Positions 1 to 64,000 of a DNA stretch of 64,000 bases are shown here, one piece after another; position 1 is the stretch's first letter; each line of letters begins with the position of its first letter. The notes under the pieces were generated by a model that saw only the letters and a list, made by a program, of their open reading frames with translations, did no database searches and was not told the DNA's origin. Origin of the DNA: Marsupella aquatica (Eukaryota; Plantae; Marchantiophyta); contig OZ316891.1 of assembly GCA_973895155.1 (NCBI GenBank), positions 16,354,248 through 16,418,247 on the forward strand, written 5' to 3'. Made by a program: the position numbers and the translations under genes.

Positions 1-1725
1 GGTGTGAATACTAATTGGTTTCAACTTTTTATCATACTGCTGCTTCATGGTTTTTTGTCTATATTCTATTCTCTCAGCTGAAATCATTCTTGCCTCCTCT
101 AAAGCTTCTAATCTATATTCTCGCTCCTTTAGGCTCTCCTCCGCTGAGACTCTTTCCTCAATTGTAACTTGAAATGTCGGTATCTCAAGTTGCATGGGTA
201 CCAGAGCTTCTTGTCCAAAGGTTAAGAAAAAGGGTGTATGTCCGGTGGTGGATTTATAGGCTAAATTATAAGCAAAAACAACAGCAAACAATTTATCATC
301 CCAATCGAGTTTGTTTTGAGCTACTGTTTTGTTTAATATCTTTCCTATAATCCCATTGGCTCGTTCTGTCAACCCATTTGCCTTTGGATGGTAGGGAGTA
401 GTAGGCCTATGTCTAACTAAATACTGCTCATTTAAACGACTAATTATATCATTCAGAAAATGGGTTCCTCTATCACTAACTAATTCTAGGGGTGCTCCAT
501 ACTTGGTGAAGATCTGCTCATACATGAATCTAGCCGTAGTAATTGCATCATCCTTCGTGGTTGGTCTGGCCTCTACCCATTTAGTTTCATAATCCGTAGC
601 CAGGATTATATACTTGTTTCGTCGGGGGTGGGTCAGTGGTTTCAGAGGTCCGATGTAATCAATACCCCACTTCTCGAATGGTGCCAGAGGTAGAATAGGG
701 TGTAGTGGATGTCTGGTGGACGCCCTTGGTCCTCCCGCTCGTTGACAAGGATCGCATTGTTTGATAAACTGATAGACATCCTTGTGCAAGGTGGGCCACC
801 AATAACCGGCATTTAATATCTTTTTAGACGTGGTTACTGGGGCAAAATGTCCGCCGGCTTCTTCTCCATGCATAGCCCGTAAGACTCGTTTTACCTCTCC
901 CTTTTCTAAACACCTTTGAATAGTGCCGCTGATTCCATACCTGTGTAGTACACCCTTAATGTACTGATACTGTCTGACCTTCCGCAAAAAGACTGCGGCT
1001 TGTTCTCGGCTTAATCCTGGCTGTAATCTGGAAGTGCTGAGAAAATGTAAAATCTCAGGGTACCATGTATCAGCTAATTCCACAACAAATAGCTCCTCGT
1101 CGGGGAATCGATCGTCGATGCAATCCTTGGCAGGTTCACCTGTGATTCTTGAAAAGAAGTCGGCATTGGCGTGTAACTTTCCCGGCTTGATCCTCAGCTC
1201 ATAGTCAAACTCCTGTAATAGCAAAATCCATCTTGCTACTTTGCCTGTAAGGTCCGGCTTATTGACTAGGTACTTCAAACTTTCATGATCGGTATGAAAG
1301 ATTACCTTGTACCCTAGTAAATAATGCCTAAACTTTTTACAGGAATAAATGACTCCTAATGCTTCTCTCTCTGTGGTGGAGTAGTTCCGTTCGGCATCGG
1401 CAAGTTGACAGCTTGCGAACTATATGGGATGGTCCCTTCCTTTCTCATCCAACTGACTTAGTACTGAGCCGATACAGAAGCCCGAGACATCTACTAAAAC
1501 ATGAAAATCTTTGTTCCAGTCCGGTGCTATCATGACTGGGGCCTCTACTAACATTTGCTTCAATTCTACCACCGCCGTTACTCGTTCGGGTGTGGGTTCA
1601 AAGTCTGCTCCTGCCTTGAGCATGTTGGTTAATGGTAAAGCTAGCTTGGCAAAATCCTTGATGAACCGGCGATAGTAACCAATGCATCCCAAGAAGGATC
1701 TTACATCCTTTATGTTCTTAGGTTG
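1..1725 (-). pseudogene. pol: Family A pol 3' part: RNase H and integrase (disrupted)
   Basis: QPKNIKDVRSFLGCIGYYRRFIKDF, VDVSGFCIGSVLSQ, FHTDH, WGIDYIGP, SDRGTHF, ANGLTERAN; premature TAG at 1420; resumes the frame interrupted at 10124. Confidence 0.9.
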
Positions 1726-2101
1726 TGTGATGCCTAGCCAGGAATCACTCGGCCAGTTAAGTGGGTAAAGCAGGAGTGCACCCTAGAAACACCTTAGTAT
1801 AGGGACAAAACAAGGAAAATATAAACAATTAGGGGCGACTATGGAACCCAGGCCGAGGCCGGAGGTAAGGACGTTGGGGGTGAAAACAAGATTAGGGTTA
1901 GGGCGCGCTAAGCATCGGCGGCTAGGAAGGATCAACGGGAGAAAGGACCGGAAGAGGAGAGGGGTAAGGAGCGCTTGCAAGAGATGGTGGCTCATTTGCG
2001 AGCATGAACTAGGGAGACGACTACGGGAGGCCAACTACTATTAGCTGCTTAGGCAAGCACTCGGGGAGAGAGTAGATACCGACGATCGACCTAAGGAGGG
2101 T

Positions 2102-5100
2102 ATGAGCAACGTCAATCAAGCGGCACATTTCTGGGGATGCCTGTTCGAACGGGCAACTAAGTACATCAAGACTTACGAGGACGAAGAATCAGAAAGGGCA
2201 GCTCGAGAACGATAGGAGCTCGCTCGATTGTGGGAGCTGCAAAAGACGGCTTTCTTAGGAGGCAAACTCATCAAGGCCGAGTTCTTGTGGACTCCTACTT
2301 CCAATCAGCTCGACGATCTTCTGTTTTGCGAAGACAGAATCATCGGCATTCGAGAGGCCATCAAGAATTGCAACGACATACACTGGGAATTGAAGGGTAG
2401 CACGGAAAGGTGGACCTAGGCAACGGTGCTAGGAGAAACCTCCACGGCAGCCGAGATGAAGAGGAAGGGAGCCATCAACGATGAAGCCACCCTGGAAAAA
2501 AGAACGAGGTCGGCGGCACCAAAGAAGCCAGCCGAGCAGCAGAGCAGGAGGTAGGGAGAAGCCGAAGAGGAGGAGGTCGATCCCATCAATGCCATTCCAA
2601 CCAGGGATGACACCTGGAAGGGCTGGGCGGCAACCCTACCAGCGGAGGTGCAACTACATTTTGCACGGGAGGAGGATGCATGCTTTACGGCCATGCAGAC
2701 CAAGAAGTACCAAGGCTTCATGGCCGGATCCGGCTTAGAGGCCTTTGTAAGATTACCATGGCTGAAGCCGGAGGTACCGGATTCAGACCTATTAGAATTC
2801 GTGGGGTCATGGGAACCCGAGACCAATTGCACGAGGATATATGGGAAGGATTTCTATCTTACTCCCAAGGTGATTCCCGAAGTGTTTGGCTTGCCGATAG
2901 GCAATAAGACCAAAGTTGATACCAGGAAGACCTTGCCTGACAAGGAGTTTTGGTCGTTCCCCGGGCCATCAACGAAGAATGGCTTCTTCCGGAACACCTG
3001 CACCAACCCGCACATAGGAGAGATGATCCACTTCTTGCGGGTGACCATGCATTGTAACTTGCCGAGGGCAGAGATCGGCAAGGCACAGGTCTATCTGGCA
3101 GAGAGGCTAGACCCAAGCCGGGACTACAATGGGTACCTCCTCAACCAATTGAAGAAGATCTTAAAGGAGGAGTAGCAGGTAATTGACATGGGGAGCGTGT
3201 CGCGGCTTGGCTATCACATGCCGCTGTTGTGCCGGTATGCCAGAGGTCAGACCTTTGCCCCAGTACTTCCCCTGTAGGTAAGGGCACCCGAGGAAGCCCC
3301 AGCACCGAGGCCGGTAGCAGAGAAGCCTCAACCACCTGTTAGCCCTACGATTGAGCAGGTGTTTAGGCCAAGGAAGGAAGACTTGCCGATGCAGCAACCA
3401 AGCATACAGAATCTGCTGAAAATGCTGGAGAAGGAAAAGACGGCACCAGCACCGGCTTCAGCAGCAACACCAATACAGGACACTGCCCCAGAGGTCAACC
3501 TAAGCAGAATCAGGCCAGAATCCAAGCCGGGTGTTCGAATGTACGTGGGAGTCTCAAGCTCTGAATCTGAGGTAGAATTGCCTGAAGCTCCTACCGACGA
3601 AGAAGAGAGGGAGAAGCCGGAAGTCCAAGAAGTAGAGGAGGCAGTGGAGGACTACAGCCATGATAACTCCGGCTATGGGTTGGACCATCACGTTCCAGGA
3701 GTAAGGACCTGTGGCCGGTTTATCCCCACACTTCCAAGGGTAGTACGGGGGGACCCCAACCAGCAGAGTAGCCCTGAGTCTCCCCCACCAGATGTTGCTC
3801 CCCCGAGCTTTGACGGCATAAAACAGACGGCGCAGGAATTTCAGGAGCGAATCAGGCAGGAAGAGAAGGCAGCCCTGGCCAGGGAAAAGGATTTGCCAGG
3901 AGGAGATTGGCCGGAGGACATCAGGCGGCTAGCCGAAAAAGGAAGCAAACCTCTAGCCACGATTGAAGAGATCTGCAAGACGGCTTGGGAGCAGAGGCCA
4001 CGATGGGCGATGCCGATCACTTCTACTTATTCCACCTACGCTAAGAATAGAGCCATGGAGTATGGTGAGATGTGTGGGGAACTTGCGCTCGGCATCTTTG
4101 GGGAGGAGTTGGAGGTAGGACCCTTTTTCCATAGGGAGCAGTTGGAGAAGAACCAATTAGAAGAAGCGGTGGCTTTAGAGAGAAGCAAGAAGGACGAGGT
4201 CATCCGACGGCTTAGGAGGATGGAAGCCGAGATTGAAGATCTAAGGGCGGCCAAGAAAGCCCAAGATGAACTGCGGATTAAGCGGCATGAGCTGAACATG
4301 ATGCAGGGGTAGTTGGACACCGCGCAGGCTGATAATTAGATTATCAAGGATAAACTGACTCAGACCCAGGGAGAATTGGCCGACGCAATCAAGGACAGGG
4401 AGAAATGGAAGAAGGAGCTGAGAAACGCAGAGGAGGCCCATATAGCAATCAACAACCGGGTCACGGCGGAGACTCAGAGAAGGGAGAGGGCGCTGAAGGG
4501 GGAGCTCGAGAAAATCCGCAGAGTCCTTGAGCAGAAGGACGCCGAGTTAGGGAAATCCTATCAAAGGATTATTGCGCTACAGCAAGAGCTTGCATCCCTG
4601 ACGGCCAGCTTCAAGGCCGACCTGCGGGAGAAGGACGCCCAGCTCGACCAGACTTATGCCAAGATGAATAACATGGAGTCTGAGGTCGTAGCGGAGCTCG
4701 ACAAGGAGCTGAGAGCAACCCGGGAGGAGAGGGCTACCACCAAGAAGGAATTGGAGGAAGCCCACAGGGAATTGGAGGAAGCCAAAAACGAGCAGGAGAA
4801 GGCACGTAAGGACCTGGATGAGACCCAGGAGGAGTTGGAGGAAATCACAAGGAAGATGGAGAACCTACAACGGCGGGCCGACAACCAAACTGAGCGGCTG
4901 AAGAAACAAGCCGCAGTATTTAAATTCTTAGCTGCATCAGGTCCATCTCCCGTTGGGGCAAACCAGTTACCAGGGGTGGTAATTACCGAAGGTTCAGCCA
5001 TGACACACGGCCCGGTGCCGAACGTTGGCGGCAAAGGGAAGGAACAGGCTATGGAGATAGTGAAGAAGAAGAAGCGGAAACCTTCGGGGTCCGGAGGATA

Positions 5101-5443
5101 TTCGACCCCTCAAGCCGTACTCAAACCAACGCCAACCTCCGGCATGAACACGGCAATAGATTCCGCTATCACCAAAGGTGGGGATGGCGCGGCCCAAGCC
5201 AAACTACTCAGTAATGAGGCCGGTATCCCAGATCCACCTCTTGAGCAGGCCGGGGAGACAGAGGCTGGGGCCGTAACCGAGAATGATTCCCGAGCCGATG
5301 CCGAAGCCGAGGGTGGGCCCAGTCAGGCCGATGAAAAGTTGACTCAATCAGAGGCAGGTAATCTGTCAGAGGACAGACCAACGGTAGTGGTTGCGGAGGA
5401 AGCATTGGGGGCATCCATTGAGGATCCACCACCGGTGTCGTGA
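2102..5443 (+). pseudogene. Family A LTR-encoded ORF, copy 1 (~1110 codons, several premature stops)
   Basis: ATG at 2102 (MSNVNQAAH) in a single frame to TGA at 5443; stops at about 2212, 2417, 2551, 3173, 4310 read through in other copies. Confidence 0.85.
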
Positions 5444-5866
5444 CGGTGCAAGGGCGCCGTTCCTTTTAGGAAGGGCGGACGTGGAGGTAGGAGGTGTGAG
5501 TGGGCAGGGCGGGCGCTGATCTCCAAGTTTAGGATTAGGATCAGGACCAGGAGCGGCCCTGACACTTAGCTTAGTGGGATTGCGGTTCCACTGGTAGGAG
5601 CAACACTTGTGCTCCTGCCTTGCTGTACATAGGTAGTTTCGGGCAGGTAGGTTACTGTTAGGTAGATTAGGCTTACGCTGCAAAGAATTAGGCGGATCCA
5701 CGGGAGAAAGGACCGGAAGAGGAGAGGGGTAAGGAGCGCTTGCAGGAGATGGTGGCTCATTTGCAAGCACAAACTAGGCAGACGACTACGGGAGGCCAAC
5801 TACTATCAGCTGCTTAGGCAAGCACTTGGGGAGAGAGTAGATACCGACAATCGACCTAAGGAGGGT

Positions 5867-8800
5867 ATGAGCAACGTCAATCAAGCGGCACATTTTTGGG
5901 GATGCCTGTTCAAACGGGCAACTGAGTACATCAAGACTTACGAGGACGAAGAATCAGAAAGGGCAGCTCGAGAACGACAAGAGCTCGCTCGATTGTGGGA
6001 GCTACAAAAGACGGCTTTCTTAGGAGGCGAACTCATCAAGGCCAAGTTCTTGTGGACTCCTACTTCCAATCAGCTCGACGATCTTCTGTTTTGCGAAGAC
6101 AGAATCATCGGCATTCGAGAGGCCATCAAGAATTGCAACGACATACACTGGGAATTGAAGGGTAGCACGGAAAGGTGGACCCAGGCAACGGTGCTAGGAG
6201 AAACCTCCACGGCAGCCGAGATGAAGAGGAAGGGAGCCGTCAACGATGAAGCCACCCCAGCAAAAAGAACGAGGTCGGCGGCACCAAAGAAGCCAGCCGA
6301 GCAGCAGAGCAGGAGGCAGGGAGAAGCCGAAGAGGAGGAGGTCAATCCCATCAATGCCATTCCAACCAGGGATGACACCTGGAAGGGCTGGGCGGCAACC
6401 CTACCAGCGGAGGTGCAACTACATTTTGCACGGGAGGAGGATGCATGCTTTACGGCCATGCAGACCAAGAAGTACCAAGGCTTCATGGCCGGATCCGGCT
6501 TAGAGGCCTTTGTAAGATTACCATGGCTGAAGCCGGAGGTACCGGATTCAGACCTATTAGAATTCGTGGGGTCATGGGAACCCGAGACCAATTGCACGAG
6601 GATATATGGGAAGGATTTCTATCTTACTCCCAAGGTGATTGCCGAAGTGTTTGGCTTGCCGATAGGCAATAAGACCAAAGTTGATACCAGGAAGACCTTG
6701 CCTGACAAGGAGTTTTGGTCGTTCCCCGGGCCATCAACGAAGAATGGCTTCTTCCGGAACACCTGCACCAACCCGCACATAGGAGAGATGATCGACTTCT
6801 TGCGGGTGACCATGCATTGTAACTTGCCGAGGGCAGAGATTGGCAAAGCACAGGTCTATCTGGCAGAGAGGCCAGACCCAAGCGGGGACTACAATGGGTA
6901 CCTCCTCAACCAATTGAAGAAGATCTTAAAGGAGGAGCAGTAGGTAATCGGCATGGGGAGCGTGTCGCGGCTTGGCTATCACATGCCGCTGTTGTGCCGG
7001 TATGCCAGAGGTCAGACCTTTGCCCCAGTACTTCCCCTGCAGGGAAGGGCACCCGAGGAAGCTCCAGCACCGAGGCCGGTAGCAGAGAAGCCTCAACCAC
7101 CTGTTAGCCCTACGATTGAGCAGGTGTTTAGGCCAAGGAAGGAAGACTTGCCAATGCAGCAACCAAGCATACAGAATGTGCTGAAAATGCTAGAGAAGGA
7201 AAAGACGGCACCGGCTTTGGCAGCACCACCAATACAGGACACTGCCCCAGAGATCAACCTAAGCAGAGTCAGGCCAGAATCCAAGCCGGGTGTTCGAATG
7301 TACGTGGGAGTCTCAAGCTCTGAATCTGAGGCAGAATTGCCTGAAGCTCCTACCGACGAAGAAGAGAGGGAGAAGCCGGAAGTCCAAGAAGTAGAGGAGG
7401 CAGTGGAGGACTGCAACCATGATAACTCCGGCTATGGGTCGGACCATCACGTTCCAGGAGTAAGGACCTATGGCCGGTTTATCCCCACATTTCCAAGGGT
7501 AGTACGAGGGGACCCCAACCAGCAGAGTAGCCCTGAGTCTCCCCCACCAGATGTTGCTCCCCCGAGCTTTGACGGCATAAAACAGACGGCGCAGGAATTT
7601 CAGGAGCGAATCAGGCAGGAAGAGAAGGCAGCCCTGGCTAGGGAAAAGGATTTGCCAGGAGGAGATTGGCCGGAGGACATCAGGCGTCTAGCCGAAAAAG
7701 GAAGCAAACCTCTAGCCACGATTGAAGAGATCTGCAAGACGGCTTGGGAGCAGAGGCCGCGATGGGCAATGCCGATCACTTCTACTTATTCCACCTACGC
7801 TAAGAATAGAGCCATGGAGTATGGTGAGATGTGTGGGGAACTTGCGCTCGACATCTTTGGGGAGGAGTTGGAGGTAGGACCCTTTTTCCATATGGAGCAG
7901 TTGGAGAAGCACCAATTAGAAGAAGCGGTGGCTTTAGAGAGAAGCAAGAAGGACGAGGTCATTCGGCGGCTTAGGAGGATGGAAGCCGAGATTGAAGATC
8001 TAAGGGCGGCCAAGAAAGCCCAAGATGAACTGCGGATTAAGCGGCATGAGCTGAACATCATGCAGGGGCAGTTGGACACAGCGCAGGCTGATAATCAGAT
8101 TATCAAGGATAAACTGACTCAGACCCAGGGAGAATTGGCCGATGCAATCAAGGACAGGGAGAAATGGAAGAAGGAGCTGAGAGACGCAGAGGAGGCCCAT
8201 ATAGCAGTCAACAACCGGGTCACGGCGGAGACTCAAAGAAAGGAATGGGCGTTGAAGGGGGAGCTCGAGAAAATCCGCAGAGTCCTTGAGCAGAAGGAGG
8301 CCGAGTTAGGGAAATCCTATCAAGGGATTATTGCGCTACAGCAGGAGCTTGCATCCCTGACAGCCAGCTTCAAGGCCGACCTGCGGGAGAAGGACGCCCA
8401 GCTCGACCAGACTTATGCCAAGATGAATAACATGGAGTCTGAGGTCATAGCGGAGCTCGACAAGGAGCTAAGAGCAACCCGGGAGGAGAGGGCTACCACC
8501 AAGAAGGAATTGGAGGAAGCCCACAAGGAATTGGAGGAAGCCAAAAATGAGCTGGAGGAGGCACGTAAGGACCTGGATGAGACCCAGGAGGAGTTGGAGG
8601 AAATCACGAGGAAGATGGAGAACCTACAGCGGCGGGCCGACAACCAAACGGAGCGGCTAAAGAAACAAGCCGCAGTATTTAAATGCTTAGCTGCATCAGG
8701 TCCATCTCCCGTTGGGGCAAACCAGTTACCAGGGGTGGTAATTACCGAAGGACCAGCTGTGACACACGGCCCGGTGCCGGACGTTGATGGCAAAGGGAAG

Positions 8801-9202
8801 GAACAGGCCGTGGAAATAGTGAAGAAGAAGAAGCGGAAACCTTCGGGGTCCGAAGGTTATTCGACCCCTCAAGCCGTACTCAAACCGGCACCAACCTCCG
8901 GCATGAACACGGCAATAGATTCCGCTATCACCAAAGGTGGGGATGGCGCGGCCCAAGCCAAACTACTCAGTAATGAGGCCGGTATCCCAGATCCACCTCT
9001 TGAGCAGGCCGGGGAGACAGAGGCTGGGGCCGTAACCGAGAATGATTCTCGAGCCGATGCCGAAGCCGAGGGTGGGCCTAGTCAGGCCGATGAAAAGTTG
9101 ACTTGGTCAGAGGCAGGTAATCTGTCAGAGGACGGACCAACTGCAGTGGTTGCGGAGGAAGCATTGGGGGCGTCCATTGAGGATCCACCACCGGTGTCAT
9201 GA
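5867..9202 (+). pseudogene. Family A LTR-encoded ORF, copy 2 (~1110 codons, one premature stop): PMD/Transposase_32-like motif, Pro/Glu-rich linker, long coiled coil
   Basis: 358-aa and 749-aa ORFs in one frame separated by TAG at 6941-6943 (CAG in the minus-strand copy); motif GLEAFVRLPW..LLEFVGSW..RIYGKDFYLTPKVIAEVFGLPIG; heptad-rich E/K/Q region. Confidence 0.85.
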
Positions 9203-10123
9203 CGGTGCAAGAGCGCCGTTCCTTTTAGGAAGGGCGGACGTGGAGGTAGGAGGCGTGAGTGGGCAGGGCGGGCGTTGATCTCCAAGTTTAGGATTAGGAT
9301 CAGGACCAGGAGCGGCCCTGACACTTAGCTTAGTGGGATTGCGGTTCCACTGGTAGGAGCAACACTTGTGCTCCTGCCTTGCTGTACATAGGTAGTTTCG
9401 GGCAGGTAGGTTACTATTAGGTAGATTAGGTTTACGCTGAAAAGAATTAGGCGGATCCACTACTAGGATAAGTACCTGGGCAGCGGGGAGCTCCTGGCCT
9501 CTTCTTTATCAAGTTTTTAGTTTGCACCAGCCGGGCTGGGATCAAGTAGTAAGAGAAGCTCTCGGTTAGTCATACCGTGACCTTGTGTATATTCATGTTT
9601 CCTCATGCCTAAGAGCTGAATAGAGTTGGCCTCACGGCTTAGTTCGCAGAGCTTGTGTATGAGATGTACTGTTTGTATGGCAAGTGCATGGTATGACTCA
9701 GTCAGAAGGAGTCATTTTGCTATTTGTGTGTCGCATTAACTTGTGTGAAGAGTGCCCACATCAACCAGAAGGAAGGAAAGTAAACAAGGGAGTGAGAGTT
9801 GGATGTGTCGAGTTGAGAGAGGTCTTAGCGGCTTAACCAAGCCTATTGGGGATCATTCCGGCGGTGGAATCCAAACATACCTAACCAGAAGGAGAGGAAG
9901 ACAAGGGAAGGCCTAGATTAGGCCGGCTACGTATCTCATGACCCGATGAAGGATCTGTCCAGTATATGTGTGTAAAAGGCTAATAGTAATAAGAGGAGGA
10001 GGTTAGCAGCGTCCCATGCCGCTAAACCGCGGAAACGGCCTCGCCAAGCGCGAAACCTACGGGAATCGGCTTGAGCTGGGGGGTTTCTTGGGTTAAGGGA
10101 GCCATGGGACGCACCACAGGTTG

Positions 10124-12537
10124 CATGATATCTAGCCATACTGCTAGCTTACCTTTGTCAATCTCAATGCCCTTCCTTGATACCTTGTGACCTAGTAGCA
10201 CCCCCTCGGTTACTACAAAGAAACATTTATCTGGGTGTAACTTGAGACCTATCTCTCTGCATCTCATGAAGGTTTTCCTGAGGTATTTAGCATGTTTCGA
10301 TGCCTTCCCGAATACTGCAAAGTCATCAATGAAGATTTCCATGAACTTTCTCAAGTAATCATGAAAAATGTTCACCATCAATCGTTGGAACATAGCTGGT
10401 GCGTTGCAGAGTCCAAACGGCATACGATTGAAGACATAGATCCCCCATTCCGTGATGAAGGCTGTCTTGATTTGGTCTTCCTGCTGAATCCTGATTTGGT
10501 TATAACCAGAGTACCCATCCATGAATGAATATAGTTCATGACTGGCTACCATGTCTAGTACCATATCAGTAAAGGGTAAGGGAAAATGGTCTTTTAACGT
10601 CGCTTCATTCAGCTTCCTGTAATCCTGACAAACCCGGATCTTGGGTTTACCATCGGGTCCAGCTTTCTTGGGAACTATCACAATTGGAGACACCCAGTCT
10701 GAATGCAGGACTGGAGTGATGAATCCAGCTTCCACTAGTTTGTCGATTTCCATTTTGACCAGCAGGGAATACTTCGGGTTCATCCTTCGAATTGGTTGTC
10801 TGAATGATTTGGCTCCTAACATGAGATCAATTTGATGTTCCCCTAATGTTGGATCTACTCCCTTTAGATCTTGGTGACTCCATGCAAACACATCCTGAAA
10901 TTCAATCAGTAAGTCACTGATCTCTTTCTCAAGCTCAGGTGCTAGGTCTCTCCCTAAGTTTAGTTCCCTTCCTTCTCCTAAGTCGAGCTTCCAGTATTGC
11001 CGTGCTTGGATCATATTAATCTGCTTCTTCAAATTCGGGTCCAGCTCGGCTTCCAGCCTCTCTAGTCTCATACCTCCATAAACTGGAATCTCGGCTGTAC
11101 TAGTCGAATCAGTTTCTCCCTTGGTGCCCACAGACTGTCCCCTTGCCGGCCTATTCGGTTTTGAATTGGTAGTCGGTTTTCCTTCCTACCTCGGCTCTGG
11201 ATTCTGTCTGTGCATCTCATCCACCTCTTGCTCCTGAGGGTCAGGCCGCTGTGCTCTCCCGGCTTCTAATAGGGCCTCAATTTGTTCTGCCCTTGTAATC
11301 GGCTTGTATGCCGATCCCTTGGTATTTAATTCCTTGCCGATGATCGATGGCGTTGTGGACCCCGTCGGCTCTACCACAACGCCTGCAGAAAATCCACCGT
11401 CACGGGTATAGCTCCCCCCTTAGCCGTTCCATCCAACTGGCTTACTTCTTGTGCTTCCTCCGGAATTGCAGCTAAAAAGGTGGACTCTATGGCAAAGCAG
11501 TCCTCGGCTTCGTCTTCACAATCCTTCAAGTCATTCTCCATAGGTTCTTGCCATAGTCCGCTAGGGGATACCTCTGGTCCAAAGACACTTTCTTCGGTTT
11601 GGTCAGCGAGGCATTCTAACCATCGCACCTCATCGGCTGATTCCAGTCCACTGTCGTACCCGTCTACCTCCCTGATGTTTCTTCTACGGTCATCCTTGGT
11701 ATCCCAGGATACCGTGATAGAGGGGGTCCCAAAAGTGAACTCCTTCTTACCCCAATCCTCTATTACCTTGGCTAGGTATAGCCACGGTCTACCAATCAAT
11801 AGCCAAAATGACGTAGGATTTACCGGCTTCATTACTACATAGTTAATGCTAAAGAAGATACCTCCTATCTCTGTCTTGATGCTGGTTAACACTCCCGTGG
11901 GAATGACCTGATACCCATTGGCCATGTTCAACACTCTTCCAGTCATTTTTGGTGTTAGACCCCATCCTTTTGCTGTTGAGTCAATCATAATACATACCCC
12001 GGATCCTCCATCAATGGGTACCCGTAGTAATATTTCTCCTTGAATCATTAATGGTAAAGCTGGGGCTCCTTGATCTTCTTCTATCATCAGCACGTCGGAT
12101 TTGGTTGCTACCTTGGGTAATCTCGGCTTGCCGAGAATAGCCTTCCTTAATTGCTTCTGGAAGTACGGGCTATTTTTCAGTAGTTGACCAACTGTTGCCG
12201 AGACTCTAGACTCTAGCACATCTTTAGCCAGGTCATAGGGAACAATCGGCTTCTCCTCCGGTGGTGTCTCCATCTTGGCTTCGGCCTGTTTTTTCATGCT
12301 AGTCCCCACAGCCGTTGGATCTTCCGAAGCAAACAATGCTTTTGCTCGTTTCATATCCTTGGCTATGGCTTCAATATTCTCCAAGGTTTCTAATTCTCGC
12401 AGTTGTTCCTTAACACTAGCCGTGATAGATGGGTAGAACAACTTAGGGTGGTCTCGATTGAAGTCGCTATCCTGTGAAGGATTGGGCTCACTGGTGGGCT
12501 CATGGCTTACCTGTGTTGACGGTAGGGGGAACAACAG
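10124..12537 (-). pseudogene. pol: Family A pol: aspartic protease and reverse transcriptase (disrupted)
   Basis: PIDGGSGVCIM protease motif; RT motifs WVSPIVIVPKK, CQDYRKLN, FMDGYSGYNQI, RMPFGLCNAP, FIDDF; premature TAGs at 11371 and 11186. Confidence 0.9.
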
Positions 12538-12542
12538 CCCTT

Positions 12543-15190
12543 AATACAGGGACAACAACAGCACACTAGCGAGCCACAAAGAGAGCCCAAAAGCACAAAA
12601 GAGAGCATCAAAGCCCCAGGGAGAGCCCCCCCTCAAAGAAGGGAAATAACACCGATCAAGAGAGCACCCATGCCCTTCCCACAGCAGCCCCCCAAAAAGC
12701 AGACCCCTCAATCAGCAACGCCGCCGCTAGAGGGCACCAAGAGAATCCTGTCCCCATCCCGTCTCAGCCAGATTTGCCTCGTTCCCCGCAACCATTCCTG
12801 AGCCCGGTTCAACCGAGAGCGACGCCGCCCAAAGCGTAAACCAGCCCCAACCGCATGGATGTGATTGGCAGTCTCAGCAAGCATCAGGCCCAAGTCAAAT
12901 GAACGTCCCACCTTGTCAGAGAACATATGTTCATTTCTTCCCAGCCAAATCATCCAGAGAGTCTGATATACACAAAAGATCCTAGCAGTGTGAATAGGCT
13001 CCGGTCCTGTCGATGCATCAAGAATAGCCAGCAGACCACCTCCAATGGGTAAGCGAAGCTCCGTCAAAATCCTGTCACACATCCTCCAGCAACATGAGGC
13101 ATGGGAACATTCAATGAACAAATGTTGCATCGTCTCCAAGACCCCACAGCAAAGCTTGCAATTCCCAGTACCAGCCTGGATACGGAGGGCCCGTTGACCA
13201 GTAAACAATCCACCAACCAGGATCCGCCAGATAAAGGTTTTTGCCCTGCAGGAGAGGTCAGAAATCCACAGCTTCTTCCATCCAATGCACCATTCAATTT
13301 CCGACCGGTGTGAGGACCAGCACCTATTAAGCAGCACATGAAGGCTCATCTTGGGTCTCAAGAACTGGTAGACCCTGCAGTTGGTGATCTGAAAGTCCTT
13401 GAGAGGTTCTGCCCTATCAGACCAGCGCCACTGTCTAGCCGGAGGATCCCTGTCCCACCTGCAGGCAGTTGACTCCCAAATTCTCCCTAGGAACGCTCTA
13501 GCCAGCCCTCTGTGCTCCCCCGTGAATCCTCGCAGCACCTGCCCCCTAAGCGGAAGGTCTTTCCAGCCCCCTGTCTCCACCGACCATCCGTCCTGAATTG
13601 ATCTCATTCCCAAGCGTCCACAAATAGCAGTGACTCCTACAATGTCCACATTTGGCAATGAATTGAAATCTACCATACATCTAATTGCATCGTTAATGCT
13701 CCAGCGTCCAGGGGCACCATATCTCCCAGGACAAAAAGCCAGATGGGCACGCAGCTCCTCCCAAGCCTTCCATAGACCACTTGTATACCTGAGACCACCG
13801 CCTGCCCTAGGAGTACAGAGCAGAAGCCTATCCTTGAACGTGTAATTGTTTCTTCTGATCACCTTGTAATTCAACCATCCCATTAAAGATAAGTTGGCTG
13901 CCAGCATCTTCGACCATTCCCTGTCTGGATACTCTAGGGCCTTAGTGAACCATTGTGATAATAATGCATTGGAGTGGCTTCTGAAGTCCTTGAATCCCAG
14001 GCCGCCCTCTATTTTTGGAAGTGTCAGCTTGTCCCATGCCACCAGCGGAATTTTCTTCCCACCTGCAGGATTATATCCCCATAGAAAATCTCTACTGAGG
14101 GCAATGAGTTTCTTGGCCAGACCCGCTGAAGCCTGAGGTGCATCACATGGTAGATTGGGATGGCCTGGAGCACGTGTTTGACCAATAAGGTTCGACCTGT
14201 GAAAGAGAGGAGCTTATTTGTCCAGGATGACAGTCGTGAGCTGATTTTATCTAGGCAGAATCTGTGCAGTTGCTCAGTCTTCAGCCCGGCCCCCAAGGGA
14301 GCGCCCAGATATTTCTGAACCTCCCCCATTGCACTCACTTGACAGCCAGAGTACAGCAGCCAATCCGGGATGACCTCAATTGCCAAGGGAATCACCACAG
14401 ATTTTCGTAGGTTCAGCTTTGCTCCAGAACCCATTTCATAACATGCAAGTGCAGTTTGTGCCTGGGTGAAAGCTTCCTCCGTGGCAGGAATGAACATTCC
14501 AACATCATCTGCGAATAATCTGTAGCATATTGTGAGTGTGTCCGTGATTGACAGTCCACTAAGTCTCCCAGCCTCCATCTCCGCAGCTAAGAAGTCCATC
14601 AGCGGTTGTGTCGAGATGACAAAAAGTAGGGGCGACAAGGGGCAGCCCTGTCTCACCCCCCTCTTAAGCTCAATCATACTCGTCGCAAAACCATTGACCA
14701 TTGCCTTCGAGAAAGATCCAGCCAACAGAGCCCGTACCAGTGTGATAAAGTGGCCACTTATTCCCAGTAAGTGCATTGTGTCCCATATGTATTCGTGATT
14801 CACCCTGTCAAAGGCCTTTTCGAAATCCAACTTCAAGAAAAGTGCCTCCGTCTTCTTGTGCTGTATCCAGTCACATGTGAGCCAGGCCAGTGAGATGTTT
14901 TCCAGAATGTGGCGCCCCTGTATAAATCCGGTCTGTTGGGGGCTGATTATCTTGTTCATGATTTCTTGTAACCGCAATGCCAGGATCTTAGCAATGACTT
15001 TGTACGTTGTGTTCAACATTGTAAGGGGACGCCAGTCCTTCAGTGATCTCTTATCAGGCTTCTTCGGAATGAGCTTTATTATCCCTTCTTTTAACGCACT
15101 ATCAATCTCTCCTGTCATCCAGAATTCTTGTATCATTTCCACCAAGTCCTGTCCCAGAAACTCCCAGCATGCGCGCAGTACTTCTGCCCC
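12543..15190 (-). mobile_element. 5'-truncated L1-clade LINE (RT plus zf-RVT) inserted between gag and protease of family A
   Basis: ORF 14024-15145 (WRPLTMLN, LDFEKAFD, RQGCPLSP, LFADD) and ORF 12708-14042 (CKLC..ETMQHLFIEC), with a frameshift near 14130; short apparent TSD CCCTT (12538-12542 / 15193-15197); the host frame rejoins as NKG|LLFPLP. Confidence 0.88.
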
Positions 15191-15192
15191 TT

Positions 15193-16929
15193 CCCTTTAT
15201 TTTTGGCCAGCCCATCCCACCTTTCCTTCCTTCTGGTTGATCGAGTAGAGACCCGGTAGCAATCATGATCTAAATCCTCTTCTGAGAAGGTTGATAGGGC
15301 TTCGGCCTCATCATCAGATGGTACGAACTCTGCCTCGGCATCCGCTTGCCATCCTAGCTCGATGTGGTTGATTTGAACTCCTCCGGGGGTAGTACCTGGC
15401 GGTAAGACCTTAACTGGCAAGAGCTTATGATTTGCGGCCAGGCCTGCCAACCAAGTAGGACATTGTCCTAGCATGTGACCCTCCTGTCTACATCCCATAC
15501 ATAGCTGAGCTGGTTGTCCATCACCCTGTTTGCGTGTATTCGGGCACTCTCTAGCAAAATGGCCAGGTTGACCACAGTTATAGCATGCCGCAAATCTCTG
15601 TACATTCGGCCTAGGAGGTACTGACGGGTTCTGAATAATCCGAGGATACATCTCTCCCGGGTTGTTCCTTAATCCTGACCACAGAGATGCAGGTCTGTTG
15701 GATAGGTCTCGTGCTCCAGTCTCACTGATGCCGAAAACACTATCAGCGGCATCTCCTAGAAAGTACTCTATTTCTCCCTGACATGGTCTGATCTTGGCCA
15801 CATGCCGAACATGATTAGTATTAAGTTTAGGACACGCATCTTTATGGTGTCCGGTTTTATAACATAAGGCACACCATACAGAGCTATCCTCCTGTACTAC
15901 CTTCTTCTTTGGCTTTACCTCTGCAATTATAGCCTTAAGTTGCTCGGTAAGGGCCACAATGTTATCTGGTGGCTTAGCCTCCAACTTGACTTTCGTCTTC
16001 CCTCTCCTTCTGGCCTTTCTTTTCCTAGTTTTTTCTTCTTCAGAACTAGAAGATGACTCACTCTTGCTACTTCCACTATCCGAGCTTGAGTTATCACTTC
16101 TTGACTTCTTAGAATGTTTCTTCTTCTTATCTTTTTTCTTATGGGGTGATCCCTCCTCTGATGAGGAACTCTCAGACTTAAGTTGTTTCTTCCGGCTGGT
16201 GATATCTGCATTAATGTATAATTGAATATCCTTAATTGCCTCGGCCAAGGTCTCCAGGTTCTCCTTCCTAATTGCAAAACTCATCTTCTGTGGCAAAGCA
16301 TTCACCAACCATTGAAGTTGCATACCTTCAGATGCATTGGTCTTTGTATGTCTTACCAGTTTCTGAAAGCGTTGCAAGAACTTCCTGAAGGATTTGTTCT
16401 CCTTGAACCGAAGTCGTCCCAACTTCAGCACTGCTAGTTCTGAAGTTCCAATGGGTCGAAACTCCTTAACAAAGAGTGTTTTGAAGATATCCCAGACGGC
16501 TTGATCTTCCACATCTAATGCTCTATACCAAGGCCTAGCCTCACCCTTGAACAGGCCGGGAAGAATCTGCATCTTGATGGCCGATTCTCCATTTGCTGCA
16601 ACGGTTCCCTCGAAATCATCCAACCATTCGTCCGGATCCTCATCTCCTCTTCCATGAAATGCTTTGTAATGAATGCGTGACCGTTGGCTCAGTCTGGTCC
16701 CTGGCCTCTTGTCTGGCCGCGCCTCTGGTTCCCCCATGTTGGTTGGGTACTCGTTTCTTCCTACCGACTCTTCTTCTGGTATGTCTTCTTCGACACCACT
16801 TCCAGCTTCGGAGCTACCAGCTCTTTCTGCTCCTCTCAGTCGTTGTGTATCATGCCACCCGGCGAGCTGCTGTAGTCGAGCTCTCTCCCGTTGAATCACT
16901 CTTTCTTCCCTCGGCGTAAGGTCAGTCAT
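15193..16929 (-). pseudogene. gag: Family A gag with three CCHC zinc knuckles
   Basis: FHGRGDEDPDEWLDDFE capsid-like motif; CALCYKTGHHKDAC, CYNCGQPGHFAREC, CMGCRQEGHMLGQC; ATG 47 nt downstream of the PBS; separated from pol by the LINE. Confidence 0.88.
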
Positions 16930-16975
16930 TACCTATGCTTCCTTTCTAACTTCATATCTCACGGCTTAAGAAATG

Positions 16976-16994
16976 CCCCCTCCATCTAGCGCCA
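16976..16994 (-). promoter_or_regulatory. Primer binding site, family A (tRNA-Arg type as in Tat/Ogre-like gypsies)
   Basis: TGGCGCTAGATGGAGGGGG on minus strand, 4 nt from the LTR end; tRNA identity recalled, not searched. Confidence 0.75.
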
Positions 16995-17135
16995 AAAATG
17001 TGGTGCGTCCCATGGTTCCCTAAACCCAAGAAACCCCCCAGCGCAAGCCGATTCCTGCAGGTTTCACGCTTGGCGAGGCCGTTTCCGCGGCTTAGCGGCA
17101 TGGGACGCTGCTAACCTCCTTCTACTACTACTATT

Positions 17136-20100
17136 TGTTGTGGGAGAAATGAGACAAAGAGTTGGTTCCATCTTTACTCTTGGTAGAATATGTACATGTG
17201 GCTACAGCCTAAGTAGTTAGGGTAGTTACATAGGTAGTTATCCCAAAGGTAGACTTAACTCAAGTATGAGTTACAACACTCCCCCTTTGTAACATTGGGG
17301 TTGAAATGTTACAATCAAGAGTCTACTTTGGGTATATTCAGTGGTATACAATAGGTTTTGTTTATGTCTAGCCTATTTTATAAGTGGTGTAGTCATCTCA
17401 AGTCTACTATAAATGAATGTCAAGCTTCTCCTAATAGATGTCTTATAATTCATGTTGTATGGTAAAGTGTAAGTGGGGGATGTAACCTCATTAAAACCTC
17501 CCCTACTTTCTTTGTGGGAGGAAAGAGTATTACCATCCCCATGGGTGTAACATAATTGGGTTTAAGCATATAGTGTATGTGTAATTTCTACAAAGTCTCT
17601 TAAGGTGCTTGTCAGCACTATAGGCTTGTTGAAGATCCTCCTTGGTTGATTGTTTCTCGTGTCTCCTTCCAATCGGGAAATGGAGACTCCTTGATGGTCA
17701 TAGATTACATGCCATGACAAAGCAAAGTATTAGTACAAAATGAAGATGATATGGTGTAATCCATGGCTTTGGAATTGGATTGGGTGTCCAATCCTAGATT
17801 TGGTGTGGGCATAACCTATTTGAACCATATCACGTACCATATCCATAACATAGGGTTATCATATTGGGGTATGGCGCACCATCTCTTATGGTGCCTTACC
17901 ATGCCATGTCTCACCTTATGGTACCTTATGACCTGGTACTGTACCTCATATTATCATATGGTACTTTAATATCCAGTATACCTCATCAAGTATTGGTAAG
18001 TGATTGTGTTAACACCATGTTCAATCATTTATAAAAATTCCTTAGATTTCATGATTTGCCATATGCATGGAATAGAGTTCCATTTTTAGGTATTCATTGG
18101 TGCGAAAGGCACTTGTGCAATAGGCACATCCCATGGGTTACATTGCTTGATGTCAAGTCTTACTTGAGGTCTCCCCCTCAATTTGTCATTTACTTCCATG
18201 TGCAGTACGCACTCATTGGCTTCCATGTGTAGTAGGCACGGAGCTGAACTTTTAAGTGCCGTAGGCAGCTTTTAAATGCAGTAGGCACGTTGGGAAAAAC
18301 AATTCTCCCCCTGAATTTGTGAATGGCAATTCTTATATGGTAATCTTTCCAATAGATATCTTTCATTTTAATGCCATTTCGTCCCCGTTCTTAGTATGTG
18401 TGTTTCCCTGGTTCAGTGCACATTGTTCTTTGTATACGCAAATCTATTTGATGGGTTTTGCAATTAAGGAGGGTTTGCACTTAGCGGTATGTTCTCGACG
18501 TTTTCTCGACGTTTCAGCGTTTTTGTTGCGAGATTTGTTCTTTGCTACGCGCGTTCCCTTCGTGCTCTTATCCTCTTTTCTCCAAGCTTCTCTTGGTTTG
18601 TGCTCCCAATGGTCAACTCGTAAGCTCATAACACCAATGCCCCTACCCCTGGTCGTGGATTGTTCCATCTTATCCATGCATACTGCCAATCTCACGAGAA
18701 CTGTTGTTTACCAAAATTGGCATTCTGTGTCCTTCTGTGCTATAGGTGCCGTAACTTTGGGACTCCCATTGGTCATCGCTATCCTCCTTACTTTCCTCAT
18801 CCTTGTGTTTGCCTTTGATAACGAGGAAGAAGAAAACGAAGGCACAAAAAATGCCTAAGGGAGAGAACTTTCCGCGGCGCGACAAAGTGTCCGAGTCCCC
18901 TCTTCTCTTCTCCACTTTGTTTTCCTTGTACTCGGGCGACATCTCCTGAGCAGCCGAGGCCTTTATCCGCGGCTTACCGTAATGTAGTTGCATGACACAA
19001 TTCACCGCATTCCTTGCATTGCTATCTTTCAACGTAGCAGACCTCCGGACAATTGTAGGAGTTTCCAGTGGCTTCGCTCTCAATTCAATGTGCTTGCATA
19101 GTTTTCTTGGTCACAGTTTTCGGTAAGAAGAATGAGAAATCAATCCAATTAACTTCATCAACTCCAGGAACTCACAAACAGATTGGTAGTACCGGTGGAG
19201 AAAGAGTAAGAGAACGTAGTGAAACGGACTGGACCAGGACTATTGACGCATGTGTGAACTAATGTGGCGCAGGCCAGTTCAGAATGCAAAGCAGGACTAC
19301 GATGAAAATTCATTCGCGGATAACAATGAAAGAATCACTGTGTGACTTTGGGAACTAAGACCCTAAGCGGGGATAGCATTGCCTTTCCCGCAGTCCTCAT
19401 TGCACGGCAGGAATGAAGAGACACAGCAGGAATTCCGTAGGGACCATAATATCTTCGTAATCCTTGCCACTGTGCAGAATTAACCTAGGAATTTGATAAC
19501 TTCCGAGGCAATAGGTCGCTTCAAAACTGAAATATCGACGAGGCATCATCGCAATTCTGCACTTAAAGTTGACAGAGACACCAAGATCGAGGGAATCCAT
19601 TGCTCAAAAAATTTGTTAAAAATGAGAAGAAGACATCCAATAGCAACCATGAAACTTAGGACGAGCGGGATCCCAACGTGCATAGCCCAAGCCAACAACA
19701 AACGATGCGGACGCCATTTGCTCACAATACATTCCGCTTTCCCTTCACACAATTGGCCGCATTCAAGCTAACATCAAATGCCATCTTCGTCCACATTCCG
19801 CCTCAATTCAGAGTGCAAAGCGAGCTGCAGCGCTTCAAGCAGTTCACGCAGAAAAAAACTAAAAAAACTTTGGCACATTCAAATCACGTCTTCAGGGCTC
19901 TCCCTCCTTTCTTTGTCTTAGGTTGAATCAGCCAGTCTTAGGCTCGTGCTGATAACGTGTTGTGGGAGAAATGAGACAAAGAGTTGGTTCCATCTTTACT
20001 CTTGGTAGAATATGTACATGTGGCTACAGCCTAAGTAGTTAGGGTAGTTACATAGGTAGTTATCCCAAAGGTAGACTTAACTCAAGTATGAGTTACAACA
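17136..20100 (-). mobile_element. Non-autonomous LTR retrotransposon (TRIM/LARD-like, probably Ty1/copia Bianca-derived), 2965 bp
   Basis: Identical 143-bp LTRs (17136-17278, 19958-20100; TGTTG..CAACA); TSD CTATT; PPT AGGGGGAG next to 17278; PBS CGTTATCAGCACGA; Bianca-like motifs GAGGTTTTAATGAGG and TTCAGGGGGAG; no RT/IN motifs. Confidence 0.88.
19944..19957 (-). promoter_or_regulatory. Half-tRNA primer binding site (anticodon arm of tRNA-Ile)
   Basis: Plus strand TCGTGCTGATAACG resembles the tRNA-Ile(AAU/IAU) anticodon stem-loop CGTGCTAATAACG with inosine read as G; it directly abuts the LTR. Confidence 0.7.
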
Positions 20101-23100
20101 CTATTAACATTTTACACACATATACTGGACAGATCCTTCATCGGGTCATGAGATACATAGCTGGCCTAATCTAGGCCTTCCCTTGTCTTCCTCTCCTTCT
20201 GGTTAGGTATGTTTGGATTCCGTCGTCGGAATGATCCCCAATAGGCTTGGTTAAGCCGCTAAAACCTCTCTCAGCTCGACACATCCAACTCTCACTCCCC
20301 TGCTTACTTTCCTTCCTCTATTGGTTGATGTGGGCACTCTTCACACAAGTTAATGCGACACACAAATAGCAAAATGACTCCTTCTGACTGAGTCATACCA
20401 TGCGCTTGCCATACAAACAGTACATCTCATACACAAGCTCTACGAACTAAGCCGTGAGGCCAACTCTATTCAGCTCTTAGGCATGAGGAAACATGAATAT
20501 ACACAAGGATCATTGTATGACTAACCGAGAGCTTCTCTTACTACTTGATCCCAGCCCGGCTGGTGCAAACTAAAAACTTGCTAAAGAAGAGGCCCTGAGC
20601 TCCCCGCTGCCCAGGTACTTATCCTGGTAGTGGATCCGCCTAATTCTTTGCAGCGTAAGCCTAATCTACCTAACTGGATCAACCTATGTACAGCGAGGCA
20701 GAAGTACAAGTGTTGATCTTACCAGTGGATCCGCAATCCCACTAAGCTAAGTATCACGGCCGCCTCCTGGTCCTGATCCTAATTCTAAACTTAGAGATCT
20801 GAGCCCGCTCTACCCACTCACGCCTCCTCCCTCCACGTCCGCCCTTCCTAAAAGGAATGGCGCCCTTGCACCGTCACGACACCGGTGGTGGATCCTCAAT
20901 GGACGCCCCCAACGCTCCCTCCGCAACCACTGCCGTTGGTCCGTCCTCTAACAGATTACCTGCCTCTGACCGAGTTAACTTTTCATCGGCCTGACTGGGT
21001 CCACCCTCGGCTTCGGCCTCGGCTCGGAAATCATTCTTGGCTATAGCCTCAGCCTCGGCTACAGCCTCCCCGGCCTGCTCAAGAGGTGGATCTGGGATAC
21101 CGGCCTCATTACTGAGTAGTTCGGCTTGGGCCGCGCCATCCCCACCTTTGGTGATAGCGGAATCTATTGCCGTGTTCATGCCGGAGGTTGGTACCGGTTT
21201 GAGTACGGCTTGAGGGGTCGAATAACCTCCGGACCCCGAAGGTTTCCGCTTCTTCTTCTTCACTATCTCCATAGCCGGTTCCTTCCCCTTGCCGCTAACG
21301 TCCGGCACCGGGCCGTGTGTCACGGCTGGTCCTTCGGCAATTACCACCCCGGGTAACTGGTTTGCCCCAACGGGAGATGGACCTGATGCAGCTAAGCATT
21401 TAAATACTACGGCTTGTTTCTTCAGCCGCTTTGTTTGGTTGTCGGCCCGCCACTGTAGGTTCTCCATCTTCCTCGTGATTTCCTCCAACTCCTCCTGGGT
21501 CTCATCCAGGTCCTTACGTGCCTCCTCCAGCTCATTTTTGGCTTCCTCCAATTCCCTGTGGGCTTCCTCCAATTCCTTCTTGGTGGTAGCCCTCTCCTCT
21601 TGGGTTGCTCTTAGCTCCTTGTCGAGCTCCGCTATGACCTCAGACTCCATGTTATTCATCTTGGCATAAGTCTGGTCGAGCTGGGCGTCCTTCTCCCGCA
21701 GGTCGGCCTTGAAGCTGGCCGTCAGGGACGCAAGCTCCTGCTGTAGCGCAACAGTCCCTTGATAGGATTTCCCTAACTCGGCCTCCTTCTGCTCAAGGGC
21801 TCTGCGGATGACCTCGAGCTCTTCCTTCAGTGCCCTCTCCCTTCTCTGAGCCTCCGCCGTGACCCGGTTGTTGACTGCTATATGGGCCTCCTCTACGTCT
21901 CTCAGCTCCTTCTTCCATTTCTCCCTGTCCTTGATTGCGTCGGCCAATTCTCCCTGTGTCTGAGTTAGTTTATCCTTGATAATCTAATTATCAGCCTGCG
22001 CGGTGTCCAACTGCCCCTACATGATGTTCAGCTCATGCCGCTTAATCCGTAGTTCATCTTGGGCTTTCTTGGCCGCCCTTAGATCTTCAATCTCGGCTTC
22101 CATCCTCCTAAGCCGCCGGATGACCTCGTCCTTCTTGCTTCTCTCTAAAGCTAACGCTTCTTCTAATTGGTGCTTCTCCAACTGCTCCCTATGGAAAAAG
22201 GGTCCTACCTCCAACTCCTCCCCAAAGATGTCGAGCTCAAGTTCCCCACATATCTCACCATACTCCATGGCTCTATTCTTAGCGTAGGTGGAGTAAGTAG
22301 AAGTGATCGGCATCGCCCATCGCGGCCTCTGCTCCCAAGCCGTCTTGCGGATCTCTTCAATCGTGGCTAGAGGTTTGCTTCCTTTTTCGGCTAGCCGCCT
22401 GATGTCCTCCGGCCAATCTCCTCCTGGAAAATCCTTTTCCCTAGCCAGGGCTGCCTTTTCTGCTTCCCTAAGTCGCTCCTGAAATTCCTGTGCCGTCTGC
22501 TTTATGCCGTCAAAGCTTGGGGGAGCGACATCAGGTGGGGGAGACTCGGGGCTGCTCTGCTGGCTTGGGTCTCCTCGAACTACTCTTGGGAGCGTGGGGA
22601 TGAACCGGCCACAAGTCCTTACTCCTGGAACATGATGATCCGACCCGTAGCCGGAGTCATCATTGCTGTAGTCCTCTACCGCCTCCTCCTCGGCTTGGAC
22701 TATCGGCTTCTCCCGCTGTTCTCCTGGTTCTGTTGTTAACACGGCTTCACCTCTCACCGGTCTTGGTTCCTCCTCCGGCTTCCATGTTGATCTCTTGTTC
22801 TCCTTGTCGTGGCCGGGAGCTAGGGCCTGCTTCTCCTCGGCTTCGGGACTTAAGGCTCCGACATACATCCGGACTCCCGGCTCGTGTTCCGGCCTCCTTT
22901 TCTCCTTGACCCCAGTAAAGGGGTTTTCCCTTGTAAGCCGGCTTAGGCCCACCTCTGGAGCAGTGTCCTGCATTGGTGTCGTTGCCGTTGCCGTTGCCGT
23001 TGCCGTTCTCTTTTCCTTCTCCAGTAATTTCAGCAGATTCTACATGCCTGGTTGCTGCATTGGCAAGTCCTCCATCCTTGGCCTAAACACCTACTCGATT

Positions 23101-24732
23101 GTAGGACTGTCGGGCGGGTTGGGTTTCTCCATTGCCGGCGTCTGCTCCGGGTCCTCCTCCGGTGCTCTTGCCGATAGGGGAAGTACTGGGGCAAAGATTT
23201 GACTTCTGGCATACCGGCACAACAACGGCATGTGATAGCCAAGCCGGGACACGCTTCCCATGCCGATCACCTGCTGTTCCTCCTTCAAGATCTTCTTTAG
23301 TTGGTTGAGGAGGTACCCGTTGTAATCCCGGCTTGGGTCTGGCCTTTCTGCCAGGTAGACCTGAGCCTTGCCGATCTCTGCCCTCGGCAAGTTACAATGC
23401 ATGGTCACCCGCAAGAAGTCGATCATCTCTCCTATGTGCGGGTTGGTGCAGGTGTTCCGGAAGAAGCCATTCTTCGTTGATGGCCCGAGGAACGACCGGA
23501 ACTCCTTGTCAGGCAAGGTCTTCCTGGTATCAACTTTGGTCTTATTGCCTATCGGCAAGCCAAACACTTCGGCAATCACCTTGGGAGTAAGATAGAAATC
23601 CTTCCCATATATCCTCGTGGAATTGGTCTCGGGTTCCCATGACCCCACGAATTCTAATAGGTCTGAATTCGACACCTCCGGCTTTAGCCATGGTAATCTT
23701 ACAAAGGCCTCTAAGCCGGATCCGGCCATGAAGCCTTGGTACTTCTTGGTCTGCATGGCCGTAAAGCATGCATCCTCCTCCCGTGCAAAATGTAGTTGCA
23801 CCTCCTCTGGTAGGGTTGCCGCCCAGCCTTTCCAGGTGTCACGTCGTAGGCTTCGGCCTTAACTCAGACTTCAGCTTAGACGGGCACATCCCTCGTAAAT
23901 CTGAGGGTTCGGGCAGGAAGGGAAGCACGTAATGCACCTTATTCTCGTAAACTAGCGCTAAGTGCGCATACTGCTAAATACGGACACCTCCTAGGTATGG
24001 TTTGTGTTCCGCCGCCGGAACGTACCTTAGTCGATAGCAGGATCGACCCCGGCTTAAGAGCTTCTAAGCCTTCGTGCTGTCCGCCTTCGATCCGGATTCG
24101 ATGATACAGGTCCTCAACCCGTGCTCGCAACCACTTACCCGCAGGCTGCACCCTGTGCACGTCTTGGGTAGTGCGTTCGGCCTGGCGCTGCCACCCATAT
24201 ACGAGAAACCCACACACATATGCGCACACATGCATACAATCTCGATTTACACGAAGGAAAATGATGGGAAAGGATTTTACTACAAAGGGAACATATGCGT
24301 ACACTTAGTTGACACGACAGCCCTGGAATGCACAGGTTCAAGGCCGAGGGTGCACACTACAACGGAGCCCGGCTCCGCACTCGCCCGGCGAGCTTAGTCC
24401 TACCCCCTCCCCTTGGTACTCTGTCATTCCCAGAGGTCGGGACTCCCCGCATGTCCCACGGATGTCCGACTCTGAAACTAAAAACCCCCCTACCTCTACC
24501 GAGGGGTGCACTAAATACTAAGAGCCAAGGAACGGGGTGTCCTCTCGCCGAAGATTCGCTGACTAAGGTCCTAACTAAGCTGACAGTCAGGCCGGAAAAC
24601 GGCTGTGTCTTATTAGAAGATCCTAATCTACGCAGGCTGGACAGCAGGGCAGCGCTGCTGTACCTAAGGCAGGTGCCTATCCCAAGAGCCTGACTAAGCC
24701 AATCCTAATCCTAATCTATTCCTACTCCGCCG

Positions 24733-27369
24733 CTAATGCCTGGCACGCTTGCCAGAGCCGCCCGAATGGGAACGGCCATCCCGCTGCCTTCGAAGCCTGT
24801 CATTGTCCGCCTTGAGGAGCTGGACCTGGTCCAGCAAAGATTCGTTCTCTCGCCTCGCCGCGTCCGTCTCCTCTGCTGCCTCCTGACATGCCTCCTCCAG
24901 CTGCTGGGCGTCGCTCGTCAGTTTACTCGCCAGCTGGTCCTGCTTCTCGGCCTCAGTTTGGAGCCGCGCCATCTCGGCCTGCAGCGTGGCTATCTCCGTC
25001 GCGTCCCGCTGGGCTCGCTCCTCGGCTTCCTCCAGGTCTTTCTGCCAGGTGACAGCTTGTTTCTTCAAACTGTCAATCTGGTTCCGGAGTCGTGTAATCT
25101 CGGCCTCGTTCCCAGCTTTGGCCTGTTCGGCTAAGGCGGTAAGAGCGTACGCCTTTGCCAACAACTCATCGGCGGCTGCAACCTTGGGTCGTAGTTGCAG
25201 AAGCTCAGCCTCTTGAGCCGCCACTTCGTTCTTTAGGTACACGGACTCCACCCGGTACCGCTCTATCCTCTGAAGGGCCTCCGACTGGGCCCGACCTGCC
25301 TTTACGGCGGCAACCAACTCCTGATTGAAGAAACAGGCTACCTTCCGGGCCATGAATTCCCCGGTATCTCGGGCAATTTGATGAGAGAAATCTCCCAGAA
25401 GCCCGTTCAGAAACATACCCTGTACGAAGAGTTCCGGGTGGTCCAAGTTGTGCCTGTCCGGATTTGGGCACGGGCAGACATCAACACGCGCAGGGGCCGG
25501 GGCAGTGACGTCCAGCCCTGGGGACAAATCGTTGGCAGGGGCTGGAGTGTCCTCCTGCAGCGATGTCCGGTTCTCCGGAATTGCCACCGGCGGGTCCTTG
25601 GGAGACCCGGGTTCGGGGAAGACCTCTGCCGTACCAACTTCTGTACTTAGCCCGGCTAGTTGGGTCGCATCAACGGTTGCGACGACCGACCCCTCCGGCG
25701 CCTCCTCGGTTACGATTACAGCTATTTGTGGAGGTGGGGTGGGTGAAGCTGGCGTGTCCACTGGACTTCGGGCCTCGGGTTGGGGCCATCTCTCCAATGC
25801 CGGAAAAACCCACCTAGCTGGGACCAGCTTTGTAACGTTGATGCGGGGAAGGGTTCGTCGATCAAACCGGGCGTACCACTCAAGAATGATTTCGATATGG
25901 CTAGCAAAATACGCCTTCCTGCCAATGTACAGCGTCTTCCTTCGCCGCTCCATCTCTTCATGGAATTTCTTAGCGAAGTACGATGCCCATTTCCTAGGTC
26001 GATAGTTCTCGACCTGGATAACCTGGGCGGCGGAGATCTCCCCCCGGGGTTCCATCATGTGGAGAGCGTACCTCTGGAACTCCAGCCGCTCAGCTATCTC
26101 GGGCATGAGGCAGGTCCTCATCACGAACCCGTTGTCTACTGATCCCTCTGAGGGAAAACTTGAAGATTGGTACTTGGCCCCCTTGCCCCCGGGAGCCCGT
26201 GATTCGACTCGATGGTCACCTTCGGGTAACCCGAAGATCATCTTGAGCCGTTCTTCTGTGAGGGACATATTCCTTCCCCGCAGCCGAGTCTATTGACGTA
26301 CGTCGTCATAATTCTTGACGAATTCTGTCATGTCCTCCCCGTAGTACCTGCAAGTGTTCCAGGGGAGAGAGGCGAGGTGCTCAAATCCCTAAGTCTTCAG
26401 GTACACCGCATGCTTGGGATGGAGAATGTTGCTGTGAACGTTTTCCCCCATGCGATGCATCGTCACCTTGGCTACGGCTACCGTGGCCAACGGTAACCCG
26501 GATGCAGTGGCGGATTCCTTCCTCTTCTTTCCCCATGACTGACTCGGGGAAGGTGATACTTCCCCATCCTCCCGATCGGGCCTGGGGAGTGCCACTGCGG
26601 TTGGTAACGGGCTCGGGGCGGCCACGGTCACCATGTTGTCTGCTGGGGCCGCTCCTGGGGTCAGAGCAGGGGGTGGGGACGATATAGTGTCGGCCCCCCG
26701 AGCGCTTGTTCCTCTGGGCCGCCTGGTCAAGGGTGGGGTAGCCTCGTCGTCATCGCTAAGATCCACAGCGTTGATGACGGAGCGTACCTGTGCTGGCTGG
26801 GTGATAGGTGGTGGGGTTTGGCTAGGCTGCGGCTGAGGCTGAGGCTGGGGTTGCATGGGCACGGGTACGGGTATGGGTACGGGCCCGGCTGAGTTGGTCA
26901 TGTTGGTTGATGGCCGAGTTCCCATGAAGCTCTGCAGGTGCTGGTAGAAGTTCTCCGAAGCGAGTGCGGACGCCCTTGTCGAACGGTTGGTACTGGACTC
27001 GCCGTTAATGACAGCCCGAACCTGGGCAGGGATGTGGTCGAAGTGATGTCGCTGCAGGTCAATTGTACCCGGGATATTGAAGACCTCGTTCGGAAGCCGA
27101 AGCAATGCTTCCCAGAACCCGATATATTTGTCTCCGTTGAAGAAGTAACCAGATACCTCAGCTGGTCGGTAAAGCTCGCTCTGAGACGGGTAGTCAAAGT
27201 TAAGGACGTAGTGGTGTCGTCCTGCTAGGCGGATGGCTCTCTCGTATTCGCGTTCGATCTTGTATCGGCGCGGGTTGGCGTGTTTCAATGAATCGGCCAA
27301 GTGCCTTCCGGTAGATAGGAACTGCGTCCAGAATCGAATGGCCGAGCTGGAGAGGATCGTGTGCGATAT
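24733..27369 (-). pseudogene. Family B LTR-encoded ORF (~878 codons): PMD/Transposase_32-like motif plus C-terminal coiled coil
   Basis: 303-aa and 511-aa ORFs in one frame with two TAGs that read through in the other LTR; start ATG mutated to ATA at 27367-27369; motif GFEHLASLPW..MTEFVKNY..RLRGRNMSLTEERLKMIFGLPEG. Confidence 0.82.
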
Positions 27370-27470
27370 TCAGAGGAGATAGTAGTGGCGACCTAGAGAG
27401 AACGAGAGAGCTGGGGTCGAAGCTGGCGCGCGGACTGATGGACTGGTGCACTACAAAGGGTTGGCTCCCC

Positions 27471-27477
27471 TTTTATA
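27471..27477 (-). promoter_or_regulatory. Candidate TATA box ~100 nt upstream of the family B LTR ORF
   Basis: GTATAAAAGGGG on minus; conserved in the 5' LTR copy (35885-35892) at a similar spacing to the ATG at 35784. Confidence 0.5.
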
Positions 27478-28727
27478 CTTTGAGGGCTTGTCGATCCCCG
27501 ACGTCTCCTCGACGCCCATAGGTTGAACCGCTCACGCTTGTGGTGTACCGGCCACTCCGCCGGTCTGAGTCAGCGTGCGTCAGTGGCCGCTTCCTTAAGT
27601 TCGTTATACGGACCCGAGGGAGGGGCCCCTCCACGCTCGTAACCCGGGTGTGCGAATAGCGACCCGCCGCCAGCCCGAACCTGAAGTCCCCCTTATTGCC
27701 TAATGATGTCCTACCCCTAATGATTACCTAAATACTGTCGTTATGCTAATAATAGCGGCCTAAGACCCACCTAACGCGCGTGCCGAGCGCAGTTAGACTG
27801 AATCACTCATTAACCGCCGTACCGGCGGCGTCACACCAGGTGTCATCCCTGGTTGGAATGGCATTGATGGGATCGTCCTCCTCCTCTTTGGCTTCTCTCT
27901 GCCTCCTGCTCTGCTGCTCGTCTGGCTTCTTGGGTGCCGCCGACCTCGTTCTTTTTGTCGGGGTGGCTTCATCGTTGACGGCTCCCTTCCTCTTCATTTC
28001 GGCTCCCGTGGATGTCTCTCCTAGCACGGTTGCCTTTGTCCACCCCTCCGTGCTACCCTTCAACTCCCAGTGTATGTTGTTGCAGCGTTTGATGGCTTCT
28101 CGGATGCCGACGACTCTATCTTCGCAAAACAGAAGATCGTCGAGCTGATTGGAAGTAGGAGTCCACAAGAACTCGGCCTTGATGAGTTCGCCTCCTAAGA
28201 AAGTTGTCTTCTGCAGCTCCCACAATCAAGCAAGCTCCTGCCGTTCTCGAGCTGCCCTTTCTGATTCTTCGTCCTCGTAAGTCTTGATGTACTCAGTTGC
28301 CCGTTCGAACAGGCATCCCCAGAAATGTGCCGCTTGATTGACGTTGCTCATACCCTCCTTGAGTCGATCGTTGGTATCTGTTCCCACCCTGAGTGCTTGT
28401 CTAAGCAGCTGACAGCATTTGGCCTCCCGTAGTCGTCTGCCCAGTTCGTTCTTGCAAATGAGCCACTATTCCTCGCGAGCGGTCCTTACCCCTCTCCTCT
28501 TCCGGTCCTTCCTTCTGTTGATCCTTCCTAGCCGCCGACGCTTAGCGTGCCCTAACCCTAATCTTGTTTTCAACCCCAGCGTCCTTACTTCCGGCCTCGG
28601 CCCGGGTTCCATAGTCGCCCCTAATTGTTTATATTTTCCTTGTTTTGTCCCTATACTAAGGTGTTTCTAGGGTGCACTTCTGCTTTACCCACTTAACTGG
28701 CCGAGTGATTCTTGGCTAGGCATCACA

Positions 28728-31700
28728 ATGATGTTTGCGGCAAGGAGACGATCAATTTCCTCCTTCACTAAGATGGAGTACCTCGGGTTCATGCGACGTT
28801 GTCGCTGCCGTACTAGATGGGCCCCCAGATTCAAATCGATCGTGTGTTCCCCTAACTCGGGGGAGACTCCTGTTAAATCGTGATGACTCCATGCAAACAC
28901 ATCTTCATATTTCTTGAGCAGAGCTTGGATAGATTTTTCCGCCTCCCCCGTCAGAGCGTGGCCCAGGTTAAACGATTTATCCATCTCAATGGTGTACTTC
29001 CGGTAGTGCTCCTTCTTGATGACTTCAACCTAGTTCCGCAAGCTCGGGTCCAGGCTTGCATCAAGTTCAGCTAACCAAACTCCTCCGTACATGGGTGGAA
29101 CCGGGATTGGTCTCGGGATTGGAGTTACTTCCTCCAACTGCGGGATGGACGGATCCCAGGAGACTCGTTTCTTATGTCTCGGTCTCGGGGTTTCAGCCCC
29201 GGCCGGTTGTTTGGCTGGTTCATGGTCATGAGGCTCTGCACTGGTAGAAGCAACATCGGCTCCCTGCTTAGCTGGAGCTGGGTCCTCCGTATCGATGAGT
29301 CGTTTTTGCATTTCCTCATCCCGGGCAGTAGAGGTGCTTGGGGTGGGCTCAATAGCAGCCTTCGGGCAATTCAGGAGATGTGTTTTGCGGGTTGCCTCAA
29401 CTCTGAAGACATCTTCCTCGGACAGGGACGAGATGAGTTCAATCATGTTGAGTTCCTCTTCCTCCGAGGTCTCCAAATCATATTCCTCGGGTCCCTGTGG
29501 GGTTTCGCCCTGATAATCATCCATTGCCCATGATACCCGTACTGTGGGTGTCCCAAACCGTAGCTCCTTCTTTCCCCAATCCGTGACCACACGGCCACCG
29601 TATAGCCACGGCCTGCCTAGGAGGACCGGATAAGAGGAGGTCCGAACCGGCCTCATGACTAGGAAGTTGAGATAGAACTCCACCCCTCCTACTAGAGTGA
29701 GTACCCGTGTAAGCGTGCCCAATGGAAGTACCCTTGCCCCGTTTGCTAATCTGATAGCTCGGGCTGTGGGTTGATACGTGAGGTATCCCAACTTGACTGA
29801 TGTTTCTTCAGTCATGATGTTGACTCCCGCTCCCCCGTCTACGAGAACCATCTTGATGGTACAATTATTAATTTCAATCGAGATATCCGGCGCTCCCAGG
29901 TCCTCGCATATCATGTTGCAATCCGCAATCCCAACTTGGGGTAGTCGTCTCCGTCGTCGACCCGTAAGCAACTCCCTCAGTTGCCGTCTGTACTGTGGAT
30001 TGTTTTGCAGCAGTTGTCCTACCGTTGCTGTAACCGGGCAACTCTTCACGTCTTCCTTAATATCATAGTCCTCCTTCTTTTCTTCCTTCGGCTGCAGCTT
30101 GGCTTCCTCTTGCTTATCTTGCTTTTCTTGCTCCTGTCGCCGGGCTGTCTCGGCTGCTTTGATGTCCTTATCGATTGCCTTCTGGTATTCCCGAGCTTCG
30201 TAGGCCTCCAGCTGTTTCTTTACCAATTCTTTGATGCGGGGGAAAAATAGCTTCGGATCATCCCGTCGGTAGTCAGCATCCCTCTCCGGGGGTATATCTA
30301 TTGCTGGCTGCACCGGAGTAGTATCTTGCTTTTTCCTGCGTTTCTCCTCCTGCTTCTCTTCCTTCCGTTCGGCTCTTGTTGACACACGATAGCACTCAGC
30401 CTCGTTAGATGGATTAGGGTGTTCCGCCACGTCCACCAGATTCACCCACTCGGTGTTGTCATCTTGCCATTCCACCGCAATCATTTGGACGACCGCATCA
30501 CTCGTGGCCGGTCCGCCCTGGGCTGGTCTTGCTGCATTTGTTCGAGCGGCCATTACCAATGGACAGTTGGCCGTGGAATGAGCTTCCGTTTTGCAGACTT
30601 GACAAAGTGGCGTGCCACGGCCATCCCCCTGGCGTCTTGGTTCTGTGCATTCCCTCGCAAAATGGTCGGGCTTCTCACAGTTGTAACAAACCGGGGATCG
30701 CCAAATCCCTGGTTTAGGAGGAATGGTAGGGTTACTGATAACTTGGAAGCCTCGACCATTGTTTGGGTAGGGGTATGCAGTTCTACCTGCTAAGTTACGC
30801 GGACCCACCGTTGAAATCTGATACACCGAATCAGGAGGGTCTTCAAAGAAATACCCCGTGGACTCCGCTTTAGGTCCCGGGTTGTCGACATCATCTAAGT
30901 CCACCTGGTGAACTCGGTTCTTCCATCTTGGGCATTCTTGCACTACATGCCCGGATTGGAAGCACTTTGAACACCACGCATGGGCTCAAATCTCAGATGG
31001 TTTCTTCTTCTCCACCAGCTTTTCCGCGAGATGTACTGATAGTGCTTTGAGGCGATCCGTGATTTTGTTAAGCTTGTCTGCTTCGGCAGCCTTTGGATCG
31101 GGTATCGCTCTGCGAGTACAAGATTTGATTTTCCCCTCCTTCTTAACCCGCCTTTTCTTCTTCTTGCCCTGGCTCTCATTCTCCGAATCACTTCCTGATG
31201 AGCTGGAGGTGGAGGACCCGCTGTTCGAAGTTGAATCTGAACTGGATTCAGTCTCCGAACTAGACGAGGTCGAACGATGTTTCTTCTTCTTCTTGCGTTT
31301 CTTCTTCTTCTCGTCTCTGATTTGGAGTCACTGTCACTGAAGGTCTCGTACTTGCCCTTCTTGCGGCGTACCCGTTGGCTTCGCCGAGAGTTATAGGTGG
31401 ACTTCTGGTAAGTTTCGGTGCACGCTATGGCTGCTTGCATTGAAATTGGATTATTCTGGCGCACCCAGAATTGCATATTCGTGGGCAAACATGGAGGAAC
31501 CATGTAAGCTGGAGTGCATCACTAGGCCTGGGCCGTATCTTGGCAGCAAGTTTCTGAAACTTCTGAATGAACTTTTGCAGGGACTCCTTTTTTCTCATGC
31601 AAAGCTGGCCGATCTTTAATAGAGAGCGTTGCTCGGATCCAATAGCACGAAATTCTTGCAACAACGCAGCTTGGAATTGTGCCCATGTAGTCCCGGGTGG

Positions 31701-32004
31701 CAGCGAGTTGTACCATGGATGAGCTTCTCCCCGCATCACTCCGGGGAGGACGGTTAACTTAATGGCGTCTTCCCCGTTAGCCTTAGCAGTGGCTTCAAAC
31801 TCATCCAACCATTCATCCAGATCATCCCCATGACGCCCTTTGAAAGGTCGATAATGAAACCGCGATCATTGCGATATTTGTGGAGGAGCTTGGGCAGCGC
31901 GGGCCATCGGTGGGGCGGCTGCCATAGGTGGTGGCGGTGGTGGCACAGGAACCGCAGTAGGACCGGTCGAACCGGACCCCGAAGGTCCCGGTGGTATGTT
32001 CATT
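28728..32004 (-). pseudogene. gag-pol: Family B gag-pol remnant (frameshifts and stops)
   Basis: DEFEATAKANGE gag motif; CYNCEKPDHFAREC and CQVCKTEAHSTANC; LVDGGAGVNIM protease; VFAWSHHDL..RMNPRYSILVKEEIDRLL RT N-terminus. Confidence 0.87.
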
Positions 32005-32211
32005 CGTCGGGACGATTGCGAGTCCTCCGAGCCTGAAGAATCGGAGCTTTTGTGGTCGCACCTTCTCGTTTGCTGGTCAATCTCCTCAAGTAAGCTGCTT
32101 GAGAACGAGTGACGGGCATTTACTCGTGTAAATGCGATGGTTAGTACTAGGGCCTGGTGTACTCTGCCCAGGCAAATACGCGCATGTCTTCCTTCTACGA
32201 TATGTAGAGTG

Positions 32212-32230
32212 CCCCCTCCATCTAGCGCCA
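32212..32230 (-). promoter_or_regulatory. Primer binding site, family B (identical to family A; tRNA-Arg type)
   Basis: TGGCGCTAGATGGAGGGGG on minus, 13 nt from the LTR end at 32244. Confidence 0.75.
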
Positions 32231-32243
32231 AAAACAAAGGCTA

Positions 32244-35200
32244 TGTCACGTCATCAGCCTTGGCCTTAACTCGGGCTTCAGCTTTAAACGGGCACCTCCT
32301 TCGTAAATATGAGGGTTCGGGCAGGGAGGGAAGCGCATAATGCACCTAATTCAAGTAAACTAGCGCTAAGTGCGCCTACTGTTAGATACGGACATCTCCT
32401 AGGTATGGTTTATGTTCCGCCACCGGAACGTACCTTAGTCAATAACAGGATCGACCCCAGCTTAAGGACTTCTAAGCCTTCGTGTTATCCGCCTTCGATC
32501 CAGATTCAATGATACAGGTCCTCAACCCATGTTCGCAACCACATACCCGCAAGCTGCACCCCGTGCACGACTCGGGTAGTGCGTTCGGCCCGGCGTTGCC
32601 ACCTATACATGAGATTCACACACACATACACGCGTACAAGCATACAAGCATACAATCTCGATTTACATGAAGGAAATAATGGGAAAGGATTTTACTACAT
32701 AGGGGACATGTGCGTACACTTGGTTGACCCGACAGCTCCGGAATGAACAGATTCAAGGCCGAGAGAGTATACTACAACGGAGCCCGGCTCCGTACTTGCC
32801 CGGCGAGCTTAGTCCTACCCCCTCCCCTTGGTACTCTTTCACTCCCAGAGGTCGGGACTCCCCACGCATACCACGGATGTTCAATTCTGAGACTAAAACC
32901 CCCCCCCCCTTGCCTCTACTGAGGGGTGCACTAAATACTAAGGGTCGGGGAACGGAGTGTCCTCCCGACCAAAGATTTGCTGACTTAGGTCCTAACTATA
33001 ATCTGACTGTCAGGCCGAAAAATGGCTGTGTCTTATTAGAAGATCCTAATCTACGTAGGCTGGACAGCATGGCAGTGCTGTTGTAACTAAGGCAGGTGCC
33101 TGTCCCAATAGCCTGACTTAGCTACTCCTAACCCTATTCTATTCCTACTCCGCCGCTAATGCCTGGTACGCTTGCCAAAGCCGCAAGAGTGGGAGCGGCC
33201 ATCCCGCTGCTTACGAAGTCTGTCGTTGTCTGCCTTGAGGAGCTGGACCTGGTCTTGCAAAGATTTGTTCTCTCGCTTTGCCGCGTCTGTCTCCTCCGCT
33301 GCCTCCTGGCATGCCTCCTCCAGCTGCTGGGCGTCGCTCGTCAGCTTGCCCGCCAGCTGGTCCTGCTTCTCGGCTTCGGTTTGGAGCCGTGCCACTTCGG
33401 CCTGTAGCGTGGCTATCTCTGTAGTGTCCCGTTGGGCCCGTTCTTTGGCCTCCTCCAGGTTCTTCTGCCAGATGACAGTTTGATTCTTCAAACTGTCAAT
33501 CTGGTTCCGGAGTCGTGCAATCTCGGCCTCGTTCCCAGCTTTGGCCTGCTCGGCTAGGGCGGTAAGGGCGTGCGCCTTTGCTAACAAATCATCGACGGCT
33601 GCAACTTTGGGTCGTAGTTGCAGAAGCTCAGCCTCTTGAGCCACCCGGTACCGCTCTATCCTCTAAAGAGGCCTCTGACTGGGCCCGACCTACCTTTACT
33701 GCGGCAACTAACTCCTGATTGAAGAAACAGGCTACCTTCCGGGCCATGAACTCCCCGGTATCCCGGGAAATTTGATGAGAGAAATCTCCCAGAAGCCCGT
33801 TCAGAAATGTACCCGGTACGAAGAGTTCCGGGTGGTCCAGGTTCTGCCTGTTCGGAGTTGGGCACGGGCAGACGTCAACACGCGCGGGGGCTGGGGCAGT
33901 GACATCCAGCCCTGGGGACGTAATGTTGGAAGGGGCTGGAGTGTCCTCCTGCAGCAATGTCCGGTTCTTCGGGGTAACCACCGGTGGGTCTTTGGGAGAC
34001 CCGGGCTCGAGTAAGACCTCCGCTGTACCAACTTCTGTACTTAGCCCGGCCTGTTGGATTGCATCAACGGTTGCGATAACTGACCCATCCGGTACCTCCT
34101 TGGTTACGACTACAGCTACTTGTGGAGGTGGGGTGGGTGAAGCTTGCGTGTCCACTGGACTTCAGGCCTCGGGTTGGGGCCGTCTCTCCAAGGCTAGAAA
34201 AACCCACCTAGTTGGGACCAGCTTTGTAACGTTGACACGGGGAAGGGTTCGTCGATCAAACCGAGCGTACCACTCAAGAATGATCTCGATGTGGCTAGCA
34301 AAATACGCCTTCCCGCCAATGTACAGCGTCTTCCTTTGCCGCTCCATCTCTTCATGGAATTTCTTAGCGAAGTACGACGCCCACTTCCTAGGTCGATAGT
34401 TCTCGACCTGGATAACCTGGGCGATGGAGATCTCCCCCCAGGGTTCCATCATGTGGAGGGCGTACCTTTGGAACTCCAGTCGCTCAGCTATCTCGGGGAT
34501 GAGGCAGGTCCTCATCACGAACCCGTTGTCCACTGCTCCTTCTGAGGGAAAACTCGAGGATCGGTACTTGGCTCCCTTGCCCCCGGGAGCCCGTGATTCG
34601 ACTCGATGGTCACCTTCGGGTAATCCGAAGATCATCTTGAGTCGTTCTTCCGTGAGGGACATATTCCTTCCCCGCAGCCGAGTATGCTGACGTGCGTCAT
34701 CATAATTCTTGACGAATTCTGTCATGTCCTCCCTGTAGTACCTGCAAGTGTTCCAGGGCAGAGCGGCAAGGTGCTCGAATCCCTGAGTCTTTAGGTACAC
34801 CGCATGCTTGGGATGGAGGATGTTCTTATGCACGTTTTCCCCCATGCGGTGCATTGTCACCTTGGCCACGGCTACCGTGGCCAATGGTAACCCGGATGCA
34901 GTGGCGGGTTCCTTCCTCTTCTTCCCCTGTGACTGGCTCGGGGAAGGTGACACCTCCCCATCCTCTCGATCGGGCATAGGTAGTGCTACCACCGTTAGTA
35001 TTGGTCCCGGGGCGGCCACGGTCACCGTGTTGTCTGCTGGAGCCGCTCCTTGGGTCCGAGCATGGGGAGGGGACGATGTAGTATCGGCCCCCTGGGTGTT
35101 TGCTCCTCTGGGCCGCCTGAGCAAGGGTGGGGTAGCCTCGTCGTCGTCGCTAAGGTCCACAGCGTTGATGACGGAGCGTACTTGTACTGCTGGCGGGGCG

Positions 35201-36238
35201 ATCGGCGGTGGGGGTTGGCTAGGCTGAGGCTGAGACTGAAGCTGAGCCTGAGCCTGAGCTTGAGCCTGAGCCTGCATTGGTACGGGTACGGGTATGGGGT
35301 CCACTGGGCTGGCGCCGGTGTTTGCGGGTCTAGTTCCCATGAAGCTCTGCAGGTGCTGGTAGAAGTTCTCCGAAGCAAGTGCGGACGACCTTGTTGAACG
35401 GGTAGTGCTGGACTCACTGTTGATGATAGCCCAAACCTGAGCAGGGATGTGGTCGAAGTGATGTCATTGCAAGTCGTTCGTACCTGGGATATTGAAGACC
35501 TCATCCGAAAGCCAAAGCAATGCTTCCCAGAAACCGATATATTTGTCTCCATTGAAGAAGTACCCAGATACCTCTGCTGGTTGGTAAAGCTCGCTCTGAG
35601 ACGGGTAGTCAAAGTTAAGGATGTAGTGGTGTCGTCCTGCTAGGCGGATGGCTCTCTCGTACTCGCGTTCGATTTTGTATCGGCGTGGGTTGGCGTGTTT
35701 CAATGAGTCGGCCAAGTGCCTTCCGGTAGATAGGAACTGCGTCCAGAATTGAATGGCCAAACTGGAGAGGATCGTGTGCGACATTTAGAGGAGATAGTAG
35801 TGGCAACTTAGAGCAAACAAGAGAGCTGGGGTCGAAGCTGGCGCGTGGACTGATGGACTGGTGCACTCCAAAGGGTCGGCTCCCTTTTTATACCTTGAGG
35901 GCTTGCCGATCCCCCAACATTTCCTCGTTGCCTATAGGCTGAACCGTTCACGCTTGTAGTGTACCGGCCACTCCACCGGTTTGAGTCACCGCGTGTCAGT
36001 GGACACCTCTCGAAGTTCGTTATACGGACCCGAGGGAGGGGCCCCTCCACGCTCGTAACCCGGGCGTGCGAATGGCGACGCGCCGCCAGCCCAAACATGA
36101 ATTCCCCTTATTGACTAATGATTTCCTACTCATAATGGCTACCTAAATACTATCGTTATGCTAATCATAGCGGCCTAAGATACTCCTAATGCGTGTGCTA
36201 GGCACGGTTTAGACCGAATTACTCATTACTCGCCGTAC
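32244..36238 (-). repeat. Family B 5' LTR (~4.0 kb; outermost ~13 bp missing)
   Basis: Collinear with the solo LTR 23837-27835; similarity stops at CGCCGTAC (36238), and the CGGCGGCGTCACA terminus is absent. Confidence 0.88.
33156..35784 (-). pseudogene. Family B LTR-encoded ORF, 5' LTR copy (disrupted)
   Basis: ATG at 35784 (MSHTILSS); segments 35464-35784, 34162-35340, 33628-34155 and 33156-33644 are homologous to 24733-27369. Confidence 0.82.
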
Positions 36239-38186
36239 TCTGATGAAGAGTGGAGAGCTGACTTTGTGGATTCTAATACAGCTAGGCGTAGAGACTACGT
36301 AGAGCAGGACATAGATGGTGTAGAGGATGGTCCTGGGGTACAACATGAGAACGTGGATGACCAAGATGCAGATGCAGAAGCAGTCACTGAGGATGGTGGG
36401 ATGGATGTCCCAAGAATGGTTCAAGAGATTTTTGAAGACCTTGATGCTTTTTACGACACAGTGGAATCAAAAGAGGACAATGAACTGCAGCCACACATTG
36501 GACACGGCCCGCCTGAACCTGACTTTGACATTGGGGAAGGTGCAGCAGAGAGGGAGTGGGTGTTTGGGGGCCCAAAACACATCAAAGAAGCTTGCATTCC
36601 TATCTACGAGGGGTCAAACTGCTCCAAGCTGGGTTTTGTCATGTTGTTGTTGAACATCTGTGGCAATCACAATGTTCCCAATATATTTGTGATAGAGTTG
36701 TTGACCTTCCTGCGCTGAAATGTGTTATCGGATGGTAATTCAATTCCAAAAAATATGTACAAGGCTAGGAAATTTATGTCTAACCTTGGGCTGAACTATG
36801 TGTCTATTGACGCATGCCCTGATGGGTGTGTTCTCTTTTGCAAAGAGCATGCAGATAAATCAACATGGCCTCATTGTGGTAAGCACAGGTACAAGAATGT
36901 AGGGAAATGTACACACCCTGCCAAGGTTCTTTGTCATTTTCCTCTCATTCCTAGACTACGTCTATTTAGATGCCCTGCCATTTCCAAGGTGATGACATGG
37001 ACTCCTGATAACAAGAGCAGTGATGACCTCCAATGTCACATTGGAGATTCCAACCATTGGAAATTTGTTGATGAGAGGTGGCCACAGTTTGTTGTGGAGA
37101 AGCGGAACTTTTGATTTGGTCTATCACTGGATGGAGTAAACCCATTTGGAGACAAAAACAACCATTATTCATGTTGGCCGGTTATGGTGCTAAATTACAA
37201 CCTTCCCCCATGGATGACTACAAAGAGGTTTTTTGTGATGATGGTGCTGCTAATCCCTGGACCAGCTTCTGTGACCAAGCAATTCATAGATATCATGTTG
37301 GCTCCAGCAGTGGAAGAGTGGAAAACTTTGTGGATAGAAGGGGTGTTAACCCATGATGTTCTGAAGGGGCTTCTTTGACCCAGCCCCTTTAGACTACATG
37401 CAATTTGTTTGCTGGATATAGCGAATTACCCAAGCCATGGCATCATATCTGGACAAGTGACAAAGGGCTATGTGGGGTGCACACCATGTGGGAAAAATGT
37501 GACAAGTGAGTGGTCGCATGCCTTGCACAGTATGAAATATCAGGGGCATAGAAGGTATCTGCCTGCTGATCATCCTTATAGGCATAGACGGTCTCAAATT
37601 GCACACTTGAACAACAAAACAGAGCTTCGTGGCCCACCACAGAGGGTCACCAGAGAACAAGTACCGAGGTGGGCAGCCAAGAAGGCTGACTGGGACAAAA
37701 GAGGTGCCACTATAGAAGAACCTGAGGATCCAATGGTGAAACACGGTGTGAAAAGACAGACCTTGATGGACTTGGAGTTGGAGTACTGGAGGGTAATGTA
37801 CTTAGCCTCCAGCCCCTGCATGATTGCAATTTAATTTAGATTGGAGCAATGGTGGATTGATGTTGGTTACAATTGTCCTACTTGGTTAATTAGTGTTTTT
37901 GTTGTTGAATTCTTTCCTTTAAACCATTTTATATTTTTATATATATGAGCCACGAAAACCCCATGGCACGGGGAACAAGCAATGTCACAACAGTATACAT
38001 AATGAATGCATCGATGCAAGAGGACACAAACAGCATAGCAGCGCTACCAATGGAATCAAAGATGTAAACAGTCCGCTGTAGCCCATAGGCTCAGTTTTTA
38101 ATCCTAAATATCCAGTGTCAGTCCCCCCCGCTGAAGCACCCTCCCGCTGAAGCAACAGGCAGCCCATCTCCAAGCCTACATCACTG

Positions 38187-41100
38187 CTAGCCTGACGTAA
38201 CCCAGATGTCCCTACGATTCAACCATACAATCCGTTCATTATTGATCATCTCCTTGGCTCTTAATAGCCTCGTCTTCTTGTTGCAAGCAGGTAGAGCCAG
38301 TGCAATCGCCGAGACATGATCAGCATCTTCGGATAGCATGAAGCGAAGGTCTAGTTTCCTAGTCCCAAGTACCTGGAACATGTGCTCATTCCTGCCATTC
38401 CATAACATCCATGGTAGCTGATAAATCACAAACATCTTCACAATCTTGCCTGGGTTCCGACCTAAAGCAAAATCAATCACCCCAATCAATCCAGCTGAGT
38501 AGTCCACATAAGAGCCACCAAAACAGTCAGCACATAGAGCCCAACATTTCTGGGCATGTGAACATTCCAGGAAGAGGTGAGGAATGGTCTCCCTAGACCT
38601 AGGACACAACTTGCACTCTCCATTGCCTTTGCCAATCTTGAGTGCGCGCGCCCCGGTGAACAGACCCGAAGCTATGATCCTCCACAAGAAAGTCTTGGCT
38701 CTCATTGCCAGTCCCAAACTCCATAGACCAGCCTAGCTCCCATGCCACTCCATTCTTCCGTTGTCCTGGACAGTCCCCACGTCCTATTCAGACTAGGGGT
38801 GTCACTGCACTCGGTCCGGAGCATCCCATATGCTCTTCCATTAGGGATACTAAAACTCTTCAAAGGATCCGGACTGTCCGCCCAGCGCCAACATCTGGGG
38901 CCAGGTTCAAATCCCCACTCACAGTAACTGGTGCATGTCAGTGCATCGATAAATGCCCTGCCCAGTATCCTCTGTTCCAGTGTGAATCCACGCAATAGCC
39001 CCCATCGCACAGTTCTCCATTCCTGCTTTTCCACAAACCAGAGCTCCTGTAGACACCTGATACCCAGTCTCCCACATAGCCTTGTAACAGTAGTCATATC
39101 CTCGTTGTTTCGCGCCTGGAACCCTTGCATGCACCTAACCATGTCACCTACAGCCCAGCATCCTGGTACTTGTTCCGTTGTGCAGTAAATCAAATTTGAC
39201 CGAAGTAGTTCCCAAGCCTTCCAGAGTCCCCCTGTGTATGCCAGGCCATGCAGTGCGCGCGGCCAGCAGAGTAGCATCTTATCTCGAAATGTTTAGTTGT
39301 TCCTCCTTACAACCTTAAAGTCGGTCCATCCAATCAGCTTCAGATTTTTGGAGAAGAGGCACGCCCATTCCGATCCAGGGCAGTCTAGTGCCCCAGTAAA
39401 CCATTTAGCAAGTAGTGCATCCGAGTGGCTTCTGAACTCCTTTATGCCAAGTCCCCCCTCCCCCTTAAGGCAAGAGATGCGTGCCCAAGATACCAATGGT
39501 ACTCTTCGGCCCCCTTCACTGTTATAGCCCCACAAAAAATCTCTACATAATGTCGTCAATTTCTTAGCCAGTACGTTTGATGCCTTGAGAAACATTGAGT
39601 GATAGATTGGAATTGCCTGTAAGATGTGTCTTACCAGTAGTGTTCGGCCTGTGAATGTTAGTAGCTTGTTCGCCCAGGATGAGAGCCTTTGACCAATTTT
39701 GTCCAAAACATAGTTGTGCAATTGTTCCATCTTTAGATCCATCCCCAGTGGTGCCCCTAGGTATTTTTGCAGCTCACCCCTACCACTAATTACACACCCA
39801 GTGTCCCTGAGCCACTACAGCGTAATTGTCATTGCCAGTGGTATCACAGTAGATTTTCGTAAGTTGAGGCGAGCCCTAGATGCCAGCTCATAACATTTTA
39901 TCACCTCAGTTACCTGTTGGAAACTGCTCTCCTTTGTAGGGATGAACAGTCCCATATCATCCATGAACAATCGGTAGCAAATAGTCAGTAGCTCCGATAT
40001 CTGTATTCCCTCAAGTCTGCCTGCAGCCAGCTCCGCATCCATGAAGTCCATTAGTGGTTGCGTTGAGATCACAAAGAGTAGAGGCGACAATGGACAACCC
40101 TGTCGAACCCCCCGTTGGAGCCCAGTATCCGTTGACAGCATTCCATTTAGGTGGACCCTTGATGTAGCGTGTTGCATCAGTGCCTACACCAATTTGATGA
40201 AATTGCCACTAATACCAAGCAGGTGCATTGTTTCCCTATTTATATATCCCTGATCTACTCGATCAAATGCCTTCTCGAAGTCCAGCTTGAGAAAGAGTGC
40301 CTCATAGTTCCTGTTTTTTGCCCAGACAAAAGTCAGCCACGCCAGTGAAATATTTCCCAATATATTCCGGCCAGGTATAAACCCCATCTGCTGCGGACTG
40401 ATCAGCCGGGGTAGGATGCGGATCAGTCTAAGTGCCAAGATCTTGGCAATCAGCTTATATATTGTGTTCAACATAGTTAGTGGCCTCCAGTCCTTCAACA
40501 TCCTCTTATCCGCCTTCTTAGGAATAAGTTTGATAATCCCTTCTTTTATCCCACTTGCCAGCTTCCCTGTCAACCAAAATTCCTGAATCATTGCCACCAA
40601 GTCTGTTTGCATGAACTCCCAACATGCCTGGTACACTTCCGCAGACAGCCCATCAGGTCCGGGGGCCTTGTCCTTTGGGAGCATCCATAGAACTTCTTTA
40701 ATTTCAGAGTTAGTCGGCAGCTTCTCCAGCCTAGTGATTTCAGTTGCGGACAGGGCCGCCTGAGTGTATCCAAGCAGTTGACTTCGTTCATTTAAAGAGA
40801 CCATCCGCCCCTGATGAGAGGGATCCCTAGGGGCATACGACTCCCAACATGTGTTTTCTACTTCCCTCATGATCAATACTGGATCCGTGATCACCCTCCC
40901 GTCTTCCAGCAGCAGGCTCTTCATTGCTTCCCATTCTCTTTTTGCCTTCACAGTCTCAAAGTAAAAATGGGAGGGCTCATCACCCTCTCCCAACCATTTT
41001 ATCCTTGCAAGTCGTCTTCCCCTATACGCCCCCTCTAGCTCTGCGGCATGTAGTAAATCTTCTGTATCAACATATTCCTTAAGTTCATTTTTGGAGTAAT

Positions 41101-42125
41101 CTTCCATTATTGTCGTCTTCAGTACCCGAAGTTGATTCCTCAGCATCATCAATTCTTCCTCTCTTCTCTTAGGTGACCCTTGCTTTTCTATGTACATTTT
41201 ACGCATGTTACAGCTCGCCTTATCAAATGCTAGTAGTGGTTTGACACATTCCCCTTTTCCTATAATCCATGCTGCCTGAAGTGCTTCCACTGTGCCTGCA
41301 ATCTTTAGCAATGTCGGGTTTGCTTTAAAAAGTGTCATTCTCACCCGAGGTCTCTCCCCCCGCCCACTGTCTGCAAGTCGTAGACTTAGCACAACCGGAT
41401 CATGGTCTGAGAGGGCCGCGCGAGACCCCATCGTGCTCAAGTTTTACTATCTGGTTAATCCATTCCCCGTTAGTGCTACAATAGAATCGGTCCAATCGTG
41501 TTTGCACCAGTATTCCACTCCTACTCCAATGCCAAGTGTATCTGGCCCCCCTGTCAATTCCTTGAAACAGTATAGCATCCACCAGATTGAATCGTACCTT
41601 GAGGAATCTCCAAAATTCAGCCTCTCGTCCTCTGATCAAGGACAAGTCCCCCATAGAGTCCTCTCTTATTTCCGTCATATTGAAGTCCCCACATACTATC
41701 CAGTTGGCTGGGGGCAGTTGCAATTTGAGTTCATTCCATAAGATTGCTCGTCTCCTGGGAGAGTTAGGAGCATATACACTTGCAATTCCAAAATTACATT
41801 CCTCATACACTACCAGTGCCCATGCAGCTCTACCGAGATCCATCACTCCCGAACCCACAATTTTAATCGCAGGATGCAACAATAGTGATGTACCCCCCCG
41901 GCCCTCATCAGGGGCAGATGTTATAATCTGATATGATGGCAGTATCATCCGCATTGCCAGGTCTAGCCTGAACTGGTCCGCCTTGATTTCCTGCAAAGCC
42001 AAAATATCTATCCGTTCCTTTTTGGATTCAATCCAGTTCTTCGCCGTATTTTTTCTGTTGGGCTCACATAGCCCACACACATTCCAGGAGGCCACCCTTA
42101 GCGCGCACCTCCCCCATAGTGTCAC
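38187..42125 (-). pseudogene. LINE ORF2: AP endonuclease, RT and zf-RVT (disrupted)
   Basis: SWNVCGL, LQEIK, SVYAP, GDFN, RLDRF, SDHDPV; KAPGPDG, WRPLTMLN, RQGCPLSP, LFMDD; CKLC..ETIPHLFLEC. Confidence 0.92.
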
Positions 42126-42372
42126 CTGGTCTCCCCCTTTTGTCAGTCTCAGATCTTAGATACGCACGCGCCCACCAGAAGGCGTACCCAAACCAGCACT
42201 CACACTCCTCCGGCAAGCCAGTGTTACTAATCCAATTTCATTTGTCTCCTCCATTTGGTGGTCCACATTTAACTCTGCAGGAGGCTCAGTTCTTCCCCAA
42301 TCCTCAGCCCCAGGAGTGTTTGCAATATAACAGTCAATCCCTCTCTCACGTCCGCCGATATAGGCCTGCTCT

Positions 42373-44170
42373 CTACACCTGCATAGGGACAGACGAGTGT
42401 GAGTGTGAGAATTTTAGTGATCTTTGTTTTTTGGGCTCCTGTAAAACTCTGTCCTTCTTAGCCGCCGGTGGGGTCCTCCTATCAAGCTTCCTGGCTCTTT
42501 CCTTCCCTTTGCTTGAGACATATGATTCATATTCAGACACCTCCACGTCCGTGTCCCCCAGGTATGAAGAGCCATTCCTCTCAGCACTTTCACTAAGTGA
42601 ATCCACCAAAGCTATAGTCTCTTTCGTGGCCACTACCACCTCAATAGGTGTAAAACTCTCCTCCCTGGCTAGCATCCAGTGGAGAAGGTGGCAATGCCTC
42701 CATGGTAGATATCTCAGTGGTCTCCTTCCTCAGTGAAGGCTGCGTCTCCTTATTTGCTACGTTTACTAACACCTCCTGTCTAGAATTTATCAGCCCCGCC
42801 TGTTCAGGTTCAATCCGGGTGGATTCAGCTTCTGCCCTCATCAAGGATTCCACAACAAATAGATCTGCTGTCACCGTATCATCCTCCCTAGGGGCAGTTA
42901 GACCCACGCCTATTCTAACCCGCAGGTTCATAGCAAGTTGTGTTCTGAGTACCTCCTCTGGGTCCCCTTCAACTACCGCATCTAATTCTTCCGGAGGATC
43001 CTCTATGTCTTCCCCTTGTTTTCCTGGTTTGCTTCCGCCACTACATCTCTTCCTTCCCTACACTCCCGAGCCAAGTGGCCCTTCCTATTGCACTTAAAAC
43101 AGTGATATGGTATATTCTTAAATAGTATTGGCTGCCAGATAATAATATCATCTCTATCCTTACCCGAGCACTCTTAGGCACCTTCCGCTTCGTGTCCCAA
43201 AGAATACAAGCACGGTCATGTGGGTAAGAGCTGTACTCGTCCCCCTGAATGTAGTGCAACAATTTACCCAAGGATTCAACAATCTTAATTCTGCATCCCT
43301 CCAGCACCAGGGCTCGAAAGGGAAGCTCAATCCATACAGGAAGCTTAGTGAACTTTTCAGGCCAAATATCAAATGAAGGATCCCAAGGAAATGTGTACAC
43401 CAGCTTACGCTCTAGGAACCATGGGGCAGATGATAGAGCAAGGTCCCGGTGCTCCGCCTTTTCAAACACCACCAAGTAGAAGCTTTTCCCGATAAATTTT
43501 ATCTGCAGCACTGGCCAACTCCTGTCTTCAATCATCCATTCTTCAATCCAAGCACGGAAGACAGGTAGCATGGGAGTCCAATCCGTAAAGTAGCATAACA
43601 ATCCGCAATTGTAAAGTTGCCTAACATTGGACGCTGCTTCCTCAATGTTCCATTCTACTGGTGTGAAGAGCTTAGTATTCCAATCTCCTTTGAGTTTTTT
43701 GCAATTTATTTTAAGATGTTGATACATTCCACAGATACGGCTTCCCTTTCCACTTCCTCCGGGCGTTCTCCCAAATCCACCACCATAGTTCTTGGCTCCA
43801 CACTTTCCCTTGGTTGAGCATTCACTCCAGCTCCAGCCAAACCGTGATCCATTGTTGGGGGTGAGTGTATCCCCAAGGAGTTACCCCCCAATCGATGTGA
43901 CGATGCAATATCGTGTCTTGTGCGTCCACTCTCCGTATTTGCAAACAAGTCGAAGGGTGCATGTGCCACCAATTGGGGATGTTTGAATGGGGGGCCGCGA
44001 CCACTGGGGTGAACTGTGCTCCGATGGTCTTGTCTGCTAAATCTCTCATTTGCCTCAATAGCATGAGTACTCAGACCTCCCGTGTTCCCCAAGGGAGGCA
44101 ATCCCATTTGGGTGCGTTGTTGATCCCCTTGTTGCTTTTCCATCTCAACCCTACTTCCATTGATTGACAT
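42373..44170 (-). pseudogene. LINE ORF1 (DUF4283-like plus zinc knuckle; disrupted)
   Basis: FYLVVFEKAEHRDLAL..APWF, LPVWIELP, IVESLG; CFKCNRKGHLAREC near 43060-43110; boundaries approximate. Confidence 0.75.
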
Positions 44171-45775
44171 AGCTTGACTAGTGATTTAGCTCAACAGTAT
44201 ATCAGAGGAAGAAACACTTCCTTACCTCGCACCCTTGAAGAATTGCTCAATTTGGTGTCTCCCTCTCCGCCGAATCGATATGGCTCTTTGTCTAATTGCT
44301 CCTCTAAGTTTTGCTTGGACACTAGTTTATCCGCGTCTCTACTTCAACCAATTAGATTCAGGTCACGGCTATTCAAGCCCAAAACCCTTCCTTGGTCGAG
44401 GCCAGCACTTCCGAGGTCAAAGCTCCTCAGCCCTAATCCCGCTCCTTTAATCTCTTAAGATCTTGCTATTCTGCTCTTCTCCTCTGTCTTCCTGTTCACC
44501 ATTCGCTTCCAGCAGACCAAGAGCACTCCCTCACCGCTGGTCTCTGGCCTTGTTTAGCATGTTGTCTCTCCTAAGATACTTTGTTGTCTCCAATTTGGCC
44601 GATTCTTCACTCCCTTTGCTTCAGACCGCGTTCCCGCTTACTCCATACACTTGTTCTGTCTATCCCTTCCTTCCTACCTGCCATTCTTGCCTCCCCTACC
44701 CTATTCTAGCAAAAGTTCTTCTCTTCTTGCCTTCCACTCTCTTTGGTCTTTTTCCTGTTCACCTATTAAGAAGACAACGGTTTTGCCGTCTAACCCTTTA
44801 CGCACCAAAAGCCCTAAACACCCTTCTTCTTGCGCTGAATGCTTCCCTCAACCAAATCCGTTAATGTTAATCACGTAAAGTAAGGAATCACAACCCTCAT
44901 CCCTCGCCAGATTCCCCAACTCGCACCTGAATCCCAATCCCAAGAGATGACCCAGCAAAGTACATCCATAGTCTCAAGTCCGTTGTCAAAGTCATCCCCT
45001 CCCTCATTCAGTTCTGGTCTTCGCGTCCGATGTATGTTGTTGAATTCTTTGCTTTGTGGAGTGCAGGAATTCGAGCCCAGCAAACACAATATGGACGTCA
45101 TGCACATTGAGAAAAATATTTGCGAGAGCTTGCTGAAGTTCTTGTCGGGTGAGAAAGATACAGGAGCAGTTTGAGTTGATATGCAATAGAAGGGGATTCG
45201 CCCTCACCTTTGGTTGAAGCCCCATGCAAGCATGCAAAATCCCAATGTACTTCTCAAGTTCCAAGCTCCCTATGTGTGCACAAAGGAAGAATGGAAGACA
45301 TTCTTGTATAGATTGAGCTATCTGAAAGTGCCCTCTGGCTATGCTGGTGCCTTCAAGAAGCATATTACAAAGAATAAACTTGGCAGTATGAAAACACATG
45401 ACTACCATGTGTTGATGCAGAACATTTTGCCCCTATGCCTCAGAGGTCTCATGCAAAAACCAGTCCGTAATGTCATTCTTTGACTGTGCAATGTATTGTT
45501 CCGTATATGTGTGAAAGTGTGGGATCCCCAAGGATTGGAGCAGTTGAAGCAGGATGCTGCTTATGTCCTCTGTGACTTGGAGATATACTTCCCCCCTGCT
45601 TTCTTTGATATTATGACTCATCTCCTAATCCATGTGGTAGAAGAGCTAGGGCAATATGGGCCAGTCAGTACCAGATGGATGTACCCTATGGAGAAATACA
45701 TGAAGTTGTTGAAAGGTCATGTCAGAACATACTATAGGCCAGAGGCTTCCATGGCATTGGGGTACATTAAGGAGG

Positions 45776-46140
45776 GGGTATTTACAAACGACAGCAAACA
45801 GCAAACAGTAACAGAAAACAGAAACTGGTAACAAGAAAATGAGTGATAATTTTTTTTGAATTTTTTTTGAATTTTTGTTTTGAATTTTTGTTTTGGGAAA
45901 AAAAAAGTTTTTTTTTTCAAAATTTTATTTTATTTGCTAGCGCCCGGCGCTGGTAATGCTAGCGCCCAAAGCTAGCCAAAAAATGTTGTAACTTAGATTT
46001 TTTTTGGAAAATGAGACTTTTTAGAAAATATTTTGACATGGTTATTTTTCCTGGTAACAGTAACTTTTTGCTGGTAACAGGAAAAAATTTCCTGGTACCA
46101 GTAAACCTGTTTCCTGTTTATTGTCACGCGTGCCATACCC
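45776..46140. mobile_element. MITE-like element (365 bp) in a CACTA transposase exon
   Basis: Imperfect TIRs GGGTATTTACAAACGACAGCAAACAGCAAACAG / CTGTTTCCTGTTTATTGTCACGCGTGCCATACCC; flanking AGGAGG duplication; T-rich interior; removal restores GYIKE|DEMLGFLTEYM. Confidence 0.75.
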
Positions 46141-48155
46141 AGGAGGATGAGATGTTGGGGTTCCTAACAGAGTACATGGCTGGGTCTGGTGAAGCTATGA
46201 CAAGAGTTTGGAAATCTGGTGAAGATGATGGAGTGAGTGGCGAGGTTGTTGAAGGTGTGGGATGTGTTGTGCAGCTGTCTGTTGTAATTTGAGACAAGGC
46301 TCATTCATATGTGCTGGCGAACACAGAGCCTATGCAACCATGGTGGAGGTGAGTGATTGAATTGACTTGCCTTTGTTGTGATGCTTCTTGTCTATTCCAA
46401 GGGTGATCTTAGGTTGTCATGTGTTGTGACCTAACTATGCCTGTACCTCATATTGCAGGGAATATGATATGCAAAAAGCTGCACACTCTGGGTAGCAGGA
46501 TCCCTTCCCACAGTTTGAGCAGTGGATTCAGGTGGCAATTCGAGAGCATAGTAGACATCGTGAACCCAAATATGGAGAAGGATTTGTATCATCTATCTGT
46601 GCCACCACGATTGTCTATTCTGACCTACAAACGGATGAGAGCTTATGGAAATCATTATCGAGTGAGGGATGAGCAGGGTGACCATTGTGTATCATATGAT
46701 TGTGGTTTGATATCTGTGTTTGAGTAGGAAACCTCTGAAGAACATAGGGGTGGATGAAGATGGGTTACGTGGGGGAGTTGACAGACATTTGGGTCTTGAA
46801 TTATGGTAACACAAGTGTCCCTGTAATATTCATGAAGGGAGCATGGGTGAAATCAGAATGGCAGAGGCCAAGGGCCACCATGAAGCGTGATCTTGATGGG
46901 TTCTTGTTGGCCAATTTTAGGTCCAGAGTACCAGAATGGTCTGAGCCTTTTGTTTTCCCTAGCCAAGTTGAACAGGCTTTCTTTCTAGATGTGGAGGGGT
47001 CACATGATTGGAGGGTGGTATGCCATAGCTAAGCACGGAGCAGGCGGATGGATGGAAGTAAAGTAGAGTTCAGTTTGGACGACCATACTACATTCGAGCA
47101 TCCTAGTTAGGAAATTGTACTTCCAACTCGGGCAGGGACCGACTACATCCCGTTAACATTGAGAGAGACATATGAACTTGGGGAGATGGAATATGATGAG
47201 GTTGATGATGTGCAATAGGCAACAGCTGGCGATTGACAAGTATGAGGTTGAGGATGACTACTTGCACAGAGTCACAGAACGGGAATTGTTGCCTGGAATG
47301 ATGTTTAGGATAGTTGGATATGCATGAAATTGATTGATACTTTGAATTTAGTGTGCTCATTCTCCCTGTTTGGGTGTGGATGCTATGCAGAAGCTATGGG
47401 GGAAGAGGGTGATGACATGGAGATAGACATGGGGCTTGGAGAGTGGGGTGAAGAGGAAAGATTGGATATGGATGGAGACTCAGATGCAGGGGGCTCACAG
47501 AAAAATGCACCTGTGCAAGATGCACAGGGCCCTCATCAAGTGCCTATGCCAGGTAGGTGGGAAGCTAGAGATAAATCACATAATCCATACCCTAGAAGGA
47601 GCCAGAGTTATTGGCAAGGGACGCCTGATGATTAAATATGATGATGACTATGATGGAGCAGAAGATGGATGGGATGAATATGAACACCCAAAGCGTGGTA
47701 GAGACGGGTACAGAGGGCAATGGAAAGGCGAGGAGGATGATTGGACAAGTAAGTGCCTTGTGCTAGTGATTTTGTGATGGTAGTAGAGATTGTAGCTCAA
47801 TATGGACTTATCTGATGTCTAGCTAGTGCAAAGAGTTTATCTTACAGGTCCATGAGTGTGGCATGTACCTGTTGGTATGCAGACTCTGATTGGGACAATC
47901 ACAAAAACAACAAAGGCCATCCATGTTCAGATAGGAGGCAATCATTCACAAGCGGGAGAAACGGCGCTAATTCATCAAGACAAAGCAATTGGACAGGTGG
48001 TCCAGAACCATCTATGGGCCAAGGGAGAGGTAACTTGGTCATTGCAAAATTCCTCTAAAGTCCAGTGTATATTTGGCAGCAAAATTCATGCTTCATACTT
48101 ACCTAATGATCCCGTAAATGTGCAGGGACTCCAGGGAGGTTTAAACAATGCAATC

Positions 48156-48249
48156 CAGGCCGTGGGGGGAGAGTAGGCCGTGGAGGGACCCCAGACCGTG
48201 GGGGGACACCAGGCCGTGGAGGGACACCAGGCCATGAAGGGACACCTAG
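48156..48249 (+). repeat. 18-bp tandem repeat (~5 units, consensus CAGGCCGTGGAGGGACAC) at the family C insertion site
   Basis: Read directly from the sequence. Confidence 0.75.
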
Positions 48250-48749
48250 TGTGACGGGTACCCCGTCACGGGAAGTCACACATAACTGGTTGCAAAGGCC
48301 GATACCTTGTTAATAGTCAATGTAAATAAGCCATTTTTTAATTTTTAGTTAATTCCGTCATTATAGGTTGATGATGCCCCAGGTGACTTTATATTCTTTC
48401 TCTCATAATAGTTCTAAGATTTGCGGCGACCTAAGTGGGCAAATATTTTGGGACCTTGAAACTAGCCAGGACCAGCCCCATAGGACTTACCGTTTTGCTT
48501 CAAGAGCTATTGTTGAGACCCCCATTGCAAAGTCAGGAGAGGGGGGGGTTTTTTTTAAAATAAATCCCTCCTCAGGAGGGCGAGTCCCATTAGTGGCCGT
48601 CCGAGAGAAAGAGGGGCTGCCTCGCGAGCCCATAGGGCTGCGTGCCCGGGCGATTAATGGGGCTCCGCGAGCTGAAGGGGCTGCCTCGCGAGCCCATAGG
48701 GCTGCGTGCCCGGGCAATTAATGAGGCTCCGCGAGCTGAAGGAGCGCAA

Positions 48750-48985
48750 GCGAGCGGGGGGGGGGGGGAGTTAAAGGGCCTCCCGCGAGCTGGGAGGATC
48801 ACGCGAGCGGGGGGGAGTTAAAGGGCCTCCCGCGAGCTGGGAGGATCACGCGAGCGGGGGGGAGTTAAAGGGCCTCCCGCGAGCTGGGAGGATCACGCGA
48901 GCGGGGGGGAGTTAAAGGGCCTCCCGCGAGCTGGGAGGATCACGCGAGCGGGGGGGAGTTGAAGGGCCTCCCGCGAGCCGGGAGG
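48750..48985 (+). repeat. 47-bp G-rich tandem repeat in the family C LTR, preceded by a ~65-bp duplication at ~48612-48742
   Basis: Unit GCGAGCGGGGGGGAGTTAAAGGGCCTCCCGCGAGCTGGGAGGATCAC; one unit fewer in the 3' LTR (~59496-59680). Confidence 0.9.
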
Positions 48986-49409
48986 AATGGCCGCGCGCCC
49001 TGCATAGGGCCGCGCGCAGGAGGACGCAAGGGTAAGGCCCGAGAAATGGGCCGGGGCGCATGGCGAAGGCGCCAGGAGTTTTTTCGGTTCTATTTTTTTT
49101 TCCTTCCTTTTTCTTTCCCTCTTCCTTTTGCACGACCCTCTCATTGCCGAAAGCAAAAACGGGGTTCTTCTCTCTCTTGCCGGAAGCTCTCTCCAGATTC
49201 TAATTATTTTTGAAGCTCTCTCTTTCATGGTGGATTAGTGGGGCTTGCTGGCGTCATTCTTCCAGGCATTAGTGGCGGCCGCACGGAGTAGTGACGGGAA
49301 ATTGAGAGAATTTAAGTGATCGGGCTACGGGGGCTGTTTCGGGCCAGGGAATTGACATTGCCACGGGTGACGGGATTGGTGATTGAGAAATTGATTTCGG
49401 GATGCATGG

Positions 49410-51266
49410 ATGCTAGATCAACCAGAGTTTAGTGCGTCACGCATTCGGAGATACAAGGCTGCTTACCGTGACTACGTGGAGACTCGGATTACACGGGAAA
49501 GGGAAGAGAGAGAAGTTATGATGAGCACGGGATTGGCAGCGGGTTCCTCACCGGTGGGTAGGAAGATTTTTCGTCGAATTTATCCCAAGACCTCCACCAA
49601 GGTGATGGAGGATTGTCGGAACATTTTCCAAGCCACCGGGCTTACAGAATTCATGAAGGTGGAGATTACCATCCCTTCAGGGAAGAGCTGGGACATTGAG
49701 GCCGGGATGGAGTTCCGAACGGAGGGAATCTACTTTGAATGTCTCAAACGTGTAGTGCCCCATGTGGAGTTGGCTAAGCTATTGTTTCTTGAGAATCAGA
49801 AATTCTCATTCACACCTCGGAATATCAGGGGAGAACTCACGTTGAAAATGGTGGCCACTTGGGTGACCAATCCTACCTCCACCACCGCCATCCCTCTTTC
49901 TGCTGTCAAGGATGTTGAGTATAAGGGCTTCCTGGCCAAGGTGCATCAACGGGTTCTTGGCAACGTGCAATCCGGAGTGCTGAATGAGGAGCATTTCGTG
50001 GTAGCTATGGACATCAAGAACTACCCAGCCCATGTGTACGGATGGTGGTGCTACGGATTGAAGAAGCTATTGGCCGCTGAGCCCGGGAGTGTGAAACCAG
50101 GTGGGGCTGTACATTTGATGGGGTCATTTGTATTGGCCAGGGCAGAAGGGTTGATTGGTTCTCCGGGGCATGAAGACACGGGATCATCTCTCACCACGGA
50201 GATCCGGAGTATTGCCACTACCGTTTTAGGGAAGCTCACGGAGGAATCATTGTCTGCTGGTGGGGAGGATAATAGAGAAGAAGAGAACCAGGAGGATGAT
50301 TGCACATTGGAGTGGCTTGAATCACTCGTGGGAGATCCGAAACAGCCTCTGGAATACAACATTCCGGATGTTTACTTGGCAGAGCTACGGGATTTCAGAG
50401 AGGGAGTCCACGAGGGACTCAAGCTAGTCCACGCATTGAGGGAGTCTCTCAAGCACGCCACAGTCAAAGTAGAGACGTTAGAGCAGAGCATCCTGTCACT
50501 GAAGGAGGTGATCAAGACCAAGGAGCAGACCATTCATGAGAAGGTCAGGCACATCAATGCAGCTCACGTAGAGATCACCAACTTGAAGGGAGCTTTGTCC
50601 ACCAAGGCCAAGGAAGCAGAAGAAGTAGGAGCGTTGAGGCAAGCATTGGCCAAAGAGAAGCAAAATTCTGGAGAAGTGATGGAGTGGAGGAACCAGGTGG
50701 GAGCACTACGGAGTCAGGTGGCAGCCTTTGAGACACGAGCGAAGAGAAGTGAGGCCCTGAGTCTAGGGAAACGGAAGAGTCCCGGCACACCTGGCTCCAC
50801 ACTTTCCCCGGATGTGATCTCCCAAGCTATCGAGATGGTGGTGAAGGAGGTTAGTGGGAAGTATGGACCCTTGTTGGATGGAGCCAAGAAGAGTCAGGAG
50901 AAGAGTAAGAGCTTGGAGAAGAAGCTCCGGGAGGTACGGAAATCGTTACGGGAGGCTCAGGTCAGTACGGGGATGCCACCCAGGTCTGTCACCCCCGGGA
51001 CTCCCATGGCCACGGGGCAAGTTCTACCGTTGGAGTTGCGGTCCGGAGAAGAGGCTACCCTCTGGAAGGACACAATTGGTGAGGGGTACATCAAGGCGTG
51101 GCAGGCCTTGGCTGCTTTGAGGAAGCGCGGGAGCAGCAGCACTAAGAGTACTCCGTCGAAGAAGAAGAAAAGTACGGTGGCACTCACTCCCGTGAGTGAT
51201 GAGGAGGAGGACCACTCACGGGGCACAAGTCCGGGCACCGAGAGCGAAGAAGAAGAGGAGGATTAG
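49410..51266 (+). CDS. Family C LTR-encoded protein (618 aa): N-terminal globular domain, acidic linker, coiled coil, basic/acidic tail; function unknown
   Basis: Intact ATG-to-TAG ORF entirely inside the 5' LTR; heptad-rich region VETLEQSILSLKEVIK..LRSQVAAFE; NLS-like PSKKKKS. Confidence 0.85.
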   Translation: MLDQPEFSASRIRRYKAAYRDYVETRITREREEREVMMSTGLAAGSSPVGRKIFRRIYPKTSTKVMEDCRNIFQATGLTEFMKVEITIPSGKSWDIEAGMEFRTEGIYFECLKRVVPHVELAKLLFLENQKFSFTPRNIRGELTLKMVATWVTNPTSTTAIPLSAVKDVEYKGFLAKVHQRVLGNVQSGVLNEEHFVVAMDIKNYPAHVYGWWCYGLKKLLAAEPGSVKPGGAVHLMGSFVLARAEGLIGSPGHEDTGSSLTTEIRSIATTVLGKLTEESLSAGGEDNREEENQEDDCTLEWLESLVGDPKQPLEYNIPDVYLAELRDFREGVHEGLKLVHALRESLKHATVKVETLEQSILSLKEVIKTKEQTIHEKVRHINAAHVEITNLKGALSTKAKEAEEVGALRQALAKEKQNSGEVMEWRNQVGALRSQVAAFETRAKRSEALSLGKRKSPGTPGSTLSPDVISQAIEMVVKEVSGKYGPLLDGAKKSQEKSKSLEKKLREVRKSLREAQVSTGMPPRSVTPGTPMATGQVLPLELRSGEEATLWKDTIGEGYIKAWQALAALRKRGSSSTKSTPSKKKKSTVALTPVSDEEEDHSRGTSPGTESEEEEED

Positions 51267-52397
51267 ATAGGCGTACGGACGTGGGTGTACGGCCTCCAGA
51301 TTTCCAACATTTTAGTGGGGGGTCACTCATGGGCTTGTTGGGATGAGCTCGCGGAGCTGATTCCAACAAGAGGCGGCGCTCCTCAAACGGAGCCAGGATG
51401 AGCAAGTTATGGCCTGGAGAACTTATGTTTTTGCGGTACGGAAACGGCCATAACTCAGGCGTCTGAAGTCCGTTGAGGGAGCGACTTAGTGATTCGGAAG
51501 CAGGAAAAGAAGAGCTATCCAGGGGTGAGCTCAGGTGTGCACTTGGAAGGGCACCTAGTTTCGGCCATTTTGGGGTGCCTCTCACTTTCAGGGTTCACGT
51601 GTACTGTTGGGGCGCCGTCGAAGGCACCGTCGGCCCCCTTGTTTTGGGTTTAGGGTTTTAGCAGCATGTGTGTGCCGCATGCTCCTCTTCAGTTTAAGGA
51701 TTTCTCTTAGTGCAAGGTTTTAGCGGCGCCGCTAGGGTAGCCGCCACCGTTGTGACCCTGTGAGGGGTGCTTTGGTGTGATTTTTCAGTATTTAGGGGGA
51801 TAGCCCCGAAGTAGTTAGGGGGACTCAGTGTGAAGTTAGCAAGGAGGGATAGAGTGGAGCCTGAGGAGTTTGAAAGCGTGTTCAGAGTAGTGAGGGGGAG
51901 CCATACTCATTGTCCGGAGAGGCAGGAGTTGAGTAGACGGCAGGAGGCCGGGTTACTCATGCAATGTGTATCGTTTTTCCCAAGAGATATGGATCTGTAC
52001 ATTTGACTTGATGGGCTTTTGTTGTGTGTTCCTTCTCCCTTTTTCGCTTTCCGAATTGTGTTCTCCCGTTCTATGATTTGAAGAAACTTGCTTGGTTTGA
52101 GTCGGCCTTGTGAGTAGGGGTGGTGACAGCACTCTTTGGGTGACTCCGAGTGAAGGTGTAGTGGGGTAGTCGGCAGGACTTGATCAAAAGCTGTGGGGTG
52201 AGGGTAGTCGGTAGACTTGATCAAAACCTACATTTCCGGGAGCGGAAACCAAAATACTCATCCTGGTGTGAAAAGAATCCAAATAGCGTCCCTCCACGAC
52301 CCCGTAATACGATACCAACGGTTTAAGCGAAGAAAAGTGCGGTTTGCACGTATTAACCGTTGGAGAGGCAAGTGACATAAGTGTGGTCTTTTGTTTT

Positions 52398-52415
52398 TGG
52401 CGCCGCTGCCGGGGA
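52398..52415 (+). promoter_or_regulatory. Primer binding site (tRNA-Asp type, as in Athila)
   Basis: TGGCGCCGCTGCCGGGGA, 20 nt after the LTR end; one base different from the recalled Athila PBS TGGCGCCGTTGCCGGGGA. Confidence 0.8.
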
Positions 52416-52632
52416 ATCCTTCTTCTTGTTTGACGACACGAAGGAGGGGAGCTACGTCTATTGGGAGTTCAAACCTATCAACCACAACGCAACTTGCGAC
52501 GGTTGATACGTGAGAAGTTTGTTGGTTACTTTGTTATTGTACGTCAACCACAACGCATCGTGCGACGGTTGATGTTTACAAATATTGCTTTCTGAGACAT
52601 TGGTGTAAGTTTGGAATGCAGGTCTCAATGGG

Positions 52633-55600
52633 ATGCCGAGAGGGAGAAGGGGAGGTAGAGGAAGTCCCCAACACACACGTACCCCAAGATCAGAGCTAGA
52701 AGGGGGGCCCTCTTGGATTGGGACCAGACGACGAGTTGCTGCCGAAGAACGCTTACGGCTTGCAGAAGAGAGGAGGTTGCCACTGGTGCTGGAAGAACAA
52801 GTTGGTGTGCAACAGGAAGAGGCTCAACGTAATGAGGCCATATGCCCAGACGAAGAGCCAGACATAGATCACGAGCGAGAAGAAGGAGAGCCCTTTGTGT
52901 TGGTGCAGTCTGAGTTACAAAATCTGATCCCAGAGCTCACTGCATTGCCACAAATCATCTCACACCTATCATCGGTGCTGTTACCGGTGGCCCAACAAGC
53001 GCCATTACCACCTGTGTTGATACAGGCACCGGCTGCACCGATGGCAGCTGCACAACGTACCCGTGTTCAGTACGTACCCTTCAAGGGGAGACCAAAGGAT
53101 GATCCAGACGAATGGATTGAGGAGTTTGAAGGGATTGCCGAAGCTAATGGGGAGTCTGCACATAAGCTCACTATCATTCCTGGAATGATGAGAGGGGAGG
53201 CAGGTCCATGGTTCATTTCGTTGTTGGCCAACGTGAAAGCTGATTGGGCTCTGTTCAAGCAAGCCTTCTTGAAGGAGTTCAGATCCATAGGAGTGGAGGC
53301 CACCTCACTATTAAAGGTGGGCCAACTCAGGATGAAGAAGAAGGAGTCATTACGGAGGTTTTTGCAAAGGTTCCAAAAGCTGGTACGTCGGATCCAAGCC
53401 CGTACCGATGATGCTATGCGTCAAGCCTGGTTTGTGGCTGCCCTACCAAGCAAGATGGGGTTCTTTGTACGTCAAGCCAAGCCAACCACATTGGCTGAAG
53501 CTATTGCAGCAGCGGAGTCATACACCGCAGCTGATGCCACAAGCAAGCGTTGCCGAAGAAAGAAGCTGAAGCCGGTTGACAGTTCCTCCAGTGAGGAGTC
53601 GAGTGGATCTGATTCAGATAGTAGTGATGAATCTGAGGATTCTGAGAGTACTACAGAGTCAGACACTACGGAGTCAGAAGCTGAAAGACGAAGGAGGAAG
53701 AAGAAGAAGTTGTCAAAGAAAGTCAAGAAGTCCTCTCACCGTGAAGTGATACTACCCACGGTGGCCGTTACACCATTGTCTACGGCAAGACGCCTGAAGG
53801 AGCAAGAGGCCAGATATGATGAGCTGACGGAGCAAATGAAAGCGTTGAAAGTACATTTTGCCGGACTCAAACCTGAGAGGAGAAAAGTTCCGGTGGAGAG
53901 AGCCAATGTGTGGTGCACCAAGTGCATGAAGTTTGGTCATGCCCCGAAGGAGTGCCCAGCGGGAGAACCAGCCAAGGTTTTCCAAGTACGGGAGGAGGAT
54001 GTTGAGGGGGCAAGCTACTCAAATCCTTCATATGCAGCGGAAGGGCCAATAGAGTACTTCATGGAGGAGCCACCAGAGGCCAACGTGTATAGTGTACAAC
54101 CTCTCAACCCGGGACCACGGAGCATTCATGGAGTTTCAACAAACGCCGGAGCACCCGCATACTCCAACTATCCCAATGCTAACCCAGGGAATCGACCACC
54201 GTACCCTGGAGTGAGGAAGATCCCTATTTGTTACAATTGTAGAGTGGCGGGCCACTACGCTAATGTGTGCCCAGAGCCCACCCGTCAAGGCAATGGAGAT
54301 TTTGCCCGGCTGTGTCAACTATGCAAGGGGGAGGGTCATCTTGCACCACACTGCCCAACCTTGGAGGCGTTCAAGGCTCAACCGATTGGGGCACAAGAGA
54401 AGAAGGGGCCGCCACCTCCTCTGAAAGAAGCTAGCGTCAACTTTCTCACCACGGAAGCAGTCGACACCCCTCTAATCACTAGAAGAGAAGAAACCGTAGT
54501 GAACATTCCCAAGCAAAGGATGACCACCATAACGGAGGAGGTGGTACCGCTAGTCGTTGTAGTATCTCCAGTTGTTGAGATACCGGTGGTTGTTGTTGCA
54601 ACATCTACGGAAGTTGAAGTTGCTAACCCCTCACCCCCAAGTCATGAGTGGACTCATGCTGAGAATCTACCGGAGGAAGACAGCGACGAGGAGAGAAGGC
54701 ATTACTCTTGTTACCGAGTCTCCACTCGATCCGGCAAAAAGAAGGGCAAGTCCGAGCTCAAGCAGAAGTACAAGGAGGTGCATCAAGCTTCCACATCGGG
54801 TACCTCACACGAACCGGAGGTGCCACCCATGGAGGATAGTGACTTTGATCGGGACAACCCCAAGTTGTTCTATCCGAAGGTGGGAGAAGAGGTACGTAAG
54901 CAGTTGGAGGAGCTAGAAGCACAAGCCATGCAAGCGGCCATTGACAAAGACATGGAGGAGGCAAAGGCCAGAAAGAAAGCGGAGGAGAGGGTTGTTCGTT
55001 GGAAACCGGGAGAAGAGGTCATCCCACCCATACCTCCTGCAACCGCGTACAACATTGCTCAAGACATTCTGGATTGCCCAGTCAGTGCCACAATTGGTCA
55101 ACTATTACGGGATAGCTCCCTATACCGTCGCCAAGTCAAGGAGATTCTCATGAGGAGGAGACGTAGAAGAAGGTTACCCAAAGTTGGGGCTGACCCCATA
55201 CAAGTCAACTGGGTCACGGAGGATTTGGGTGCCCCAGAACTCACGGTGGACATCAATGGATGTGCAATACGGTTTGTACCGGTGGACGGGGGCTCGGGAG
55301 TCAACATCATGACTGAGGAGACGGCAAACCGGTTGGGGTATACAGAGTTAGAACCACCGGCACGTGCCATGAGGTTGGCTGATGGTGCACGGGTGGTGCC
55401 GTTGGGGTGTCTCACCAAGATTCCAACAATGATTGGGGGAAAATCTTTCCCCCTCAACTATTTGGTGATGCGACCCGTTCGGCCGTACAGTTTTCCCATT
55501 TTAATTGGCAGGCCATGGTTGTATGTGGCCAAGGTCACAAGTGATTGGGGCAAACGGCAGTTTCGGTTTGGTATCCCCACTATCACTATTCCATGGTCAG

Positions 55601-58600
55601 CGGAGTCACCTCACGGGGAGACTACGACTATGGAGGAGGAATATGATTCAGAGGTCACCTCAGATGAAGACGAGGATGAAGTATACATGGTGAAACTGAT
55701 TTCTCACCTCACGGAGGAAGATGTTTTTGGCCCCGGAGTTGCTACTCAAGAGCATGCAGTAGAGGAATCAGTTAGCCAAGTGCACGCTGTTCTAGAAGAG
55801 ATGGAAGACGAGCGAAGCAAAATTGTGGAGGCTGAACCTCTAGAGATTCATGATAGGGAGGCAGAGGATCACCCCGAGGAGGTGGAAATGCAAGCCCACA
55901 CGATCATGTTTGATGATGAGCAAAGAGAGCAGTTTTTGAATGACATCCTGGATGATGACTTTAGAGAGGAGCTATTGTCACATTACAAAGAATCTGACGT
56001 TGAAGAAATAATGGCCCATGTGACAAAGGATCCACCTCCATCCCGACCAGACCAGGAGGAGAGTGATGCACCGGTGTATGGAGGGATGAGGCTCGCACGG
56101 TTGGAAGAAACCTTTGATGAGGAGACACGCAACAAGTTGGACGTGATCAGGCCGGAGCAGTACACAAAGGTGGAAGTGGGTGAGGGCAAGACACTCAACA
56201 TTGGTAGTAAGTTGGATGCTACGGAGCAACGCACGATTCAGGAATTGTTGAAAGAGTACCAAGACGTATTTGCGTGGAGCCACCAAGATTTGAAAGGAGT
56301 GCCACCTGAGTTTGGTGAGCACAGCATTGACCTGATGTCAGGAGCACGACCTGTGAGGCAACGCCAATACCGCCTCAACCCCAAATACTCACTCATGGTG
56401 AAGGAGGAGATTGACCGTTTGTTGGATGCAGGATTCATTTATCCGGTCATGCATAGTGAGTGGGTGTCACCCATCGTAATCGTGCCCAAGAAAAAGGGGC
56501 CAGACGGGAAGGTGAAAATACGGGTGTGCCAAGATTTTCGAAAGTTGAATGATGCGACCAAGAAGGATCACTACCCGCTACCGTTCACGGATATCGTGTT
56601 GGACATGGTAGCAGGTTGGGAGATATACAGCTTCTTGGATGGCTACTCTGGGTACAACCAAATCTGGATACGGGAGGAGGACCAACTCAAGACGGCTTTC
56701 ACAACAGAGTGGGGGATTTTTGCATTCCGGAGAATGCCTTTTGGGTTGTGCAATGCCCCTGGCATGTTCCAACGGCTCATGATGAATATATTTCATGACT
56801 TTTTACGCAGGTTCTTGGAGATCTTTATTGATGACTTTGCTGTCTACGGCAAACGAGTCAAGCATCCGGAACACTTACGGTTGACTTTTCAGCGGTGCCG
56901 GGAGACTTGCCTGAAGCTGCATCCGGAGAAATGTTTCTTTGGAATTGAGGAGGGAATCCTATTGGGCCACAAAGTGTCTGCACGAGGGATTGAAGTTGAT
57001 CGTGAGAAGGTCGCCGTGTGGGTAGCAGTCTCATTTCCCAAGAATGTGAAGGAAGTGAGAGGGTTCTTGGGGTGTGTTGGCTACTACCGACGCTTCATCA
57101 AAGACTTTGCCAAGGTAGCCATGCCACTCACTTCCATGTTGAAAAAAGGAAGTGAGTTTGAACCTACTCCTTCCCGTCAGGCTGCTTTTGATGAATTGAA
57201 GAAACGATTGCTAGAGGCCCCCGTGCTCATTACGCCCAATTGGAATAAGGAATTCCATGTTTACGTAGACGTATCAGGATTTTGCATCGGTGCCGTTTTG
57301 AGTCAGTTAGATGATGATGGAAGAGACCATCCCATCTACTTTGCCAGTAGGCAGTTGGCCCCGGCAGAGAAAAACTACTCACCCACCGATAGGGAGGCAC
57401 TTGGTATCATCTACGCTTGTAAGAAGTATCGTCATTATTTGTTGGGGTACAAGGTTGTGTTCCACACGGATCACAACAGCTTGAAATACATGGTCAACAA
57501 GCCAGATCTGTCCGGGAGAATTGCACGTTGGGTTTTGTTGCTACAAGAGTTCAACTATGAGGTGAGAGTAAGATCGGGGAAGAGTCATAGCAATGCAGAC
57601 TTCTTCTCCCGTATTGAGGGAGCATCTGACTCCCAGGAGATTGATGATCGGTTCCCGGATGAGGAAGTGTTCAGCGTGAATACAGAGGCCACTACTTGGT
57701 ATGGAGAAATTTTGGAATTTCTCCGCACGGCTAGAGTTCCCTCACGTTTGGGCCCGGAGAGAGCAGCAGTGTTTTTGCGTAAGACAGGTCCCTACTTGCT
57801 TGTGAAGGGAGTACTTCACAAGTACGGCATGGATGGCCGACTTCGTCGTTGTTTGGAGGAAGCGGAGATACGTACAGTCATGGCAGCATTACATGAGGAG
57901 GAAGCTGGTGGCCACTTTGCACGGGAGACCACCGCAAGGAAAATACTAGATGCTGGATATTGGTGGCCAACTCTCTTTCGGGATGTACACCGGTACATCC
58001 AGCGATGTGATCCGTGCCAGCGTCAAGGCAAACCAGGGCCCTCCTCACGACACCCATTGGTGCCCATACTTCCTCTTGCACCCTTTGAGAAGTGGGGGGT
58101 GGACTTCATTGGCCCTTTCACTCCCATCACACGAAGAGGGAGGAAGCGCTACATCATTCTTGCAACGGACTATGCCACCAAGTGGGTGGAGGCCCGAGCT
58201 ACTGCCAAGGATGATGCCAACACCACGGCACGTTTTTTGTATGAGCAGATTTTTACACGATTTGGTCCACCATTGGAGTTGGTAAGTGACAGGGGTACTC
58301 ACTTCCTCAATCATACGATTGAACGTTTGACGGAGAACTACTTGATCTCACATAGGAAGACCACTCCGTACCACCCTCGAGCCAACGGGCTCACTGAGAG
58401 AGCCAACGGGATCATGGGCAAGATCCTCAACAAAACGGTATCCGCTCACAAGACCGATTGGGATTTGAAGTTGTTGGCTGCCACTTACGCTTACAACCTG
58501 GCTCACAAGACTACCACGGGCCACAGCCCCTATTTCCTTGTGTTTGGACAACACTCTCTTGTGCCGGTGGAATTTGAGGTTCCAACCATTCGAATCCTAA

Positions 58601-59031
58601 CACGGGAAAGGGAAGGGGCAGAAGAAAGTGTCGCTTCACGGATCCAACAGTTGGAGCAACTCACGGAGACACGAGAAGAGGCTTTGACACATACGGAGCA
58701 GGAGCAAGGCAAACGCAAGTCACATTACGATTCCCGTCTCCGTCGTGTGTCCATTGAGGAGGGAGATTTGGTGCTCCTCTACGATAGCCGCTTCATGCAT
58801 TTCCCCGGGAAGTTGCATACACGGTGGATGGGACCCTACGTAGTGGATGCCGTCTACTCCAACGGCTCGGTTCAACTCAAGACATTGGAGGGGCAACTAC
58901 TCAACACACGGATCAATCAAGAGCGCCTAAAGAAGTACTACACGGAGGAAGAGTATGGTGCTCGCGGGGGCGCTTCGCAATTAAGAGAGGAGCTATGTGA
59001 CGGGTACCCCGTCACGGGAAGTCACACATAA
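52633..59031 (+). CDS. gag-pol: Gag-Pol polyprotein (2132 aa): capsid, 3x CCHC, protease, RT, RNase H, integrase with GPY; no chromodomain
   Basis: FKGRPKDDPDEWIEEFE; three CX2CX4HX4C; VDGGSGVNIM; FLDGYSGYNQI, FIDDF; VYVDVSG..E..TDH..NAD; HEEEAGGHF..CDPC, WGVDFIGP, SDRGTHF, NGLTERAN, WMGPY. Confidence 0.97.
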   Translation: MPRGRRGGRGSPQHTRTPRSELEGGPSWIGTRRRVAAEERLRLAEERRLPLVLEEQVGVQQEEAQRNEAICPDEEPDIDHEREEGEPFVLVQSELQNLIPELTALPQIISHLSSVLLPVAQQAPLPPVLIQAPAAPMAAAQRTRVQYVPFKGRPKDDPDEWIEEFEGIAEANGESAHKLTIIPGMMRGEAGPWFISLLANVKADWALFKQAFLKEFRSIGVEATSLLKVGQLRMKKKESLRRFLQRFQKLVRRIQARTDDAMRQAWFVAALPSKMGFFVRQAKPTTLAEAIAAAESYTAADATSKRCRRKKLKPVDSSSSEESSGSDSDSSDESEDSESTTESDTTESEAERRRRKKKKLSKKVKKSSHREVILPTVAVTPLSTARRLKEQEARYDELTEQMKALKVHFAGLKPERRKVPVERANVWCTKCMKFGHAPKECPAGEPAKVFQVREEDVEGASYSNPSYAAEGPIEYFMEEPPEANVYSVQPLNPGPRSIHGVSTNAGAPAYSNYPNANPGNRPPYPGVRKIPICYNCRVAGHYANVCPEPTRQGNGDFARLCQLCKGEGHLAPHCPTLEAFKAQPIGAQEKKGPPPPLKEASVNFLTTEAVDTPLITRREETVVNIPKQRMTTITEEVVPLVVVVSPVVEIPVVVVATSTEVEVANPSPPSHEWTHAENLPEEDSDEERRHYSCYRVSTRSGKKKGKSELKQKYKEVHQASTSGTSHEPEVPPMEDSDFDRDNPKLFYPKVGEEVRKQLEELEAQAMQAAIDKDMEEAKARKKAEERVVRWKPGEEVIPPIPPATAYNIAQDILDCPVSATIGQLLRDSSLYRRQVKEILMRRRRRRRLPKVGADPIQVNWVTEDLGAPELTVDINGCAIRFVPVDGGSGVNIMTEETANRLGYTELEPPARAMRLADGARVVPLGCLTKIPTMIGGKSFPLNYLVMRPVRPYSFPILIGRPWLYVAKVTSDWGKRQFRFGIPTITIPWSAESPHGETTTMEEEYDSEVTSDEDEDEVYMVKLISHLTEEDVFGPGVATQEHAVEESVSQVHAVLEEMEDERSKIVEAEPLEIHDREAEDHPEEVEMQAHTIMFDDEQREQFLNDILDDDFREELLSHYKESDVEEIMAHVTKDPPPSRPDQEESDAPVYGGMRLARLEETFDEETRNKLDVIRPEQYTKVEVGEGKTLNIGSKLDATEQRTIQELLKEYQDVFAWSHQDLKGVPPEFGEHSIDLMSGARPVRQRQYRLNPKYSLMVKEEIDRLLDAGFIYPVMHSEWVSPIVIVPKKKGPDGKVKIRVCQDFRKLNDATKKDHYPLPFTDIVLDMVAGWEIYSFLDGYSGYNQIWIREEDQLKTAFTTEWGIFAFRRMPFGLCNAPGMFQRLMMNIFHDFLRRFLEIFIDDFAVYGKRVKHPEHLRLTFQRCRETCLKLHPEKCFFGIEEGILLGHKVSARGIEVDREKVAVWVAVSFPKNVKEVRGFLGCVGYYRRFIKDFAKVAMPLTSMLKKGSEFEPTPSRQAAFDELKKRLLEAPVLITPNWNKEFHVYVDVSGFCIGAVLSQLDDDGRDHPIYFASRQLAPAEKNYSPTDREALGIIYACKKYRHYLLGYKVVFHTDHNSLKYMVNKPDLSGRIARWVLLLQEFNYEVRVRSGKSHSNADFFSRIEGASDSQEIDDRFPDEEVFSVNTEATTWYGEILEFLRTARVPSRLGPERAAVFLRKTGPYLLVKGVLHKYGMDGRLRRCLEEAEIRTVMAALHEEEAGGHFARETTARKILDAGYWWPTLFRDVHRYIQRCDPCQRQGKPGPSSRHPLVPILPLAPFEKWGVDFIGPFTPITRRGRKRYIILATDYATKWVEARATAKDDANTTARFLYEQIFTRFGPPLELVSDRGTHFLNHTIERLTENYLISHRKTTPYHPRANGLTERANGIMGKILNKTVSAHKTDWDLKLLAATYAYNLAHKTTTGHSPYFLVFGQHSLVPVEFEVPTIRILTREREGAEESVASRIQQLEQLTETREEALTHTEQEQGKRKSHYDSRLRRVSIEEGDLVLLYDSRFMHFPGKLHTRWMGPYVVDAVYSNGSVQLKTLEGQLLNTRINQERLKKYYTEEEYGARGGASQLREELCDGYPVTGSHT
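58983..58992 (+). promoter_or_regulatory. Polypurine tract, family C
   Basis: AAGAGAGGAG, 3 nt before the 3' LTR and within the pol reading frame. Confidence 0.7.
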
Positions 59032-62000
59032 CTGGTTGCAAAGGCCGATACCTTGTTAATAGTCAATGTAAATAAGCCATTTTTTAATTTTTAGTTAATT
59101 CCGTCATTATAGGTTGATGATGCCCCAGGTGACTTTATATTCTTTCTCTCATAATAGTTCTAAGATTTGCGGCGACCTAAGTGGGCAAATATTTTGGGAC
59201 CTTGAAACTAGCCAGGACCAGCCCCATAGGACTTACCGTTTTGCTTCAAGAGCTATTGTTGAGACCCCCATTGCAAAGTCAGGAGAGGGGGGGGTTTTTT
59301 TTAAAATAAATCCCTCCTCAGGAGGGCGAGTCCCATTAGTGGCCGTCCGAGAGAAAGAGGGGCTGCCTCGCGAGCCCATAGGGCTGCGTGCCCGGGCGAT
59401 TAATGGGGCTCCGCGAGCTGAAGGGGCTGCCTCGCGAGCCCATAGGGCTGCGTGCCCGGGCAATTAATGAGGCTCCGCGAGCTGAAGGAGCGCAAGCGAG
59501 CGGGGGGGGGGAGTTAAAGGGCCTCCCGCGAGCTGGGAGGATCACGCGAGCGGGGGGGAGTTAAAGGGCCTCCCGCGAGCTGGGAGGATCACGCGAGCGG
59601 GGGGGAGTTAAAGGGCCTCCCGCGAGCTGGGAGGATCACGCGAGCGGGGGGGAGTTGAAGGGCCTCCCGTGAGCCGGGAGGAATGGCCGCGCGCCCTGCA
59701 TAGGGCCGCGCGCAGGAGGACGCAAGGGTAAGGCCCGAGAAATGGGCCGGGGCGCATGGCGAAGGCGCCAGGAGTTTTTTCGGTTCTATTTTTTTTTCCT
59801 TCCTTTTTCTTTCCCTCTTCCTTTTGCACGACCCTCTCATTGCCGAAAGCAAAAACGGGGTTCTTCTCTCTCTTGCCGGAAGCTCTCTCCAGATTCTAAT
59901 TATTTTTGAAGCTCTCTCTTTCATGGTGGATTAGTGGGGCTTGCTGGCGTCATTCTTCCAGGCATTAGTGGCGGCCGCACGGAGTAGTGACGGGAAATTG
60001 AGAGAATTTAAGTGATCGGGCTACGGGGGCTGTTTCGGGCCAGGGAATTGACATTGCCACGGGTGACGGGATTGGTGATTGAGAAATTGATTTCGGGATG
60101 CATGGATGCTAGATCAACCAGAGTTTAGTGCGTCACGCATTCGGAGATACAAGGCTGCTTACCGTGACTACGTGGAGACTCGGATTACACGGGAAAGGGA
60201 AGAGAGAGAAGTTATGATGAGCACGGGATTGGCAGCGGGTTCCTCACCGGTGGGTAGGAAGATTTTTCATCGAATTTATCCCAAGACCTCCACCAAGGTG
60301 ATGGAGGATTGTCGGAACATTTTCCAAGCCACCGGGCTTACAGAATTCATGAAGGTGGAGATTACCATCCCTTCAGGGAAGAGCTGGGACATTGAGGCCG
60401 GGATGGAGTTCCGAACGGAGGGAATCTACTTTGAATGTCTCAAACGTGTAGTGCCCCATGTGGAGTTGGCTAAGCTATTGTTTCTTGAGAATCAGAAATT
60501 CTCATTCACACCTCGGAATATCAGGGGAGAACTCACGTTGAAAATGGTGGCCACTTGGGTGACCAATCCTACCTCCACCACCGCCATCCCTCTTTCTGCT
60601 GTCAAGGATGTTGAGTATAAGGGCTTCCTGGCCAAGGTGCATCAACGGGTTCTTGGCAACGTGCAATCCGGAGTGCTGAATGAGGAGCATTTCGTGGTAG
60701 CTATGGACATCAAGAACTACCCAGCCCATGTGTACGGATGGTGGTGCTACGGATTGAAGAAGCTATTGGCCGCTGAGCCCGGGAGTGTGAAACCAGGTGG
60801 GGCTGTACATTTGATGGGGTCATTTGTATTGGCCAGGGCAGAAGGGTTGATTGGTTCTCCGGGGCATGAAGACACGGGATCATCTCTCACCACGGAGATC
60901 CGGAGTATTGCCACTACCGTTTTAGGGAAGCTCACGGAGGAATCATTGTCTGCTGGTGGGGAGGATAATAGAGAAGAAGAGAACCAGGAGGATGATTGCA
61001 CATTGGAGTGGCTTGAATCACTCGTGGGAGATCCGAAACAGCCTCTGGAATACAACATTCCGGATGTTTACTTGGCAGAGCTACGGGATTTCAGAGAGGG
61101 AGTCCACGAGGGACTCAAGCTAGTCCACGCATTGAGGGAGTCTCTCAAGCACGCCACAGTCAAAGTAGAGACGTTAGAGCAGAGCATCCTGTCACTGAAG
61201 GAGGTGATCAAGACCAAGGAGCAGACCATTCATGAGAAGGTCAGGCACATCAATGCAGCTCACGTAGAGATCACCAACTTGAAGGGAGCTTTGTCCACCA
61301 AGGCCAAGGAAGCAGAAGAAGTAGGAGCGTTGAGGCAAGCATTGGCCAAAGAGAAGCAAAATTCTGGAGAAGTGATGGAGTGGAGGAACCAGGTGGGAGC
61401 ACTACGGAGTCAGGTGGCAGCCTTTGAGACACGAGCGAAGAGAAGTGAGGCCCTGAGTCTAGGGAAACGGAAGAGTCCCGGCACACCTGGCTCCACACTT
61501 TCCCCGGATGTGATCTCCCAAGCTATCGAGATGGTGGTGAAGGAGGTTAGTGGGAAGTATGGACCCTTGTTGGATGGAGCCAAGAAGAGTCAGGAGAAGA
61601 GTAAGAGCTTGGAGAAGAAGCTCCGGGAGGTACGGAAATCGTTACGGGAGGCTCAGGTCAGTACGGGGATGCCACCCAGGTCTGTCACCCCCGGGACTCC
61701 CATGGCCACGGGGCAAGTTCTACCGTTGGAGTTGCGGTCCGGAGAAGAGGCTACCCTCTGGAAGGACACAATTGGTGAGGGGTACATCAAGGCGTGGCAG
61801 GCCTTGGCTGCTTTGAGGAAGCGCGGGAGCAGCAGCACTAAGAGTACTCCGTCGAAGAAGAAGAAAAGTACGGTGGCACTCACTCCCGTGAGTGATGAGG
61901 AGGAGGACCACTCACGGGGCACAAGTCCGGGCACCGAGAGCGAAGAAGAAGAGGAGGATTAGATAGGCGTACGGACGTGGGTGTACGGCCTCCAGATTTC

Positions 62001-63073
62001 CAACATTTTAGTGGGGGGTCACTCATGGGCTTGTTGGGATGAGCTCGCGGAGCTGATTCCAACAAGAGGCGGCGCTCCTCAAACGGAGCCAGGATGAGCA
62101 AGTTATGGCCTGGAGAACTTATGTTTTTGCGGTACGGAAACGGCCATAACTCAGGCGTCTGAAGTCCGTTGAGGGAGCGACTTAGTGATTCGGAAGCAGG
62201 AAAAGAAGAGCTATCCAGGGGTGAGCTCAGGTGTGCACTTGGAAGGGCACCTAGTTTCGGCCATTTTGGGGTGCCTCTCACTTTCAGGGTTCACGTGTAC
62301 TGTTGGGGCGCCGTCGAAGGCACCGTCGGCCCCCTTGTTTTGGGTTTAGGGTTTTAGCAGCATGTGTGTGCCGCATGCTCCTCTTCAGTTTAAGGATTTC
62401 TCTTAGTGCAAGGTTTTAGCGGCGCCGCTAGGGTAGCCGCCACCGTTGTGACCCTGTGAGGGGTGCTTTGGTGTGATTTTTCAGTATTTAGGGGGATAGC
62501 CCCGAAGTAGTTAGGGGGACTCAGTGTGAAGTTAGCAAGGAGGGATAGAGTGGAGCCTGAGGAGTTTGAAAGCGTGTTCAGAGTAGTGAGGGGGAGCCAT
62601 ACTCATTGTCCGGAGAGGCAGGAGTTGAGTAGACGGCAGGAGGCCGGGTTACTCATGCAATGTGTATCGTTTTTCCCAAGAGATATGGATCTGTACATTT
62701 GACTTGATGGGCTTTTGTTGTGTGTTCCTTCTCCCTTTTTCGCTTTCCGAATTGTGTTCTCCCGTTCTATGATTTGAAGAAACTTGCTTGGTTTGAGTCG
62801 GCCTTGTGAGTAGGGGTGGTGACAGCACTCTTTGGGTGACTCCGAGTGAAGGTGTAGTGGGGTAGTCGGCAGGACTTGATCAAAAGCTGTGGGGTGAGGG
62901 TAGTCGGTAGACTTGATCAAAACCTACATTTCCGGGAGCGGAAACCAAAATACTCATCCTGGTGTGAAAAGAATCCAAATAGCGTCCCTCCACGACCCCG
63001 TAATACGATACCAACGGTTTAAGCGAAGAAAAGTGCGGTTTGCACGTATTAACCGTTGGAGAGGCAAGTGACA
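58996..63073 (+). repeat. Family C 3' LTR (4078 bp)
   Basis: Direct repeat of 48250-52377, followed by TSD CCTAG. Confidence 0.96.
60106..61962 (+). CDS. Family C LTR-encoded protein, 3' LTR copy (618 aa)
   Basis: Intact; the only amino-acid difference noticed versus the 5' copy is KIFRRIY/KIFHRIY. Confidence 0.85.
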   Translation: MLDQPEFSASRIRRYKAAYRDYVETRITREREEREVMMSTGLAAGSSPVGRKIFHRIYPKTSTKVMEDCRNIFQATGLTEFMKVEITIPSGKSWDIEAGMEFRTEGIYFECLKRVVPHVELAKLLFLENQKFSFTPRNIRGELTLKMVATWVTNPTSTTAIPLSAVKDVEYKGFLAKVHQRVLGNVQSGVLNEEHFVVAMDIKNYPAHVYGWWCYGLKKLLAAEPGSVKPGGAVHLMGSFVLARAEGLIGSPGHEDTGSSLTTEIRSIATTVLGKLTEESLSAGGEDNREEENQEDDCTLEWLESLVGDPKQPLEYNIPDVYLAELRDFREGVHEGLKLVHALRESLKHATVKVETLEQSILSLKEVIKTKEQTIHEKVRHINAAHVEITNLKGALSTKAKEAEEVGALRQALAKEKQNSGEVMEWRNQVGALRSQVAAFETRAKRSEALSLGKRKSPGTPGSTLSPDVISQAIEMVVKEVSGKYGPLLDGAKKSQEKSKSLEKKLREVRKSLREAQVSTGMPPRSVTPGTPMATGQVLPLELRSGEEATLWKDTIGEGYIKAWQALAALRKRGSSSTKSTPSKKKKSTVALTPVSDEEEDHSRGTSPGTESEEEEED

Positions 63074-64000
63074 CCTAGTAGCGCTTCAGGGAGTACCAAG
63101 GCAGGAGACAATAACAAATTTGGTAAAGTAGAAGTGACTTTCGATGGTTGGATAACTCCGAACAGTGGAGGCATTGAAGGCGCCTGTTTCTTGTAAGCAG
63201 AAGGGCAAGAAGGTCCCTAAGATTGGTAACCTGCTATGATTCAGTAGTTTACATTTGAAAAGTGCATGGAGTTTTGTGAAGCTTAAGTTGTGAAAGGTAA
63301 ACTTTTCTGTACGAACTAGTTGGAAGAACAAAATCTGAAGTGACATCATGATTGATGTATTAGGTGATTCAAAGACAAATAATCAGAAAGATGGGCCCAG
63401 TGCCTCAGTGACCATAGCCAAGGAGGTATCAGGTAAGGTAAGCTTATGCTTTAAATTCCTCTATATGAATGTTGTGAGACAATTCATTAGTTAATAGATT
63501 CAACCTGAATATTGTGGCTGTTCATAATGGTAAGGTGATAGTGACAACTTTGTGGTTGGTCACATGTACATTTAGTACATGTGATTAGTGATTGACTTAT
63601 GTTGGATAATGCACTGAATTGTAGTTGATGCAGACTTGACAGAGTCTCAACCAAGTGGGAGCAAGGTGAAGCGAGGTCGGAACTTGGGAGCAACATTGGA
63701 TGTAAGTAAGATTGTAGATGCTTCAATTGAAGCAAGTACAATGTTGGCAGATACTGAGATCATGTCGCAGGGAAATCCCGCTACACAATCGGCAGTGTCA
63801 AATATGGATGCAGATTCTTTGAAGAAGAGTGTCCCCAATTCTTGATCACTAGCACAAAACACTCGTGCCAAAGTGATGACTCGCAACCAAGGTATGAACA
63901 ATGTCATGTATAAGTCACCCAAAAAAGCCAAGAAAAACAGCCAGGGTAAGGTGGAGGTGATAGCCACAGCAGAGCCAGTCCATAATCTTCTATCATGGGA

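Follow-up and report, generated by a model that had tools for sequence, protein, structure and literature searches.

A liverwort Ty3/gypsy element with a gene in each LTR

The window analysed here, 64,000 nucleotides of Marsupella aquatica (contig OZ316891.1), holds copies of three LTR retrotransposon families, A, B and C (Table 1). Element C is complete. As the preliminary description had it, an intact gypsy element is flanked by a TSD and has near-identical LTRs. The TSD is CCTAG, and the LTRs start with TGTGAC and end with GTGACA. The copies are separated by two substitutions, 48974 C/T and 49573 G/A (the latter turning R into H at codon 55), and by a 50-bp indel that corresponds to a 47-bp repeat unit with three extra G. 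The gag-pol frame is undamaged through gag, three CCHC knuckles, protease, RT, RNase H and integrase motifs, and extends 36 nt into the 3' LTR; no Pfam match to an aRH or a chromodomain was found in it. The PBS of C differs from the Asp PBS of FIDEL at one of 18 bases (PMC2844528). The order PR-RT-RH-INT, the TG...CA LTRs, PBS, PPT and TSD all identify C as Ty3/gypsy. The earlier suggestion that C is still active is plausible, judging by its intact frames and the two LTR substitutions.

The repeat unit by which the LTR copies differ could be an assembly slip. However, an assembly error or tandem duplication mimicking long LTRs has next to no probability and was rejected: three independent 5-bp TSDs lie exactly at TG...CA ends (C and the solo LTRs of A and B), a PBS comes after each 5' LTR and the 3' LTR is directly preceded by the PPT.

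Table 1. Coordinates of element C and of the family A and B copies in the window
Feature	Position	Strand	Remarks
A solo LTR	1726-10118	+	TSD GGTTG; unit ~4.6 kb, internal 3765-bp tandem duplication
A 5' LTR with ORF	28727 to 16999	-	followed by PBS and gag
B solo LTR	27835 to 23837	-	3999 bp; TSD CCTGG; open part of ORF 26268-24733
B 5' LTR	~36238 to 32244	-	first ~13 bp missing; followed by PBS
Broken ORF in B 5' LTR	35340-33156	-	amino acids from 34800-34165 modelled
C TSD CCTAG, left	48245..48249	+	adjoins TG end
C 5' LTR	48250..52377	+	4128 bp, TG...CA
GC-rich tandem arrays	48612..48986	+	in LTR upstream of ORF; 64 bp x2, 47 bp x4.8
618-aa LTR ORF, 5' copy	49410..51266	+	within C 5' LTR
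Possible second-PPT relic	51302..51325	+	60 nt past ORF stop; best site of the LTR, not above shuffled maximum
PBS, Athila tRNA-Asp type	52398..52415	+	20 nt beyond C 5' LTR end
C gag-pol	52633..59031	+	single frame, 2132 aa: gag, PR, RT, RH, INT
Polypurine tract AAGAGAGGAGCTA	58983..58995	+	within pol end, adjoins C 3' LTR
C 3' LTR	58996..63073	+	4078 bp
618-aa LTR ORF, 3' copy	60106..61962	+	within C 3' LTR; one residue differs (R55H)
C TSD CCTAG, right	63074-63078		adjoins CA end

Each C LTR contains the complete sense ORF first reported for it, open for 618 aa in both copies. A chance ORF was rejected, with 1000 base shuffles of the LTR giving a longest stop-free frame of 156 codons on average and 285 at most. 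The protein has a net basic globular domain (about residues 46-250), an acidic linker, a coiled coil (about residues 320-520, roughly a third of the protein) and a tail that is basic, then acidic. An env-like membrane protein was also rejected: there is no transmembrane helix, and Kyte-Doolittle means over 19 residues peak at 1.09 in C and at 0.63-1.44 in the A/B frames. A full HMMER scan found 13 related proteins; identity is 43-62% to public fragments and 27-32% to four Calypogeia fissa proteins. Word-seeded protein searches gave no match for the C protein (7994 candidates) or the A/B alignment (7995 candidates), no relative of the C ORF or of C RH-INT was found in IMG/VR, and the four loci matched in GTDB contigs were uninformative. 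Pfam yielded only sub-threshold coiled-coil matches for the C protein and its homologues, and fold searches with the full C model only weak or coiled-coil ones.

Families A and B had likewise been described as carrying ORFs in LTRs dissimilar to those of C; they do, and blastn finds no match between the A/B LTRs and the C LTR. Their copies in the window carry disabling stops, a frameshift and nested insertions, and the window does not include the 3' LTRs of either family. The long frame of the A solo LTR, some 1100 codons, is broken by stops in every copy, and the A 5' LTR has two interruptions, one being the B solo LTR and the other a small LTR element. The PBSs of A and B are probably of tRNA-Asn type. 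On the question of selection raised in the preliminary description, the A and B ORFs proved to be under purifying selection.

Lineage placement

A quick RH-INT tree unites C and A in one clade (100% SH-aLRT) in which C falls beside Riccia and metagenome rows (100%), and the Athila-like rows of angiosperms lie elsewhere; the tree holds no REXdb references. Together with purifying selection on the A/B ORFs and conservation of the C protein, this supports a gypsy sublineage with protein-coding LTRs, as had been supposed. C shows the 5-bp TSD of the Athila lineage of REXdb and an Asp-type PBS, one of the two types of that lineage (tRNA-Asp or -Asn), and, like it, no aRH or chromodomain match in Pfam, but departs from the Athila arrangement in that pol enters the 3' LTR and the ORF lies inside the LTR. 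Two other assignments were rejected: the moss non-chromovirus Phygy, whose REXdb row gives a 4-bp NCGN TSD and a tRNA-Trp PBS, against 5-bp TSDs and an Asp-type PBS here, and Tat (TatI-III, Ogre, Retand), whose additional RNase H domain has no Pfam match here.

Relationships of the LTR-encoded proteins

Neither PF03078 nor PF20167 matches the A/B proteins directly at the Pfam cut-off. The link is transitive only: hhalign joins A/B to locus L005 at 94% for the two subsets, and L005 in turn reaches PF20167 at E 3e-5, short of the Pfam cut-off. This sequence evidence points to the A/B ORF as a distant relative within the Athila ORF family that moved into the LTR; on that reading the protein family is already known, and the LTR position is the new part. 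The separation from internal Athila/Tat ORFs drawn in the preliminary description thus probably falls for A and B; for the C protein, membership in the Athila ORF family is only a lead. Against Athila ORF1 and Transposase_32 it scores at shuffle level in hhalign and 0.81 and 0.79 in Atlas, with no Pfam match.

The C protein shows no significant similarity to those of A and B by BLASTP, HMM or hhalign, untrimmed or trimmed, as would be expected of an independent capture unrelated to A/B and the Athila ORF family, with a convergent design. We consider such a capture very improbable, since position, orientation and architecture are alike, the RH-INT tree puts C near A, and the two families that Atlas gave were expected beforehand.

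For a putative VANC/DUF1985/PMD fold, the sole solved structure that matches across the whole domain, though weakly, is that of VANC21 (PDB 9lnk), an anti-silencing factor on DNA. By sequence, the A/B/L profile matched nothing in the PDB, VANC included; Foldseek with the B model gave nothing at E 0.001 in PDB or BFVD, and PF10536 gave no match.

Origin and role of the LTR gene

Upstream of the ORF, the 47-bp array of the C 3' LTR has 3.8 units, and CGCGAGC occurs 13 times in the C arrays (shuffle maximum, 6); these are candidate promoter or target motifs. Repeated CG-containing motifs lie at this position in C and, more weakly, in loci L002-L004, at counts at least equal to shuffled maxima; A, B and L001 have no motif arrays. 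A PPT weight-matrix scan did not exceed shuffles in any of five LTR copies.

Our proposal starts from three observations, namely the anatomy, the selection on the A/B ORFs and the related ORF of L001, which occupies an internal position; the remainder we infer. The ancestor would have had the order pol-PPT-ORF-PPT-1-kb LTR. When synthesis is primed at the first PPT, all that follows becomes U3, so that reverse transcription places the ORF in the LTR at either end and solo LTRs retain it after recombination. The ORF would have a promoter of its own within the initial 0.4-1.2 kb of the LTR, and genomic RNA would start in the last ~1 kb. We regard these two steps together as probable.

An alternative places the ORF in R/U5: an LTR promoter upstream of it would start the genomic RNA, the ORF would act as an additional 5' ORF, as ORF1 of Ogre or ORF0 of Retrosat2 does, and splicing or a second start would yield gag-pol. 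The region before the ORF does resemble a plant promoter and leader (a pyrimidine tract at ~49085-49230 in C; TATA-like words in A and B), and no TATA was found in the C post-ORF segment. Yet this arrangement, which we judge improbable, requires ~3 kb of minus-strand strong-stop DNA, homologous ORFs in relatives lie 3' of pol, and the post-ORF segment is as long as a whole ordinary LTR.

Having entered U3, the gene would serve the element as follows: its domain may bind family-specific repeated LTR motifs, oligomerise through the coiled coil and counter DNA-methylation silencing. This is the weakest step, and we advance it tentatively, at somewhat less than an even chance. Under the same U3 relocation the protein may instead be a plain transactivator, an integration or chromatin tether, or an RNA or particle chaperone. 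PMD/MAIN-type folds also act in gene activation, according to excerpts of 10.1101/2024.09.27.615353, the coiled coil takes up about a third of the protein, VANC is matched only weakly and A and B lack motif arrays; the sole whole-domain structural match is nevertheless an anti-silencing factor on DNA, and the motif repeats of C and L002-L004 reach or exceed shuffled maxima. We rate such other roles as unlikely, though the strongest of the rivals.

With slightly better than even confidence, then, we read C as a young and intact non-chromovirus Ty3/gypsy element of bryophyte type, with a protein gene under selection in its LTR. On this reading a switch to the upstream of two PPTs likely brought the gene into U3, and its predicted product is a nuclear DNA-binding regulator of Athila-ORF1/PMD/VANC type that would keep the element expressed. 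A bolder version, in which a VANC-like, sequence-specific anti-silencing gene passed into the U3 of a bryophyte gypsy lineage along with its promoter and an array of target motifs, is rather unlikely. If true, every LTR, even a solo one, would be a self-contained unit making the protein and carrying its binding sites; solo LTRs would be trans-acting helpers and not dead remnants; the long-puzzling Athila 'env-like' ORF family would gain a function; and VANC-type folds would occur on retrotransposons outside flowering plants.

Significance and comparison with known systems

Plant LTRs are treated as non-coding, and surveys put extra ORFs internally (excerpts of PMC7264820 and PMC6317226). No LTR-encoded plant gene was found in the literature searched. 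Three families here break the rule of non-coding LTRs with selected genes of 600-1100 codons, and the solo LTR is redefined: the recombination that deletes the element leaves an accessory gene and a probable promoter. The PPT switch offers a simple route for LTR growth from 1 to 4 kb, with L001 as its likely 'before' state. The structural lead to VANC21 makes the role of Athila-type 'env-like' ORFs testable, and C, intact and very young, is good material for this. Elements of this design could be missed or mis-typed by tools that limit LTR length or that, following the REXdb rule, seek the PBS only within 0-5 bp of the LTR end.

Athila elements (OTA non-chromoviruses) carry a sense extra ORF 3' of pol with PF03078/PF20167 (excerpts of PMC6317226, PMC7264820 and PMC11728184). 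The LTR ORF also lies 3' of pol, with the A/B domain linked to PF20167 through L005, and C further shares a single gag-pol with Athila. The Athila ORF sits between pol and the LTR (1.3 kb in L063), whereas here pol adjoins or enters the LTR, and each LTR of the element, like the solo LTRs, contains the ORF. Unlike Athila, C has its PBS 20 nt from the LTR end and groups with liverwort and metagenome rows, not angiosperm rows. Retrosat2, RIRE3 and FRetro3 of grasses resemble C in LTRs of >3 kb and an extra ORF, but this ORF0 is upstream of gag-pol and, in excerpts of PMC3485330, not described within the LTR.

Ogre elements have extra ORFs with PMD (PF10536) in 57% of cases (excerpts of PMC6317226), and their long LTRs are described as non-coding in part of PMC6431247. 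The Ogre PMD, grouped here with host MAIN/MAIL1, is an accessory domain carried by a retrotransposon, and its fold is reportedly that of VANC; Ogre has aRH and internal ORFs, in contrast to the LTR ORFs here, which lack a PF10536 match. VANC21 itself is the anti-silencing protein of VANDAL21 MuDR transposons (excerpts of PMC5735166; PDB 9lnk). VANC is encoded by dicot MuDR/VANDAL DNA transposons, whereas the putative counterpart here, without sequence match, is in a retrotransposon LTR. Target motifs of the VANC system are tandem repeats in non-coding DNA of the element; the CGCGAGC arrays of C may be comparable, as may the weaker repeats of L002-L004, and A, B and L001 show no such arrays.

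MMTV sag and HIV nef are protein genes in the U3 of animal retroviruses, and their proteins are smaller and unrelated. As in those viruses, the gene lies in the LTR and reverse transcription copies it to both ends; in contrast to them, it belongs here to an env-less plant retrotransposon and runs to 600-1100 codons.

Structure, age and relatives of element C

The gypsy LTR retrotransposon C (48250-63073) proved to be as the preliminary description had it, with an intact gag-pol, a target-site duplication (TSD) and near-identical LTRs that each hold a whole sense ORF. The 618-codon frame is open in both LTRs and is far longer than chance gives (maximum 285 codons in 1000 shuffles). The gag-pol product of 2132 amino acids has every domain and catalytic motif; its stop codon lies 36 nucleotides into the 3' LTR, with the polypurine tract (PPT) within its final codons. 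The two LTRs are two substitutions and one 50-bp indel apart, the indel falling within a 47-bp tandem array. If the rate is taken as 1.3e-8 to 2e-9 per site per year, the two substitutions over 4078 bp correspond to an age of about 20,000-120,000 years. The CpG observed/expected ratio is 0.72 in the LTR (48250-52377) and 0.66-0.89 in the families A and B described below, against 0.32-0.34 in the flanks (44500-48249 and 63074-64000), as expected of young or less methylated insertions within an old methylated region. The insertion site is an 18-bp tandem array (48155-48246).

Positions and features of the C LTRs and of other elements in the window
Feature	Position (strand)	Observations
C 5' LTR	48250-52377	starts TGTGAC, ends GTGACA; CCTAG flank; direct repeat
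C 3' LTR	58996-63073	starts TGTGAC, ends GTGACA; CCTAG flank; direct repeat
Small LTR element	17136-20100 (-)	identical 145-bp LTRs; TSD AATAG; inside A 5' LTR
Two LINE elements	12708-15172 and 38187-43727 (-)	RT and zf-RVT in both

The primer binding site (PBS) of C belongs to the Athila tRNA-Asp type and differs at one position from the sequence given in PMC2844528. It is separated from the LTR end by 20 nucleotides in C (52378-52397), 13 in B (5' LTR end at 32244) and 11 in the metagenome locus L001 (7566-7575), and by only 3-4 in A and a second metagenome locus, L003. Assignment of C to the gypsy lineage Phygy was rejected, as TSD and PBS do not fit, and no match to an additional RNase H was found for C.

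Among the best 120 of 3082 matches to C pol, the closest named protein by identity is from Riccia sorocarpa (58%, with 85% of the query covered); Marchantia reaches 47%, and angiosperm Athila-like proteins give long matches, mostly at 36-45%. The C LTR protein has 13 relatives among 1.84 billion representatives, and the seven looked up comprise four from Calypogeia fissa and three Logan fragments. Together these matches make a liverwort host likely. A quick-search RH-INT tree of 44 rows (C, A and a hand-picked 29 of the 120 proteins and 13 of the 80 loci) places C, A and two further rows, P0001 and P0006, together at 100%, nested in another 100% group with the Riccia rows and the metagenome loci L001-L004, away from the angiosperm rows.

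Families A and B and neighboring elements

The left half of the window consists of nested insertions. The RT of a B element is split by an A element, whose 5' LTR contains a B solo LTR as well as the small LTR element, and whose pol contains a LINE and an A solo LTR. The LTR limits of both families are set independently of C, since each solo LTR is bounded by a 5-bp TSD of its own (GGTTG in A, CCTGG in B) and a PBS comes after the 5' LTRs.

The claim that the LTR-ORF design recurs in A and B was borne out: every A and B LTR has a long sense frame, broken today. These ORFs are genes under selection, as the dN/dS survey proposed earlier now indicates, with values of 0.20-0.33 between A copies, 0.22-0.30 between B copies (95% intervals 0.15-0.41) and 0.10-0.15 for the globular domain in the more diverged pairs of copies. 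Third positions are the most variable and almost every indel is in frame. For the young tandem pair within A, the intervals of two sub-regions include 1. The A solo LTR carries a 3765-bp tandem duplication (1929-5701 and 5694-9460, 96.7% identical). One copy has a TAG stop at 3173 and the other at 6941, in neighboring codons that are both CAG in the third copy.

The small LTR element, whose 173-aa ORF has no Pfam match, is probably young and non-autonomous. The LINEs are about 68% alike across RT; the one at 12708-15172 sits inside A gag-pol, and the other also has an endonuclease and DUF4283. Decayed frames at 36300-38100 and 46600-47500 (+) presumably resemble CACTA/En-Spm transposase, judging by motifs. 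At its left end this region meets the B 5' LTR, whose start is clipped; C inserted further right.

Origin of the LTR gene

A metagenome scan by RH-INT alignment, in which 80 of 527 loci were kept, yielded five close loci (L001-L005, 54-59%), all with a long sense ORF 3' of pol. In L001, a circular contig with a PBS identical to that of C, the order is pol, PPT-like motif, ORF, second PPT and LTR; the first motif has no TG next to it, and the second PPT is followed by TGTGA and a 993-bp LTR ending in CA. In L005, whose branch falls outside the C group, PPT-like motifs flank the ORF at both sides. From ORF stop to LTR end there are 1111 bp in C, 916 bp in A and 896 bp in B. The simplest reading, which we consider likely, is that the 4-kb LTR comprises a former internal 3' region and a former 1-kb LTR, fused when plus-strand priming would have shifted to the first PPT. 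A much less likely alternative is that the C ORF is an independent capture. A candidate relic of the second PPT is the top site in the C LTR, 60 nucleotides past the stop and not above shuffled maxima; it ranks second or third in A, and B has none.

L002-L004 have a PPT and TG directly 3' of pol on contigs that end early, and may be LTR-ORF elements as well. A 43-nucleotide stretch including the PPT is identical between L003 (6110-6155) and L004 (2353-2395), the downstream regions otherwise not aligning; this identity suggests that an RNA or priming signal ahead of the PPT is conserved. In C and L001 the PPT is preceded by a similar context, GCG-GGGCGCTTC. A further locus, L083, has a 1510-codon gypsy gag-pol frame where its 173-kb contig ends; that contig, which bears the label of an Acidobacteriaceae MAG, is probably chimeric.

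Proposed mode of action

A promoter in the early part of the LTR would drive the ORF, and genomic RNA would start in the last kilobase. Reverse transcription would carry the 3' U3, with the gene, to both element ends. A less likely alternative places the ORF in R/U5. Solo LTRs retain the gene, as seen for A and B.

The LTR protein might be imported into the nucleus, where it would recognize repeated motifs particular to its family and sustain element expression in the manner of VANC, the anti-silencing protein that keeps VANDAL transposons expressed and whose targets form tandem repeats, according to PMC5735166. The region before the C ORF has motif arrays with 13 copies of CGCGAGC, against at most 6 in shuffles, and L002-L004 have weaker CG-containing repeats; none were found in A, B or L001. 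An anti-silencing function is conceivable, though somewhat doubtful, and a plain transactivator or a tether is the competing reading.

Comparison with known systems

The LTR-gene design of C is real. Two reviews put plant extra ORFs in the internal region (PMC7264820; PMC6317226 with supplementary file 3). In PMC6431247 long LTRs of plants are called non-coding; a phrase search of the literature, a narrow instrument, found no LTR-encoded gene in plants. C works like an Athila element carrying an extra ORF. However, the Athila ORF is internal whereas that of C is not, and C stands apart on the RH-INT tree; given the lack of an internal ORF and the separate tree position, we do not class C as Athila proper.
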